This document shows, one piece after another, positions 1 to 40,000 of a stretch of 40,000 nt of DNA. The DNA is taken from assembly GCA_035533975.1 (NCBI GenBank), contig DATLSU010000020.1, positions 37,181 to 77,180 on the forward strand, given 5' to 3'. How positions within the stretch are numbered: position 1 is the stretch's first letter; the number at the start of each line of letters is the position of its first letter. Source of the DNA: Patescibacteria group bacterium. Lineage in GTDB: Bacteria; Acidobacteriota; Terriglobia; Acidiferrales; UBA7541. Below the pieces are notes generated by a model that did no database searches, was not told the origin of the DNA, and saw nothing but the letters and a program-made list of their open reading frames with translations. The position numbers and the translations under genes were made by a program.

Positions 1-1
1 C

Positions 2-385
2 TCGGGCGATTCCACCCGCGAAATTTTCGGTAGCGAGGCCCGCACCACTAACAACCGCATGGAACTTCGCGCGGCCATCGAAGGCCTCAATGCTCTGGGC
101 CGTCCTGGCCGAGTCACGGTCGTCACTGACTCGCAGTATCTCAAGAACGGAATCACGCAGTGGCTTCCCCGCTGGAAGGCCAACGGCTGGCAGAGAAAGT
201 CCGGCGGCGACGGCCGGCGCGGGGTGTTGAACAGGGATCTGTGGGAGGAACTCGACGCCGCTGCCTCCCGCCACACGGTCCGGTGGCAATGGGTCAGGGG
301 CCACGCCGATCATGCGGCAAATAATCGTGCCCACGACCTCGCTAGCGCCGCGGCCCGAACGGCCGGCCGAAACGGAAAAAGCTGA
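2..385 (+). CDS. rnhA: Ribonuclease HI, 5' end cut by window edge
   Basis: Reading frame is open from the window start. TTNNRMEL, TDSQYL and WVRGHADHAANNRAHDLA segments match RNase H1 catalytic motifs. Confidence 0.85.
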   Translation, partial: SGDSTREIFGSEARTTNNRMELRAAIEGLNALGRPGRVTVVTDSQYLKNGITQWLPRWKANGWQRKSGGDGRRGVLNRDLWEELDAAASRHTVRWQWVRGHADHAANNRAHDLASAAARTAGRNGKS

Positions 386-433
386 ACGGAGCGGATTCTG
401 CTATGCCGGCGCGGAGATTGCCCGGCCGCGGCG

Positions 434-2335
434 CTAGCGGTGCTTGGCGCGCGCCTTCAGAACATTGTTGTCCAGAAAGTCCGGGACGTTCTTTTCCCGC
501 ACCAGGATTGGATAACGCGAGCCGCCGTGATAGTCGATCGTGCACGTCTTGTTGTAGCCGTCGTTGAGCACGATCAGTTGGAGGGGTGCGGAATTCGTGC
601 TGCTGGCCGCGATCGCGTTCCGCAAAAGCGTGGGCGAAAATGCCCTGCCGTTCACTTCGATCACTTTCATTCCGGGCGTGATGCCGGCCTGGAACGCGGG
701 GCCGTTCCAGATCGAATCGTACACCGTCCCATCTCCACTGACACCGAGCCCGATGGAATAGAGGGCGTTCACGCCGCCCCCGTATCGCCGTTGCCCTCCG
801 CTGGGAGGCTGATCGGTGAATTCCAGTTTCCACCCCGCCGCTTCGACTCCGCCCAGTGGCGCCTGGGCTGATGTCGAATCCAGGCGCTCGTTGAGGAATG
901 TCGCCCAGTCGTAGGGAGCGACCTGGTTCAGCGCGCGGACCAGATCGTCGAAGGTGTAGGTTTCGAGTTGCGGTCCCTTGTTCGGACCGCCGAAGAACAG
1001 CTTGCAGAAATCATCGAGCGATTTCCGGCCGTGGGTCTGGCGGTTGATGATCGTGTCCACCTCCAGCCAAAGCAGATCCCCTTCTTCGTAGTAATCGGTT
1101 CCGCGCAGCCAGTTCATCCACCGGCCCGGATCCTCCTGTTCCATCGGTTCGGCGACCGCCGTATCCAGCAGCGGCCTCCAGGTTCGTCCGGGGCGCCCCG
1201 GCCCGAGCGATGCGGCGACTTCGGCCAGGTAGTGGTGGTAATCGTCCTTGGTCCACAAGCCGCTGCGCGTCGCCAGAACGTTGCCCCAAAAGTCGGTCAG
1301 TCCCTCGTAGACCCACAGCATGTCGGTTTTCTCGGGCACCTCGTAGTAGGGCGTACTCAGGTCGGCCGGGCGGCGGAATTTGCCGTTCCACGAGTGGGTG
1401 AATTCGTGCGCCAGCAAAGCGCCCACGTCGATCGCCGCGCTGGGCCCGGTCAACGTTCGTTCGGGCAGCCGGCTGTCGTCCGATTCGTGGTGTTCCAGGC
1501 CGAAATGCGAAACGTAATTGCTCAGCGTCAGCAGAAAGTGGTAGTCGCGGTAGTGCCGCGTGCCGAACAATTTCCCCGTTTCCGCCACCAGGTTCGTCAG
1601 GCCTTTGCGGACCTTCTTGCTCATGTCGAGGGCTTCCGGACTATCGGCCGCGATATCGATCTCGTGGTGGATGGGCTCGCCCGGCGGCGTCAGATCGATG
1701 GCCCGGTAATACTCGCCCGCGATCACCGGCGAATCGACCAGCCGGTTGAGCGAAACCGGCTGGAAGACGATCTGGTTTCCGGAATGGCTTTTGACCGCCA
1801 GCGCCGTGCCGAACTGCCAGCCGTCGGGCAGCACGAGCGTCGCGTCGAAGGTTTGATCCTGCGCGCGAATCGCCGCCAGATACAACAGGTCTTGATTCCA
1901 ATTCACGTCCACCAGCTTGTCGGTCGACGATACCCCTTCCGTGTATTCCCCGTGCGAGCCGCTCGGCTCGAGATATTGGAACGCGATATGCAGCCGGCTC
2001 ACTCCCGGCGGCACATCCAGATGGAAGGTCCACGCGTCGAGCAGATCGCGTTTCCACGGAATGGTTTTTCCGTTCGCGGTGAGCTTCAGGCCGGCGACGC
2101 TCATGACCGGTCCGTCGGGCGCGTGCTCGCCGGGAATCCATTTCGGGTAGTAAAGCGTCAGGGGGCCGGGACGCACCGGCACGTCCATTTCGGTGCGAAT
2201 GATTCCTTCCGGGGCCTGGCGGGCGTCGACGGTCAACTCGATCGTCGGCCCTGCCAGCGCAAACGCCGGCACGGCCAGAGCGAGCGACAGAGCCAGATAC
2301 AGGTATGAGAACAAACGAAATCGGGAACGGCACAT
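434..2335 (-). CDS. M61 family metallopeptidase (glycyl aminopeptidase-like) with C-terminal PDZ-like region, secreted
   Basis: HEFTHSWNGKFRRP zinc motif typical of M61. Signal-peptide-like N-terminus MCRSRFRLFSYLYLALSLALAVPAFA. Start chosen at ATG 2335, preceded by GAAGGAGGA. The longer ORF start at 2428 lacks an RBS. Confidence 0.85.
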   Translation of the reverse strand: MCRSRFRLFSYLYLALSLALAVPAFALAGPTIELTVDARQAPEGIIRTEMDVPVRPGPLTLYYPKWIPGEHAPDGPVMSVAGLKLTANGKTIPWKRDLLDAWTFHLDVPPGVSRLHIAFQYLEPSGSHGEYTEGVSSTDKLVDVNWNQDLLYLAAIRAQDQTFDATLVLPDGWQFGTALAVKSHSGNQIVFQPVSLNRLVDSPVIAGEYYRAIDLTPPGEPIHHEIDIAADSPEALDMSKKVRKGLTNLVAETGKLFGTRHYRDYHFLLTLSNYVSHFGLEHHESDDSRLPERTLTGPSAAIDVGALLAHEFTHSWNGKFRRPADLSTPYYEVPEKTDMLWVYEGLTDFWGNVLATRSGLWTKDDYHHYLAEVAASLGPGRPGRTWRPLLDTAVAEPMEQEDPGRWMNWLRGTDYYEEGDLLWLEVDTIINRQTHGRKSLDDFCKLFFGGPNKGPQLETYTFDDLVRALNQVAPYDWATFLNERLDSTSAQAPLGGVEAAGWKLEFTDQPPSGGQRRYGGGVNALYSIGLGVSGDGTVYDSIWNGPAFQAGITPGMKVIEVNGRAFSPTLLRNAIAASSTNSAPLQLIVLNDGYNKTCTIDYHGGSRYPILVREKNVPDFLDNNVLKARAKHR

Positions 2336-2433
2336 GCGGGATCCTCCTTCCCGTGCGGCGAGACGCGTTGTAGCAATTGGAGACGATACCGCGCAGCAGG
2401 CCGCAACGATGTTAGGCTTCGTTTCCAACCCCC

Positions 2434-2447
2434 GTCAACGCGAGCAG
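2434..2447. repeat. Left target-site duplication, gtcaacgcgagcag
   Basis: Identical 14-mer in direct orientation at 15795-15808, immediately outside the inverted repeats. Length is ambiguous at 14-17 bp because ccc precedes both copies. Confidence 0.75.
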
Positions 2448-2480
2448 GGGATAGGAGATAGAGCCGCGCAAAACCGGCCC
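2448..2480 (+). repeat. Left terminal inverted repeat of casposon-like element
   Basis: gggataggagatagagccgcgcaaaaccggccc matches the reverse complement of 15762-15794 at 29 of 33 positions, the first 17 perfectly. Weaker similarity continues about 40 nt inward. Confidence 0.75.
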
Positions 2481-2558
2481 TCAACATGTCGTGGGTCGGC
2501 GGCTGGGCGGACGCAAGGGAGGAATTGCACTGGGCAAGCATGCGAGAAGTATGGTGCG

Positions 2559-2975
2559 TTATGGCAGAAAATAGCATGGAAATCGCATGCTTATTCCCAA
2601 CCGCTCTGGAAGTTGCATCCTCGTGACTTTTTCAATCACAGGTGGCAAGTCTATGTGGTAATTCTGGGACAGCTGAAACGCTGCTTCATTATAGAATTCA
2701 ACCACCTGAAAATTGCTACCGAATCTCCTCTCAAACGTGTTGTCATCATAAAATGCAAATGGATCAAGAAAATACACCTCGACCATCCCCTTAATCACCA
2801 ATCCGCGTTCAGCAGCACTCGCTAGCGGACCAAACCGTTGACGCAGCAACATCATAGTTTTCAGATTGTCTTCCGAAAGGCGCATGGTGCGATATTGCGC
2901 ACCGTTCAGGATGTCCTCACGAGTGAAACCTATGACAGAAAAAACATCTGCATTCTTAAACTCAGGTTCTGCCAT
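2559..2975 (-). CDS. Hypothetical protein, 138 aa, last gene of the leftward operon
   Basis: ATG start with GGGAG upstream. Lies 27 nt downstream of the HEPN gene on the same strand. No motif recognised. Confidence 0.55.
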   Translation of the reverse strand: MAEPEFKNADVFSVIGFTREDILNGAQYRTMRLSEDNLKTMMLLRQRFGPLASAAERGLVIKGMVEVYFLDPFAFYDDNTFERRFGSNFQVVEFYNEAAFQLSQNYHIDLPPVIEKVTRMQLPERLGISMRFPCYFLP

Positions 2976-3002
2976 TTGCTCTATACTCCCATGCGGCGAA
3001 TG

Positions 3003-3731
3003 TCAGTCAAGGTTTTCCCTAAGAAGACTATCTAAATCACTTTCATTTCGTAGGCGCTCCCCGGTTTCGGCATCTAAGGCTGCGAGAGACAATCTATTGA
3101 GTATTTCTTCCCGGTGATCTCTGCCGCGCAGGTAAAGCACAAAGAATCGAAGAATTGCCAGACGGATCGGAGAAGCCCACCGTTCGCATTCCTCATGTGT
3201 GACAAACTTGCCCTCAAGGTAAGGATCCACATCGTACTGGCCATGCACTAATTGACTTCTGCGTGAGTAGAACTTCTTTATTTCACGGAAAATGTTGGCT
3301 CTCTCTTCCGGTGTGGTTCCCACAAGCTGACTCACGCTCTGCGCAATGCGAAATGTGAATTCACTTTTGTCATTTGGCGAAAGTAGCGATTCGAGGGCAA
3401 TGGCTAAACTGATTAGTCTGTCGGCTGGCTTGTCCTGCGTGTGACTGAATTCAAAATAATCTCCGGCGCGATAACTGGACTGACGCAAGCTGCTACGGAG
3501 GTCGTTTATTCGATCAAGAAACTTCGGGTGCTGATATAGCGCCCACCAGCGGGTGACGGTATCTCGCTCATCTGCGTTAAGAGTGTAAAATCGACGACCG
3601 CCTTCATATGGGAAACGACGAGGATTCCCGATAAAGAAAACTCCCCACTTGCGGATTTGGTTGACCCATTCCGGCAGGAAGTGAGGCGCTGCATAATCAA
3701 TGTGAACTACTCCATCCTTGAAGTATTGCAA
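3003..3731 (-). CDS. HEPN domain protein (Apea/ApeA-like), probably the C-terminal part of a frameshifted ~470-aa gene
   Basis: LISLAIALESLL ... FRIAQSVSQLVG ... KKFYSRRSQLVHG contains the Rx4-6H HEPN motif in its usual helical context. The only start candidate is TTG, without an RBS. The frame opens directly at the A7 tract. Confidence 0.6.
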   Translation of the reverse strand: MQYFKDGVVHIDYAAPHFLPEWVNQIRKWGVFFIGNPRRFPYEGGRRFYTLNADERDTVTRWWALYQHPKFLDRINDLRSSLRQSSYRAGDYFEFSHTQDKPADRLISLAIALESLLSPNDKSEFTFRIAQSVSQLVGTTPEERANIFREIKKFYSRRSQLVHGQYDVDPYLEGKFVTHEECERWASPIRLAILRFFVLYLRGRDHREEILNRLSLAALDAETGERLRNESDLDSLLRENLD

Positions 3732-4420
3732 CGCGTGGAGGAAAAGCTCGGCCTTGTTTTTTTCTCAAATAGCCACTTGACGGGCTCTTCACACGGCCCT
3801 TCCTGTTCCGAGACGATGAAAAACTCACCCGTGCCAGGGGGATTGAAGAAGGATACCGCAGAGGTCTCGCCGAGTATTTTTGAGATGGTAGGGCCGCCGA
3901 GGCGCTCCATCCTCACGTCTCCGAATTTCAGACTCGGTTCTTCGGCATGAAAGTTGAACACGTGACACAGTGATATTGCCTTGAAGCGTCCCTCCCCATA
4001 AATGGTGGCATCAAATCGCTGAAAGAGTTCCTCCAATCTCTCCTGGGGTGCACCGTCGTTGATCAGCAATGCAGCAGGACTCACAAACCCGACATCGAGA
4101 CAGTGAGCGAGGGGACCGAGACCAACACAACATTCTCTTAATTGCCTATCTTGAGCCAATATATCCGAAAGCGTTGTCCGCACTCGGTCACCCTCGAATC
4201 CGGCAGTGGAGAATTGTCCGCGCCTAGTCTCCAGGAACTTGGCTTGTTCCGCATCAGCAGGCTCCATGACCCAAGGGAAAGCGAGATACAGAAATGGCGA
4301 GGCGGCATCTGGAATGATTGTTTCTGTCCGCGTTTTGATGGTTGCCACCACGCGTGCCTGCGCGATGAGAAATTCTTTCAATTGTGAGTATTTCTCGGGG
4401 GTTGTATTAGTTGTGGACAT
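3707..4420 (-). CDS. Hypothetical protein, probable N-terminal part of the HEPN (ApeA-like) gene
   Basis: ATG start 50 nt downstream of the PolB stop. The ORF overlaps the HEPN ORF by 25 nt in another frame. Its tail after the A7 tract (TRPSFSSTRCNTSRME) looks like out-of-frame read-out. Confidence 0.55.
   Translation of the reverse strand: MSTTNTTPEKYSQLKEFLIAQARVVATIKTRTETIIPDAASPFLYLAFPWVMEPADAEQAKFLETRRGQFSTAGFEGDRVRTTLSDILAQDRQLRECCVGLGPLAHCLDVGFVSPAALLINDGAPQERLEELFQRFDATIYGEGRFKAISLCHVFNFHAEEPSLKFGDVRMERLGGPTISKILGETSAVSFFNPPGTGEFFIVSEQEGPCEEPVKWLFEKKTRPSFSSTRCNTSRME
3757..3763 (-). other. A7 homopolymer (minus strand GAG AAA AAA ACA) at the junction of the two ORFs; candidate -1 frameshift site or indel
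   Basis: In the -1 frame a TGA lies immediately 5' of the tract. After the tract that frame reads NKAELFLHALQYFKDG and continues into the HEPN ORF. Confidence 0.5.
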
Positions 4421-4470
4421 AGCATCACATTTCCTAACTTAAGATGAAAAGCCCAGCGCCGTATTCTACA

Positions 4471-7400
4471 TCAAGACTGGTTTATGGGCGTGTGTCCAGT
4501 TCTTCCCACTATATCGATGAGGCGCATCCGGTGTGATCGACGCGGCCTGCTCCGCGCGGCCCTGATCTCTTTCAGCGCACTCGGTGACATACCACTCTTT
4601 TTCACGAGGACCGACAGCGGTATTTTCTTCAACGCGGGCAGGATTGTCATTTGCCACTCATCCCGCTTGGGGTCCGGGTATTCGGTGTAAACCCCGCGCT
4701 CATCGTGAATCAGCCCGGCTTCTACATCTTCCAGACGGTTCGATTCTTTGCCGATACACTCGATGTGCTCAATTCGAATATGCCTTCGATACAACAGGCC
4801 AACGGTTTGTTTGACACAGGGGTTTCCGTTTGCATCGGCGCATTTTGATTCCGGGTGAAACTCGTATTCCTGCAAAACGTCGCCGTAGGTTTTGACGCGA
4901 GCGCAGTGCCTGGCGCCGTGGTGCCCTGCCGTTGTGATCCCGAATTCATTTCCCGAGTACAGGTCAGTCCAATCCATGCGCATCCATTTCATTGGATTTG
5001 ATTCGTATGGTGCGATGAGATGAAATCGTGCAGGGTCCACACCGACGGGATGGCCCAGGGGACTGATGTGGCACGTCAAAAGAAAATTGAACGGTTTGAT
5101 TTGGTCGCTGTATTTCTTGCTCTTGTTGAGCCGGGCAAAGGACCGCATAACGGTGGGGCTACTGATCGTCACGCGCCCCACGGCAGGTGATCCCTCGAAT
5201 CCCATTTTCCCCGTGCTCATGCCGAGCGAACGGCGCACGATGTTAAGCCACGCCTGCCTGATCCAGTCCCGGTCTTCACTCTCGGGATCGGTCGGATTCA
5301 ACAGATGCCCGAGGCCATGCTCTGACCATCGAAGCAACACAGGTTCACCCCCGCCATCCTGCAGAAAGAGTGCGTATCGTTTGGCTGAAATTGCCAAGCA
5401 GTACAGCTGCCGCTGACGACCAGTTTTCGGATCGAAATTGTCATCTTCTATTTTGAGAACGGACCCCGGCACTGCGCTGCGGTCGTAAGGGTTGAGCGCA
5501 GCGAAGCTCTCAGCAATCTCTCTCACTTGTGCCCATGACAAGGCCTTGATGGCTTCGCGGCCATCCTGCATCTGATACGGTCCACCAGGACATGGCACAA
5601 GTCCTCCATGCTCAGTGACCACAATCGCCATTGAATCTGTATCCTCCATCGCGTTCGTGCCACCCAATTCAGTGACTGAGTGTTCCAATAAGGCCAACAT
5701 GAGACGTGCCGCGCCTGTAATCAGCGAAGCGAGTGGAGGGAAGCAATATTCGCCCGGCACCTCTGGGTGAGCGACACGGCAGGCGAAGGGGTCTGCGTCA
5801 ATCCCGTGGCACGTCACGTTTGACTCTCGGTCAGCTTCTTGGCGGTTCATCTCCGCATAGATTCCATAGCTGGTCGAATTCGCGAGGACTTTTAGCGCTT
5901 TATCGAGCCGTCTTTTCTCAATGTCGGTGAGGTCGGAACGTGATGACAAGTGTTTCCGTTCCTCGATTACGACTCTGAAAAAATCCTCACGTCTGGGATC
6001 GACTTCGATAGCACCACGCAGCTTCACAGGCGCGAGGCCTGGAAGCGTACCTTGAGGCTCCATACGGAAGGCATCGACAATTTTGGGTATGCGCCCGGTC
6101 AAAAGCACAGACGCGACAACATCCGGGAGTGAGAACCACAACGCCACGCTGTCCTCGCTGCCCTTGGCGTAGAGATGATTGATGCCAATCTGCCAATCGT
6201 TGCCTCCTGTGCCGTATCTCGCCCGCGTCGGCAAAATATCCCCATTCGGAATGACTTTCACGAACGCAGGCAAGCGTAGCCACGTCTCGGGCTTGAAAAG
6301 ATCGGCAGGCTTCAAATGTCTTAGGAATTCCTCAATTTCACTTTGGCAGTGCTCGACAACCTTAACCTCGTTCGCTATGACGTATTGCCAAAGCCCCATG
6401 AGGCTGTTGACCGTGGGATACATCGAAAGAAAATCCACGTATACAACCGGAACCGGCACTTTGCGGATGTGGGCGCTGGCACGTCCACCGAAGAAAGCAG
6501 ACTGTGCGTATCCCAAATATTTCCTGGGAAAATCTGGCTGTCTTTCAAGGATGGGGATGATCCCCATGGCCCGCAGGTATGCCTTCCCGATGGAAGCAGG
6601 AGAATACGCCCTTGTGGCCTGAAGACTGATCGGATGTTTTTGATACTCTTCGATCAGCTTGCACGCCAATTCAGATGTTGCCAGAACGTCGCGCCGGTTG
6701 TAATCGATGTATTCCTCAGTGACTTCTCCGTGATGGTTTGTTTTCTGCTTTCCATGTGCGACACCGAACGCCTCGCACGCAGATTCCAGAGAATAGCCCC
6801 GGTCGGTTAGTGCAAATGCGAGTGTGCGCAAATCCAGCAAGTGACCGCGAAATTTATATCCCGGTTCAGGCTGACCGCTCGGCGATCCTTCGGGGATCAT
6901 ATCGGTCCGGTCCGCATTGTTCCGTGCTGTGAACCCCTTCAACGCACGCTTGCTATCGATCTGCTTGATGCCGATTCTGGGCCGGAAGTGATTTGTTCTT
7001 TGTCGCCCGTTCTTGTCCGTGTATTGCCACATGCCAAGTGAAAAGCCGCCAGCGAATCGGCCCCGCGCCGGTGCACAATCGTGGGCGATTCGCGACAGGT
7101 CAAACGGCTGATTGAAGGCAACGACAAGACATCGGCCTTTGTATGCAGCGAAATAAAGCACGTCCAGGAACTCGTTCAGGGATAACAAGCGCAGTTCCGG
7201 TCTGCCTTCCTGACACGTCTCGGCTCGGTGCGTTGCAACGTAGCGTTCCAGGATTTCGCGTTCCTTCGCTGGCAGTTCATCGGCGTATAAAAGTCCCTCT
7301 TCCAAGCATTCCCCGTTTACGAAAAACCGATAGCTTCCAAACGTCAAGCGTTGGGTGGGGTCGGTGCGTGTTTCTGTGTCGAAGACAAGCATTGCGGAAG

Positions 7401-7503
7401 GCAATTCGGGTGCCTGCTGTTTTCTGTTACTCCCTTTCGCGTCCGGTGGCTCCGGGTAAACGCGAACGGCAATAGGTAGCGATATTGGCTGATGAATCGA
7501 CAT
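4471..7503 (-). CDS. Family B DNA polymerase with 3'-5' exonuclease domain, 1010 aa
   Basis: ExoI MLVFDTET (D42, E44). ExoII NQPFDLSRI. ExoIII YIDYNRRDVLAT. Motif A DFLSMYPTVN. Motif B KVLANSTSYGIYAE. Motif C AMEDTDSMAIV. KxY-like AISAKRYALF. Confidence 0.9.
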   Translation of the reverse strand: MSIHQPISLPIAVRVYPEPPDAKGSNRKQQAPELPSAMLVFDTETRTDPTQRLTFGSYRFFVNGECLEEGLLYADELPAKEREILERYVATHRAETCQEGRPELRLLSLNEFLDVLYFAAYKGRCLVVAFNQPFDLSRIAHDCAPARGRFAGGFSLGMWQYTDKNGRQRTNHFRPRIGIKQIDSKRALKGFTARNNADRTDMIPEGSPSGQPEPGYKFRGHLLDLRTLAFALTDRGYSLESACEAFGVAHGKQKTNHHGEVTEEYIDYNRRDVLATSELACKLIEEYQKHPISLQATRAYSPASIGKAYLRAMGIIPILERQPDFPRKYLGYAQSAFFGGRASAHIRKVPVPVVYVDFLSMYPTVNSLMGLWQYVIANEVKVVEHCQSEIEEFLRHLKPADLFKPETWLRLPAFVKVIPNGDILPTRARYGTGGNDWQIGINHLYAKGSEDSVALWFSLPDVVASVLLTGRIPKIVDAFRMEPQGTLPGLAPVKLRGAIEVDPRREDFFRVVIEERKHLSSRSDLTDIEKRRLDKALKVLANSTSYGIYAEMNRQEADRESNVTCHGIDADPFACRVAHPEVPGEYCFPPLASLITGAARLMLALLEHSVTELGGTNAMEDTDSMAIVVTEHGGLVPCPGGPYQMQDGREAIKALSWAQVREIAESFAALNPYDRSAVPGSVLKIEDDNFDPKTGRQRQLYCLAISAKRYALFLQDGGGEPVLLRWSEHGLGHLLNPTDPESEDRDWIRQAWLNIVRRSLGMSTGKMGFEGSPAVGRVTISSPTVMRSFARLNKSKKYSDQIKPFNFLLTCHISPLGHPVGVDPARFHLIAPYESNPMKWMRMDWTDLYSGNEFGITTAGHHGARHCARVKTYGDVLQEYEFHPESKCADANGNPCVKQTVGLLYRRHIRIEHIECIGKESNRLEDVEAGLIHDERGVYTEYPDPKRDEWQMTILPALKKIPLSVLVKKSGMSPSALKEIRAARSRPRRSHRMRLIDIVGRTGHTPINQS

Positions 7504-7507
7504 TCGC

Positions 7508-8008
7508 TTAACGCCTGGGTGTGAATTTTCTTAGGTCAGTCTTCTCCCACCATCCCGGCCCGTGCTGTTCAACCATCGATGCGTTATACGTTTCAAGCAT
7601 GTTTGCAATCCGAAGGAGCAATTCCTTCATGAGATAAACGAGAGTGTCTACAAAGCCCCGGATGGACGCGGCTGCCGCAAGCACCGGATTTCCGTCCGGG
7701 TTTTCCAGAGTGTCTTTTGGCCAGTCGTGTTGGGCTGGGCTCAGGACCGCACGGTGATCATTGACCGGCACGGGGACGGTCGCATTGCTATTCGACTTGC
7801 CCGCGACGTGGTGCGCATCGCATATGCTCTTCCCCTGCCCCTTCCGCTGGCAGGCTGCGCAGATGGTGGGGTTGCTTCCCTTTATGAGTGCTTCCGGTCG
7901 GCTCTCACCGCACGCGCATTTCTTGCCCGCTCCGATCCGCCGCGCCGCACTAGCTTTGCGCTGGTATTTTCTGATTGGATTACGCGGTGGTGGTTCCTTC
8001 GGCATCAT
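7508..8008 (-). CDS. HNH-type nuclease, 166 aa
   Basis: CACG...CAAC cysteine pairs followed by DAHHVAGKSNSNATVPVPVNDHR (an HH...N...H pattern). Start ATGATG overlaps the upstream stop (ATGA). Stop lies 4 nt before the PolB ATG. Confidence 0.6.
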   Translation of the reverse strand: MMPKEPPPRNPIRKYQRKASAARRIGAGKKCACGESRPEALIKGSNPTICAACQRKGQGKSICDAHHVAGKSNSNATVPVPVNDHRAVLSPAQHDWPKDTLENPDGNPVLAAAASIRGFVDTLVYLMKELLLRIANMLETYNASMVEQHGPGWWEKTDLRKFTPRR

Positions 8009-8550
8009 GCAACCCCCGCATAGAGAGATTCGAACGACAAAGCGCCAGCCGACGCCAGTCGGTCCAGAACTTCCAGATCGGTCAGCAGTGGGATTCGCTT
8101 TCGGCTGGCGTCCATGATGCGCTTCTTCCTGAATTTCTCCAGAGCTGACGCATCCCCCGTTTGCAGATATTTCTGAACGGCTGCCCAATACTGACCAAGA
8201 CGGCTCGCCTGCCGAGAATCGCGAAGGGCAATTTCTCTCACCCCCTCAGGGGAAGGAATGGTGAGGACCCGAAGCAGCGTATCAGTGGGTCTTGCTGCGT
8301 ACCGCCCATTGCGGCCCTTGCGCAAGGCAGGCTTGGCCCAGCGGATCACCGTGCGCGGACCAAGACCAAATTCCTGGGACGCCTGTGTGAGCGACACCCC
8401 GTCGGCTCGCATCTTTGAGACCGCGTGGGTGATGCGGTTCCAGCGGTCTTGGGATCGGGCAGGCATGGCGGAAAATTGCTTTAGAGTTCGCGGTGCTACA
8501 AGCCGAATTCTCGTTGACCGACGTTTGCGATTTTTTCTTTTTGCTTTCAT
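8005..8550 (-). CDS. HTH DNA-binding protein with basic N-terminus, first gene of the leftward operon
   Basis: MKAKRKNRKRR basic tail. HTH-like segment VSLTQASQEFGLGPRTVIRW. Start set at the internal ATG 8550. Confidence 0.6.
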   Translation of the reverse strand: MKAKRKNRKRRSTRIRLVAPRTLKQFSAMPARSQDRWNRITHAVSKMRADGVSLTQASQEFGLGPRTVIRWAKPALRKGRNGRYAARPTDTLLRVLTIPSPEGVREIALRDSRQASRLGQYWAAVQKYLQTGDASALEKFRKKRIMDASRKRIPLLTDLEVLDRLASAGALSFESLYAGVA

Positions 8551-8607
8551 GCAGACAGGTTTTCGCGAACGCGAGGTAAACTCAATCAAGCGTCATTGTA
8601 TTTGGGG

Positions 8608-9399
8608 ATGAAATTGTCGCAACCTAATGAAAACAAAAGCCGAGGCAGACCGAGAAAAACTACCGATGAAGAACTTTTACGCTACGAGGGACTTTGGGTT
8701 GACACTTTCACTGGCCTGCGCGACGGCACCTCTGAGGCTGAAACCGTCGTTCCCGCCAGATCGGGCATGTTTGTCAAATCGAGCGGGGGAGAACGCGAAC
8801 GGGTGTATTCACACGTTCCGGGCGAAGCCCCGCGCGTTGTGCATGAGCCAAGGTTTTCCACCACTCCCGACGAGAAGCGGCGTTGGACACTTCGCAAACA
8901 AGAAGAGGAAAAGCAGTTTGAAAAGACCATCCTGACGCCGCATGTTGACATTGCTCCAGCCATTCCCGATGAACGCAGCTTATGGGAAGCACTGAAGCGA
9001 GCACAGACAGCTGCTCAGGTCCGGAGAATTTGCAGTCGATCCAAAATATGGCTGAGGCCTCGAAGAATTGAGTTTCCGGACGGCGGTTTCGTGGAGTGGT
9101 GGGCCTTTCGGAGAGTCTTGTACCAAAGAGCGCAGGAATTTTGCCGAGCGAAACTCGACCCCCGGTATCCTGGGCGGGACCAGAGGGCATCGGGAGACTA
9201 CCGGAGAATCGAATATTTCGCTCGTGTGCTGTCAGGCCTAACCGTTGGGCTTGCGCCATCAACCGCCGTGGAGCGACTTAGAAGAATGCGGCATCCGGGA
9301 GAATGCGGGTGTTGGCGCTGCTTCCTGGGGATCGGCTCACAGTACGGTAAGAGCTTGGTACAACTTTTGTGCGAGCGCGGCCCCGCATGGCGAATATAA
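8608..9399 (+). CDS. Hypothetical protein, 263 aa, first gene of the rightward arm
   Basis: Long ORF divergent from the HTH gene. Basic N-terminus SRGRPRKTTDEE and C-terminal CGCWRC. No family recognised. Confidence 0.55.
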   Translation: MKLSQPNENKSRGRPRKTTDEELLRYEGLWVDTFTGLRDGTSEAETVVPARSGMFVKSSGGERERVYSHVPGEAPRVVHEPRFSTTPDEKRRWTLRKQEEEKQFEKTILTPHVDIAPAIPDERSLWEALKRAQTAAQVRRICSRSKIWLRPRRIEFPDGGFVEWWAFRRVLYQRAQEFCRAKLDPRYPGRDQRASGDYRRIEYFARVLSGLTVGLAPSTAVERLRRMRHPGECGCWRCFLGIGSQYGKSLVQLLCERGPAWRI

Positions 9400-9446
9400 G
9401 CGTTGTTCACTCAAGCAAAGAAAGGTTGACTGATACCTCTAAATAG

Positions 9447-9460
9447 ACTACATATGTAGT
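9447..9460. promoter_or_regulatory. Perfect 14-bp palindrome actacatatgtagt, candidate operator
   Basis: Self-complementary 14-mer abutting the GTG start of the Xis-like HTH gene. TTGACT lies at 9425-9430 upstream. Confidence 0.4.
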
Positions 9461-9682
9461 GTGAGTATACGCTTAACGACAGTCGAAACCGCTACGAAAA
9501 CGGGTCTCAATCGTGTCACCCTTCAGGAGTGGATTCGAACGGGCCGAGTGAAGGCTCCAAAGCTGGTGCTCCGCAACGGTAGGGCGGTGCGCCTCTGGTC
9601 TCAATCTGACATAGAGAGTTTGCAGCGGGTGAAGGCAGAAATCTACCGCAAAGGTAGAGGACGGAAGAAAAGCAAAGCATGA
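9461..9682 (+). CDS. Excisionase/MerR-superfamily small HTH protein, 73 aa
   Basis: LTTVETATKTGLNRVTLQEWIRTGRVKAPKL...RLWSQSDIESL matches the HTH_17/Xis-type pattern. GTG start. Confidence 0.65.
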   Translation: MSIRLTTVETATKTGLNRVTLQEWIRTGRVKAPKLVLRNGRAVRLWSQSDIESLQRVKAEIYRKGRGRKKSKA

Positions 9683-9751
9683 CAGAGCAGGACGCGCCGG
9701 TGCAGCAGCACCGGACGCGCCCCTAACCACCAAAGGAGGCGTCACACTCCA

Positions 9752-11392
9752 ATGGCAGCTACGCAGACGTTACCGCAGGTCCCGCAGGTCGGCAATTTCG
9801 AGGTTCCATCCTCAACCCCACCGGAACTCGGCATTTCAAAGAGCCAAACCGTAGAAGTGCTCACGCCAAGACGCGGTGTGGTTACTCTTTTTGGTTACGG
9901 GATCAGGGTCCGCGTGGATCGGGGCCACCTGATTCTTGAGGACGGGATCGGTGCTGCCCGTCGCGCGGGACGCTTCTCCCGCGTGAGGCATGGGCTAAAG
10001 CGTGTGGTTGCCATCGGGTCGGATGGCATGGTTTCGCTTGCGGCGCTCCGCTGGTTGGCTGACCAGGACGCGGCCTTTGCGATGCTCGACCGTAACGGCT
10101 CAGTGCTTGCCGTGACCGGCCCCGTTCGCCCCTCTGATGCCCGCTTGAGACGCGCTCAGGCTCTTGCAGTGCAATCCGGAACCGGCCTGCGAATTGCGCG
10201 ACAATTGGTGAATCAGAAAGTCGCTGCCCAGGAGCGGCTGGCCAGCGATGGCCTGCAAGCCCCGGCTGTTGCGCAAACGATTCGCGAAGCTCGGTCTGCA
10301 TTGGCTTCGGCTGCGACGATTGATTCCCTTCGCGCACAGGAAGCGCAGGCAGCCCACGCTTATTGGTCCGCATGGCGCAACATCCCGCTCACCTTTCCTA
10401 AGCAGGATGCCCGCCGCGTGCCGGATCACTGGCTGACTTTCGGGACGCGCATTTCTCCGCTTTCGGGTTCCCCCCGCCTTGCCGCCAATCCGGCTAATGC
10501 CATCCTGAATTACCTGTATGCCATCCTCGAAACGGAAGCCCGGCTTGCCGTTGCAGCACTTGGCCTCGATCCCGGTCTTGGCGTTATGCACCTCGATAGC
10601 CGGACACGCGACAGCTTGGCTTGCGATTTGATGGAACCGATCCGGCCACAGGTGGACGCCTATTTGCTCGAATGGATCACCCGCGAGGCATTCCGCCGGG
10701 AGTGGTTTTTTGAAGAGCGCAACGGCAACTGCCGCCTCATGGCTTCACTCGCTACCCAGTTGGCCGAAACCGGGCCGACTTGGGCAATGGCCGTTGCGCC
10801 CCTGGCGGAATGGGTGTCCCACACGCTGTGGAGAAGCATCTCCAAGTCAGTTCGCCGAAATTCGCCAGCAACAAGGCTCACCCAGTCTCACAAGCGCGGG
10901 GCCAAAGGAGCGACTCTCATGCCACCAGCCAAGCCCCTGCCCAGGCCTCCAGCTGTTTGCCGGGATTGCGGTGCCCCAATCAAACCAGGCCGGAATTACT
11001 GCGCTTTCTGCGGAGTTGTTTTTTCGAGGGCGGGTCTCATAGAGGCTGCAAAGCTCGGGCGAGCGGCCGGGCACAGCCCAGAGGCGCGTGCCCGCCAAGC
11101 TAAGAAGCAACGCCGCAATGCCGCTGCACTGAAGAGGTGGAATCCCACGGAGCAACCCGAGTGGCTGACGGAAAATTTCTATCGCGAAGAGATTCAGCCG
11201 CATCTTGCGGGTGTCACCGTACCGGCCATTGCTTCCGCCCTTGGCCTTTCCCAGCCTTACGCGGCGAGGATTCGGGCCGGTAAACAGTGCCCTCATCCAA
11301 GACATTGGCAAGCGTTGGCGCGGCTAGCAGGAGCTTCGCGGGATCGGAAGACACATCTTCAATGGTCGGCAAGCCGAATCGGAAGCCTATAG
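9752..11392 (+). CDS. cas1: Cas1 homolog (putative casposase) with C-terminal zinc ribbon and HTH, 546 aa
   Basis: NAILNYLYAILETEARLAVAALGLDPGLGVMHLDSRTRDSLACDLMEPIRPQVD carries the Cas1 catalytic E, H and D/E positions. CRDCGAPIKPGRNYCAFCG (10958-11014) is a CxxC...CxxC ribbon. VPAIASALGLSQPYAARIRAG is HTH-like. Confidence 0.9.
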   Translation: MAATQTLPQVPQVGNFEVPSSTPPELGISKSQTVEVLTPRRGVVTLFGYGIRVRVDRGHLILEDGIGAARRAGRFSRVRHGLKRVVAIGSDGMVSLAALRWLADQDAAFAMLDRNGSVLAVTGPVRPSDARLRRAQALAVQSGTGLRIARQLVNQKVAAQERLASDGLQAPAVAQTIREARSALASAATIDSLRAQEAQAAHAYWSAWRNIPLTFPKQDARRVPDHWLTFGTRISPLSGSPRLAANPANAILNYLYAILETEARLAVAALGLDPGLGVMHLDSRTRDSLACDLMEPIRPQVDAYLLEWITREAFRREWFFEERNGNCRLMASLATQLAETGPTWAMAVAPLAEWVSHTLWRSISKSVRRNSPATRLTQSHKRGAKGATLMPPAKPLPRPPAVCRDCGAPIKPGRNYCAFCGVVFSRAGLIEAAKLGRAAGHSPEARARQAKKQRRNAAALKRWNPTEQPEWLTENFYREEIQPHLAGVTVPAIASALGLSQPYAARIRAGKQCPHPRHWQALARLAGASRDRKTHLQWSASRIGSL

Positions 11393-11728
11393 CATCGAAG
11401 ACCCCCTATCTCGATCACGGCTGGACGCCTTCGCATTCCGCTCATTCTTCAGTAATTAAACAAGTGTTGTCGGAAAACAAAAGTTTTCTGTGGAAACTAT
11501 TTTCTAATGTTATTTCACTGGACGAAGGTCTTGTCATCCTGAAATACTTTTTCAGGACATAGAAAGTAGGTGGCAGGCAGCCAATTCAGGTGTCTCCCCT
11601 CCGCAGCGACTCAAGGAAACACGTCTTCCGATGGAAGGCGGGTTTCCAAATGAATTCCGTTTGTGATGGTGAGGGTCATGCCGCTGGCAGACTGCCCATT
11701 GCTGCAACTACCGGCTTGAGGAGAACAA

Positions 11729-11941
11729 ATGCCGAGAAGAAACTTGGAATCTCAAATCGTGCGGCTCCGACAGGAAATCGAAAGGCTCTCTGCTGAGCAC
11801 GCGGAGAAGATGAAGCAACAATCGAGCACAGCGAATGCCAAGCTGCGCGCAGCAGAGGCGAAGCGAGCCGAAATCCTGGCTCGCCGCATACGTCAACTGA
11901 ATGAGATGCTGGACGCCCTTCAGCGTGCGCAGTCAAATTGA
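11729..11941 (+). CDS. Small coiled-coil protein, 70 aa
   Basis: Heptad-like charged sequence LESQIVRLRQEIERLSAEHAEKMKQQ...LNEMLDALQRAQ. ATG start. Confidence 0.45.
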   Translation: MPRRNLESQIVRLRQEIERLSAEHAEKMKQQSSTANAKLRAAEAKRAEILARRIRQLNEMLDALQRAQSN

Positions 11942-12081
11942 GTGCTTGCCCACACGGGAAGCACGATCAAAAATGACGTCGAACACCCACCGGGACAGTG
12001 AATGAACTATCGAACCGAACGATGGTGCAATATATGAGTTCCGGTCGACTGAGCACCGATCCGTTCCCTGCCCCCTCTGGC

Positions 12082-12369
12082 CTACCCCAGGTCGAGAAGC
12101 GCAGCTTCGGCCCTAAGGCTTTCCAGAGTGTCTCGCAGGAGTTTCCTCGACTCTACACCGAACGATTTGGCCACAGCCTCAACGTCCTCCATGATCCAAG
12201 CCGCCGAGATGTCTACCGCCTCAGAAGGAGCAGCTTCACCATCGCCGCAGGTCTTCACTTGCCGTTTCGAAACGGTTAAGCGGAGCGAGCTCCCCCGTTC
12301 ATTACTACGCATGAGGGCCACCTTTGTACAAGAATTGTTCCGAGATGGAGACAAGAACATGTTTGGCAC
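12082..12369 (-). CDS. Hypothetical small protein, divergent from the XRE gene (strand assignment uncertain)
   Basis: A 95-aa ORF. A competing 150-aa ORF on the plus strand (12128-12580) covers the same DNA and cannot be excluded by eye. Confidence 0.3.
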   Translation of the reverse strand: MPNMFLSPSRNNSCTKVALMRSNERGSSLRLTVSKRQVKTCGDGEAAPSEAVDISAAWIMEDVEAVAKSFGVESRKLLRDTLESLRAEAALLDLG

Positions 12370-12591
12370 GCTATCACTTTTCGCCTGGAATGCTGAGAGC
12401 TATACCCGTGGGAAAGTGGCGACCTTGCCAAGTGCCTTTGGAGTAAACGTTCCAGCAGTGACGTTCGACTCAATAGCACGAAAGTGCCATGGATTGCGCC
12501 ATGTCCCGAACCTCCGCGTACTGGGCTGGCAATACCTTCAAGTTATAATGCTCTTGCTTTGCTCTGTAGCTCCGCGATAATCGTTTTCATT

Positions 12592-12945
12592 ATGATCATT
12601 GGCGAACGCATTAGAACCTTGAGGGAACTGAAGGGGCTCTCGCAGGGCGATATCGAGAAACGCAGCGGCCTGTTGAGATGCTACATTTCCCGCGTCGAAA
12701 ACGGTCACACCTCGCCGTCACTGGAAACCCTGGAGAAGTTCTCACGGGGGCTCGAAGTACCCCTACATGAACTGTTCTATGAGGGCGAGGAAGCTCCGGT
12801 TTTGTCTTCGCTAACCGCTGAAGACATCACCTTGCAGCCAAATAGCGGCCCGTCACTGCACCGACTCGCGGAACTGTTCAGAGGGTTGGGTCAGCAGGAC
12901 CGCCAGATCGTGCTTCAGACAGCCGAGCGGTTAAGCAAGATTTAG
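12592..12945 (+). CDS. XRE-family HTH transcriptional regulator, 117 aa
   Basis: IGERIRTLRELKGLSQGDIEKRSGLLRCYISRVENGHTSPSLETLEKFSRGLEV is a canonical Cro/C1 HTH. Start set at ATG 12592. Confidence 0.85.
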   Translation: MIIGERIRTLRELKGLSQGDIEKRSGLLRCYISRVENGHTSPSLETLEKFSRGLEVPLHELFYEGEEAPVLSSLTAEDITLQPNSGPSLHRLAELFRGLGQQDRQIVLQTAERLSKI

Positions 12946-13022
12946 CTTGTGCTGGCGCAGGTATGCTAGTGGGCTTGCAAGCTGACAGGGTGTTCCCAGC
13001 CCCCAAATCGAGCAAGGAAAGA

Positions 13023-13535
13023 CTACTCGCAAGCTCTCCCATAAGCCGGACGATCCCCTGCGTCTTCGGCCTGTGCCTGTGTCATGTATTCGCCGTGCTT
13101 CGTGGTCCCATACCACCTCGTGCCGGGGCAATGATAGACGCCCGAGGACGTATTGACCCAAACCTTTACGTTGGGATTGCCTTGATGCTCAGTCTTACCC
13201 GTTGTGCTCCCATGCTTCTTGGACGTGTTGGGCGAGGCAGACTCGCCTCCGCCCGACTGACAGGTTCTTCCGTATGCGGGGCGGTAACCCTTTTGTTGGG
13301 CCTCACCCTGCGCCATGTATTCGCCGCTCTTTGTTGCCCCATACCACCTCGTGCCAGGGCAGTGGTAAACCCCAGAATGTGTGTTGACCCAGACCTTGAT
13401 CTTGGAATTGTCCTGACTCTGTGAATGAGAGCGAGCTGTGTCCGACAACCCGTGCGGAATAGTGTTGGCTGGAACAGATGCCGGGACGAACAGCAAGGCC
13501 ACGATGAGGCCAATGGTTGCCAGCAGCCGACGCAT
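13023..13535 (-). CDS. Secreted protein with two tandem ~55-aa Cys-containing repeats
   Basis: Signal peptide MRRLLATIGLIVALLFVPASVPA. AAGGAGG lies 5 nt upstream of ATG 13535. Repeat KVWVNTxSGVYHCPGTRWYGxTKxGEYMxQxxAxxxGxRPAYGRxC occurs twice. Confidence 0.8.
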   Translation of the reverse strand: MRRLLATIGLIVALLFVPASVPANTIPHGLSDTARSHSQSQDNSKIKVWVNTHSGVYHCPGTRWYGATKSGEYMAQGEAQQKGYRPAYGRTCQSGGGESASPNTSKKHGSTTGKTEHQGNPNVKVWVNTSSGVYHCPGTRWYGTTKHGEYMTQAQAEDAGDRPAYGRACE

Positions 13536-13869
13536 AGCCACCTCCTTGTGATCTAAGAAAAGACCCCTGGGGCTAGAGAACCTTTTAACACCAATCGCGA
13601 GGTGTGGAACACATAAAGGTGATTTTGTTTTCTCAGGAAAGACCGGCGCAGGATCGATCCGAGATGCCCCTTCCTATCGGGTTAGATTGAATCGTTCGAG
13701 TGCGGGAATAGCGGTTAATCCTTGCGACATAATCCATTGGAAACGAACGTGTCGCGTCGTAGCATATCTGCCAACGGACGCTGTTGATGTACAGGGGGGC
13801 GCATCCTGGAAACGTGCGGCCTTCTTTCTCCTGCTGCGGCCTGAATGGCCAGGAGGGTAACAACCCCAA

Positions 13870-14178
13870 ATGACGAAAGAGCAATTGGGCGAAAGCCTCA
13901 GGTCGAGGCTGGCTCAGAAATGCACGCGCGGAGAAATGGACGGGAATCTGCCCAGTGGCAGGGAGTCTTTCTCGGAAAACCTGAAGAACACGAACGATGA
14001 CAACCTGATAGTTGGCTTCCTGAAGTGCGCCGTATGCGGTCAGATGAGCATGTCAGTGGAAGAAGCCGTGCGGTTCGCAGGGCATTGCGAAACCGCTGAT
14101 GATTGGGTCAGGTTCCTGGTTGGTTGGCAACAGCAGTTCGGTTGGTGTTGTCACGACATCGGCAAGCCGAATTGCTAG
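13870..14178 (+). CDS. Hypothetical Cys-rich protein, 102 aa
   Basis: ATG-initiated ORF in an AT-richer region. CAVCG and HCE/WCCH cysteine/histidine clusters. No family recognised. Confidence 0.4.
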   Translation: MTKEQLGESLRSRLAQKCTRGEMDGNLPSGRESFSENLKNTNDDNLIVGFLKCAVCGQMSMSVEEAVRFAGHCETADDWVRFLVGWQQQFGWCCHDIGKPNC

Positions 14179-14417
14179 GGGTACCCAGAGACATTGGGAG
14201 CCTATTGCACGGCGTTTTTCACTTAGGCCGGAGTTAACTCCTAGTCAACAGGTACCTCACATCAAGGCAAAGTCTCCGGCTCCGGAAACGTTGTATTCCC
14301 CCGAAACGAGAAATAGGTGAAAACAATACCTACATTGGTGATAGGGGTGTATAAGATATGCGTTGCCAGTGTTAATGGATGTCGGCCTTGAAAGTTCGGC
14401 CGAAAGGAGTACTGAGA

Positions 14418-15239
14418 ATGAAACACACATGGAGAATTGCACTCGCTTTGCTGTTGGGAGCGAGCACGGTGATGGCGCAGAATCCGGTGACGACGCCTGC
14501 GCCGGAACCCAAGCCAGCAGCGACTCCTGGGATCGTTCTGCAAGACGGCACGCCCGTGAAGCTCCGGTTGACTGAAACTATCTCGTCGGCAAGCGCTCAC
14601 GTAAACGACACCGTTCCCTTTGAAGTACTGGAGCAGATCAAGGTAGGCGGTCTCCTCGTCATCCCCAAAGGCAGCATGGCCTGGGGCACAGTGACCGAGG
14701 CGCAGCATAAACGGAGACTTGGCCGGGCAGGAAAACTCAACATCAGCGTTGTCGCCGTAAGGTTGCAGGACGGCGAAAAAGCCGCGCTCCGCGCCGTCAA
14801 GGATGTCAAAGGCGGCGGCCACCAAGGAGCGATAACGGGGGCAATCGTTGCGACAAGCATTGTATTTTTCCCGGTGGCCCCTCTGTTTCTTCTAATTCAT
14901 GGCAAAGATATAACCATCCCGCAAGGTACCGAAATTACGGCGTACATAAACGGGGACATGCCAATTGATCCGTCTAAATTCGGTGCGACGAATGCACCAG
15001 CGAATGCCGTAGCCAGCCCTGAGACCGTCCTGATTCAATCTGTGCCTACGGGAGCGGACATAACGATTGACGGTAACTATGCGGGGAGTACACCCTCGAC
15101 CCTGAAGCTCGGTCCTGGCCAGCACACAATTATTGTCAGCAAGTCCGGGTTCAAGCCTTGGCAGCGTACACTCAGCACTGAACCCGGCGCAAATGTCACT
15201 GTTGGCGCGACGTTGCAGGAGGACCAGAAAAAACAGTAA
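14418..15239 (+). CDS. Secreted PEGA-domain protein
   Basis: AAGGAG RBS before ATG 14418. Signal peptide MKHTWRIALALLLGASTVMAQ. C-terminal IQSVPTGADITIDGNYAGSTPSTLKLGPGQHTIIVSKSGFKPW is PEGA-like. Confidence 0.8.
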   Translation: MKHTWRIALALLLGASTVMAQNPVTTPAPEPKPAATPGIVLQDGTPVKLRLTETISSASAHVNDTVPFEVLEQIKVGGLLVIPKGSMAWGTVTEAQHKRRLGRAGKLNISVVAVRLQDGEKAALRAVKDVKGGGHQGAITGAIVATSIVFFPVAPLFLLIHGKDITIPQGTEITAYINGDMPIDPSKFGATNAPANAVASPETVLIQSVPTGADITIDGNYAGSTPSTLKLGPGQHTIIVSKSGFKPWQRTLSTEPGANVTVGATLQEDQKKQ

Positions 15240-15761
15240 AGAAAGGCTGTTGCATAACGCCCAACGAATCAGCCGCACGACAATATCGCGCCCGGCGTCG
15301 GTTCGACGGTGGAGTCTCGCGGAGGGAAAGAAAATTCCGCACTTGAAAATCCCGTGGAAGAACCGCCGGGACTGAGGGGAGGGCAAACGCGGTACGTTCC
15401 CTACAAGGTCGAGGCTACCTGTCGCCCGGAGTCCCCGGAGTTGGGTGCAGGGTAGAGGCGGGCTGGCTGGGCCGCAGCCTCTTTCTTCTATCATAGGAGT
15501 AATCTCGGAAGCCTTAGCTCCCGTCAATAGCTCGCGAGCTTTGTCAGACAGACCGCCACCCTCGCCCAATAGGTCTGCTAGCTTGAAATCTGCCATCGCA
15601 CACTGCGTGGTCGCTTTCAGCAGGTCCAGCAGAACGGCATTTTCCCCCGCGAGCACCCTTGAGCCTGCCACCCATGCCTCCCCCCCCCAGTGCGCGCACG
15701 GCCCAGGCCACACCAATGAGTGCCCTTGTGCCCACCCTCGCCTCAACCACAAGCCGTAGGG

Positions 15762-15794
15762 GGGCCGGTTTTGGCGCGCTCTATCTCCTATCCC
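15762..15794 (-). repeat. Right terminal inverted repeat of casposon-like element
   Basis: The reverse complement reads gggataggagatagagcgcgccaaaaccggccc. It matches 2448-2480 at 29/33 positions. Confidence 0.75.
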
Positions 15795-15808
15795 GTCAAC
15801 GCGAGCAG
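15795..15808. repeat. Right target-site duplication, gtcaacgcgagcag
   Basis: Perfect direct copy of 2434-2447. Confidence 0.75.
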
Positions 15809-16006
15809 TTGCCGAACAAGAACGGAAGCCGGATCGGAGAAACTCGGATTTCGAGGCCTTTGTCCCCGGGCGCTTGCGGCCGGCGGGCTTATAGCGCGCT
15901 TGCGCGGGACGCCGGGCGGAAATCCTGTCATAATCGATTCCACTTGCAGGACCGGCTGGGACCGTGTGAACGCAGCGGAAAATTCGAAACAATGAGGGGG
16001 CAGGGC

Positions 16007-16744
16007 ATGAATCGCACGCGAATTTCACGAAAGTCGGGGTTCGCTTGGCTGGCGGCGATGGGCGCTTGCGCCACGCTGCTGGTCGGCGCGTTTATCGTCT
16101 GGTCCGCCGCTCAAGCGCAGGACGGAATGCTTCGAGAAGGGCCGGCGCCGCGGCAGATGGGCGCTCCCGGAGGGTCGGGCGCCCGGAAAACGGCGCCGCC
16201 GAAGCCATTCCCTTTCACGTTGACGATCGAGGACGGCACGAGCGTCTCCTACCGGGTGCGCGAACAGCTCGTGGGCATCGATTTCCCGGATGACGCCGTG
16301 GGCAGATCGACGGCCGTCACGGGCACGATCGTGTTCAATCGGGATGGCTCGATCGACAGCAGCCGGTCGAAGCTCACCTTCGATCTTCGCACCCTCAAGA
16401 GCGATCAGCCCATGCGCGATGGTTTCATCCAGAAGCGCACCCTCCAGACCGAACGGTATCCCACGGCCGTGTTCGTGCCGAAGACGATCGAGGGAATGCC
16501 CGATCCGCTCAAAAGGCAATTTGGATTCCGCCTGACGGGCGATATGACCATCCATGGCGTCACCGCGCCGGTCAGTTGGCAGGGCTACGCCACGGTCGAC
16601 AATAACAGCACCCTCGTCGCGGGCCGCGCGTCGACCGAATTCAAGTTCGAAACGTTTGGCCTCGCCGTTCCCAAGCTCGCTCGCTTGCTGAGCGTGAACG
16701 ACAACATAGCGCTCGAAGTGGAATTTCGCTGCAAGGTCAATTGA
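16007..16744 (+). CDS. YceI-like periplasmic (polyisoprenoid-binding family) protein
   Basis: TM/signal segment FAWLAAMGACATLLVGAFIVW. LKSDQPMRDGFIQKRTLQTERYPTAVF and GDMTIHGVTAPVSW are YceI-like. An alternative ATG lies at 15992. Confidence 0.75.
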   Translation: MNRTRISRKSGFAWLAAMGACATLLVGAFIVWSAAQAQDGMLREGPAPRQMGAPGGSGARKTAPPKPFPFTLTIEDGTSVSYRVREQLVGIDFPDDAVGRSTAVTGTIVFNRDGSIDSSRSKLTFDLRTLKSDQPMRDGFIQKRTLQTERYPTAVFVPKTIEGMPDPLKRQFGFRLTGDMTIHGVTAPVSWQGYATVDNNSTLVAGRASTEFKFETFGLAVPKLARLLSVNDNIALEVEFRCKVN

Positions 16745-16780
16745 CTCGCTCCGGGCGCACGGGGCCTGGCGCGGATTCCT

Positions 16781-17116
16781 CTAGCGCGTGTGCCGGGTAG
16801 CTTCCCAGGCCTTGCGCAGTTCCTCGCGCCGCCCGAGGACGTACGCCTTGGCCTTTTCGAAACTGCCCAATACGCGGCGCCCCTTGATGGCGTTGCACGA
16901 ACGGCAGCAAGCGACCAGGTTGCGGGGATTCTTCCTGCCCTTGCGAGCCCTCGGCACAACGAAATCCACTCCCAAGCTCAGGGCGTTCTCGAAGCTGGCC
17001 TTGCCATCGAGTCCGCAGTACTGGCAGCGGAAGTGGTCGCGTTTCAGAATGCGCAGGCCCTCTTCCCGAGTCACCGGCTTGGCTACCCACTGCAGCGTCC
17101 AAGGATCAAGCGGCAT
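16781..17116 (-). CDS. HNH endonuclease, 111 aa
   Basis: RCQYCG ... DFVVPRARKGRKNPRNLVACCRSCNAIKG is an HNH pattern with two Cys pairs. Confidence 0.8.
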   Translation of the reverse strand: MPLDPWTLQWVAKPVTREEGLRILKRDHFRCQYCGLDGKASFENALSLGVDFVVPRARKGRKNPRNLVACCRSCNAIKGRRVLGSFEKAKAYVLGRREELRKAWEATRHTR

Positions 17117-17171
17117 CGCGCACCTTTGCCATGCCTGGTAGCTGCCGGGTTTGTGCGCAGCCAGGCCGGTC

Positions 17172-17504
17172 TTAGAGCTTCTTGATCCCTTGATAAGCCC
17201 AAATTCCCGCGCTAGCCAGCAGGAGCAACCCGGAGGTCACTGCCAGCGCGAGAATCGGCTCCGCCAGGCGGGAGATTTTGGCGACTATCTCCCGCTGTTC
17301 CTGGAAATGGGTCGTGGGCGCCTTTGCGCCGGCCATTTGGAAATGGTGCTGTTCCGGACTGTCGATGTAGATCTGATCGTCTTCCCTCGACGACAGGGCT
17401 GAACGGTAAAGGAGGAGGACGATCAGAACGGCCGTAACGACACCCCAACTGACAAGGAGAATCGCTTGCAATGCTTGAATGGCTCCCCTCCCCGGCGGCG
17501 GCAC
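17172..17504 (-). CDS. Small membrane protein (two predicted TM helices)
   Basis: Hydrophobic segments ILLVSWGVVTAVLIVLLLY and ILALAVTSGLLLLASAGIWAY. GTG start. Confidence 0.5.
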   Translation of the reverse strand: MPPPGRGAIQALQAILLVSWGVVTAVLIVLLLYRSALSSREDDQIYIDSPEQHHFQMAGAKAPTTHFQEQREIVAKISRLAEPILALAVTSGLLLLASAGIWAYQGIKKL

Positions 17505-17595
17505 TCACCGGAAAAGGTCAACGGAGGGTGCCGCTTCCTTCCACGGCACGAAACTTTCCAATTTATATCATTGCCGAAGGAGTCGGAGAGAATCG

Positions 17596-18252
17596 ATGGG
17601 AAGGGTGTATCCTGCGGGCAGGATGAAGATCCTGATTTTAGGCGCGACGGGAAGCATCGGCCGCCATCTGCTGCCGCAAGCCGTGAGCCGGGGTCACGAA
17701 GTTACGATACTGGTCCGCGATCAAAGGCGGCTCGGCGAGCGGGGCCGGAGCGCGCGCGTGGTAGAGGGCGATGCGCTCGATCCGGCCGCCGTGGATCGCG
17801 CCGCCCAAGGCCAGGACGCGGTCATCTACGCGCTGGGCACGCGGCAGCTCTTCAAGCCAACCACGCTGTTTTCCGATTCGACCCGCATCCTGATTGCGGC
17901 GATGCAGCGCCGCGGGGTCCGGCGCCTCGTGGCGATCACGGGCGTCGGCGCGGGCGACAGCCGCGGCCATGGAGGGTTCCTCTACGACCGCGTCTTCTTT
18001 CCACTGCTGCTCGCGCGCGTCTATGCGGATAAGGACCGCCAGGAAGCGCTCATCCGCCAGAGCGCGCTCGATTGGGTGATCCTCCGGCCGGCCGTTTTCA
18101 CCAGCGGCCCCGAGCGCGGAGACCTGCGGGCGGAAACGAAACTGGCAGGTGTGACGATCCGGAAAATTTCGCGGGCCGACGTCGCCAGTTTTACGCTCGA
18201 TCAGCTTTCGGATAACCGCTACGTCGGCAAAGCCCCGCTCATCGGTTATTGA
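17596..18252 (+). CDS. NAD(P)H-binding atypical SDR (NmrA/BVR-B-like) oxidoreductase
   Basis: MKILILGATGSIGRHL Rossmann motif. GGAGAG RBS before ATG 17596. An alternative start at 17623 gives the canonical MKILILG N-terminus. Confidence 0.8.
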   Translation: MGRVYPAGRMKILILGATGSIGRHLLPQAVSRGHEVTILVRDQRRLGERGRSARVVEGDALDPAAVDRAAQGQDAVIYALGTRQLFKPTTLFSDSTRILIAAMQRRGVRRLVAITGVGAGDSRGHGGFLYDRVFFPLLLARVYADKDRQEALIRQSALDWVILRPAVFTSGPERGDLRAETKLAGVTIRKISRADVASFTLDQLSDNRYVGKAPLIGY

Positions 18253-18357
18253 GGGCCGGACCGCGCGCAAAGAAAATTATTGGCTCAATTCCGGCAGCCG
18301 GTGGCGCACGGTGAGGCTCATCATGGGCGCGATCGCATCCCATTCCGCGAACAATTT

Positions 18358-19035
18358 CTACGCGCCGTTTTGGCCGAGTACCTGCGCTGGCAAAGGTCCC
18401 CCGGCCAGATCGGAGAACTTGTTCACGCAGGATACGGTGACAAAATCGTTGTCATTGCCCCCGTACACTCGCCGGTAGGTTTCGAAATACTCGCCCGCCT
18501 TTTTGTAGATCGGCAGAACTTCGGTCCTTACGAAATTCCGGTACTCGCCGATTTTGCCCGGCAAGACGCGGCGGCGGGCAAACACGCAAACCGGCGGATG
18601 CTTTCCCGCGGGCGTGTTGCTGAGTTCCGGCAGCGGAGCAATGACGTATACGTGAACGCTTTGGGTGTACTGGCCCAAACTGTTTTCCTGCTGCTCGGCT
18701 TTTTTCTTGCCGAGGCCGATGACCCGCGCAGGCTGCCCGCTGGGTGAGGTGAATCTCACCAAGGGCCCCACAGTAGTGTATTGATACTCGTTACCAAAGA
18801 CCGTTTGATAAGCCTCCTGTATTTCGGACCCTCCCTTTTTGAGCGCGGGAATCAGCACGTTTTTCACACCATCGACCCAGTCGGTCCTCATGCCGGGCTT
18901 CACGGTCACGACGGTCACGCGTAGATACGCGGGCCGCGCAGGCGCGGACTGAGCCAGGCCCACGCCAGGAGTCAGCAGGATGCCGCCGGATGCGATCAGG
19001 AAGCCAAACAGAACCAGCCTTCGATTCGTTCTCAT
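18358..19035 (-). CDS. Secreted two-repeat ferredoxin-like (ABM/dimeric alpha-beta barrel-like, tentative) protein, paralog 1, ended by an in-frame TAG
   Basis: About 70 percent identical by eye to the 19202-19957 product. Signal peptide. Homology continues for 26 codons past the TAG at 18358-18360, to a TAA at 18278. Confidence 0.7.
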   Translation of the reverse strand: MRTNRRLVLFGFLIASGGILLTPGVGLAQSAPARPAYLRVTVVTVKPGMRTDWVDGVKNVLIPALKKGGSEIQEAYQTVFGNEYQYTTVGPLVRFTSPSGQPARVIGLGKKKAEQQENSLGQYTQSVHVYVIAPLPELSNTPAGKHPPVCVFARRRVLPGKIGEYRNFVRTEVLPIYKKAGEYFETYRRVYGGNDNDFVTVSCVNKFSDLAGGPLPAQVLGQNGA

Positions 19036-19201
19036 GGCCTTCTCCCTTTCTCGGCTGTGATTTCGCGCAGCCCTGAGGCGTCTTGCTCGCAATGGCGTAA
19101 AAGTCCGGTGAAAATGGACCCAAACGCCAGACAACCCTCTGCTCGCAGCGTCCCACGCCAGCAAGCCGCCACCTGAACGCTCACAGATCCTCGGGAAAAA
19201 A

Positions 19202-19957
19202 TTAATAGCTCATGTCCAGTCGGTGGCGAACAGTGATGCTAACGAGGGGTGCTATCGCATCCCATTCCGCGAACAGTTTCTCCGCGCCGTTTTGGCCGAG
19301 TACGCGCGCCGGCAAAGATCCGCCGGCTAAATCGGAGAATTTGTTCACGCAGGCCATGGAGACGAAATCGTTGTCATTGGCGCCATACACTCGCTGGTAG
19401 ACTTCGAAGTACTCTCCCGCCTTTTTGTAGACCGGCAGAACTTCGGTCCTTACGAAATTCCGGTAGTCCTGCATTTTGCCGGGAAGCACGCGGCGGAGGG
19501 CAAACACACAAACAGGCGGATGCTCTCCTGCAGGCGTGTTGCTGAGTTCGGTCTGCGGAGCGATGACGATGACGTGGACGCTTTGGACGTACTTGCCCAG
19601 GCTGTCTTCCTGCTCCGCCGCTCCTTTCGTGCCCAGGGCGCGGACCCGTGCGCCCTGCGCTCCGGATAGGGTGAATCTCTGCAAGCGCCTGACGGTGTAA
19701 TACTCGTATTCATTTCCGAATACAGTTTGGTAAATCGCGACGGATTTGACTCCTGCTTTATTCAGGGCGGGCATCAGCCGGGCTTGCACGCCGTCGAGCC
19801 ACGCGGTCCTCATGCCGGGCTTGATGCGCGCGAGAGTCACCCGAAGGTACGTAGGTGGCGCAGGCGCGGACTGAGCCTGGCTCATGCCGGGGATCAGCAA
19901 GGCGCAAGCGGAAGCAATCAGGAAGCTAAACGGAACCAGCCTTCGATTCATTCTCAT
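19202..19957 (-). CDS. Secreted two-repeat ferredoxin-like (ABM-like, tentative) protein, paralog 2, full length
   Basis: MRMNRRLVPFSFLIASACALLIPGMSQAQS signal peptide. Internal repeats YLRVTLARIKPGMR... and VCVFALRRVLPGKM.... The start region is conserved with paralog 1. Confidence 0.75.
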   Translation of the reverse strand: MRMNRRLVPFSFLIASACALLIPGMSQAQSAPAPPTYLRVTLARIKPGMRTAWLDGVQARLMPALNKAGVKSVAIYQTVFGNEYEYYTVRRLQRFTLSGAQGARVRALGTKGAAEQEDSLGKYVQSVHVIVIAPQTELSNTPAGEHPPVCVFALRRVLPGKMQDYRNFVRTEVLPVYKKAGEYFEVYQRVYGANDNDFVSMACVNKFSDLAGGSLPARVLGQNGAEKLFAEWDAIAPLVSITVRHRLDMSY

Positions 19958-20212
19958 GGCTTTCTCCCTTTCGCGGTTTTGCATTTGCGGCAGCCCGGAG
20001 GCGCCCACGGCGGATAGCGTAAAAGGCCCATAAAAAGAGCCCGCCAAATTTGAGCTGGTTTTTCCTATATCCAATTCCCGCCCGGCCCGTCAGCTTACAC
20101 CTGGCCGCTTCGAATACAAAGCCTCAAGGGCCGATCGGAGCGAGCGTGCCCGGTCCGGCATGCTATGCTCCAGCATGCAGCCGAACGAACCATTCAGATG
20201 AGGAGGAAGATA

Positions 20213-20782
20213 GTGGCGGCAAAACGATTCGATCCCGGACGCGAATGCCTTGAAATAGCTCTGGATTCTCTGAAGACCCAACTCGGCAAAATCACGGCGT
20301 GCCTGCAGAAACTTCCCGAGCGGGACCTCTGGTGGCGGCCCAATGAAGCCTCCAACAGCGCCGGCAATCTGGTGCTGCATCTTTCCGGAAACGTCGGCCA
20401 GTGGATCACCTCGGGGATCGGCGGCGCGCCGGACGTGCGCCGCAGGGACAGGGAATTCGCCGAACGCGGGCCGCTGCCGCGCCGGAAGCTGGTGGCTATG
20501 CTGCGTACCAACGTCAACCAAGCCTGCCGCGTTTTGGCGCGCACGCCGGGCGATTCGCTGGGAACGCCGTATAGCAACTTGGGATTCCAAATGACGCGGC
20601 TGGCCGCCATCTTGCGCATCGTGGAGCATTTCGCCTACCACTCGGGCCAGATCGCCTACATCACCAAGCTCAGGACGGAGCGCGATCTGGGGCTCACCCA
20701 GCTACCGGCAGCCCCGGCGGCCAAGCCCGCCAAAGCCTCGAAGCCTGCTCGAAAAGGGCCGCGCTCGCGGCGCGCCCGGTAA
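20213..20782 (+). CDS. DinB-superfamily (DUF1572-like) protein
   Basis: NSAGNLVLHLSGNVGQWI and VEHFAYHSGQIAYITK histidine motifs are typical of DinB four-helix bundles. AGGAGG lies 6 nt before GTG 20213. An in-frame ATG at 20198 is an alternative start. Confidence 0.7.
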   Translation: MAAKRFDPGRECLEIALDSLKTQLGKITACLQKLPERDLWWRPNEASNSAGNLVLHLSGNVGQWITSGIGGAPDVRRRDREFAERGPLPRRKLVAMLRTNVNQACRVLARTPGDSLGTPYSNLGFQMTRLAAILRIVEHFAYHSGQIAYITKLRTERDLGLTQLPAAPAAKPAKASKPARKGPRSRRAR

Positions 20783-20845
20783 AAAATCCGGTTCCAGCCC
20801 TCCCTGTGGCGCGGGCAGGAATGCACGCGCCACGGGGATCCATAG

Positions 20846-23239
20846 TCAATACGGCCACTTCCAGTTGCGGATTTCCGGCATGTCGTCGCCGTTGTCGATG
20901 ATGTACTGCTTGTGATCGACCAGGCGGTCGCGAACGAACTGCTGGAAGTGTCCGCTGAGGCGCGCGAGGCGGGGAACCCGGTCGACCAGGTCCGAGGCCA
21001 GGTGAAAGCGATCGAGATCGTTGCGAACGGTCATGTCGAACGGGGTGGTGGTCGTGCCCTCCTCCTTGTAGCCGCGGACGTGGAGATTGTCGTGATTGGT
21101 GCGGCGATAGGTGAGGCGGTGAATCAGCCAGGGATAGCCGTGATAGGCGAAGATGATGGGCTTGTCGGTGGTGAAGATGGAATCGAATTCGCGGTCGGAG
21201 AGGCCGTGCGGATGCTCGGTCGAGGGCTGGAGGGTCATCAGATCGACGACGTTGACCACGCGAATCCGTACATCGGGAAAATGGCGGCGCAGCAGATCGA
21301 CGGCGGCGAGCGTTTCGAGCGTGGGCACGTCGCCCGCGCAGGCCATGACGGCGTCCGGTTCCGAGCCTTGGTCGTTGCTGGCCCAGTCCCAAATGCCGAT
21401 CCCCGCCGTGCAGTGCCGGATGGCCGCTTCGCGGTCGAGCCACTGCAGGGCGGGCTGTTTGCCGGCGACAATCACGTTGACGTAGTTGCGGCTGCGCAGG
21501 CAATGGTCGGCGACCGAGAGCAGCGTATTCGCATCGGGCGGCAGATAGACCCTGACGACGTCGGCTTTCTTGTTCACGACGTGGTCGATAAAACCCGGAT
21601 CCTGGTGGGAGAAGCCGTTGTGGTCCTGGCGCCAAACGTGGGAGGTGAGCAGATAGTTGAGCGAGGCGATCGGCCGGCGCCAGGGAATCTGGCGCGTGAC
21701 TTTGAGCCACTTGGCATGCTGATTGAACATCGAATCGATGATGTGAATGAACGCCTCGTAGCAGGAAAAGAAGCCGTGGCGCCCGGTGAGCAGGTAGCCT
21801 TCGAGCCAGCCCTGGCAGAGATGCTCGCTCAAAACTTCCAGAACCCGGCCGTCGGGCGAGAGACGTTCGTCGGTCGCGAGAAAAGGCCCGGTGGACATTT
21901 TGGAGGTGACCTCGAACAGGGCGCTCAGGCGGTTCGAGTTGGTTTCGTCCGGGCCGACGACCAGGAACTTCGACGGATTGAGTTTCATCACGTCGCGCAG
22001 GAAACGGCCCAGGACGCGGGTCGCTTCGGCTGATTCGACGCCGGGCTTGGCCACCGGCACGGTGTAGTCGCGAAAATCGGGCATCGACAGATCGCGGAGC
22101 AGAAGGCCGCCGTTAGCATGGGGATTCGCGCCCATGCGCCTCTCGCCCTCCGGGGCGAGCGCGGCCAGTTCGGGCATCAGCTTTCCGGTGGAATCGAAGA
22201 GTTCCTCGGGTCGGTAGCTTTTCATCCATTCCTCGAGCATTTTCCGGTGGCCGGCATTGGTGGCTACTTCGGGAATGGGAACCTGATGCGCTCGCCAGGT
22301 GCCCTCGACCGGCAATCCGTCTACCTCCTTGGGCCCGGTCCAGCCCTTCGGCGTGCGGAGCACGATCATCGGCCAGATGGGACGGCCCGAAAATCCATGG
22401 GCTCGCGACTCGCGCTGAATCTGGTGAATTTCGCCGATGACGGCTTCGAGAGCAGCGGCCATTTTCCGGTGCATCGGCTCGGGCTGGTCACCCTCGACGA
22501 AAACGGGCTTGTAGCCGTAGCCGGTGAAGAGATGGGTCAATTCCTCGTCGGACATGCGGCCCAGCACGGTGGGATTGTCGATCTTGTAGCCGTTGAGATG
22601 GAGAACGAGCAGCACGGCGCCGTCGCGGACCGGATTCAGGAACTTGTTCGAATGCCAACTGGTCGCCAGAGGGCCGGTTTCGGCCTCGCCGTCGCCGACG
22701 ACGCAGCAGACCAGCAGGCCCGGATTGTCGAAGGCGGCTCCGTAGGCGTGGGCGATCGAATAGCCGAGTTCGCCGCCTTCATGGATCGAGCCGGGCGTTT
22801 CCGGCGCTACGTGGCTGGGCACGCCGCCGGGAAAAGAGAACTGCTTGAAAAGGCGCGCAAGGCCGCTCTCGCTGGGGGGAATGCTCGAATAAAGCTCGCT
22901 GTAGGTGCCTTCGAGATAGGTGTTGGCCACCAGACCGGGCCCGCCGTGGCCGGGACCGGTGATGAAGATGGCGTCGAGACCGAGCTTTTTGATCATCCGG
23001 TTCATGTGCACGTAGATGAAATTGAGTCCGGGCGTCGTGCCCCAGTGGCCGAGCAGGCGCGTTTTGACGTCACCGGGCTCGAGCGGGCGGCGAAGCAAGG
23101 GGTTGTCGCGCAGATAGATTTGCCCGATGGAGAGGTAGTTGGCGGCGCGCCAGTAGGCGTTGATTTTACGCAGCTCATCCTCGCTGATCGGCGCGGCGGA
23201 ATCATGAATGTGTTTGATTTGGGTCGAATGTTGAGCCAT
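20846..23239 (-). CDS. xfp: Xylulose-5-phosphate/fructose-6-phosphate phosphoketolase
   Basis: 797 aa. [42 protein letters not shown] and GPGHGGP match phosphoketolase signatures. Confidence 0.92.
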
Positions 23240-24079
23240 GGGTATACTCCTTGGAAAAAACTAGCGCCGGAAGGCCGGCGCTGCAAACACGAGTTACAAA
23301 GCGGATTCCTCGCCGCCCCAGCGCGGGCGCGTAGAACCGCGTGGCATATTCCTTCGCCATGCGCCGCGTGCTGAACTTCGGGGCGACGGTGCGGATCGCT
23401 TCCTTCATGGTGCGAACGAATTCGTGAGGAATTTCGTCGTCCGAGCGGCGGTAATAAAGCGGAACGGTCGTGTCCTCGATCAGGCGGTAGATGGATTCCG
23501 CGTCTGGTTTCCGGCGATCCTCGGGATTCGCTCCGTTTCCGAACGCCCAGCCGTTGCCGTCATCGTACCCTTCGATCCACCAGCCGTCGAGAAGCGAAAG
23601 ATTCGGCACCCCATTGACGCTGGCTTTCATGCCGCTGGTTCCGCTGCCCTCGAGCGGCGGCACGGGGTTGTTGAGCCAGACGTCCACGCCGCGCACCATC
23701 CGCAGGGCCAGTTCCTGATCGTAGTCCTCGACGAAGGCGAGTCGCGCGCTAAATTCGGGGTCCTGGGCCAGGCGGTTGAAAACCAGCCCGTTTGCGAAGA
23801 GCAGCCGCCGGAGAACCGTTCCCAGACATCGTCGTATAGATTGAGGAACCCGGCGTCATTTGCCGTGCTTTTCAGGGTCTGCTGGGGCAAAGAAGCGAGT
23901 ATCCGGACCGGATTTTCGTCGCTTTCCCGCCACGCCCGCAGGTCGAGAGCGCGAAACATATCAGAGGCCCTGCGGTGCCATCTCCACCACAGGTTGTAGG
24001 CGATCTCTTCCAGGCGGCGGATGCGCTGGGGGAGTTGGGGAAAAAGGTTGCTGCGGCTGGGTCCCTGTTCCATGGCCAT
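23202..24079 (-). pseudogene. glgP: Alpha-glucan phosphorylase remnant (N-terminal ~95 aa joined out of frame to C-terminal ~210 aa)
   Basis: N-terminal part RIRRLEEIAYNLWWRWH. C-terminal part, in another frame, LAFVEDYDQELALRMVRGVDVWLNNPVPPLEGSGTSGMKASVNG...LLDGWWIEGY. The central catalytic core of several hundred aa is absent. Confidence 0.7.
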
Positions 24080-24086
24080 GACAGTC

Positions 24087-26305
<2,219 letters not shown>

Positions 26306-26309
<4 letters not shown>

Positions 26310-26602
26310 ATCTGGTTATGTTTCGTAAGACCGGCGAACGCGTTGTAGAGCCAGGCGAAGAGAAAGCCCGCGGTGGCTCCGTCGATCAGCCCGTCGATGG
26401 TTCCGATCACGGCGTCGCCAAAGCTTCGCGCGCCGTGAAACCAAGGATACACGGAAGCGACCATATCGAGGAAGGCTGCGCCGTATCCGGCAAAGCCCAA
26501 ATGGATCAGGGCGACAAACAGAATCGCTCCGCCCCAGAGCAGGCCGCCGGCGATGGTCATCCCCTTCATGGAAAGTCGCGTCATCATTGCACCTCCTCGC
26601 AC
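26306..26602 (-). CDS. Small integral membrane protein
   Basis: Hydrophobic, Gly-rich 98-aa ORF. Its stop overlaps the glgX start (ATGA). It starts 3 nt downstream of the ATPase stop. Confidence 0.55.
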
Positions 26603-26604
26603 AT

Positions 26605-29109
26605 TCAGGCTTGATGTAAAAGGGTCGGTCGAATTTTTCCATACACCGACTCCGGCTGTGGATCGAAGAAGCGGTACGCTGCCAGTTTCACGCGGTCATT
26701 GAGCAAAAACCAGGCGAGGGCGTACATCCAGACAAACGCCGCCCAGCCCCAGCCGATCGGGGGCATCAGGATTCCGTAAACGGCAAGCAGCGTGGCAATC
26801 GCCTGGGTGCCCACGACGGCCGAGAAAAGCACCGCCGCCGGCCGCAGCGTCCAGAAAGGACGGCGCGTGCGCGTGACGAAGATTGTGAGGTGGCCGGCAA
26901 CCGAGAGCTTGAGATACATGAAGGACTGAATGGTTTCGCGCCCGAGGTGAAAAACGCGCTCGCCGAGATAGAACAGGCCAAAGGAAGCGACGACGCCGAT
27001 GATCCCGAGGACCGTTGAAACGCCGAGCACGCGCCGCATGTTCCAGGCTTCGGGGATGTTGGCGTAGCGCACGCGGTCGTAGGCGATGGACAGAATCGCT
27101 CCGTCGTTGAGGATCGCCAGCAGCACGATCATGACCGCGGTGACGGGATAGAAATTGAAGACGAGAATGGCCAGCGTCATAAACAGAAGAACGCGGATCG
27201 TTTCCGCGATGCGGTAGATCGCGTAGCTGTTCATCCGCTGGAACATCTTGCGGCTTTCCTTGATTGCGTCGACGATCACCGATAGCCCCGGCGCCAGCAG
27301 GGCGATATCGGCGGCCGAGCGCGCCGCGTCGGTCGCGCCGGAGACGGCGATGCCGGCGTCGGCCTGCTTGAGCGCGGGAGCGTCGTTCACGCCGTCGCCG
27401 GTCATGCCGACGATGTGTTTTTCGTTCTGTAATGCCTGAACGATGCGGAACTTGTGTTCGGGGAAGACCTGAGCGAAGCCGTCGGCTTGCTCGATCTGCT
27501 TGGCGAACCGGCCGGTTTCGTAATGTTCCGTTTCTCCGAGAATCGAGGCATCCAGGATGTTCTGGCCGAGCCCAAGTTGCCGGGCCATTTCCTTGGCGAT
27601 GGCCGTCTGATCGCCGGTGACCATTTTCACGCGGATGCCCATTTGCGTGGCGGTCTCGATCATCGGCCGGGAATCCTCGCGCGGCGGATCGAACAGGGGA
27701 AGGACGCCGAGAAACTGCCAGCGGCCCTCTTCGCCCGCGCGCGCGACTCCCAGGGAGCGAAAGCCGCGAGAGGCGAATTCGCCGACCGCTTTTAAGACGC
27801 CGGCGCGAACGCTATCGGCGTCGGCGGCCATAGCCAGGATGACTTGGGGCGCGCCCTTGGTCACGCGAAAGCGGGTTTTATCGGGTCCGATGATGTCGGC
27901 TTCGGTGCGTTTGTGGACCGGGTCGAACGGCTGGAAATGGGCGATGGCGTAGGGATCGGTGGCGCGGGGGTCTTTGAGCCCGCTGAAGACGGCGAGGTCG
28001 ATGGGGTCCTGGTCCTCGGCGCGGGAAGCCAGGGCGGCGGCGAGAATCACGCCGCCCGGCTCGACGCCGGGCGCGCAAAAGGGCTCGGCGAGTGTGAGCC
28101 GGTTCTGGGTGAGTGTTCCGGTTTTATCGCAGCAGAGCACGTCGATGCCGGCCAGCTCCTCCATCGCCGCCAGGTGCGTGACGATCGCCCGCTTGTGAGC
28201 CAGGGTGCGGGCGCCGACGGCCATCGTGACGGAAAGGACCGCGGGCATGGCGACGGGAACGGCGGCCACGGTGAGAACCAGGGCGAACTCGACGGTCGTC
28301 ACCATCCGGTCGTGCCGGACGAAGGCCACCGCGAGAATCAGAATCACCAGGGCCAGGGCGATGACGATCAGGAAGTTGCCGATCCGGAGAACGGCGCGCT
28401 GGAAGTGGCTGACGTTGCGGGCCGTTTCCACCAGATGGGCCGTCTTGCCGAAATAGGTGTTTGGGCCGGTGCCGAAGACTAGCGCGTCGGTTTCTCCTTG
28501 CTTCAGAATCGAACCGGAATAGACCGTATCGCCCGTCTTTCGTTCGACCGGGAGGGATTCTCCGGTTAGCGCCGACTGATCGACTTCGACGGGATCGCCT
28601 TCGAGCAGGCGGGCGTCGGCGGGAATCACGTCGCCGATTCGCACGCGAATCCGGTCGCCGGGCACCAGCTCGCGCGCGGCGATGGAAGTCCAGGCGCCAT
28701 CGCGTTTGGCGCGGGCCTGGAGCGCGAGCGTGGCTTTGAGGGCGGCGACGGCGTTGCCGGCCTGATACTCCTCCCAGAAGCCGACGCCCGCGTTCATCAG
28801 CAGCAGCGCGGAAATGATGTAGAAATCCTCCCAGTGGCGAACCACGACGGAGAGAATCGCCGCCACTTCGATCATCCAGGGAATCGGGCCCCAAAAATAG
28901 GAGAGGAATTTCAGGAGCGGATTGGCTTTTTCCTCGGGCAGCTCGTTCCAGCCGTATTTCGCGAGCCGCTTTTTCGCCTCGGCCTGGCTGAGTCCGGCGG
29001 CCGTGGCGGACAGGGTTGCGTAGAGTTCCTCGATGCTTGGCGCGGGCGGATTGGCCTGGGCGGAAGAGGCAGCCGTGGCAGGGTGCGAAGATGGGGATCT
29101 CACTGCCAT
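26605..29109 (-). CDS. P-type ATPase, plasma-membrane H+-ATPase-like (P3A subfamily)
   Basis: CDKTGTLTQN phosphorylation motif, MVTGDQ and GDGVNDAPALKQADAGIAV. N-terminus GLSQAEAKKRLAKYGWNELPEEKANPLLKFLSYFWGPIPWMIE resembles proton-pump type ATPases. Confidence 0.85.
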   Translation of the reverse strand: MAVRSPSSHPATAASSAQANPPAPSIEELYATLSATAAGLSQAEAKKRLAKYGWNELPEEKANPLLKFLSYFWGPIPWMIEVAAILSVVVRHWEDFYIISALLLMNAGVGFWEEYQAGNAVAALKATLALQARAKRDGAWTSIAARELVPGDRIRVRIGDVIPADARLLEGDPVEVDQSALTGESLPVERKTGDTVYSGSILKQGETDALVFGTGPNTYFGKTAHLVETARNVSHFQRAVLRIGNFLIVIALALVILILAVAFVRHDRMVTTVEFALVLTVAAVPVAMPAVLSVTMAVGARTLAHKRAIVTHLAAMEELAGIDVLCCDKTGTLTQNRLTLAEPFCAPGVEPGGVILAAALASRAEDQDPIDLAVFSGLKDPRATDPYAIAHFQPFDPVHKRTEADIIGPDKTRFRVTKGAPQVILAMAADADSVRAGVLKAVGEFASRGFRSLGVARAGEEGRWQFLGVLPLFDPPREDSRPMIETATQMGIRVKMVTGDQTAIAKEMARQLGLGQNILDASILGETEHYETGRFAKQIEQADGFAQVFPEHKFRIVQALQNEKHIVGMTGDGVNDAPALKQADAGIAVSGATDAARSAADIALLAPGLSVIVDAIKESRKMFQRMNSYAIYRIAETIRVLLFMTLAILVFNFYPVTAVMIVLLAILNDGAILSIAYDRVRYANIPEAWNMRRVLGVSTVLGIIGVVASFGLFYLGERVFHLGRETIQSFMYLKLSVAGHLTIFVTRTRRPFWTLRPAAVLFSAVVGTQAIATLLAVYGILMPPIGWGWAAFVWMYALAWFLLNDRVKLAAYRFFDPQPESVYGKIRPTLLHQA

Positions 29110-29125
29110 CGGCTATCTCCGAAAC

Positions 29126-29569
29126 TCAACGGCCGCGGCCGCTGCGAACGACCATGACGGAGCAAGGCGCGTGACGGACAACCGCGTCGGAAACGCTTCC
29201 CATGAGAAAGCGTTCGAGCGCCTTGCGCCCATGGGAACCGACCACGATCAGGTCCGCTTTCCATTTTTTCGCGACATCGACAATCTTGCTTCGCGGGTCG
29301 CCTTGCATGACCATCGTCTTCACTTCGAGGTTCTTGGCGCGGAGATCGCCGGCAATTTTCAGCGTCATGGCTTGGGCGGCCTTGCGCTCTTGCTGCCAGA
29401 TGGTCCTCATATCGGAGTCGTAGCCGGCCAGTCCCCGGGCGATCAGAGCCGTCGGCGGCTCGACTACATGTAAGACGCGGACCTGAGTATGCGGCGGGGC
29501 CAAAGCCTGGATGGCCTTGGCCGCGGCCTTGGAGAATTTTGAGCCATCAATGGCGAGCAGGATTCTCAT
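29126..29569 (-). CDS. Universal stress protein (UspA family)
   Basis: MRILLAIDGS ... ADLIVVGSHGRKALERFLMGSVSDAVVRHAPCSVMVV. GGAGGAG RBS before ATG 29569. Confidence 0.88.
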   Translation of the reverse strand: MRILLAIDGSKFSKAAAKAIQALAPPHTQVRVLHVVEPPTALIARGLAGYDSDMRTIWQQERKAAQAMTLKIAGDLRAKNLEVKTMVMQGDPRSKIVDVAKKWKADLIVVGSHGRKALERFLMGSVSDAVVRHAPCSVMVVRSGRGR

Positions 29570-29809
29570 ATATCTCCTCCGCATGGGGGTGCAAACCATG
29601 GGCCGTTGTGGCGGCCATTCCATCTTCCATTGTGTCAAGTACTTGGACTGCACTATAGGGTCCAGCGGCTAGCGGTCAAGTGATTTGGCGCAGGCCTTCG
29701 TGTTAAATGACCGCGGACGGCCGGCTCGTGGGCGACGCTGCGCGGAAGTTGAATTCGGCGGCAACCACGCCGTTGCAGAGGGTAGAATCGGGCTTCGACG
29801 GGAGGCACA

Positions 29810-31459
29810 ATGCCGATTCATCCGCTCGCGGGCAAGCCGGCGCCGGCCGATCTGCTGATCGACCCGGCAAAGCTGTGCAAGCTGTACTACGATCGCCAGC
29901 CCGATCCCGGCGACCCCGGCCAGCGCGTCGTCTTCGGAACCAGCGGGCATCGAGGCACGCCGGGCGAGGGAACCTTCACCGAGGCTCACATCCTGGCCAT
30001 CGCGCAGGCAATTTGCGACTACCGGCGCAGCCTCCGGATCGACGGCCCGATCTTCGTCGGCAAGGACACCCACGCGCTCTCGGACCCGGCACAGCAGACG
30101 GCTCTCGAGGTCTTGGCCGGGAACGAAATGGAGACCTGCATTCAGCGCGCCGGCGAAGCGACACCGATTCCCGCCGTCTCGCGGGCCATCCTCCGGCACA
30201 ACCGCGCCGGGGAAAAGGGACAGGCCGATGGAATCATCATCAGTCCCTCGCACAATCCCCCCGCTGACGGCGGCATCAAGTACAACCCGCCGAACGCAGG
30301 TCCGGCGGATACCGATGTGACGGCGTGGATCGAGGATCGCGCCAACGAGTTGCTGCGCGCGGCGAACGCGGAGGTCAAGCGGTTGGCGGCGGGCGCGGCC
30401 AAAAGCGCGACGACCACGCACGAATATGACTTCATCCTCCCCTACGTCCGGGAACTGGGCGGCGCGATCGACATGGAAGCGATTCGGAGGGCGCGCCTGC
30501 GGCTGGGAGCGGACCCGCTGGGCGGCTCTTCGCTCGACTATTGGGGGCCGATCAGCGAGATCTACCATCTCGATATCGAGGTCGTGAATACGAAGCTGGA
30601 TCCCGCTTTCGGATTCATGCCGGTGGATCGTGACGGAAAAATCCGGATGGATTGCTCGAGTCCGTACGCCATGGCGAAGCTGGTTGGGTTAAAGGACCGT
30701 TTCGATGTGGCTTTCGGGAACGATCCCGACGCCGATCGCCACGGCATCGTCACTCCCTCGACGGGGTTGATGAATCCCAACCACTATTTGGCGGCGGCGA
30801 TCGGCTATCTGCTGACGCACCGGCCGGCGTGGCGGCGCGAGGCCGCCGTCGGCAAGACGCTGGTCAGCAGCAGCATGATCGACCGTGTGGTGGAAAGCGA
30901 AAACCGGCGGCTGTGCGAAGTTCCGGTGGGATTCAAATGGTTCGCGCAAGGGCTTTTCGAAGCCAGCTTGTGTTTTGGCGGCGAGGAGAGCGCCGGCGCC
31001 AGCTTTCTGGACCGGAACGGGTCGGTCTGGACGACCGACAAGGACGGTCCGCTGATGGATTTACTGGCCGCGGAAATCACCGCGACGACGGGAAAGGATC
31101 CCGGCCAGCACTACGAGGAACTGACCGCGCGCTTCGGCGCGCCGCAATATCAGCGCGTCGATCTGCCTGCCACCCGGGAGCAGAAGCAGCGGCTGAAGCA
31201 ACTGAAGCCGGAAGCGATCGTGGAAAAAGAGCTGGCCGGCGAGCCGATCCTGGCGACGCTCACCCGGGCGCCCGGCAACGGCGCCAGCATCGGCGGGTTG
31301 AAGGTGGTGGCCAAAAGCGGTTGGTTCGCCACGCGGCCCTCGGGCACGGAGAACATCTTGAAGATCTACGCGGAGAGCTTCCACGGGGCCTCGCACCTGA
31401 GCGCGATCCTGCGCGAGGCCCGGGAAATCGTTGCGCGGGCGCTTGCCGCCGGAGGCTAG
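29810..31459 (+). CDS. pgm: Phosphoglucomutase, alpha-D-glucose phosphate-specific
   Basis: FGTSGHRGT, active-site SPSHNPPADGGIKYN, and GEESAGASF. Confidence 0.92.
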   Translation: MPIHPLAGKPAPADLLIDPAKLCKLYYDRQPDPGDPGQRVVFGTSGHRGTPGEGTFTEAHILAIAQAICDYRRSLRIDGPIFVGKDTHALSDPAQQTALEVLAGNEMETCIQRAGEATPIPAVSRAILRHNRAGEKGQADGIIISPSHNPPADGGIKYNPPNAGPADTDVTAWIEDRANELLRAANAEVKRLAAGAAKSATTTHEYDFILPYVRELGGAIDMEAIRRARLRLGADPLGGSSLDYWGPISEIYHLDIEVVNTKLDPAFGFMPVDRDGKIRMDCSSPYAMAKLVGLKDRFDVAFGNDPDADRHGIVTPSTGLMNPNHYLAAAIGYLLTHRPAWRREAAVGKTLVSSSMIDRVVESENRRLCEVPVGFKWFAQGLFEASLCFGGEESAGASFLDRNGSVWTTDKDGPLMDLLAAEITATTGKDPGQHYEELTARFGAPQYQRVDLPATREQKQRLKQLKPEAIVEKELAGEPILATLTRAPGNGASIGGLKVVAKSGWFATRPSGTENILKIYAESFHGASHLSAILREAREIVARALAAGG

Positions 31460-32595
31460 CGCCTCTTTTTCTTGTTCTTGTCTTTTTCCGCCCCCGGGGC
31501 GACGAACTGCGTGTTTACGCCGGCGCCCAGCTGCTGCAGGACCTGCAAGGCCTGCTTGGCGTCTCCGGCGTGGGGCCCGGTAGGGGCGAGCGTGAGATAT
31601 TTCTGGAAAGCTTCGGCCGTGCCGGGTTGGATGATGGCCGTCAGCTTGCCGTTGACCATTTTGCTCTGCATCGCGTTCATGAGAGCCTCGCCAAGCAGAT
31701 ACCAGGTGTCCGGATAGGAAGGATCGGCCTGGGCGGCCTTTTGCAGCGGACCAACGGCTTTCTGCATCTGGCTGGTGTTGTAGAGCACGACGCCGATATT
31801 ACGCCAGCAAGTGCCGCCGGTCTGGGGCGAAAGCGTGGCCACCTTATCGCAATCGGCGCTGGCCTCATCAATCTTGCCGGAATAGGCCAGGTTCGTCGCT
31901 GCCCCCAGCAGGAGGCCCGGGTCGGTGGGCTTGAGCACGGCTGCCTTGGAGAACGAGTCGGCGGCCTGGTCGTGTTTGCCCGCAAACTCGTAGGCCAGCC
32001 CCAGATTGCCCAGGATGACGGGCATATTCGTGTCGGTGGGAGATTCGGCTTGCTGCGCCGCCAGCAGAGCGGTGATGGCCGTCTGGCTGAGCTGCGCGAT
32101 CTGCTGCTGGGTTGCCGCGTGCTGCGCGGCGGGCTCGGTCTGCAGCTGTGTTTGCAGGGCCTGGGCCTGCTTCATCGCGCCGACTCCCTCATCGAAGCGC
32201 TTCTTGACTTGCGTGAACTGCTTCTGCTTCCGGAGTTGCGCGGCAAGTTTGGGGTTTTGCCCGATCAGCTTCTGGAAGTTGAGGTCCTGTTTGAGCGGCG
32301 AGCCGGATGAGATATGGATCTGGGATGACTGGGGCGGATACTCCGGCGTGTCGAAGGTAATCTTATAATCCCCCGCAGGCACCTTTTCGAAGGAGTACTT
32401 GCCGGCCGCGTCCGTGGTCGCGGTGAAGTGGGCGCCGGTCTTCGCATTGTCGATCGTCACGGTCACCCCCTGCCACGGCTTGCCGGTATCGTCCTCCACC
32501 GACCCGTTCACGCCGCCGACCGACTGGGCGATGGCGGCGGCAACCAGCACTCCAGCCATGGCCACGACCGCTAAAGTTGTTTTCCAATGCCTCAT
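31456..32595 (-). CDS. Secreted CarboxypepD_reg-like domain plus TPR-repeat protein
   Basis: Signal peptide MRHWKTTLAVVAMAGVLVAAAIA. VTVTIDNAKTGAHFTATTDAAGKYSFEKVPAGDYKITF beta-sandwich motif. TPR-like C-terminus. GAGGAGG RBS. Confidence 0.8.
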   Translation of the reverse strand: MRHWKTTLAVVAMAGVLVAAAIAQSVGGVNGSVEDDTGKPWQGVTVTIDNAKTGAHFTATTDAAGKYSFEKVPAGDYKITFDTPEYPPQSSQIHISSGSPLKQDLNFQKLIGQNPKLAAQLRKQKQFTQVKKRFDEGVGAMKQAQALQTQLQTEPAAQHAATQQQIAQLSQTAITALLAAQQAESPTDTNMPVILGNLGLAYEFAGKHDQAADSFSKAAVLKPTDPGLLLGAATNLAYSGKIDEASADCDKVATLSPQTGGTCWRNIGVVLYNTSQMQKAVGPLQKAAQADPSYPDTWYLLGEALMNAMQSKMVNGKLTAIIQPGTAEAFQKYLTLAPTGPHAGDAKQALQVLQQLGAGVNTQFVAPGAEKDKNKKKRR

Positions 32596-32630
32596 GACGA
32601 GCTTCCTCCTCGGAACGTTCGATGTGTCTT

Positions 32631-33317
32631 TCAGGGCGCTACCCGCGCCCGGTACGGGATCGGATCCGCGATGCCTGCGCGCACAAACGCGCGCAGGCGC
32701 AAAACGCAACTGTCGCACACCCCGCAAGCTTCGTCCTCGAATTGATAGCAGGACCATGTTTTCCCGAGCGGGGCCGACAGTTCCAATCCCTTTCTGACGA
32801 TCTGTTCCTTGCTCATTTCAATCACCGGCGTTCGAATCTCGATGCCGCTCCCCGGCCGCGTGCCCTGGCGAACGACCTCGGCAAACGCTCGATAATACTC
32901 CGGACGGCAGTCGGGATAACCGGAACTATCCTCGGCTACCGCGCCGATAAAGACAACTCCGGCGCCGATGACTTCGGCCCAACTCACCGCCACCGCCAGG
33001 AAATGCGCGTTGCGGAAGGGAACGTAGGTCACCGGTATCTCCGGGCCGGGGCCGGTCTCGGGAATCGGGATCGACCGATCGAGCAGGGCCGACCCTCCGA
33101 TCTGGCGGAAATGGTCCAGGCGTGCCACCAGGCGGTCATCGGCGCCGTAGAAATCGCAGATGTCGTCGAACGCCTGCCGTTCGCGGCGCTCGGTGCGTTG
33201 CCCGTAACTGACGTGGACCATCGCCAAGCGGTGCCTCTGGGCGGCGATCGCCGCGGCAACGCAGGAGTCCATGCCCCCGCTGAGCAGCACGACCGCCTTG
33301 GAACCATCCCCTTTCAT
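32631..33317 (-). CDS. queC: 7-cyano-7-deazaguanine synthase
   Basis: KAVVLLSGGMDSCV PP-loop and C-terminal Zn site CGVCDSCVLR. Confidence 0.92.
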   Translation of the reverse strand: MKGDGSKAVVLLSGGMDSCVAAAIAAQRHRLAMVHVSYGQRTERRERQAFDDICDFYGADDRLVARLDHFRQIGGSALLDRSIPIPETGPGPEIPVTYVPFRNAHFLAVAVSWAEVIGAGVVFIGAVAEDSSGYPDCRPEYYRAFAEVVRQGTRPGSGIEIRTPVIEMSKEQIVRKGLELSAPLGKTWSCYQFEDEACGVCDSCVLRLRAFVRAGIADPIPYRARVAP

Positions 33318-33341
33318 TGCCTCTCTTCCATCAGATGCCGC

Positions 33342-34037
33342 CTAAACGCCTCGCGTCGCTGGGTCCCAGATCTGCTTGTGGATCTGCAGACCCAGACGCA
33401 CCGGCAGACCATCGGCCAATATCCATTCGGCGAGCGAGCGCGGCTCCAAACCATCCCACGCGGCGGCTGGGTCGGCGGCAACCGGCGAGAAAATCACTTG
33501 TCCGGCGCGCTCGGCCAAGCGATGCTCGGCGGCGAAGTCCCGGGCGAACTCATAGTCGCGCCGGCTGGCGATCACGAATTTCACCTCGTCCTTCCCGTCG
33601 AGCGCGTCGAGGTTGTCCATGCGAAAGGTCCCGCACTGGCCCGAATCGGGGCATTTCACGTCGACGATCTTCACCACTGCCTGGGGCAGGGAACCGATTG
33701 CTCGCTCGCCACTGGTTTCAATCATTACCTGATAACCTTCGTCCACAAGGCGCCGGGCCAGCGAGGTGGCCTCGGGTTGCAGCAGCGGTTCGCCTCCAGT
33801 TAGTTCGACCAAACGAAGCGGCGATCCGTTTCGTCCGGCTAAGGCGCGTACCTGCCCCAGCACCTCATCGATTGTCATTCGCCGTCCGCCGTAGAAGGCG
33901 TAGGCCGTGTCGCACCACCGGCAGCGAAGGTTGCATCCGGTGAGGCGAACGAAGATGCACGGCTTGCCGGCGTGACTGCTCTCGCCTTGAATCGAACGGA
34001 AAATTTCGCTGACAACCATCGAAGCGATCCGGGTCAA
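33342..34037 (-). CDS. queE: 7-carboxy-7-deazaguanine synthase (radical SAM)
   Basis: EIFRSIQGESSHAGKPCIFVRLTGCNLRCRWCDTAY. Confidence 0.9.
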   Translation of the reverse strand: MTRIASMVVSEIFRSIQGESSHAGKPCIFVRLTGCNLRCRWCDTAYAFYGGRRMTIDEVLGQVRALAGRNGSPLRLVELTGGEPLLQPEATSLARRLVDEGYQVMIETSGERAIGSLPQAVVKIVDVKCPDSGQCGTFRMDNLDALDGKDEVKFVIASRRDYEFARDFAAEHRLAERAGQVIFSPVAADPAAAWDGLEPRSLAEWILADGLPVRLGLQIHKQIWDPATRGV

Positions 34038-34240
34038 CGCGCCATGGGCGTGCGGCCCTGGCCGGCAGCGAGTTGCTCGGCCGCCCGGCGGCGCCGGGAA
34101 TCGACTTTGGCGACAACCGCCATCACCAGCGTCAGCCCGATCGCTACGGTCAGAGCGACCCAGCGCCCCCAGAGCACCGCCGCGTAGAATGCCGCCACTC
34201 CCACCGCGGGAACGCCGATAATGATGAACGCGCGATTCAT
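34034..34240 (-). CDS. Small membrane protein embedded in the que operon, 68 aa
   Basis: MNRAFIIIGVPAVGVAAFYAAVLWGRWVALTVAIGLTLVMAVV gives two hydrophobic helices. ATGA overlaps with both queD (upstream) and queE (downstream). Confidence 0.55.
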   Translation of the reverse strand: MNRAFIIIGVPAVGVAAFYAAVLWGRWVALTVAIGLTLVMAVVAKVDSRRRRAAEQLAAGQGRTPMAR

Positions 34241-34665
34241 CGGGTTGCCTCGTCCGCGTCGCCTTGGCCGCCGGGCCAATAGGTGGCCGCGGCCGTGTCG
34301 GTTTCCCAAACGGTGACGTTCTTGATTTTGGGCCCGTCCGCTTGGGGCGGGAATCGCCGCGCGGTTTCGTCGTAAAAGTATTTCGCCAGATTTTCGGCCG
34401 AGGGATTGCGCTCGTCGAATGGGGCTTGGTCGTTCAGATACTTGTGATCGAGCCCCGACATCACCTCGCGCATCGATTGTTTCAGGGAGGAGAAATCGCA
34501 GAGCAGTCCCGTCCGGTCCAGCGTGGGGCCTTCCATCGTGAGCCGGACCTTGTAATTGTGTCCGTGTGGGTTCTCACACTTGCCTTTGTACCCGCGCAGG
34601 GCATGGCCCGCCGAGAAGCTTCCCTCGACATAGATCTCAAACATCGCCGGTTCCACCACATGCAT
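34237..34665 (-). CDS. queD: 6-carboxy-5,6,7,8-tetrahydropterin synthase
   Basis: FSAGHALRGYKGKCENPHGHNYKV matches the QueD/PTPS His-Cys motif. An alternative start lies at 34644. Confidence 0.9.
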   Translation of the reverse strand: MHVVEPAMFEIYVEGSFSAGHALRGYKGKCENPHGHNYKVRLTMEGPTLDRTGLLCDFSSLKQSMREVMSGLDHKYLNDQAPFDERNPSAENLAKYFYDETARRFPPQADGPKIKNVTVWETDTAAATYWPGGQGDADEATR

Positions 34666-36639
34666 TCACGTCGGTTCCCACCCGGTTTCACGGCCGGCCA
34701 TGAATTTTTCGACGTCCGCCAGGTTCTCGCTGACCGTATAGTCAGGCAGCGATTCCAAGAAAATTTTACCATACGATTTACGGTGAATCCGGTTGTCGAG
34801 GATCACCAGCACTCCCCGGTCGCTGCGCGAGCGCACCAGACGGCCGAAGCCCTGCTTGAGAGCCAGGACCGCCTCGGGCACCTGATATTCCACAAAGGCG
34901 TTGCGCCCCTCCTCGGCGAGCGCCCGGACGCGCGCCGCGACCACCGGATCGCTCGGGACGGCGAACGGCAGCCGGTCGACGATGACGCAGGAGAGCTGCT
35001 CGCCCGGCACGTCGATGCCCTGCCAGAACGTGGAGGTCGCAAATAGCACGGCGCCGGGCGTTTGCCGGAAGCGATCGAGCAGCGCCGATCGTGGCGCCGT
35101 GCCCTGCAGGAGCAGCGGGTAATCGAGCCGCTCCGCGAGGCGCTGGTAGACTTCCCGCATCTGGCTGTAGCTGGTGAACAGGCAGAAGGCGCGTCCCCGG
35201 GTGATTTCGAGCACCTTCTCGATCTCGTCCGCCGCGCGGGCGGCAAAGGAGGGTTCCCGCACGTCGGGCAGACTAGGCGGGACGTAGAGCAGCGCTTGGC
35301 TCTGGTAATCGAATTCGTGCGCGAGCACGTTCTCGCTCGCCCCGTCGATACCGAGCCGCTGCTTGAGATAATCGAATTTCCCCTCGACGGCGAGCGTGGC
35401 CGAAGTCAGTACGACCGTATCGAAGGTCTCGAAGAGTTTCTGGCGCAGAAGGGTGCTCACGTCGATCGGGGTTGCCGCCAGGAATATGCCCTTGCCCCGC
35501 CGCTCGAACCAGTAGACGAAGCCGCGCTGGTCGGTTTCCACCAGAAAGGTCAGCTCGCCGCGCAATGCCGCGACGCGCCGGGCGACCGCAAGCAGTTCCT
35601 CGGGCCGGCCCTTCACCGCGGCGAGCTCGGCTTCCAGACGCCGCGCCGCGCCGGCCAGGGAGTCGTAGTATTCGCGGTTCTGCTCGAGGAATTGGGCCCG
35701 GGCTTCGGCTTCGAAGGGGAACCGGCCCTCCGATTGCGGAAAGCGGGAAAACCATTCGCGCGCGCTTTCGCGCAGCTTGGCGATCCGCTGCAGCAGATCC
35801 GCCGAGCCGCCGGCGCCCAGCCGGACCGCCTGCTCCGCGTCGCGCGCCAGATCCTCGAAGCGCCAATTCGAGATTTGCCGGCCGAAATAATCGCTGGCAA
35901 CGTCTTCGATCTCGTGCGCTTCGTCGAAGATCACCGCCGAGTATTCCGGCAAAATCGAGCCGAAATCGTCCTGGCGAATGGCCAGGTCGGCGAAAAACAG
36001 ATGATGATTGACGATCACCAGATCGGCTTCCCGCGCCCGTTGGTGCATCCAAGTGATGAAACAGCGGCTAAATTCGGGGCATTTCTGGCCCGAGCAGGTT
36101 TCGCTGCGCGCGTCCAGGCGGGGCCACAGCCCTGCGTCGTCGGGAAGAAAATCCAGCTCGGCGCGGTCGCCGGACTCGGTCCGGGGCTCCCAGTGGCGGA
36201 TGCGCTCGAGCCAGTCAACCTCGTCGAGATCCTTGAGCAGCGGGCGCTGGCCGAGTAGATGGAGCTTTTGGCGGCAGAGGAAGTTGCTGCGTCCCTTCAT
36301 TATGGCCGCTTTCAAGCCGGGCGAGAGATAGCGCTGGAGGAACGGGATGTCCTTCTGAAAGAGCTGCTCCTGCAAGGATTTTGTGGCCGTCGAAATCACC
36401 ACCGTGCGGCCGCTGCGGATCGCGGGCACCAAATAGGCGAGCGTTTTGCCGGTTCCCGTGCCCGCTTCGACCACCAGATGGCGGCGTTTGTCGAACGCCT
36501 GCTCGACCATCTGCGCCATGGCGAGCTGCGAAGGACGGAATTCGTACCCCGGATGGCAGCGTTCGAGCAGGCCGCCGGGACCGAAAATCTCCGGCAGCGT
36601 CACAACTGGGGAATCATTTGAAGGTGCCGTTGAGGACAT
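34666..36639 (-). CDS. dinG: DinG/XPD-family ATP-dependent DNA helicase with Fe-S cluster cysteines, 657 aa
   Basis: VVEAGTGTGKTLAYLVP Walker A, VIFDEAHEIED DEAH box, and cysteines FLCRQK and CSGQKCPEFSRCF. The N-terminal 568 codons of the ORF-track entry are antisense shadow of der. Confidence 0.85.
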   Translation of the reverse strand: MSSTAPSNDSPVVTLPEIFGPGGLLERCHPGYEFRPSQLAMAQMVEQAFDKRRHLVVEAGTGTGKTLAYLVPAIRSGRTVVISTATKSLQEQLFQKDIPFLQRYLSPGLKAAIMKGRSNFLCRQKLHLLGQRPLLKDLDEVDWLERIRHWEPRTESGDRAELDFLPDDAGLWPRLDARSETCSGQKCPEFSRCFITWMHQRAREADLVIVNHHLFFADLAIRQDDFGSILPEYSAVIFDEAHEIEDVASDYFGRQISNWRFEDLARDAEQAVRLGAGGSADLLQRIAKLRESAREWFSRFPQSEGRFPFEAEARAQFLEQNREYYDSLAGAARRLEAELAAVKGRPEELLAVARRVAALRGELTFLVETDQRGFVYWFERRGKGIFLAATPIDVSTLLRQKLFETFDTVVLTSATLAVEGKFDYLKQRLGIDGASENVLAHEFDYQSQALLYVPPSLPDVREPSFAARAADEIEKVLEITRGRAFCLFTSYSQMREVYQRLAERLDYPLLLQGTAPRSALLDRFRQTPGAVLFATSTFWQGIDVPGEQLSCVIVDRLPFAVPSDPVVAARVRALAEEGRNAFVEYQVPEAVLALKQGFGRLVRSRSDRGVLVILDNRIHRKSYGKIFLESLPDYTVSENLADVEKFMAGRETGWEPT

Positions 36640-36741
36640 GCAAATGGACCGCGGCGGGCGCGTCCGCCGACTTCCGGTTAAAATAGCATAGAACCAGCGA
36701 CCGTGCCGGTCCGTCCGGCAAACGGCGCTCGCTTCCCGCCC

Positions 36742-38118
36742 ATGCCAACACGTCTGCCACTTGTCGCGATCGTCGGTCGGCCCAACGTCGGAAAATCCAC
36801 GCTGTTCAACCGCTTGATCGGGCGCCGGCGCTCGATCGTCACCGACGAGGCCGGGATCACCCGCGACCGGATCTACGGCGCCTCCGATTGGCGCGGCCGC
36901 GCCTTCGCGGTGGTCGATACGGGAGGACTGGTTCCCGACGAGCGCGCCGGCGTAGCGGCGGAAATTTTCCGGCAGGCGCGTCTGGCGCTGGCCGAGGCCG
37001 ATGCCATCATCTTGGTTGTCGACAGCCGGACCGGACCAACTCCTACCGATTCGGAACTGGCCCGCCGCATGCGCGTTTTCGGCAAGCCCATCGCCGTAGC
37101 CGCGAATAAGGTGGATTCGCGGGCGCAACTGACGGCCGCCTCGGCCTTCTTCGAGATGGGCGAGTCCGTCTTTCCCATATCCGCCGAGCAAGGCGTTGGC
37201 GTCGACGATCTGCTCGATCACGTCACGCGGGCGTTCCCGGTTGCCGAGGCCGAGCCGCCCTCCTCGGCGGTCCGGATTGCGATCATTGGCCGCCCCAACG
37301 TCGGCAAATCCACGCTTCTCAACCGCCTGGTGGGCGCGGAGCGTTCGATCGTCACCTCCGAGGCGGGAACCACGCGCGATGCCGTCGATACGCGGATCGA
37401 GAGGGAGGGCCGTTCGTATCTCTTCGTCGATACGGCGGGCATCCGGCGCAAGGCGCGCACGAAACTGGTGGCGGAAAAGCTCAGCGTCGTCATGGCGCGC
37501 CAGCATCTGGAGCGCGCCGACATGGCCCTGCTCGTCGCCGACGCCTCGCTCGGTGTGACCTCGCAGGACGCCACCGTCGCCGGCTACGCCGGCCAGGCCG
37601 GCCGCTCGTTGATCGTCGTGATGAACAAGTGGGATCTGGCCCTCGAGCGGGCGCGCGCCAGCGAAACGACCCGGCATCTCCGCCCGGCCGATCTTCGCGA
37701 GGAGTACGAGGCGTTGGTGCGGAAACGGCTTGGCTTCGTGAATTACGCGCCGGCAGTCTTCGTCTCGGCGCTCGACGGCGAGGGATCCGAGGGCCTTTTC
37801 GCGCTGATCGATCGAGTGGCCGATGCGCGCCGCCTGCGCGTGTCCACCTCGGAACTGAACCGCTGGCTGGCCGAAAGCGATCTGCATCGTTCCGGCACTC
37901 CGGCCGCCGAGGTGCCCGAAATCCTGTACCTCACGCAGGTTTCGTCCGACCCGCCGACGTTCGTTCTTTTCACTCGAACCCCGCGCAAGCTTCATTTCAG
38001 CTACGAGCGTTTCCTCCAGAACCGCCTGCGCGAGCGCTTCGATTTTACCGGCGCGCCGATTCGCTTTATCGTCCGCGCCCGCCGCCGCACCCCCGCCCGC
38101 TCCTCTCGCGCCGGTTGA
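36742..38118 (+). CDS. der: Ribosome-associated GTPase Der (EngA), two GTPase domains
   Basis: Two G1 motifs, GRPNVGKSTLFNRL and GRPNVGKSTLLNRL. DTGG/DTAG and NKVD/NKWD motifs. KH-like C-terminus. Confidence 0.92.
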   Translation: MPTRLPLVAIVGRPNVGKSTLFNRLIGRRRSIVTDEAGITRDRIYGASDWRGRAFAVVDTGGLVPDERAGVAAEIFRQARLALAEADAIILVVDSRTGPTPTDSELARRMRVFGKPIAVAANKVDSRAQLTAASAFFEMGESVFPISAEQGVGVDDLLDHVTRAFPVAEAEPPSSAVRIAIIGRPNVGKSTLLNRLVGAERSIVTSEAGTTRDAVDTRIEREGRSYLFVDTAGIRRKARTKLVAEKLSVVMARQHLERADMALLVADASLGVTSQDATVAGYAGQAGRSLIVVMNKWDLALERARASETTRHLRPADLREEYEALVRKRLGFVNYAPAVFVSALDGEGSEGLFALIDRVADARRLRVSTSELNRWLAESDLHRSGTPAAEVPEILYLTQVSSDPPTFVLFTRTPRKLHFSYERFLQNRLRERFDFTGAPIRFIVRARRRTPARSSRAG

Positions 38119-38155
38119 CACCGGCGGCCGGCGGCATAGGATAGTGGTTTGAATC

Positions 38156-38587
38156 ATGACCGAAGATCTTTTTCCCGCCCCCACCCCCGATGCGCCCGCC
38201 GCCGGAGCTGACGCGCCGGCCGCCAATCCGGAGGAGGGTGTATTTCGGATCGGCGAGGTTTGCCGCCTCACCGCGACCAAAGCGTTCGTGCTGCGATACT
38301 GGGAAACCGAGTTCCCGATGCTGGCTCCGCACAAGAGTCCCAAGGGGCACCGGCTTTACCGCCGGGAAGACATCGACATGGTTTTCGAGATCAAGCGGCT
38401 GCTCTACGAGGAAGGGTTCACGATCGCGGGCGCCCGGCGCTGGCTCGAATCGAGCGGCCGCGAGGGACCGGAGGGTGATGCGACCTCGCCCCCCATCCTG
38501 CCATCCGGGTCCACGGCGGCGCGCAAACTCCTGGCCGATCTCGAGCAGGAGTTGCGGGCAATCTTGACGCTGCTCGGAAGCGGGTGA
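38156..38587 (+). CDS. MerR-family transcriptional regulator
   Basis: FRIGEVCRLTATKAFVLRYWETEFPMLAPHKSPKGHRLYRREDIDMVFEIKRLL. Confidence 0.8.
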   Translation: MTEDLFPAPTPDAPAAGADAPAANPEEGVFRIGEVCRLTATKAFVLRYWETEFPMLAPHKSPKGHRLYRREDIDMVFEIKRLLYEEGFTIAGARRWLESSGREGPEGDATSPPILPSGSTAARKLLADLEQELRAILTLLGSG

Positions 38588-38607
38588 TACGCTTCGATTT
38601 TGTGCGT

Positions 38608-38684
38608 CGGGACGTGGCGCAGCCTGGTAGCGCGCACGCTTGGGGTGCGTGAGGTCGCTGGTTCAAATCCAGTCGTCCCGACCA
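38608..38684 (+). tRNA. tRNA-Pro (anticodon GGG), CCA encoded
   Basis: Manually folded cloverleaf. Acceptor CGGGACG/CGTCCCG, D stem GCGC/GCGC, anticodon stem CACGC/GCGTG with loop TTGGGGT, T arm GCTGG-TTCAAAT-CCAGT, discriminator A plus CCA. Confidence 0.9.
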
Positions 38685-38731
38685 TCCTTCCCCCAGCCGG
38701 ACTTACCCGCCAGCTCGGTGCTAGGAACGCG

Positions 38732-39499
38732 ATGCCCCATATTCTCGTTACCAACGACGATGGAATCGGCGCGCCGGGTCTGGAAGCCCTGGCCGGAGCC
38801 CTTTCCGCTTTCGCCGAAGTCACCATGGTCGCGCCGAGCGGCGAGCGCAGCGGCGCCGGCCATTCGATCAGCGTTCGCCGACCGGTCGCGTGCGAATCGC
38901 GCGGCGAAGGCCGTTGGTCGGTCGACGGCACGCCCGCCGACGCGGTGATCATCGCGCTGCACAAACTGCTCGATCACAAGCCCGACCTGGTCGTTTCCGG
39001 CATCAATCACGGAGCGAACGTGGGCCAGAACATCCACTACTCGGGTACCGTCGGGGCGGCTCTCGAAGCGACGGTCAACCACATCCCCGCATTCGCGCTT
39101 TCGGTGGCGTCCCGAAAGCCGGATTGCGACTGGGGTCCGGCCGCGCGGCTGGGAGTGGAACTGGCCCGGTTGGTCATCGAGGAACGGCTGCCCGACGGGG
39201 TGATGTTGAATGTGAACGTACCGGCCAAGTGGCGCGAACCAGGGCGCGTCCGCTTCACGCGGCAGTCGGAGAAGATCATTCGAAGCCTCGTGCGCGAAGA
39301 GCCCTGCGCGAGCGGCCGTGCCTTTCTGCTCCAGGAACTTCAAATTCCCGAATCCATCGAGCCCGATAGCGATTACGCGGCCCTTCAGGCCGGCGACGCC
39401 ACGATCACGCCTCTCTACGCCCACCGAACCCACGCCGCTTCGCTCAATCACCTTTCCCATCTCGCTCTCCGTTTGCAATCGCTTCTGGAGGGCCGCTGA
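38732..39499 (+). CDS. surE: 5'/3'-nucleotidase SurE
   Basis: MPHILVTNDDGIGAPGLEAL and GINHGANVGQNIHYSGTVGAALEA. Confidence 0.92.
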   Translation: MPHILVTNDDGIGAPGLEALAGALSAFAEVTMVAPSGERSGAGHSISVRRPVACESRGEGRWSVDGTPADAVIIALHKLLDHKPDLVVSGINHGANVGQNIHYSGTVGAALEATVNHIPAFALSVASRKPDCDWGPAARLGVELARLVIEERLPDGVMLNVNVPAKWREPGRVRFTRQSEKIIRSLVREEPCASGRAFLLQELQIPESIEPDSDYAALQAGDATITPLYAHRTHAASLNHLSHLALRLQSLLEGR

Positions 39500-39546
39500 C
39501 CGCGGCCGCCAGGGCCCGCTCCGAACGCACGAAACAGGTTTCCTTC

Positions 39547-40000
39547 TCAGTCGCCGGCTTCCTGGTAGGGATGTTTGAGCCAACGGCGCGCCTGCTCGGC
39601 CAGATCCGGGTCGCTGGTTTTTTCGACGACCTCTTGGTACTGCTGGACCGCCAACTGGCGTTCGCCCGCGAGGTCGTACATCTGGCCCGCCGCCAGTTGC
39701 GCGCGTAGCAATAGGTACGGGTTCGGGTGGGGCAATGTCCTGGCGCTGTCGTAGGCTTCGGCCGCGGCGCGCCAGTGGCGTTCGGAACGGAGCAGATTGC
39801 CCAATTCTATTGACGCCAGCCCCGCGTTTTCGTTCGCGAACTGGCCTTGCCTGCCGAGTTCGATCAGCCGGCGATAGGCCTGAATCGCCGCGGCCGGTTT
39901 TCCGGTATCCTTGAGCAAATCGGCCGCCGAAAGAGCGTAGAGAAAATTGCGGGGAAACGCGGCATAGAGCCACTCGGTCAGCTCGAGAGCCTCCGGGTAA
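39547..40000 (-). CDS. TPR-repeat protein, 5' end beyond the window
   Basis: TPR-like helices (AIQAYRRLIEL, AAEAYDSA, AVQQYQEVVE). The frame stays open to the window edge. Confidence 0.65.
   Translation of the reverse strand, partial: YPEALELTEWLYAAFPRNFLYALSAADLLKDTGKPAAAIQAYRRLIELGRQGQFANENAGLASIELGNLLRSERHWRAAAEAYDSARTLPHPNPYLLLRAQLAAGQMYDLAGERQLAVQQYQEVVEKTSDPDLAEQARRWLKHPYQEAGD

Follow-up and report, generated by a model that had tools for sequence, protein, structure and literature searches.

An integrated family 3 casposon and its promoter-like insertion site in acidobacterial DNA

Genes and boundaries of the element

The DNA analysed here, a stretch of 40,000 nucleotides referred to throughout as the window, contains a 13,347-bp element (positions 2448–15794), described below as a casposon, which has terminal inverted repeats (TIRs) and a target-site duplication (TSD) as its boundaries. 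The GC content is 0.50–0.57 in the element versus 0.62–0.66 in its flanks. The element is a solo insertion, flanked by a host gene encoding an M61 peptidase (434–2335, minus strand; Pfam Peptidase_M61 and Peptidase_M61_N) and, on the far side, by a host YceI-like gene (16007–16744, plus strand; Pfam YceI).

The gene at 9752–11392 (plus strand) encodes a putative casposase of 546 aa, in which Cas1 is extended by a C-terminal four-cysteine zinc ribbon and a helix-turn-helix (HTH) domain. This protein matches Pfam Cas_Cas1 (4e-42), HTH_31 and Zn_ribbon, as well as TIGR00287, and HTH_3 is also matched at the C-terminal HTH. Residues E197, H280, D292 and E295 show no variation among 18 homologues, and the zinc-ribbon cysteines (C403, C406, C417 and C420) are invariant too. 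The active-site residues align with the NxxLNYxY...GxxH...DLME blocks of Archaeoglobus fulgidus Cas1 (4n06), and homology suggests that the window Cas1 would catalyse casposase reactions.

A family-B DNA polymerase (PolB) of 1010 aa is encoded on the minus strand (4471–7503); the gene caller placed its start at 7392, which would give a protein of 973 aa. No variation is seen in the motifs ExoI, ExoII, ExoIII, A, B, C and KxY across 26 homologues, 18 of which match Pfam DNA_pol_B_2. All the top Foldseek matches are PolBs, with a probability of 1.0, and the predicted model has a pLDDT of 63 overall, with a confident catalytic core. The C-terminus of the model is a helical bundle (residues 949–1001) that is probably an HTH domain; a few of the homologues match HTH families. 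The PolB subtype was not discriminated by PDB sequence and profile searches or by the fold search. The idea that this polymerase differs in type from those of family 3, raised by DNA_pol_B_2 being its only Pfam match, was withdrawn because the published group 2 and 3 polymerases are themselves recognised only by HHpred, with mixed matches.

The neighbouring orf166 (7508–8008, minus strand) contains a zinc-knuckle HNH-like motif (CxCGE..CxxC..DxHH..N..VNDH) conserved in 17 related loci, has a weak match to the HNH-type Pfam family RecA_dep_nuc (E 0.011) and occupies the position of the HNH gene in the casposon NitAL212-C1; judged by its motif, it probably encodes a divergent zinc-knuckle HNH nuclease. 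It is followed by orf194 (8005–8589, minus strand), which encodes a conserved HTH protein with weak matches to HTH_23 and HTH_28. The remaining cargo is variable and is not conserved in relatives, and no defence system was recognised in the element. Another HNH gene, at 16781–17116, was considered as the HNH gene of the casposon and rejected, being situated beyond the TSD and without a counterpart in any of the 79 related loci. Domain scans of the element ORFs matched no cas family other than Cas1, and no transposase or recombinase was found among them in Pfam, NCBIfam, PHROG or PADLOC, several of the ORFs having no detectable family. There is no CRISPR array and there are no tandem repeats in the 40-kb window. 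No RNA gene lies at the insertion site, the only tRNA gene of the window (38608–38684) being located 23 kb away.

The preliminary description of this DNA had identified the two ends of the element as the TSD–TIR junctions of a casposon with a 14-bp duplication. The sequence-level predictions of that reading hold, and the junction sequences and coordinates that it gave for both ends were borne out by direct reading. On the left, promoter-proximal side, the TSD copy GTCAACGCGAGCAG (2434–2447, plus strand) begins with GTCAA, which is found throughout the family, and is followed by the 33-nt left TIR GGGATAGGAGATAGAGCCGCGCAAAACCGGCCC (2448–2480, plus strand), which has the family layout of GGG, A-run and C-rich tail. 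On the right, the 33-nt TIR (15762–15794, minus strand; GGGATAGGAGATAGAGCGCGCCAAAACCGGCCC in reverse-complement orientation) pairs with the left TIR and is followed by the promoter-distal TSD copy (15795–15808, plus strand). The direct 14-mer repeat is exact, as had been claimed, and the left TIR is identical to the reverse complement of 15762–15794 at 29 of 33 positions. The four mismatches fall, as also described earlier, in one internal block (CGCG versus GCGC), for which an alternative alignment with a one-base shift of C gives 32 matches and two gaps.

The TIR pair is the top-scoring inverted repeat of the window, in which the terminus occurs in two copies only, and it exceeds what would be expected by chance, the doubt that the preliminary description had itself raised: the expected number of matches was 0 in 100 dinucleotide-preserving shuffles. 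An exact 14-mer repeat alone is not improbable in 40 kb, since the longest direct repeat in simulated windows reaches 14–18 nt. Given the TIRs, the chance of 14-mer copies abutting both their outer ends exactly is about 4^-14, and the significance of the TSD thus lies in this exact abutment, together with the recurrence of this geometry in some 30 related elements. The weaker resemblance reported inward of the TIRs (tgggcggacgcaaggga and others) did not hold up: the top local alignment between the 170-nt stretches internal to the two TIRs had a score of 16, which 446 of 500 shuffles reached.

Family placement and related elements

Casposons are thought to be ancestral to the CRISPR adaptation machinery. 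To our knowledge, experimental work on casposases has so far concerned only archaeal enzymes of families 1 and 2, and only a few bacterial elements of family 3 have been described. The alignment published as a supplement to Krupovic et al. 2014 (PMC4046053) supplied the reference casposases, and the window Cas1 was compared with their core blocks by blastp. The scores were 226 bits (45% identity) against AceAut-C1 and 121–198 bits (31–36% identity) against four other family 3 references, 98 bits (24% identity) against Aciduliprofundum boonei (family 2), 63 bits against N. koreensis (family 1) and 31 bits against a CRISPR Cas1. On these sequence comparisons, the element is classed as a new family 3 (bacterial) casposon. 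Its host is bacterial: the related loci and the homologues of the flanking genes come from Acidobacteriota metagenome-assembled genomes (MAGs). The label of the source MAG, “Patescibacteria group”, is doubtful. tRNA genes, whose 3′ ends are the insertion sites of family 2, are absent both from the window junctions and from those of 35 related loci. An HNH nuclease gene has been stated to occur in every casposon of families 2 and 3 (Krupovic et al. 2014, PMC4046053). In NitAL212-C1, a family 3 element, the genes are in the order PolB-HTH, HNH (recognised by HHpred only), HTH, HTH and Zf-Cas1, the TSD is 14 bp long and the 35-nt TIR (GGGGTATGTTAACTTCTCCCAAACGCCGTACACTT) begins with GGGGTA and has an A-run and a C-rich tail (PMC4046053).

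Metagenomes contain thousands of Cas1 homologues, and a scan of one genome per species yielded 404 related loci, nearly all of them in Acidobacteriota MAGs. Of 79 loci that were fetched, all have Cas1, 72 have PolB and 48 have the orf194 HTH protein. The ends of the elements were sought in 60 loci, by searching for inverted repeats around Cas1 and comparing the flanks outside them. Clean ends were found in 36 loci, and 23 had no clean TIR/TSD by this method. The TSD is exactly 14 bp long in 29 of the 60 loci, this being the modal length, and 13–16 bp long in six more; the cases of 13, 15 and 16 bp are explained by chance extension or by overlap with the termini. The related elements are 7.6–17.5 kb long. 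GGG opens each of the 64 related termini, which share an A-run and a C-rich tail, and the sequence of the TSD differs from site to site apart from GTCAA.

This geometry bears on the length of the duplication in the window. As the trinucleotide ccc stands before both copies, the preliminary description had mentioned that the duplication could be read as 17 bp (cccGTCAACGCGAGCAG), with termini offset by 3 nt. This possibility was rejected as very improbable, because GGG begins 64 of 64 related termini and the most frequent TSD length is exactly 14 bp. On the left, moreover, ccc belongs to the G-rich spacer of the promoter-like motif described below and is found in unoccupied orthologues as well, and there is a precedent in a family 1 casposon, in which a seeming 22-bp repeat turned out to be a 13-bp TSD (PMC8464041).

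Many related elements sit in tandem arrays: one locus (L049) has three exact TSD copies. Another terminus-like sequence flanks 17 of 31 elements on the promoter-distal side versus 1 of 31 on the promoter side, which indicates that the intact, Cas1-bearing element is usually the one adjacent to the promoter. Judged from this flank asymmetry only, new units are apparently added at the promoter-proximal end, with intact elements in proximal and remnants in distal positions.

The insertion site upstream of the M61 gene

A promoter scan made a sole call in 500 nt, TTGACG-18-TAACAT on the minus strand (2438..2409). The −35-like hexamer TTGACG (2433–2438) shares five of its six bases with the first five bases of the TSD, and the −10-like hexamer TAACAT (2409–2414), 18 nt from it, is a weak match; the motif scores 9/12 overall. 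Downstream of the −35 hexamer, at a distance of 98 nt, the M61 gene starts with an ATG preceded by GGAGGA. In M61 orthologues (74–80% protein identity), the upstream regions are otherwise diverged, with cgTTGAC and gccTAACATcgtt kept in all of them. Two M61 lineages (L087 and L088–90) have no terminus at the orthologous site, which is thus unoccupied; their M61 proteins are 74–77% identical and their far-side neighbours are different, so that these sites do not serve as empty alleles confirming the distal joint. In metagenome contigs, no exact match to the reconstructed empty site CCCCCGTCAACGCGAGCAGTTGCC was found, and two loci considered as empty sites on the basis of gene layout (L003 and L004) are filled sites, 100% identical and from other samples. 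The string ...aaccccc to the left of 2434 was considered as the relic terminus of an older casposon and rejected; its best match to a terminus is 12/24, below the 99th percentile of the null, and the unoccupied orthologues carry the same G-rich spacer.

In one lineage, in which the M61 protein is identical across samples, two different casposon termini are found at the same junction, with the 14-mer CCGGGCGCGTTGAC. The element at the related locus L084 has only about 20 nt of terminus in common with the window element. In related hosts, the M61 promoter is occupied by at least three different elements, and it is probably occupied again in L129, L187 and L197. The conserved blocks, the unoccupied orthologues and the presence of different casposons at one junction indicate that insertion has occurred repeatedly at a conserved host signal upstream of the M61 gene.

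A promoter-like target motif in the clade

When the TSDs are oriented on the GTCAA that they have in common at positions 1–5, positions 1, 3, 4 and 5 (G, C, A and A) are invariant and position 2 is T in 28 of 30 sites. Upstream of the TSD, G is common at −2, and a block AGTnTA and a conserved TA dinucleotide are found about 20 nt away. The reverse complement of the target reads TTGAC(n)-17/18 nt-TAnACT (or, more loosely, TTGAC-N17/18-TAnnnT) and faces away from the element; called at the sequence level, it resembles a sigma-70-like promoter directed into the host gene. Of the 21 independent site classes, 20 have TAnnnT at a distance of 16–18 nt, compared with 4.6% of 2,820 background GTCAA sites drawn from the same DNA (P ~4e-26), independence being judged by the downstream proteins and some short-ORF classes being split by eye. 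The downstream host genes are unrelated and long, start shortly after the motif and, judged by sequence, encode lysyl- and valyl-tRNA synthetases, trigger factor, a thiolase, NuoB and a rhomboid protease, among others. The conserved TAA or TAG located 20 nt upstream of the TSD was at first taken to end a conserved gene; the upstream ORFs being short and unrelated, this was rejected and a DNA motif preferred.

The motif was found again in metagenomic termini detected by their 17-nt end sequence, independently of Cas1. Here, 24 of the 41 GTCAA-proximal junctions have it, compared with none of the 20 distal ones and 3 of the 37 matches classed as motif-less (Fisher 4.5e-9). Most of the proximal junctions without the motif are preceded by the terminus of another casposon, and are thus internal array junctions. 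Tens of chance matches to the 17-mer are expected in this collection and only the motif-bearing subset was used; the 51 matches with neither GTCAA nor TTGAC are probably chance noise. The same scan of viral contigs gave no matches. The published TSD of NitAL212-C1 (AGCCGGTACTGCCC) is 14 bp long and does not contain GTCAA (PMC4046053), so the GTCAA rule may be limited to the acidobacterial clade.

Proposed mechanism and alternatives

We estimate at about 90% the probability that 2448–15794 is an integrated family 3 casposon with a casposase-made 14-bp TSD and a promoter-like motif as its target. The mechanism proposed for its insertion is based on characterised casposases (PMC6614799, PMC8464041). 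By homology with these enzymes, the casposase would join the 3′-OH ends of the GGG...CCC termini to the two target strands, 14 bp apart. The attack on the leader side would occur just 5′ of the G that opens GTCAA, so that the joint separates position 5 of the −35 hexamer from position 6, and the second attack would be set by a 14-bp ruler, the remaining nine TSD bases being free in sequence. Repair of the two single-stranded gaps would then generate the two copies of GTCAACGCGAGCAG. The gene-side copy retains the promoter-like motif intact, so that the insertion should be harmless to the M61 gene. Insertion also regenerates a complete target, and reuse of this site would account for the tandem arrays in which the intact element is nearest the promoter. 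In the A. boonei casposase, the leader motif and the first TSD bases are required, whereas the distal part of the TSD is sequence-independent (PMC6614799).

Two other accounts of the ends were considered. If the 47-nt composite of TSD and TIR were a REP/MITE-type repeat, or a product of chance, unrelated to Cas1 and PolB, it would be easy to understand why the 17-nt terminus is present in at least 120 metagenomic stretches, why PolB or Cas1 is present in only 3 of the 15 stretches whose inner sequence extends over 6 kb or more and why there is a 1,249-bp miniature element (L190) with matching TIRs and an exact 14-bp TSD. This is nevertheless highly unlikely. The preliminary description had named, as the finding that would count against it, a composite recurring at many unrelated loci without Cas1 or PolB between the copies. 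The 47-nt composite is in fact unrepeated, 96 different 14-mers adjoin the terminus on its outer side, the window has only two copies and the whole elements that were resolved all have Cas1 between their ends. The same class of terminus flanks Cas1 and PolB in 36 loci (on genome contigs fetched via Cas1), the 17-mer would be expected by chance tens of times in the collection, and the window element is 13.3 kb long and coding. Miniature derivatives, moreover, are normal by-products of autonomous transposon families. Direct repeats of 10–20 bp around low-GC islands and site-preferential insertion are also typical of islands moved by tyrosine or serine recombinases, in which case the 14-bp repeats would be attL and attR cores. 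However, no recombinase was found among the element ORFs and the repeats directly adjoin inverted termini. The repeat also differs at each site apart from GTCAA, unlike an att core, the sequence of which is dictated by the element, and its length of 14 bp corresponds to casposase duplications determined experimentally (PMC6614799, PMC8464041). An origin as att cores is, thus, extremely improbable.

The role of the promoter is a different question, and our assessment of it is more guarded. The sigma-70-type promoters may serve as the “leader” of this clade, with the casposase, either alone or guided by RNA polymerase or a sigma factor, joining the element within the −35 hexamer, followed by the 14-bp ruler, site reuse and promoter-proximal array growth; we consider the chances of this to be about even. 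Alternatively, the promoter context might not be targeted at all, the casposase reading only GTCAA (perhaps with the G at −2) and harmless insertions, just upstream of core promoters, being those that survive, a possibility that we consider rather unlikely. It would fit with GTCAA being the only invariant part of the motif, with a −10 block of variable sequence, located at a spacing of either 17 or 18 nt, a variability more easily accommodated by real promoters than by one protein reading both blocks, and with all the data consisting of fixed insertions. Survival alone would, however, be expected to leave neutral, intergenic insertions at GTCAA sites without promoters, and such sites, expected to be common, are almost absent, which disfavours a pure survivorship effect; the −10 block is found at 4.6% of the GTCAA sites in the same DNA versus 20 of 21 target classes. 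The repeated occupation of one M61 promoter, by at least three different elements and probably again in three further loci, also argues against it. Under the leader interpretation, rigid direct readout of the −10 block by the casposase is disfavoured by the variable spacing. The −10 block could be read by the casposase, imposed via promoter-bound RNA polymerase or be due to the survival of harmless insertions, any of the three.

Significance

The window provides a family 3 element that has clear boundaries and in which the genes are intact, and the acidobacterial clade is one in which the ends, the 14-bp ruler and the target motif can be read straight from natural insertions. A literature search found nothing on acidobacterial casposons, on the target sites of family 3 or on promoter targeting, and no experimental study of any family 3 casposase; one group mentions an unpublished survey. 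The element itself is of a known kind, and the target rule, derived by comparison of genomes, appears to be the new part. The motif suggests a testable insertion rule for these relatives of the CRISPR integrase, and substrates for family 3 integration could be designed from it, with GGG-initiated TIR oligonucleotides and a TAnnnT-N17/18-GTCAA-N9 target. If the promoter-like leader is truly recognised, this would be a Cas1 integrase tied to a leader, with polarised addition of units without Cas2 or CRISPR repeats, and thus a free-living transposon counterpart of the leader–repeat logic of CRISPR. It would also be an unusual case of a bacterial DNA transposon homing to promoters, and a compact integrase placing its cargo just upstream of defined promoters.

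Comparison with known systems

The window Cas1 is nearest to the casposases of family 3 (AceAut-C1, NitAL212-C1, StrAlb-C1 and HenMar-C1; PMC4046053). The likeness extends to the order of the core genes (PolB(-HTH), HNH-like, HTH and Cas1) and to intergenic insertion, with AceAut-C1 also having a zinc-binding domain and an HTH fused to the C-terminus of Cas1, and NitAL212-C1 a 14-bp TSD and a GGG-initiated TIR with an A-run and a C-rich tail. The window clade differs from the published family 3 elements in being acidobacterial and far larger (404 loci versus a handful of members), and in its target rule, GTCAA at TSD positions 1–5 within a promoter-like motif, which is unreported for them.

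Family 2 casposons (A. boonei and Methanosarcina mazei; PMC5137440, PMC6614799, PMC6977970, PMC10359463) resemble the window element in their TSDs of 14–15 bp, their TIRs and the C-terminal HTH of the casposase. In family 2, the target is defined by a leader motif and the first bases of the TSD, the distal part of the TSD being free in sequence and set by a ruler, as would also be the case in the window clade. Tandem arrays of family 2 casposons share one target (PMC4779613, as summarised in PMC9939771), and tandem arrays at one target are also found among the relatives of the window element. Family 2 elements, in contrast, come from archaea and insert at tRNA genes, at their 3′ ends, whereas the window clade has no tRNA at its sites and a promoter-like leader, and the similarity of the Cas1 proteins is low (24% identity, 98 bits).

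CRISPR adaptation by Cas1–Cas2 makes use of a homologous integrase, with staggered joints that duplicate the intervening sequence, a leader that specifies the first joint and new units that are leader-adjacent, as they apparently are in the window clade. The casposon lacks Cas2 and short spacers, the inserted unit being a 13-kb transposon, and it duplicates 14 bp rather than a repeat of 28–37 bp. Its promoter-like leader also faces away from the array, whereas the CRISPR leader faces into it.

The possible recognition of a conserved host signal, with insertion beside it in a safe haven that leaves the host function intact, is reminiscent of Tn7 at attTn7 (TnsD), and a comparison of casposons with Tn7 was already drawn in the 2014 casposon paper (Krupovic et al., PMC4046053). 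Tn7 differs in having a DDE-type transposase and a protein dedicated to targeting, and in inserting at just one chromosomal site, whereas the window clade makes use of many sites with a short motif.

Target sites and multiple insertions

The target of the casposon is a sigma-70 promoter-like motif (TTGACG-18-TAACAT, 2438..2409, minus strand) upstream from the host M61 peptidase gene. Four further metagenomic junctions (L129, L187, L197 and L164) have a leader of the form catgttaNgcc, with a -10-like TAACAT, resembling this M61 promoter, a possible recurrent hotspot for termini of this type.

In two of the loci retrieved for comparison, the locus's own 14-bp target site duplication (TSD) occurs three times: at 538, 3433 and 16479 in L049, in which the copies are exact, and at 2189, 18315 and 21406 in L036, with one mismatch. 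Both loci display a tandem array, consisting of a remnant of about 3 kb and a full casposon on one common target. Two other loci, L063 and L071, lie on the same Bryobacterales contig (CAVUUB010000007.1, ranges 39865-61385 and 60331-81941), and their casposase genes are about 20 kb apart, so this contig carries two full casposons, adjacent or near-adjacent to each other; the same metagenome-assembled genome (MAG) contains a third locus, L062. At another comparison locus, L083, the flank beyond the TSD on the promoter-distal side begins with tatttaaaaaaaaaaaaaaaaaaa. Such a long A-run is odd in a genome with a GC content of about 60%, so it may reflect an artefact of the assembly or a junction to foreign DNA.

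Cargo genes and right junction

The cargo of the casposon includes a repeat-protein gene (13023-13535, minus strand) matching the NCBIfam "sunset domain" and PHROG 33759 (1e-22). The direct repeat inside this gene (13025-13185 and 13256-13416), detected in the repeat scan as a 231-nt repeat (D3), corresponds to two domain copies. The final cargo gene ahead of the right terminus encodes a PEGA-domain protein (14418-15239, plus strand; Pfam, 9e-17) and is not conserved in related casposons. Two long mechanically called ORFs, 14892-16028 (minus strand) and 15659-16744 (plus strand), span the right terminal inverted repeat (TIR) and the TSD. One public gene call, in comparison locus L003 (2-733, minus strand), agrees with the minus-strand ORF, another selects the PEGA gene in its place, and at least one of these right-junction calls is probably spurious.

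Host flank and source genome

Just past the host YceI-like gene (16007-16744, plus strand), outside the casposon, lies a gene encoding a stand-alone HNH protein of 111 aa (16781-17116, minus strand), the best NCBIfam match of which is the HNH region of IscB (1e-9); this gene is absent from related loci. Further into the flank, 18295-19989 contains two tandem paralogous segments (D1 and D2), 922 bp apart and 77-85% identical, which overlap a pair of ORFs on the minus strand (268 and 290 aa). The arrangement resembles the product of a recent tandem duplication of a gene.

NCBI lists the source MAG as "Patescibacteria group bacterium", and the nearest M61 orthologue bears the label "Candidatus Dormibacteraeota" (labels of P0001/P0121). 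The name given to the MAG seems to stem from an error in binning or classification, in view of the 63% GC content of the whole window, a parent contig that measures up to 281 kb, and the Acidobacteriota origin of nearly all relatives of the casposon and its flanking genes.

A miniature relative

A metagenome contig, L190, contains a miniature non-coding element, 1,249 bp long, whose end lies near position 4109. It has casposon-type TIRs (GGGATAGGAGATAGAGCGTTTCAA and GGGATAGAAGGTAGAGCGTTTCAA) and an exact 14-bp TSD, AAATCACACTTGAC, and appears to be a MITE-like derivative of the casposon lineage found in the window.

Follow-up and report, generated by a model that had tools for sequence, protein, structure and literature searches.

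The block at positions 2448-15794 of the 40,000-nt stretch of DNA analysed here (the window) is very probably a family 3 casposon, one of a large clade of elements in Acidobacteriota whose integration appears to be aimed at sigma-70-type promoters. It occupies 13,347 bp of intergenic DNA between the divergent genes for an M61 peptidase and a YceI protein. A repeat search identified an exact 17-nt direct repeat, CCCGTCAACGCGAGCAG, at 2431-2447 and 15792-15808, and because the CCC of the right-hand copy already belongs to the inverted repeat as its tip, the target-site duplication (TSD) is the 14-mer GTCAACGCGAGCAG. The ends of the element are as follows.

2434-2447, + strand: left, promoter-proximal TSD copy, GTCAACGCGAGCAG (repeat search)
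15795-15808, + strand: right, promoter-distal TSD copy, GTCAACGCGAGCAG (repeat search)
2448-2480, + strand: left terminal inverted repeat (TIR), GGGATAGGAGATAGAGCCGCGCAAAACCGGCCC, which fits the family consensus
15762-15794, - strand: right TIR, identical to the left at 29 of 33 positions (repeat search)

The TIR consensus of the family has a GGG start, an A-tract at positions 22-25 and a C-run after position 31. All four mismatches between the two 33-nt ends are central, the outer 17 nt being alike at both, and the repeat tool scores the inverted ends as 42 nt at 81%. Neither the TIR tip nor the 14-mer occurs again within the 40-kb window (shuffled sequence is expected to give 0.06 and 0.00 matches, respectively). 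The bounds, inverted repeats and 14-bp duplication are thus exactly those of the original prediction, and the 33-mer and 14-mer are not a common dispersed repeat within these 40 kb. GC content is 0.62-0.66 in the flanks versus mostly 0.48-0.59 within the element.

The integrase is encoded in the right-hand arm, and automatic annotation labels it 'CRISPR-associated endonuclease Cas1'.

9752-11392, + strand: casposase, with a Cas1 domain (47-334), a zinc ribbon (403-421) and a C-terminal HTH (486-535)

It matches the Cas1 profiles PF01867 (E 4e-42) and TIGR00287 (E 3e-35), and its catalytic-type residues E197, H280, D292 and E295 show no variation across 17 sequences, two published casposases among them. 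In BLASTP comparison with a published reference set, it is 45% identical over 297 aa to the casposase of AceAut-C1 (E 7e-73), 31-36% identical to those of other family 3 elements and 24-27% to those of family 2, while matches to CRISPR Cas1 proteins are weaker or partial. A neighbour-joining tree (300 bootstraps, about 290 columns, a limited reference set) recovered a new acidobacterial clade with 100% bootstrap support, its sister relationship to AceAut-C1 with 82%, and a group of the new clade and all five family 3 references with 88%. On sequence comparison, the casposase is a member of the known bacterial family 3, forming a new subclade and no new family. The 'new bacterial casposon lineage' that had been suggested is therefore new as a subclade but does not stand outside the known families, as it nests in family 3 beside AceAut-C1.

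The same comparison places the protein among casposases (Cas1-solo group 2), apart from CRISPR Cas1 and not inside a CRISPR-adaptation clade. Its annotated name, and a best PDB match to the Cas1 of A. fulgidus, with the M. mazei casposase close behind, could be taken to mean that it is a leftover of CRISPR adaptation or a solo Cas1 in a defence island, unrelated to transposition. We give this practically no chance, since the protein lies within the family 3 casposases, is always linked to PolB and is bounded by inverted ends and duplications, and since no Cas2, other cas gene or CRISPR array was found by gene calls around the element and an array search of the 40 kb. All CRISPR subtype Cas1 models scored far below their cut-offs. 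A CRISPR adaptation module is effectively refuted, there being no Cas2 or array and Cas1 lying outside the CRISPR subtype clades. Scans of the element's ORFs against Pfam, NCBIfam and PHROG also revealed no tyrosine, serine or DDE recombinase, so that the absences first noted from the sequence (Cas2, cas genes, CRISPR array and other recombinases) are upheld by profile and array searches.

The remaining core genes form the opposite arm.

4471-7503, - strand: family B DNA polymerase (PolB), 1010 aa, divergent, with six motifs and weak profile matches
7508-8008, - strand: putative HNH-like zinc-finger protein, 166 aa, recognised by motifs
8005-8589, - strand: conserved casposon protein, predicted to bind DNA; start uncertain (153 aa in the NCBI call)

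The polymerase is real though divergent: all six catalytic motifs are present (Exo I FDTET, Exo II FNQPFD, Exo III YNRRD, Pol A DFLSMYP, Pol B KVLANSTSYG and Pol C EDTDS), their residues are all kept in 14 homologs, and homologs occur at 72 of 79 related loci. Its likeness to known and solved polymerases is weak by profile methods and sequence comparison alike, with a match to PF03175 (E 1.2e-5, 24.9 bits) that lies 0.9 bit under the 25.8 cut-off and one to a PHROG DNA polymerase (E 1e-5). As the Pfam match is to a protein-primed, viral or organellar family, and as one relative encodes a serine recombinase and ParB/RepB inside its boundaries, we also considered another kind of polymerase-carrying element with a different integrase, namely a pipolin or the integrated form of a linear plasmid or virus. 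Such an identity is highly improbable, for the window element lacks capsid and packaging genes as well as any recombinase of the tyrosine, serine or DDE type, has no tRNA attachment site, and bears the casposase signature of a 14-bp TSD and inverted ends.

The 166-aa protein carries a Cys4 cluster and the pattern D-x-HH...N...NDH on a predicted beta-beta-alpha unit, and homologs were detected at 20 of the 79 loci. Its best Pfam match, RecA_dep_nuc, is not significant (E 0.011), and no fold match was found in PDB or BFVD; of the HNH nuclease originally proposed, the HNH-type motifs are thus present, but neither sequence nor fold comparison gave a significant match that would back the nuclease label. 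The protein at 8005-8589 combines an N-terminal winged-helix HTH with a C-terminal alpha/beta domain and has homologs at 47 of the 79 loci. It shows weak matches to HTH_23/28/29 and marginal ones to sigma-70 region 4, and its AF2 model (pLDDT 85) weakly matches winged-helix proteins of the DtxR/IclR type. A conserved HTH protein adjoining PolB/HNH, which is a family 3 trait, is therefore present when matched by protein type. At least four small HTH proteins had been expected; two, plus the HTH of Cas1, were verified, but not the rest. With a Cas1 on the casposase branch, PolB, TIRs, a 14-bp TSD and no CRISPR parts nearby, the claim of a complete Cas1-PolB casposon in a bacterial chromosome is borne out.

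Other ORFs, most of them cargo, make up the remainder of the element.

2559-2975, - strand: cargo ORF, 138 aa, no family match; terminator-like hairpin (2591-2573) at its 3' end
3003-3731, - strand: cargo ORF, 242 aa, originally called 'HEPN'; R-x4-H motif (RRSQLVH)
3707-4420, - strand: cargo ORF, 237 aa, no family match
8596-9399, + strand: ORF, 267 aa (called as 263 aa), no family match, common to six relatives
11729-11941, + strand: small ORF, 70 aa, function unknown
12484-12945, + strand: cargo, XRE-family HTH regulator (PF01381, E 2e-13)
13023-13541, - strand: cargo, secreted protein with two 'sunset' domains (NF051437, E 5e-9)
13870-14178, + strand: cargo ORF, 102 aa, no match
14379-15239, + strand: cargo, PEGA-domain protein (PF08308, E 9e-17)

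Profiles confirmed the XRE regulator, which also matches the PADLOC control-protein and capH-like models, the PEGA protein, the secreted repeat protein, whose gene contains a 161-nt internal repeat, and the flanking M61 peptidase and YceI. The 'HEPN module' fared less well: the 242-aa ORF has the R-x4-H motif but no match in Pfam, NCBIfam or PADLOC, and it matches phrog_28161, a family of unknown function (E 1.6e-5).

A genome scan yielded 500 casposase relatives, the best 79 loci of which are all from Acidobacteriota. They share a core of PolB (-), HTH and Cas1 (+), to which the HNH-like protein may or may not be added, and their cargo varies, often consisting of restriction-modification and other defence genes. 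The two-arm divergent layout, at first thought unfamiliar, is standard in more than 70 of these acidobacterial relatives. About 37 elements could be bounded by GGG-starting inverted ends and duplications of 13-15 bp. In favour of mobility at the level of the family, the duplication is exactly 14 bp in 34 elements at different loci, many with ends identical at 40 of 40 positions, and three more elements have a 14-bp duplication with one mismatch, a 13-bp and a 15-bp duplication. Some genomes hold two casposon copies, and some copies lie in tandem. The clade is apparently a large, undescribed group of casposons in soil Acidobacteria; descriptions of bacterial casposons number only about a dozen and give the targets simply as 'intergenic'.

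The insertion site of the window element adjoins one further feature.

2409-2438, - strand: predicted sigma-70-type promoter of the M61 peptidase gene (promoter scan)

This promoter has a -35 box TTGACG (2438-2433), an 18-nt spacer and a -10 box TAACAT (2414-2409), and an independent scan found it to be the sole promoter-like match in 2250-2700. The -35 box contributes its first five bases to the TSD as the edge of the latter, the duplicated 14 bp consisting of 9 bp upstream of that box plus TTGAC. The promoter nature of the site had escaped the original prediction. The GTCAA/TTGAC edge recurs in 28 of 32 elements and in five further ones. Of the roughly 37 bounded elements, 34 have a duplication ending in TTGAC, and three have a variant -35 (TTGTC or TTGCT) with the spacing and -10 kept. 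A TAnnnT hexamer follows 17-18 nt beyond TTGAC at 28 of 28 scored sites, as compared to 13 of 319 (4%) control TTGAC sites (binomial P ~1e-39). Host genes begin 8-294 nt downstream of the site and read away from the element. In five genomes a casposon sits at the promoter of valS, and these casposons have different ends and lie in both orientations; a sixth occupied valS promoter, at locus L122, was unmatched by the sequence pattern used for the five. Judged from predicted promoters, members of the clade nearly always insert 9 bp upstream of a host -35 box. No published report of this casposon pattern was found. No other bacterial transposon is known to us that targets promoters specifically and at an exact position.

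Such a pattern might also reflect survival rather than choice, if the casposase reads only the short motif (G)GTCAA. Within the duplication, strong conservation is indeed confined to GTCAA, and an insertion there leaves the host promoter intact, so that such sites would be the least costly. None of the casposon proteins was found to resemble a sigma factor, the DtxR/IclR-type matches of the winged-helix protein being weak and the matches to sigma-70 region 4 marginal. We nevertheless regard survival bias as unlikely. The -10 stands at the right spacing at every scored site, none of the examined insertions interrupts a dispensable gene or falls in intergenic DNA of another kind, and sites with a degenerate -35 retain both spacing and -10. 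Many elements have identical ends and are therefore recent, which leaves little time for purifying loss.

Older casposons or their remnants are often found on the far side of the insertion site, for example a second casposon at L166 and a Cas1 fragment at L129, and the distal flanks are TIR-like in at least 11 of 30 elements. As the full promoter context exists only at the promoter-side TSD copy, later casposons would insert there, and this re-use could account for both the tandem elements and the far-side remnants. We are somewhat inclined to believe that the clade actively selects sigma-70-type promoters and builds polarised tandem arrays by re-using the promoter-side duplication, as a living analogue of the leader-repeat stage through which CRISPR arrays are proposed to have arisen. 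The promoter architecture would be read by the C-terminal HTH of Cas1, by the winged-helix protein, or through docking on promoter-bound RNA polymerase.

In the mechanism that we envisage, the element would be copied by its own family B polymerase, a step presumed from the casposon literature. The casposase would attach the two GGG-starting ends to the host DNA with a 14-bp stagger between the cuts, and gap repair would then yield the 14-bp duplication. Integration would be directed to a sigma-70-type promoter, with the element coming to sit immediately upstream of it; the host gene would keep its -35, spacer and -10 undamaged, and the next casposons would enter at the promoter-side duplication copy.

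For the window insertion, the empty junction would be AACCCCCGTCAACGCGAGCAGTTG. This sequence does not occur in any of 185,579 species genomes, every contig with the flanking genes is occupied, and relatives of the M61 peptidase are only ~60% identical and not syntenic, so that the uninterrupted site sought in related genomes was not found. The occupied site is the same on all 6-9 contigs, which come from several samples, a second copy is absent from the 40-kb window, and the ends are identical at 29 of 33 positions versus at least 37 of 40 in most relatives. With TIR mismatches (4 of 33) above those of most relatives, the window copy may be old or inactive, and it is conceivable that it is a fixed relic, a former casposon that is now a resident island and no longer mobile. 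We doubt this, if without great conviction, as none of Cas1, PolB and the conserved accessory ORFs is truncated, the catalytic residues of Cas1 and PolB are intact, and the two ends agree throughout their outer 17 nt.

Taken as a promoter-directed family 3 casposon, the element can be compared with known systems. AceAut-C1 of Candidatus 'Acetothermum autotrophicum' (family 3; Krupovic et al. 2014, PMC4046053), which has the closest casposase, shares the fusion of a C-terminal zinc-binding domain and HTH to Cas1, the PolB, a similar length of duplication (15 versus 14 bp) and the intergenic insertion (PMC4046053). It differs in its size and inverted ends (20 kb and 602 bp versus 13.3 kb and 33 nt) and in its host phylum, and no promoter-type target was reported. 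NitAL212-C1 of Nitrosomonas sp. AL212 (family 3), which is similar in size at 14.4 kb, likewise has a 14-bp duplication and an intergenic position, and its end, which starts GGGGTAT... and has an internal A-rich stretch, matches the GGG(G/A)TA-type end of the window element. Its casposase is 34% identical to that of the window but has the zinc-binding domain at the N-terminus of Cas1, and its duplication, AGCCGGTACTGCCC, lacks GTCAA/TTGAC, unlike those of the acidobacterial clade. Family 2 casposons (Aciduliprofundum boonei, Methanosarcina mazei), for which casposase integration activity has been demonstrated experimentally, resemble the element in combining Cas1, PolB, HNH (putative here) and HTH, in the C-terminal HTH of Cas1, in sequence-specific integration and in tandem arrays separated by a shared duplication. 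They are, however, archaeal, and they insert at particular intergenic sites or at tRNA genes, in the latter case at the 3' end. An HNH endonuclease gene has been described for every casposon of families 2 and 3.

CRISPR adaptation, in which Cas1-Cas2 acts at the leader-proximal repeat, uses a homologous integrase and makes a fixed-length duplication with each integration. It also adds units beside a promoter-containing leader, giving polarised arrays, and the clade appears to grow beside a leader-like sequence in the same manner. The clade differs in having neither Cas2 nor short spacers, in inserting a transposon of 10-18 kb as its unit, and in that its promoter reads away from the array and into the host gene.

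The abundance of these casposase relatives provides a large natural set for the study of family 3, and since the elements carry defence genes, they may spread such genes among soil bacteria. Tool builders could take an interest in an integrase that places large DNA directly upstream of promoters and leaves them unbroken, and its precise target rule, 9 bp upstream of the -35 plus TTGAC, is directly testable. If the targeting is active, a Cas1 integrase picks a promoter-adjacent site and adds units beside it, the arrangement by which the casposon-origin hypothesis would have to account for the leader and first repeat of CRISPR.

A repeat search of the window identified a perfect 17-nt direct repeat at 2431-2447 and 15792-15808. 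In the right copy, CCC already belongs to the inverted repeat as its tip, which leaves the 14-mer GTCAACGCGAGCAG (2434-2447 and 15795-15808) as the target-site duplication, and with both ends read base by base, the element boundaries of the original prediction proved exact. As for the concern that these might be dispersed repeats, the end sequence and the 14-mer are each unique within the 40 kb, and shuffled sequence yields about zero matches. GC content is 0.62-0.66 in the flanks versus mostly 0.48-0.59 within the element.

Features of the window element and its flanks
2448-2480 and 15762-15794: inverted ends, 33 nt, 29/33 identical, with four central mismatches
4471-7503, minus strand: PolB, a divergent family B polymerase of 1010 aa, with Exo I-III and Pol A-C motifs present
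7508-8008, minus strand: HNH-like protein, 166 aa
8005-8589, minus strand: winged-helix protein, the conserved casposon HTH protein
9752-11392, plus strand: Cas1, the casposase, 546 aa (PF01867, E = 4e-42; TIGR00287, E = 3e-35), with a zinc ribbon and a C-terminal HTH
within 2448-15794: XRE regulator, PEGA protein and a secreted protein with two 'sunset' domains
on either side: M61 peptidase and YceI host genes, both confirmed

The core genes are all intact. PolB matched a PHROG DNA polymerase and, slightly below threshold, Pfam DNA_pol_B_2 (E = 1.2e-5), and its key motif residues are invariant or near-invariant among 14 homologs. Pfam, NCBIfam and PHROG scans of the element's ORFs, gene calls and an array search of the 40 kb revealed no Cas2, other cas gene, CRISPR array or other recombinase, upholding the predicted pairing of Cas1 and PolB without these; family matches likewise confirmed the XRE regulator, the PEGA protein and the secreted repeat protein. 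The gene for the last contains a 161-nt direct repeat (13025-13185 and 13256-13416, 71% identity) corresponding to its two 'sunset' domains, which elsewhere in NCBIfam are fused to ribosomal proteins. In the protein called an HNH nuclease, a beta-beta-alpha unit is predicted with confidence and bears four invariant cysteines together with a D-HH...N...NDH pattern, but the protein gave no significant profile or fold match, so that this label is unconfirmed. The HEPN label is unconfirmed too: the protein in question has only an R-x4-H motif, and Pfam, NCBIfam and PADLOC support neither this label nor defence labels for the window cargo. A bona fide HNH endonuclease (PF01844, PF14279) is encoded by a small host gene just downstream of YceI (16781-17116, minus strand), outside the casposon boundaries and unrelated to the HNH-like protein of the element. 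The outermost left-arm ORF carries at its 3' end, ~130 bp ahead of the host promoter, a terminator-like hairpin that includes a T-run (2573-2591, minus strand) and could shield the M61 promoter against casposon read-through. An Rfam search of window 1-18000 found no RNA families. Farther along the window (~20500-32000), cumulative GC skew climbs steadily over ~11 kb and turns near 32 kb, probably reflecting a long run of same-strand genes.

Against the reference alignment from the supplement of Krupovic et al. 2014, the window Cas1 shares 45% identity with the casposase of AceAut-C1, a published family 3 casposon (E = 7e-73), 31-36% with the remaining family 3 casposases and 24-27% with those of family 2, the experimentally studied archaeal casposons; CRISPR Cas1 matches were weaker and partial. 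In a neighbour-joining tree (300 bootstraps, with support taken from explicit bipartition counts), the window Cas1 clusters with its metagenomic relatives (100%), and this cluster has AceAut-C1 as its sister (82%) and falls within family 3 (88%); the window Cas1 thus groups with family 3 casposases rather than with CRISPR Cas1. AceAut-C1 has the same published fusion of Cas1 to a C-terminal zinc-binding domain and HTH, and NitAL212-C1, another family 3 casposon, is on record with a duplication of 14 bp and an end that starts GGGGTAT, similar to those of the window element. Given the Cas1 identities, the tree, the domain fusion and the likeness of ends and duplication, the window element belongs, by sequence comparison, to the known bacterial casposon family 3, where it has its own subclade. 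The proposed new lineage therefore stands as a separate subclade, but one placed inside a family that was already known. A plasmid collection searched for casposase relatives yielded CRISPR cas1 genes only, at <35% identity.

Metagenomes contain more than 120 full-length Cas1 homologs with 61-79% identity, and a one-genome-per-species scan recovered 500 Cas1 relatives, with two casposon copies per genome in several cases. The best 79 of these 500 loci all belong to Acidobacteriota (Terriglobia, Acidoferrales, Bryobacterales and Vicinamibacterales). The source MAG is named 'Patescibacteria group bacterium' by NCBI, whereas the contig has a GC content of 63%, the best 79 relatives are solely acidobacterial and the M61 relatives derive from soil and peat metagenomes; either the label looks wrong, or the contig mis-binned. 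When the window proteins were searched against the 79 loci, homologs of Cas1 were found in 79/79, of PolB in 72/79, of the winged-helix protein in 47/79 and of the HNH-like protein in 20/79, and those of the cargo genes in almost none. Gene order is nearly constant, with PolB upstream of Cas1 on the opposite strand, so the two divergent arms noted originally are present, but the layout is not unfamiliar, being near-universal among these relatives. Across loci L090-L168, PolB falls into two sublineages, one sharing 60-70% identity with the window PolB and accompanied by the HNH-like gene, the other sharing ~35% and lacking that gene, and Cas1 identity to the window is even across both, at 54-66%. 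This pairing of two PolB sublineages with uniform casposases suggests that the replication module has been exchanged between casposons. Cargo in related loci, defence or maintenance genes among it, includes a type I restriction-modification system with a GmrSD-like gene (L170, 11734-20610), a type ISP enzyme (L171, 14234-17804), a tRNA-Gly(CCC) gene that is cargo and not target (L148, 12863-12934), and, within the casposon boundaries of L002 (436-4969 and 12633-14525), AAA_21/DUF3696 and NmeDI-like genes and a large serine recombinase with ParB/RepB.

Bounded elements were defined solely by an exact 14-nt direct repeat directly outside inverted repeats. There are 32 of them including the window element, 10.4-17.5 kb in length and many with ends identical at 40/40 positions; further bounded elements comprise two close relatives and, at relaxed criteria, three more with duplications of 13, 14 and 15 bp. 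The ends follow a common plan, starting with GGG, with an A-tract at positions 22-25 and a stretch of C beyond position 31; the two ends of the window element are less alike than in most relatives. Locus L102 has two nested pairs of inverted ends (4055-4353 and 18634-18931). A separate direct repeat accompanies each pair, GTCAAACCCGGGGA in one case and in the other an 18-nt repeat whose last bases are TTGACGG; it looks as if one casposon had inserted at another's end, or as if a remnant end had been kept inside.

Alignment of the reconstructed target sites showed that 28/32 duplications begin with GTCAA, in mixed orientation relative to Cas1 (18 versus 14), and that conservation resumes in a second block 17-24 nt beyond the duplication. 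On the opposite strand, the targets read TTGAC, 17 or 18 nt, then TAnnnT. A -10-like hexamer at this 17/18 spacing is present at 28/28 TTGAC target sites versus 13/319 of the remaining TTGAC sites in the same flanking host DNA (binomial P ~1e-39), and at the exceptional sites TTGTC or TTGCT replaces TTGAC with the overall shape kept. The main rival to promoter targeting, a short GTCAA preference coupled with loss of harmful insertions, is in our estimation unlikely, given that every scored case keeps the -10 box at its spacing and that many elements look recent. A host gene lies 8-294 nt downstream of each predicted promoter and is transcribed away from the casposon, examples being valS, trigger factor, a NuoB-like gene, the rnpA region, rhomboid proteases and a conserved secreted protein. 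The window target gene is the M61 peptidase, for which an independent consensus scan predicted the promoter TTGACG-18-TAACAT at 2438-2409, the sole promoter-like site in window 2250-2700. The valS promoter carries casposons in five genomes, and as their ends differ and both orientations occur, these insertions are independent; a sixth valS-upstream insertion (L122) does not match the promoter pattern used for the other five. At the level of sequence, insertion at predicted promoters is thus established as the target rule across the clade. Targeting of tRNA genes, as in family 2, was rejected, since a tRNA gene is absent at all insertion sites. The duplications of the window (GTCAACGCGAGCAG), L166 (GTCAACGCGGGCGC) and L171 (GTCAACGCGCGAGC) are very similar, and their -10 regions (TAACAT, TAACAT and TAAGAT) resemble one another as well, with an M61 peptidase gene downstream in the window versus Ser/Thr kinase genes in the other two; the likeness of the duplications could represent an extended sequence preference, or chance.

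By analogy with the casposon literature, the casposase would attach the element by its 3' ends to the two target strands at points 14 bp apart, gap repair would then produce the duplication, and PolB would copy the element. Promoter recognition could lie with the C-terminal HTH of Cas1, with the winged-helix protein, or with a contact to RNA polymerase bound at the promoter. A sigma-factor-like targeting protein is unsupported, with marginal Sigma70_r4 matches in only 1/20 winged-helix homologs. A profile search of the winged-helix protein against PDB returned designed proteins only, and its AF2 model gave generic winged-helix repressor matches (E > 0.2).

The original prediction called for an uninterrupted site in a related genome, and none was found. 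Exact-protein look-ups of M61 and YceI returned occupied contigs only, including three short Logan contigs; the 90% clusters held no useful variants; the 80 best metagenome M61 relatives have ~60% identity, with a YceI neighbour in none; and the reconstructed empty junction AACCCCCGTCAACGCGAGCAGTTG had no match in the genome collection. The conserved target promoters, valS among them, likewise occur only in occupied form among the loci examined. With no empty site found and with ends that match less well than in most relatives, yet with all core genes intact, the window copy may or may not be mobile today.

Of the 14 duplicated bp, nine lie just upstream of the -35 box and the other five are its first bases. 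After insertion, the -35, spacer and -10 stay with the host gene, with the element directly upstream, and the far copy has TTGAC followed by the casposon end, with no promoter. Should recognition depend on the full promoter context, the next insertion would again have to occur at the promoter-side copy. At least 11 of 30 far-side flanks open with another casposon-type end, and the far sides of L166 and L129 contain, respectively, a second casposon with its own PolB and a Cas1 fragment, all consistent with re-use of the promoter-side copy. To our knowledge, there are no known promoter-linked casposon arrays. Tandem arrays of family 2 casposons are on record in published work, and family 3 elements have been described as 'inserted within intergenic regions'. 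Neither acidobacterial casposons nor promoter targeting by casposons is reported in the portion of the published casposon literature covered, and a 2023 review mentions neither. Within casposon family 3, itself already known, we rate the element as a new member and the acidobacterial clade, with its promoter-exact target rule, as an apparently new variation.

Follow-up and report, generated by a model that had tools for sequence, protein, structure and literature searches.

In the 40-kb window, the whole stretch of 40,000 nucleotides analysed here, a gene for a putative HEPN-type anti-phage protein is divided at a run of seven A residues into two overlapping reading frames. An earlier note on this DNA had offered three explanations for the split, namely a programmed −1 frameshift, a phase switch or a fresh pseudogene. 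To decide among these, the reading frames, their homologues, the site of the frame break, the encoded protein and the mobile element around the gene were analysed.

Two reading frames overlap at an A7 tract

Features of the disrupted gene (window coordinates):
3003..4420, minus strand: whole disrupted gene; with one additional base near 3764 it gives a 472-aa ORF of an ApeA-like HEPN family
4420..3707, minus strand: upstream ORF, 237 aa, ATG start; residues 1-220 of the ancestral protein
3731..3003, minus strand: downstream ORF, 242 aa, TTG start; residues 231-472
3757-3763, minus strand: A7 tract marking the frame break, with the one-base deficit inside the run or immediately 5′ of it

The ORFs 4420..3707 and 3731..3003 overlap by 25 nt, and on the coding strand the junction reads TTT GAG AAA AAA ACA. 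In the −1 frame a TGA at 3765-3767 is followed by EKNKAELFLHALQYFKDG, which continues into the second ORF. The overlap, the junction, the TGA and the A-run are all as described in the earlier note. The tract at 3757-3763 is the sole A/T homopolymer of at least 7 nt in the 40-kb window.

The upstream ORF contains the helical N domain and part of the alpha/beta middle domain, and its 237-aa product ends in the in-register lysine 221 followed by a 16-aa out-of-frame tail, TRPSFSSTRCNTSRME. The remainder of the middle domain and the HEPN domain are encoded by the downstream ORF, whose frame is open from 3764. The proposal that this ORF has only a TTG start and no ribosome-binding site is correct. 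Its first start-type codon is the TTG at 3731, no ATG or GTG is found anywhere in the frame, and the sequence preceding the TTG, GAGCTTTTCCTCCACGCG, is devoid of a purine-rich Shine-Dalgarno sequence; the sequence CTTTTCCTCCACGCG ahead of this first TTG holds no ribosome-binding site. Insertion of one base restores a single ORF of 472 aa, in agreement with the protein of ~470 aa expected from joining the frames. The 242-aa downstream product is annotated as a separate protein by NCBI and Logan.

The two ORFs are halves of one ancestral gene

Searches with the joined protein retrieved 44 relatives, mostly of 473-480 aa, with 95-100% of the query covered. All 44 read through the junction in one frame, a typical homologue reading W-[LI]-F-E-E-K-N-K-A-E-L-F...LQYFKDG at this position. 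DNA was compared at 8 genomic and 46 metagenomic loci, together with three contigs of the closest homologues; all eight genome matches are Acidobacteriota MAGs. The homologues are single ORFs and none is arranged as two self-starting genes, which settles one of the checks proposed earlier. Thus, the two ORFs are halves of one ancestral gene of ~472 aa.

The family is large. Profile searches returned 913 representative proteins at E<=1e-10 and 8,502 at E<=0.001, and the best 150 matches of an exhaustive profile search were all family members or their fragments. It is a previously uncharacterised family of ~475-aa proteins, so far mostly from Acidobacteriota.

An AlphaFold2 model of the joined protein, built from the alignment of these relatives, predicts one compact fold (pLDDT 93, pTM 0.88) with a helical N domain (~14-142), an alpha/beta middle domain (147-281) and a helical C domain (283-472). 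The frame break corresponds to residues 219-221, which are placed within helix 213-234 of the model, so the predicted position of the split is not at a domain linker.

These observations bear on the idea that the halves are made separately and assemble as an active two-subunit enzyme. The annotation of two proteins by NCBI and Logan would fit such an arrangement, as would several other disruptions in the family that fall between residues 200 and 265. The predicted location of the break inside a helix of a compact fold argues against it. So does the downstream frame, which offers TTG but neither ATG nor GTG as a start and has no ribosome-binding site, and so do the homologues, none of which is a pair of self-starting genes. 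The clustering at residues 200-265 was rejected as a sign of two working halves because nonsense and truncation events are also seen elsewhere, at residues 51, ~210 and ~285-297, and because detection favours mid-gene breaks. A functional split is therefore considered extremely improbable.

The A7 allele is found in independent assemblies

A frame break at a homopolymer could also be an artefact, in which the true gene is intact and a systematic homopolymer error has dropped one base. Some platforms readily make errors in homopolymers, and no other flaw is seen in the gene, which would agree with such an error. A 7-nt run is, however, well within short-read accuracy. Eight public contigs code for exactly this 237-aa product. 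Three of them were read, namely ENA ERZ27256814, Logan SRR8554483 and Logan SRR8554501; each matches the window at 100% identity and has the A7 run. The ERZ27256814 sequence is a k141 contig of a MEGAHIT-style ENA assembly, and the Logan contigs derive from two different SRA runs. The split products are also on record elsewhere, the N-terminal one from JGI and both from NCBI. With the same allele recovered in independent assemblies, an assembly error, which had been raised as an alternative, is very improbable. The A7 allele is real and apparently fixed.

The exact joined proteins, in A8 or A5 versions, are absent from a collection of 15 billion proteins. The similarity search with the joined protein missed even the window's own halves and is unreliable for excluding a near-identical intact allele.

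Disruption is common in the family and probably recent in the window

Breakage of other kinds was seen at 13 of 44 non-redundant homologue loci (about 30%):
Frameshifts: L026, L038, L042, L047/49/50, L052
Nonsense codons: L012, L029, L005/31, L048
1.4-kb insertion: L006
Internal truncations: L004, L040, L045

Broken copies at a level of ~30% fit a costly toxin-type gene that is frequently lost. Among 92 alignment columns conserved in at least 90% of sequences, 4 differ from the consensus in the window protein and 0-6 in the closer intact homologues (P0001-P0031). Since the departures are within the range of the intact homologues, the break is probably recent. An excess in relative rate (42 window-specific changes against 15 in P0001) was considered as a measure of decay and rejected, as intact homologues are equally asymmetric when compared with P0001.

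Programmed recoding at the tract is not supported

About 50 homologue loci were compared and not one has the frameshift at the tract; across 50 loci, A-runs at the junction site were at most 5 long. The closest relative (protein P0001, locus L058), with 66% identity, is an intact protein of 474 aa. Its junction, TTT GAA GAA AAA AAC AAA, holds the same A7 as the window, but in frame. Alignment of the window junction, TTTGAG-AAAAAAAC, with that of intact L058, TTTGAAGAAAAAAAC, places one missing base in the A-run or immediately 5′ of it, and a change of GAAG to GAG is possible. From this comparison, the ancestral junction most likely read F-E-E-K-N-K. As the same A7 stands in frame in the intact relative, the tract is older than the break and was not selected for slippage.

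A −1 slip of a fraction of ribosomes on G AAA AAA, or an A added by RNA polymerase on the tract, could in principle supply a low, safe dose of a toxic RNase, whether fortuitously or by selection. The A7 lies exactly at the junction, and a −1 shift there gives ...FEKKNKAELF..., in register with the homologues. In this register G AAA AAA is a near-canonical −1 slippery sequence, tRNA-Lys is shift-prone, and some full-length product may be made. Both halves are undamaged apart from the one base, a state that a functional recoded gene would share, and a limit on dose is plausible for ApeA-type proteins, which are toxic when over-expressed. The site also resembles known programmed −1 and slippage sites (dnaX A AAA AAG, IS3-family A AAA AAA/G, transcriptional slippage on A/T runs) in that an A-run of lysine codons is positioned at the exact junction, where slipping by −1 brings back the ancestral reading.

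It differs from those sites in several respects. The shift is not conserved but unique to the window lineage, the identical A7 being in frame in intact L058, and the register is G AAA AAA rather than the A AAA AAA/G of dnaX- and IS3-type sites. No stimulatory RNA structure was detected: there is no stem-loop or pseudoknot downstream, and a 131-nt stretch of RNA spanning the site folds no better than its shuffles (z=-0.2). No Rfam match was obtained around the site, and no upstream Shine-Dalgarno-like or GGAGG-like stimulator is visible in the sequence. Other members of the family are broken at random places. Seven A's are, moreover, short for efficient transcriptional slippage. Programmed or fortuitous recoding at this tract is thus unlikely. 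Scans for promoters and terminators, Rfam families and tRNAs around the gene were uninformative.

Another explanation was a phase-variable contingency gene, in which replication slippage between A7 (OFF) and A8 (ON) would let a subpopulation express the defence gene. Phase variation of defence genes through homopolymer length is known from the pglX G-tract of the Streptomyces Pgl system and from Type III mod genes, and a homopolymer does lie at the break. A single allele, A7, is nevertheless present in all three assemblies read, which come from separate runs or assemblers, and no record of the exact ON-state protein exists in the protein collection described above. Seven bases are also short for high-rate switching, and, judged against L058, the base may have been lost from outside the run (GAAG to GAG). 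Phase switching at this site is quite unlikely.

The fresh pseudogene is the option that fits the evidence, and the best of the three put forward. The most probable reading, to which we assign a probability of roughly 75%, is a recent loss-of-function frameshift in a casposon-borne single gene for an ApeA-like HEPN protein, with no programmed recoding signal. The frameshift is, on this preferred reading, an ordinary inactivating mutation of a kind common in the family.

The C-terminal domain is probably a HEPN domain remotely related to that of ApeA

Features of the HEPN domain (window coordinates):
3243..3260, minus strand: HEPN catalytic motif R388-S-Q-L-V-H393; R and H invariant in aligned relatives
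3390..3392, minus strand: conserved E344 in the LAIALE helix (acidic residue of HEPN helix 2); aligns to LWIAIES of Ec2ApeA

In the HEPN superfamily an Rx4-6H motif, with a polar residue after the R, is found where helix 3 ends, and an acidic residue lies in helix 2 of the four-helix core (PMC3710099). The peptide YSRRSQLVHG, to which the earlier note had pointed as a C-terminal Rx4-6H motif, is present, with the R388 codon at 3258-3260 and the H393 codon at 3243-3245. Four profiles of the family were used: A1 (full-length), A2 (C domain), A3 (more distant relatives) and A4 (N domain). R388 and H393 (RRSxLVHG) do not vary in either A2 or A3, distant relatives included; E344 is likewise conserved as far as these distant relatives, and S389 is at least 90% conserved. 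In the AlphaFold2 model, helix 371-392 ends at the Rx4H motif, E344 is placed in helix 332-347, and an inserted helix is predicted at 355-367. Motif, polar residue and predicted helix positions are thus those of a HEPN domain.

When compared with all PDB sequences, A2 gave Ec2ApeA as its top three matches (E=0.0016), and A3 found only Ec2ApeA (E=0.0022) and Ec3ApeA (E=0.034). Matches to Ec3ApeA by the two profiles were at E=0.034-0.1. The A2 alignment pairs LAIALEaLfsp with LWIAIESLIPD and YdrRskLvHg with YRTRNLIVHTG, by which R388 is matched to the catalytic R502 and H393 to H507 of Ec2ApeA (R502-x4-H507). The R502A mutant chain of ApeA was matched with an E-value about 75-fold worse. R502 is essential for ApeA defence, its mutation abolishing defence (bioRxiv 10.64898/2026.01.26.701840). 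The putative catalytic residues therefore align to those of a solved ApeA HEPN domain, as a remote homology with borderline E-values.

Curated models did not report this relationship. Neither the joined protein (limit E<=0.1) nor any of 45 family members (E<=1; E<=10 for P0001 and P0007) matched the Pfam (HEPN_Apea), NCBIfam or PADLOC ApeA models, so the search with HEPN_Apea and defence-system classifiers that had been suggested came back empty. With these models silent, the ApeA link is one of remote homology of the HEPN domain only. The full-length profile A1 gave only a chance coiled-coil match and no ApeA among PDB sequences, and the N-domain profile A4 likewise retrieved no ApeA from the PDB. 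When the C-domain profile was run in a second, word-indexed search, no Pfam-annotated relatives were found, and a 73-aa segment of Ec2ApeA used as query for ApeA homologues returned nothing. A Pfam scan of the ten weakest of the best 150 profile matches gave only a faint hint of HEPN_RiboL-PSP. JGI names P0001, P0007 and P0020 'Apea-like HEPN'; the curated models miss all three.

Foldseek searches of the PDB with the full-length and C-domain models returned nothing significant. The best weak matches of the C-domain model, with the sacsin HEPN domain and HepT-type toxins among them, were 3o10 (probability 0.57, TMt 0.49), 8xdj, 8yuf and 8xeh, all with E above 1. The predicted domain has in common with HepT (of HepT-MntA) and sacsin HEPN a helical bundle in which a long helix terminates in the Rx4H, with an acidic residue upstream. 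Unlike HepT, the gene has no adjacent MNT antitoxin gene, and the protein is much larger, with two extra domains.

In the ApeA monomer a helical N domain is followed by an alpha/beta Mid domain and then by a split HEPN domain (bioRxiv 10.64898/2026.01.26.701840). The window protein resembles ApeA (Ec1/Ec2ApeA; PDB 9HXI, 9HXD, 9HXB) in being encoded by a single gene, in the co-linear E...Rx4H residues and, according to the model, in the order of its domains (helical N, alpha/beta middle, and C-terminal HEPN with insertions); ApeA is the sole PDB family found by the two domain profiles. It differs in being ~120 aa shorter (472 vs 593), in matching no curated model, in its frameshifted gene and in its N domain, which has no detectable similarity to that of ApeA and carries an invariant D91/C98 motif (DxHLxECC) of its own. 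Of the ApeA-type identity suggested earlier, the part that stands is the HEPN domain, which aligns to Ec2ApeA at E about 0.002; the N domain shows no detectable relation and the curated HMMs are silent. Taken together, the motif, the model and the profile alignments indicate that the C-terminal domain is a HEPN domain remotely homologous to HEPN_ApeA. In layout the protein is ApeA-like, but it does not count as an established member of the family that the curated ApeA models define. Missed by curated ApeA models yet with the ApeA catalytic residues, the family extends the sequence range of ApeA-like proteins.

The intact protein would most probably work as ApeA does, a lone protein whose abortive-infection RNase activity is turned on in phage infection. 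In ApeA, anti-phage protection works through cleavage of the tRNA anticodon loop, and metal-independent RNase activity is characteristic of the HEPN superfamily. On the preferred reading, the single gene of ~472 aa is terminal cargo of a recently inserted casposon, and a one-base deletion in or just before the A7 shifts its frame inside a predicted helix of the fold. With the frame shifted there, the cell would make at most the 237-aa N-terminal fragment. The HEPN half, lacking a usable start codon, would be effectively silent. The present allele is accordingly likely to be OFF, and its loss appears to be recent and to belong to a type of event that is frequent in costly toxin-type defence genes.

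The disrupted gene is cargo of a casposon

Features of the element (window coordinates):
2448..15791: casposon, 13.3 kb, with 33-nt TIRs and a 17-nt TSD
2448-2480: left TIR, 33 nt
15759-15791: right TIR, 33 nt
2431-2447 and 15792-15808: perfect 17-nt target-site duplication, CCCGTCAACGCGAGCAG
2559..2975, minus strand: 138-aa ORF between the gene and the left TIR; lineage-specific cargo
4471..7503, minus strand: family-B DNA polymerase (DNA_pol_B_2, 24.9 bits, just below the Pfam cut-off of 25.8)
9752..11392, plus strand: casposase, Cas1 with a C-terminal zinc ribbon and HTH (PF01867, E=4e-42)

Cas1 and the family-B polymerase lie between the TIRs, and a TSD flanks them, which identifies the element as a casposon and bears out the earlier view of the gene as casposon cargo. 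A 42-nt inverted repeat reported by the repeat finder was set aside, as it is actually the 33-nt TIRs plus part of the 17-nt TSD. The GC content of the casposon is 47-58%, against 61-65% in the flanks. The polymerase gene and the disrupted gene share a strand, with the polymerase directly upstream.

Like known casposons, which are self-synthesising transposons with Cas1-solo and PolB, the element has a Cas1 casposase with HTH, a family-B polymerase and TIRs, and its 17-nt TSD is close to the 15 bp reported for the casposase of A. boonei. It differs in its host, which is apparently of the Acidobacteriota, and in cargo with defence-type genes. The host genome is probably that of a soil bacterium of this phylum. 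A full-text literature search for casposons with Acidobacteria returned just two papers, and in neither does the title or abstract contain one of the terms.

The 138-aa ORF had been suggested as a partner or antidote of the HEPN protein. It gave no Pfam, PADLOC or PHROG match, and tblastn against 57 related loci, chosen to exclude L055-L057 as contigs of the window itself, matched nothing. With no homologue at these loci and no family match, it is not a conserved partner.

Two related casposons were identified, with polymerases 60-65% identical to that of the window. At L022 the polymerase is 60% and Cas1 51% identical, and the homologous gene, an unbroken copy, is located 3′ of Cas1, where the contig ends within it. 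At L058 the identities are 65% for the polymerase and 58% for Cas1, no further gene separates the intact homologue from the terminus, and this terminus has 14 nt in common with that of the window casposon (...CTATCTCCTATCCC). The intact homologue at L058 adjoins a fused PARIS AriAB gene (PADLOC E=1.6e-156), so that its cargo combines ApeA-like and PARIS AriAB genes where the window casposon has the ApeA-like gene. A set of 48 reference casposons was reported to be poorer in defence genes than pipolins (PMC11551731). Related casposons that carry an ApeA-like gene, and in one case also PARIS, as terminal cargo are thus found among elements hitherto regarded as defence-poor.

A bolder reading would join the two parts of the locus, making these acidobacterial casposons a shuttle lineage for anti-phage genes in which the toxic RNase of the window copy is very low-dosed or reversibly switched OFF by slippage at the A7. 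If true, slippage would gate an abortive-infection toxin that a mobile element carries. It would require the recoding or switching weighed above against the evidence from the junction, and is quite improbable. With the recent loss-of-function frameshift as the preferred reading, the locus is of modest interest, for the divergent ApeA-like family and the defence-type cargo in acidobacterial casposons, and the finding is otherwise mostly ordinary. Other homologues of the gene lie in chromosomal regions, two of them adjoining transposases.

Terminal cargo of the sister casposon

In the sister casposon L058, the intact homologue of the window gene (L058:10001-11425) is adjoined by a defence gene, identified by PADLOC model PDLC02981 (E=1.6e-156).

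L058:7719-9770 (-): fused PARIS AriAB gene, full-length

Since L058 carries both the intact homologue and PARIS AriAB, casposons of this lineage appear to have a small defence island as their terminal cargo region. The Cas1 gene of L058 is frameshifted at L058:7504-7507, just 5' of the C-terminal HTH region, where the tblastn match passes from frame 2 to frame 1. The L058 element may be immobile despite its intact cargo.

Boundaries and other cargo of the window casposon

The ends of the window casposon were marked by TIRs and a target-site duplication whose two copies match perfectly, giving a length of 13.3 kb.

2431-2447 and 15792-15808: 17-nt target-site duplication, CCCGTCAACGCGAGCAG
2448-2480 and 15759-15791: TIRs, 33 nt
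12484-12945 (+): HTH_3 regulator, cargo
14379-15239 (+): PEGA-domain protein, cargo

The insertion site has an M61 peptidase gene on one side and a YceI-family gene on the other. It is not at a tRNA gene, the sole one in the window being tRNA-Pro (38608-38684). The HTH_3 regulator resembles control proteins of defence systems (PADLOC matches to HTH_VI, capH and control_protein, with E-values as low as 9e-14).

Domains of the split protein

The N-terminal domain contains a short motif in which, across 29 diverse relatives, D91 and C98 are invariant and C97 is near-invariant.

4126-4150 (-): motif DxHLxECC, residues 91-98 of the N-terminal ORF

This conservation could reflect a metal or ligand site; a search of the PDB with the N-domain profile gave no match. 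Residues 113-169 of the C-terminal ORF (3003-3731, -), covering the region of the HEPN motifs, were matched by the phage protein family phrog_28161 (E=1.6e-5), and thus phages encode relatives of the HEPN-motif domain. Weak PADLOC BrxA matches were seen in 7/45 members of the full-length family alignment (best E=4e-4); unlike these, the window protein had no BrxA match. The first protein similarity search omitted the window's own half-proteins (P0045/P0046 and P0047), though they were present in the collection, and negatives from this word-indexed search therefore need caution.

Disrupted homologues

Disrupted copies were found at 13 of the 44 non-redundant homologue loci (~30%), namely L004, L005/L031, L006, L012, L026, L029, L038, L040, L042, L045, L047/49/50, L048 and L052. 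The disruptions comprise frameshifts, nonsense codons, truncation and one insertion.

L006:10368-11716: 1.4-kb insertion in the homologue

One of the frameshifts was shared by three separate ENA assemblies (L047, L049 and L050).

Follow-up and report, generated by a model that had tools for sequence, protein, structure and literature searches.

An intact family-3 casposon at a predicted host promoter in an acidobacterial-type chromosome, and the C-terminal module of its casposase

The Cas1-family protein encoded in the 40,000-nt stretch of DNA analysed here (the window) is best explained as the casposase of an intact family-3 casposon, integrated at a predicted host promoter in an acidobacterial-type chromosome. 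This account is given a probability of roughly 0.88. The initial annotation had favoured a casposase over a CRISPR Cas1, and that choice is borne out by the TIRs, the 14-bp target-site duplication (TSD), the accompanying DNA polymerase (PolB) and HNH-like genes, the top structural match (6OPM) and the family-3 proteins as closest relatives. The element and its ends are as follows.

2448..15794, no strand assigned: complete casposon, 13,347 bp (based on TIRs, TSD and composition)
2434..2447, + strand: left copy of the TSD, 14 bp, GTCAACGCGAGCAG
2448..2480, + strand: left TIR, GGGATAGGAGATAGAGCCGCGCAAAACCGGCCC, 29/33 positions identical to the right arm
15762..15794, − strand: right TIR, 3' end ...CTCCTATCCC-3'
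15795..15808, + strand: right copy of the TSD, 14 bp

The 33-bp TIRs are symmetric, end in ...TATCCC-3' and are flanked by an exact 14-bp TSD, and GC content is 55% inside the casposon versus 63% in both flanks, whose genes are bacterial. Because the CCC of the flank matches the TIR tip, the exact direct repeat reaches 17 nt; a 17-bp TSD was discarded, and a 14-bp TSD with symmetric TIRs preferred. Clean TIRs and a 14-bp TSD were also found in 24-25 relatives. The conserved features of the TIRs are a GGG[A/G]TA tip, common to 24 related elements and NitAL212-C1, and a subterminal A-tract followed by a C-rich motif; for comparison, the end of the M. mazei casposon is TATATCCC-3' (PMC6977970). 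Family scans of the casposon's ORFs revealed no integrase or transposase family other than the casposase. The relatives occupy many different chromosomal sites, and each of the 79 related genome loci carries the label Acidobacteriota or that of an order or family within it. An exact 30-mer spanning the reconstructed empty site had no match in the metagenome contigs searched, and orthologues of the flanking M61 peptidase were uninformative on the empty site because they are only ~60% identical and lack synteny with YceI.

The casposase gene stands beside the following genes of the element.

4471..7503, − strand: family B DNA polymerase (PolB), 1010 aa (weak PF03175 match; motifs)
4501..4662, − strand: C-terminal HTH of PolB, residues 948-1001, a homologue of the casposase HTH
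7508..8188, − strand: HNH-like nuclease ORF (called gene 7508-8008), HH...N...H motif read in the sequence
8005..8589, − strand: conserved HTH protein, 194 aa, absent from the public annotation
8596..9399, + strand: 267-aa protein of unknown function, adjoining the casposase gene
9752..11392, + strand: casposase (Cas1-family integrase), 546 aa

All core ORFs of the casposon are intact, and the core genes are conserved over 49-83 loci, whereas the cargo is not. The PolB motifs read in the sequence (FDTET, YNRRD, DFLSMYP, KxxxNSxSYG, DTDS and KRY) are invariant and comprise complete exonuclease and polymerase sets; sequence searches of PolB against the PDB gave no match, with either the single sequence or a 26-sequence profile. 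In 74 of 83 related loci, the casposase has a PolB homologue no more than 10 kb away. The 194-aa HTH protein, the counterpart of the 'HTH protein' in family 2/3 casposons, has weak HTH_23/HTH_28 matches and gave tblastn matches in 49 related loci, with the same strand and position in 46. The ORF at 7508..8188, kept in 18 loci and with weak family matches, is read as HNH-like from its motif and from its position, that of the HNH gene of AceAut-C1. Homologues of the 267-aa protein, which has no family match, were found in 8 loci only. PADLOC and NCBIfam searches for cargo function gave only one XRE regulator. Some related casposons carry a serine recombinase as cargo.

Within the casposase, the Cas1 core is followed by a C-terminal module of three parts.

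9872..10846, + strand: Cas1 N-terminal and catalytic domains, ~residues 41-365 (6OPM/4N06 alignment and invariance)
10340-10342, 10589-10591, 10625-10627 and 10634-10636, + strand: catalytic codons of E197, H280, D292 and E295, respectively
10949..11014, + strand: zinc ribbon, residues 400-421, C403/C406/C417/C420, CxxC-x10-CxxC
11003..11137, + strand: long helical hairpin, residues 418-462, between ribbon and HTH (AlphaFold models)
11171..11341, + strand: XRE/Cro-type HTH, residues ~474-530, with an invariant recognition helix, S-x-P-Y-A-A-x-I-R

The Cas1 core was recognised by Pfam Cas_Cas1 (residues 47-334, E 4.4e-42) and by NCBIfam cas1 (E 2.7e-35). The structural comparison recommended in the initial annotation placed the M. 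mazei casposase 6OPM at the top of the Foldseek list (E 8e-12); the AlphaFold model is of low confidence in the N-terminal domain (residues 1-128). Alignment to 6OPM, whose active site is E162/H232/E247 (PMC6977970), and to A. fulgidus Cas1 4N06 identified the glutamate as E197 (LRAQ-E-AQAAHAYW), the histidine as H280 (GVMH) and the acidic pair as D292/E295 (DLMEP). The histidine and the acidic pair had been correctly named from the sequence, but the glutamate had been sought in an ETE motif (residues 260-262), which the alignment shows to be a conserved helix motif; all of these residues are invariant across 41 homologues. The casposase has more than 5000 protein matches, with at least 451 matching stretches from species-representative genomes.

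The C-terminal extension, initially put at about 170 residues, comprises ~180 residues past the Cas1 fold. Its four ribbon cysteines (nt 10958-11011) are all invariant in the 41 homologues and in 25 further elements, and Pfam zinc-ribbon matches were below threshold (best E 6e-3); the four-cysteine ribbon described earlier stands, with its spacing corrected from x13 to x10. The helical hairpin had no structural match in the PDB. The segment first described as HTH-like has an XRE-type fold: HTH_31 matched residues 486-535 (E 1.2e-4, under the gathering score) and was matched by 15 of the 41 homologues (best 9.3e-7), and the AlphaFold model of residues 395-546 (pLDDT 89) weakly resembles XRE/Cro-type domains (Foldseek E 0.09-1). 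Mimicry of sigma region 4 by this HTH was considered and is unsupported, as Pfam and Foldseek group it with XRE/Cro domains. Profile alignment shows that the casposon's own PolB has at its C-terminus an HTH homologous to that of the casposase (hhalign probability 97.4%, E 1e-11, 54 columns). The fusion of zinc ribbon and HTH to Cas1 is present in 25 independently assembled genomes, and strong purifying selection acts on the ribbon, hairpin and XRE-type HTH. The novelty that the initial annotation implied for this architecture does not hold, because Krupovic et al. 2014, in their description of AceAut-C1, already reported a family-3 Cas1 with a C-terminal zinc-binding domain and HTH (PMC4046053). 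In M. mazei, the casposase without its HTH is inactive, and the HTH alone shows no detectable DNA binding (PMC6977970).

In pairwise similarity, the Cas1 core appears to group with bacterial family-3 casposases: it shares 45% identity (226 bits) with AceAut-C1 Cas1 and 34% (172 bits) with NitAL212-C1, compared with 64 bits for family 1, 74 for family 2 and 80 for CRISPR Cas1. Placement in the casposon superfamily is consistent with the Cas1 catalytic residues, the PolB within the element, the TIRs flanked by a TSD, for which the casposon median is 15 bp, and the lack of any other recombinase or transposase; placement in family 3 is consistent with the bacterial host and with the HNH-like and 194-aa HTH ORFs positioned as in AceAut-C1. 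Family 2 is defined by an archaeal host, a tRNA-gene target and a Cas1 with HTH only, none of which was found; the bacterial host, the predicted promoter target and the extra zinc ribbon and hairpin all argue against it. The pairing of Cas1 and PolB HTHs typical of family 2 is nevertheless found here. The casposase adds one more member to a large acidobacterial clade. The Cas2 partner and adjacent array of CRISPR adaptation are lacking: no tandem or CRISPR-like array was found in the 40 kb, and no cas family, cas2 included, among its called and major ORFs, with partial coverage of small ORFs in 21-40 kb. These scans uphold the earlier remark that the window holds no cas2, effector gene or array.

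The insertion site coincides with a predicted promoter of the flanking host gene.

2409..2438, − strand: predicted host sigma70-type promoter, TTGACG (2438-2433), 18-nt spacer, TAACAT (2414-2409)

The first five bases of its −35 box (TTGAC) lie inside the left TSD copy and its −10 box lies in the flank; an independent promoter scan at the insertion site gave 9/12 matches, and the ATG of the M61 peptidase (2335), with a GGAGG ribosome-binding site, is located 72 nt downstream. The same arrangement recurs among the relatives, where TTGAC(N)-17/18-TAnnnT was found at 24 of 25 related insertion sites compared with 10 of 275 control TTGAC sites, and where the TSD ends on TTGAC in 24 of 25 insertions. 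The genes downstream of the insertion sites (valS, lysS, thrS, tig, nuoB, rnpA and M61) point away from the element. Sequence and gene orientation thus indicate that the clade targets a presumptive sigma70-type promoter, and that its TSD corresponds to 9 bp upstream of the predicted −35 hexamer plus the first five bases of that hexamer. Alternatively, the −10-like motif could be promoter-like in appearance only and serve as a recognition motif for the casposase. A search of six loci with Rfam at gathering threshold found no RNA gene as a conserved target. Promoter targeting is not a trait of the whole of family 3, because the family-3 element NitAL212-C1 has a 14-bp TSD without TTGAC; no report of promoter targeting by casposons was found in the searchable literature. 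Remnants of older TIRs, present as solo TIRs, sit distal to the promoter at 12 of the 25 sites; one clear case is proximal.

The M. mazei and A. boonei casposases suggest, by analogy, how integration would proceed: a tetramer of the casposase would grip both 3'-OH TIR ends, bend the target and join the ends to phosphates spaced 14 bp from each other, after which gap repair would produce the TSD. The casposon's own PolB would replicate the element. The spacer and −10 box would serve as a 'leader', with new copies entering beside the promoter, and since the −35 box is duplicated the host promoter would be left intact. In the division of labour that we tentatively favour, the HTH common to casposase and PolB would bind the casposon ends, and the leader or the TTGAC border would be read either by the zinc ribbon and hairpin, which are specific to the casposase, or by the catalytic domain. 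Now that the target is defined, the role of the C-terminal module in recognition has become a sharper question. We also propose, tentatively, that acidobacterial family-3 casposases select sigma70-type promoters directly through the ribbon, hairpin and HTH module, with TTGAC as the leader-proximal TSD end and the −10 box as the leader motif; a bipartite target of leader and border is known for the A. boonei casposase (PMC6614799). If so, this transposase would imitate promoter recognition by a sigma factor and leave the promoter undamaged, and new copies would be stacked beside it with the polarity of CRISPR spacer acquisition.

Other assignments of the recognition steps are conceivable. The whole zinc ribbon and HTH module might read the promoter leader on the −10 side, with the catalytic domain reading TTGAC and the PolB HTH having another specificity, a possibility to which we give well under even odds. 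It would be consistent with a recognition helix that is invariant, and a target motif that is constant, though the TIRs differ strongly, with the insertion polarity, which shows that the promoter side is recognised, with the leader recognition proposed by Hickman et al. for the family-2 HTH (PMC6977970) and with the leader motif required by the A. boonei casposase (PMC6614799). However, PolB, for which a role at a host promoter is hard to see, has the same type of HTH, the TIRs are also conserved in part (GGG[A/G]TA tip, A-tract and C-rich motif), and the fold is XRE-like rather than sigma-region-4-like. We consider it rather unlikely that the promoter is chosen by the 194-aa HTH protein, or through promoter-bound RNA polymerase or sigma, leaving the casposase tail only end binding or oligomerisation: casposases of families 1 and 2 need no partner for target specificity in vitro (PMC8464041, PMC5137440), and sigma region 4 on the −35 box would cover the DNA to be cut. 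Yet the 194-aa HTH gene is a core gene (49 loci), its family-2/3 counterparts match LuxR/FixJ-type HTHs, one homologue has a weak Sigma70_r4_2 match, joint recognition of −35 and −10 at 17-18 bp spacing is holoenzyme behaviour, and a Tn7/TnsD-like targeting model has been proposed (PMC4046053).

The public annotation of the gene as 'CRISPR-associated endonuclease Cas1', and some related loci (L004 and L005) that are IS-riddled remnants without PolB, would suit a CRISPR Cas1 that is orphaned or degenerating, or a solo Cas1 domesticated for a host function, instead of an active transposase. This is very improbable given the lack of any array, cas2 or effector gene in the 40 kb, the location of the gene in an element of low GC content whose TIRs are intact and whose TSD is perfect, the intact core ORFs, the invariant catalytic residues and the relatives at many chromosomal sites. 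That the C-terminal 180 residues come from a second gene, fused to Cas1 through a frameshift or assembly error, a concern raised in the initial annotation, we regard as hardly credible: no frameshift interrupts the ORF, which runs unbroken from the ATG at 9752 to the stop at 11392 (546 aa), more than 100 full-length homologues, 60-79% identical, align colinearly with 97% of the casposase, and the fusion recurs in the 25 independently assembled genomes and in the published AceAut-C1. Many short module-only proteins do exist in the database, but the casposase linker (ATRLTQxHRR) or Cas1 sequence upstream of the module marks them as truncated fragments. The module as an independent widespread family was likewise rejected, its 2268 representative matches being mostly N-truncated casposase fragments.

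The casposon reading has several implications. We know of no family-3 (bacterial) casposase that has been characterised, and this locus and its relatives provide a very large natural casposase family. The defined target (TTGAC-N17/18-TAnnnT with a 14-bp TSD) makes domain-deletion and binding experiments easy to design, and the leader-like polarity of repeated insertion bears on models in which CRISPR leader-repeat units originated from casposon targets. Duplication of the −35 box, which preserves the host promoter, may represent a 'safe-harbour' strategy. New here are the homology of the casposase and PolB HTHs and the precise insertion of an acidobacterial lineage at predicted gene promoters.

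Among known systems, AceAut-C1 (Candidatus 'Acetothermum autotrophicum', family 3) shares the C-terminal zinc-binding domain and HTH on Cas1, a PolB with a Cro-like C-terminal HTH, the core genes PolB, HNH, HTH protein and Cas1, a bacterial host and an intergenic insertion, with a TSD of 14-15 bp. It differs in its size and ends (20 kb with 602-bp TIRs, compared with 13.3 kb and 33-bp TIRs here), in its cargo and in that promoter targeting is not reported for it. NitAL212-C1 (Nitrosomonas sp. AL212, family 3) resembles the present element in its TIR tip (GGGGTA...), its 14-bp TSD and the zinc-binding domain and HTH on its Cas1, although that zinc-binding domain is N-terminal and its TSD, AGCCGGTACTGCCC, is without TTGAC. 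The family-2 casposases of M. mazei (6OPM) and Aciduliprofundum boonei have the same Cas1 fold and E/H/E active site, casposon ends in CCC-3', a 14-bp TSD and a PolB with a similar HTH; their C-terminal HTH is required for activity and their target is bipartite, with a leader motif and a TSD border (PMC6977970, PMC6614799). Unlike the casposase described here, they are archaeal, target the 3' ends of tRNA genes and are without zinc ribbon or hairpin (~74 bits). The CRISPR Cas1-Cas2 spacer integrase has a homologous catalytic core, likewise duplicates its target (the repeat) by staggered integration and has its insertion polarity set by an adjacent leader. It differs in its dependence on Cas2, in the short spacers that it inserts and in the lack of a C-terminal DNA-binding module; its partners are absent from the window.

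The casposase gene sits in an island of reduced GC (55% vs 63% in the flanks), inside an element bounded by terminal inverted repeats (TIRs) and a target-site duplication (TSD):

2434-2447: left TSD, an exact 14-bp repeat, GTCAACGCGAGCAG
2448-2480: left TIR, 33 bp, 29/33 identical to the right arm
15762-15794: right TIR
15795-15808: right TSD

Alongside the casposase, the element has a 1010-aa family B polymerase (PolB) with the full set of exonuclease and polymerase motifs, an HNH-like ORF, and a 194-aa helix-turn-helix (HTH) ORF (8005-8589, minus strand). This last ORF, absent from the public annotation, is retained in 49 related loci, in the same position and on the same strand; it overlaps the HNH-like ORF when the latter is taken in its long form (7508-8188). 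The cargo is variable, and one cargo ORF (13023-13541, minus strand) contains an internal 161-nt repeat that yields two copies of a KVWVNTxSGVYHCPGTRWYG motif, with only a weak, OCRE/ArfC-like family match. The initial annotation had reported that a CRISPR array, cas2 and effectors were missing, and this held: TRF returned no repeat array in the 40-kb window, and no cas families were found among its called genes or major ORFs. Judged from sequence, the element is a complete casposon, with the casposase as its Cas1-family protein. Its setting within TIRs, a 14-bp TSD and PolB, together with a core nearest to family 3, bears out the earlier view of a casposase rather than a CRISPR Cas1. Beyond the casposon, a tandem duplication (18295-19164 and 19217-20074; 77-85% identical, 922-bp spacing) gives two paralogous minus-strand ORFs of 268 and 290 aa with no assigned function.

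The gene is a single unbroken ORF (ATG at 9752, stop at 11392; 546 aa) of Cas1 type, as first proposed, with matches to Pfam Cas_Cas1 (residues 47-334, E 4.4e-42) and NCBIfam cas1 (2.7e-35) and, by phmmer against PDB sequences, to Archaeoglobus fulgidus Cas1 (4N06, 1.9e-21) and the Methanosarcina mazei casposase (6OPM, 1e-19). More than 100 homologues are colinear across 97% of the query, and the tail is therefore not a separate, frameshifted gene. Alignments to 4N06 and 6OPM place the catalytic residues at E197, H280 and D292/E295, all unchanged throughout 41 homologues of 60-79% identity; in M. mazei the published active site comprises E162, H232 and E247 (PMC6977970). The catalytic positions are thus retained as initially described, except that the glutamate had been assigned to an 'ETE' motif (260-262), which sits in a conserved helix, NYLYAILETEARLAV; the aligned glutamate is E197.

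In the tail, the four-cysteine CxxC/CxxC motif noted initially is present (C403, C406, C417 and C420; nt 10958-11011), with a spacing of x10 rather than x13. Zinc-ribbon models (about 6e-3) and HTH_31 (residues 486-535, E 1.2e-4) both score under the Pfam threshold. All four cysteines and a run of HTH residues are nevertheless invariant among the same 41 homologues, a conservation that settles in favor of a predicted ribbon and of the HTH-like segment originally suspected. The full-length AlphaFold model (pLDDT 69) is confident at 130-370 and 400-535 and poor in the N-terminal domain; comparison with Cas1 and casposase structures, a check proposed at the outset, gave the M. mazei casposase as its best PDB match (E 8e-12). 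Residues 395-546 modeled alone (pLDDT 89) are predicted to fold into a ribbon of two strands, a long helical hairpin (418-462) and an HTH of five helices. Foldseek found weak XRE/Cro-type matches for the tail (E 0.09-1, TM <=0.63 over about 55 residues) and no match for the ribbon and hairpin.

Searches with the casposase gave more than 5000 database matches, the best 120 of them full-length with 61-79% identity, and 451 matching stretches emerged when a single genome was scanned for each species. All 79 loci retained were labelled Acidobacteriota or its orders or families. On these sequence comparisons, the locus would belong to an extensive branch of family 3 in Acidobacteriota that had not been described. 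An identical casposase protein was deposited as 'Patescibacteria group bacterium'; this label looks like a binning error and the contig is probably mis-binned, because GC outside the casposon is 63%, the window has PEGA and CarboxypepD_reg genes, and the 79 related loci are acidobacterial. Genes that appear defence-like and plasmid-like adjoin the casposase in two related loci: a MORC-like ATPase, TIR_2, ThsB-TIR and LD_cluster3 in L003 (12297-16715), where no TIRs were found, and a serine recombinase, ParB/RepB, NmeDI_C and AAA_21/DUF3696 in L002 (436-4969 and 12633-14525), all inside TIRs. In L002 (14860-16000) the TIRs are nested or in tandem: a shortened right TIR adjoins the start of another TIR, and ~1 kb beyond lies one more TIR remnant with the matching TSD (CCCGTCCCATTGAC).

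Cleanly defined TIRs with an exact TSD of 14 bp were found in 25 of 84 related loci, including the window, representing about 16 independent sites as judged by flank similarity. One end of the TSD is GTCAA at 24 of the 25 sites and GACAA at the other site (locus L032). Read on the opposite strand, 24/25 sites present TTGAC(N), a 17-18 nt spacer and TAnnnT, with the -10 box in the flank, facing away from the element; this promoter architecture was found at only 10/275 (3.6%) control TTGAC sites from the same host flanks. Downstream genes are oriented in agreement with the promoter and, from N-terminal sequence only, are presumably valS, lysS, thrS, tig, nuoB and rnpA at related sites. On the minus strand of the window, a promoter scan independently called TTGACG (2438-2433), an 18-nt spacer and TAACAT (2414-2409), 72 nt upstream of the ATG of an M61 peptidase. 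This pattern indicates that the clade inserts at predicted sigma70-type promoters, the -35 TTGAC closing the TSD; since the -35 box is duplicated, the host promoter would remain intact. In 12/25 sites (L028, L032, L036, L040, L041, L047, L049, L054, L059, L066, L068 and L072), a solo TIR remnant from a different casposon lineage lies in the flank immediately outside the promoter-distal TSD copy, and a clear promoter-side remnant occurs in one site of 25 (L065). The same promoter therefore appears to be reused, the most recent copy lying closest to it. What stands out in this system is its promoter-specific, polar mode of integration, which also makes the function of the casposase C-terminal module directly testable.

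The window element has intact catalytic residues, CCC-3' TIR ends, a 14-bp TSD and a polar, promoter-shaped target. The transferred strand of its TIR, like related TIRs, ends TA(T/C)CCC-3', and the family-2 casposon of M. mazei likewise ends in CCC (TATATCCC-3'), with specific contacts to the terminal cytosines seen in the crystal structure (PMC6977970). By analogy, a casposase tetramer would assemble and carry out strand transfer 14 bp apart, followed by gap repair.

The recognition helix of the casposase HTH (S-x-P-Y-A-A-x-I-R) is invariant among elements with widely differing TIRs, which fits either a constant target or a constant TIR tip plus a subterminal motif. Profile-profile alignment (hhalign) showed casposase residues 475-528 (11174-11335, plus strand) to be homologous to PolB 948-1001 (4501-4662, minus strand; probability 97.4%, E 1e-11), suggesting that the common HTH may bind something both proteins require, most simply the casposon ends. 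Because PolB has the same HTH, we modestly favor assignment of the casposase HTH to the casposon ends; the leader or border would then be read by the ribbon and hairpin, which are specific to the casposase, or by its catalytic domain. Alternatively, the conserved 194-aa HTH protein could read the promoter target, or target choice could be directed through contact with RNA polymerase or sigma.

Comparison of the casposase with reference cores (AceAut-C1, NitAL212-C1 and Nitrosopumilus from the supplementary alignment of Krupovic et al., PMC4046053) gave:

AceAut-C1 (family 3): 45% identity, 226 bits
NitAL212-C1 (family 3): 34% identity, 172 bits
A. fulgidus Cas1 (4N06, CRISPR): 80 bits
M. mazei casposase (6OPM, family 2): 74 bits
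Nitrosopumilus casposase (family 1): 26% identity, 64 bits

The element is thus placed by sequence as a new family-3 member. Its domain layout, the one flagged initially, was already known, since a zinc-binding domain plus HTH at the C-terminus of AceAut-C1 Cas1 was described in 2014 (PMC4046053); NitAL212-C1 Cas1 has its zinc-binding domain at the N-terminus and its HTH at the C-terminus (PMC4046053). The window element shares the core genes of AceAut-C1 (whose PolB ends in a 434-Cro-like HTH and is followed by HNH and an HTH protein), agrees in its termini with NitAL212-C1, which has a TIR beginning GGGGTA and a 14-bp TSD, and repeats the Cas1/PolB HTH pairing reported for family-2 casposons. 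Unlike the window clade, however, NitAL212-C1 has a TSD without TTGAC, so that promoter targeting would be a property of the clade and not of the whole of family 3. We found no report of casposon promoter targeting in the searchable literature; the pattern parallels the recognition of a leader motif and border by the A. boonei casposase (PMC6614799), and the polar reinsertion parallels leader-proximal acquisition in CRISPR.
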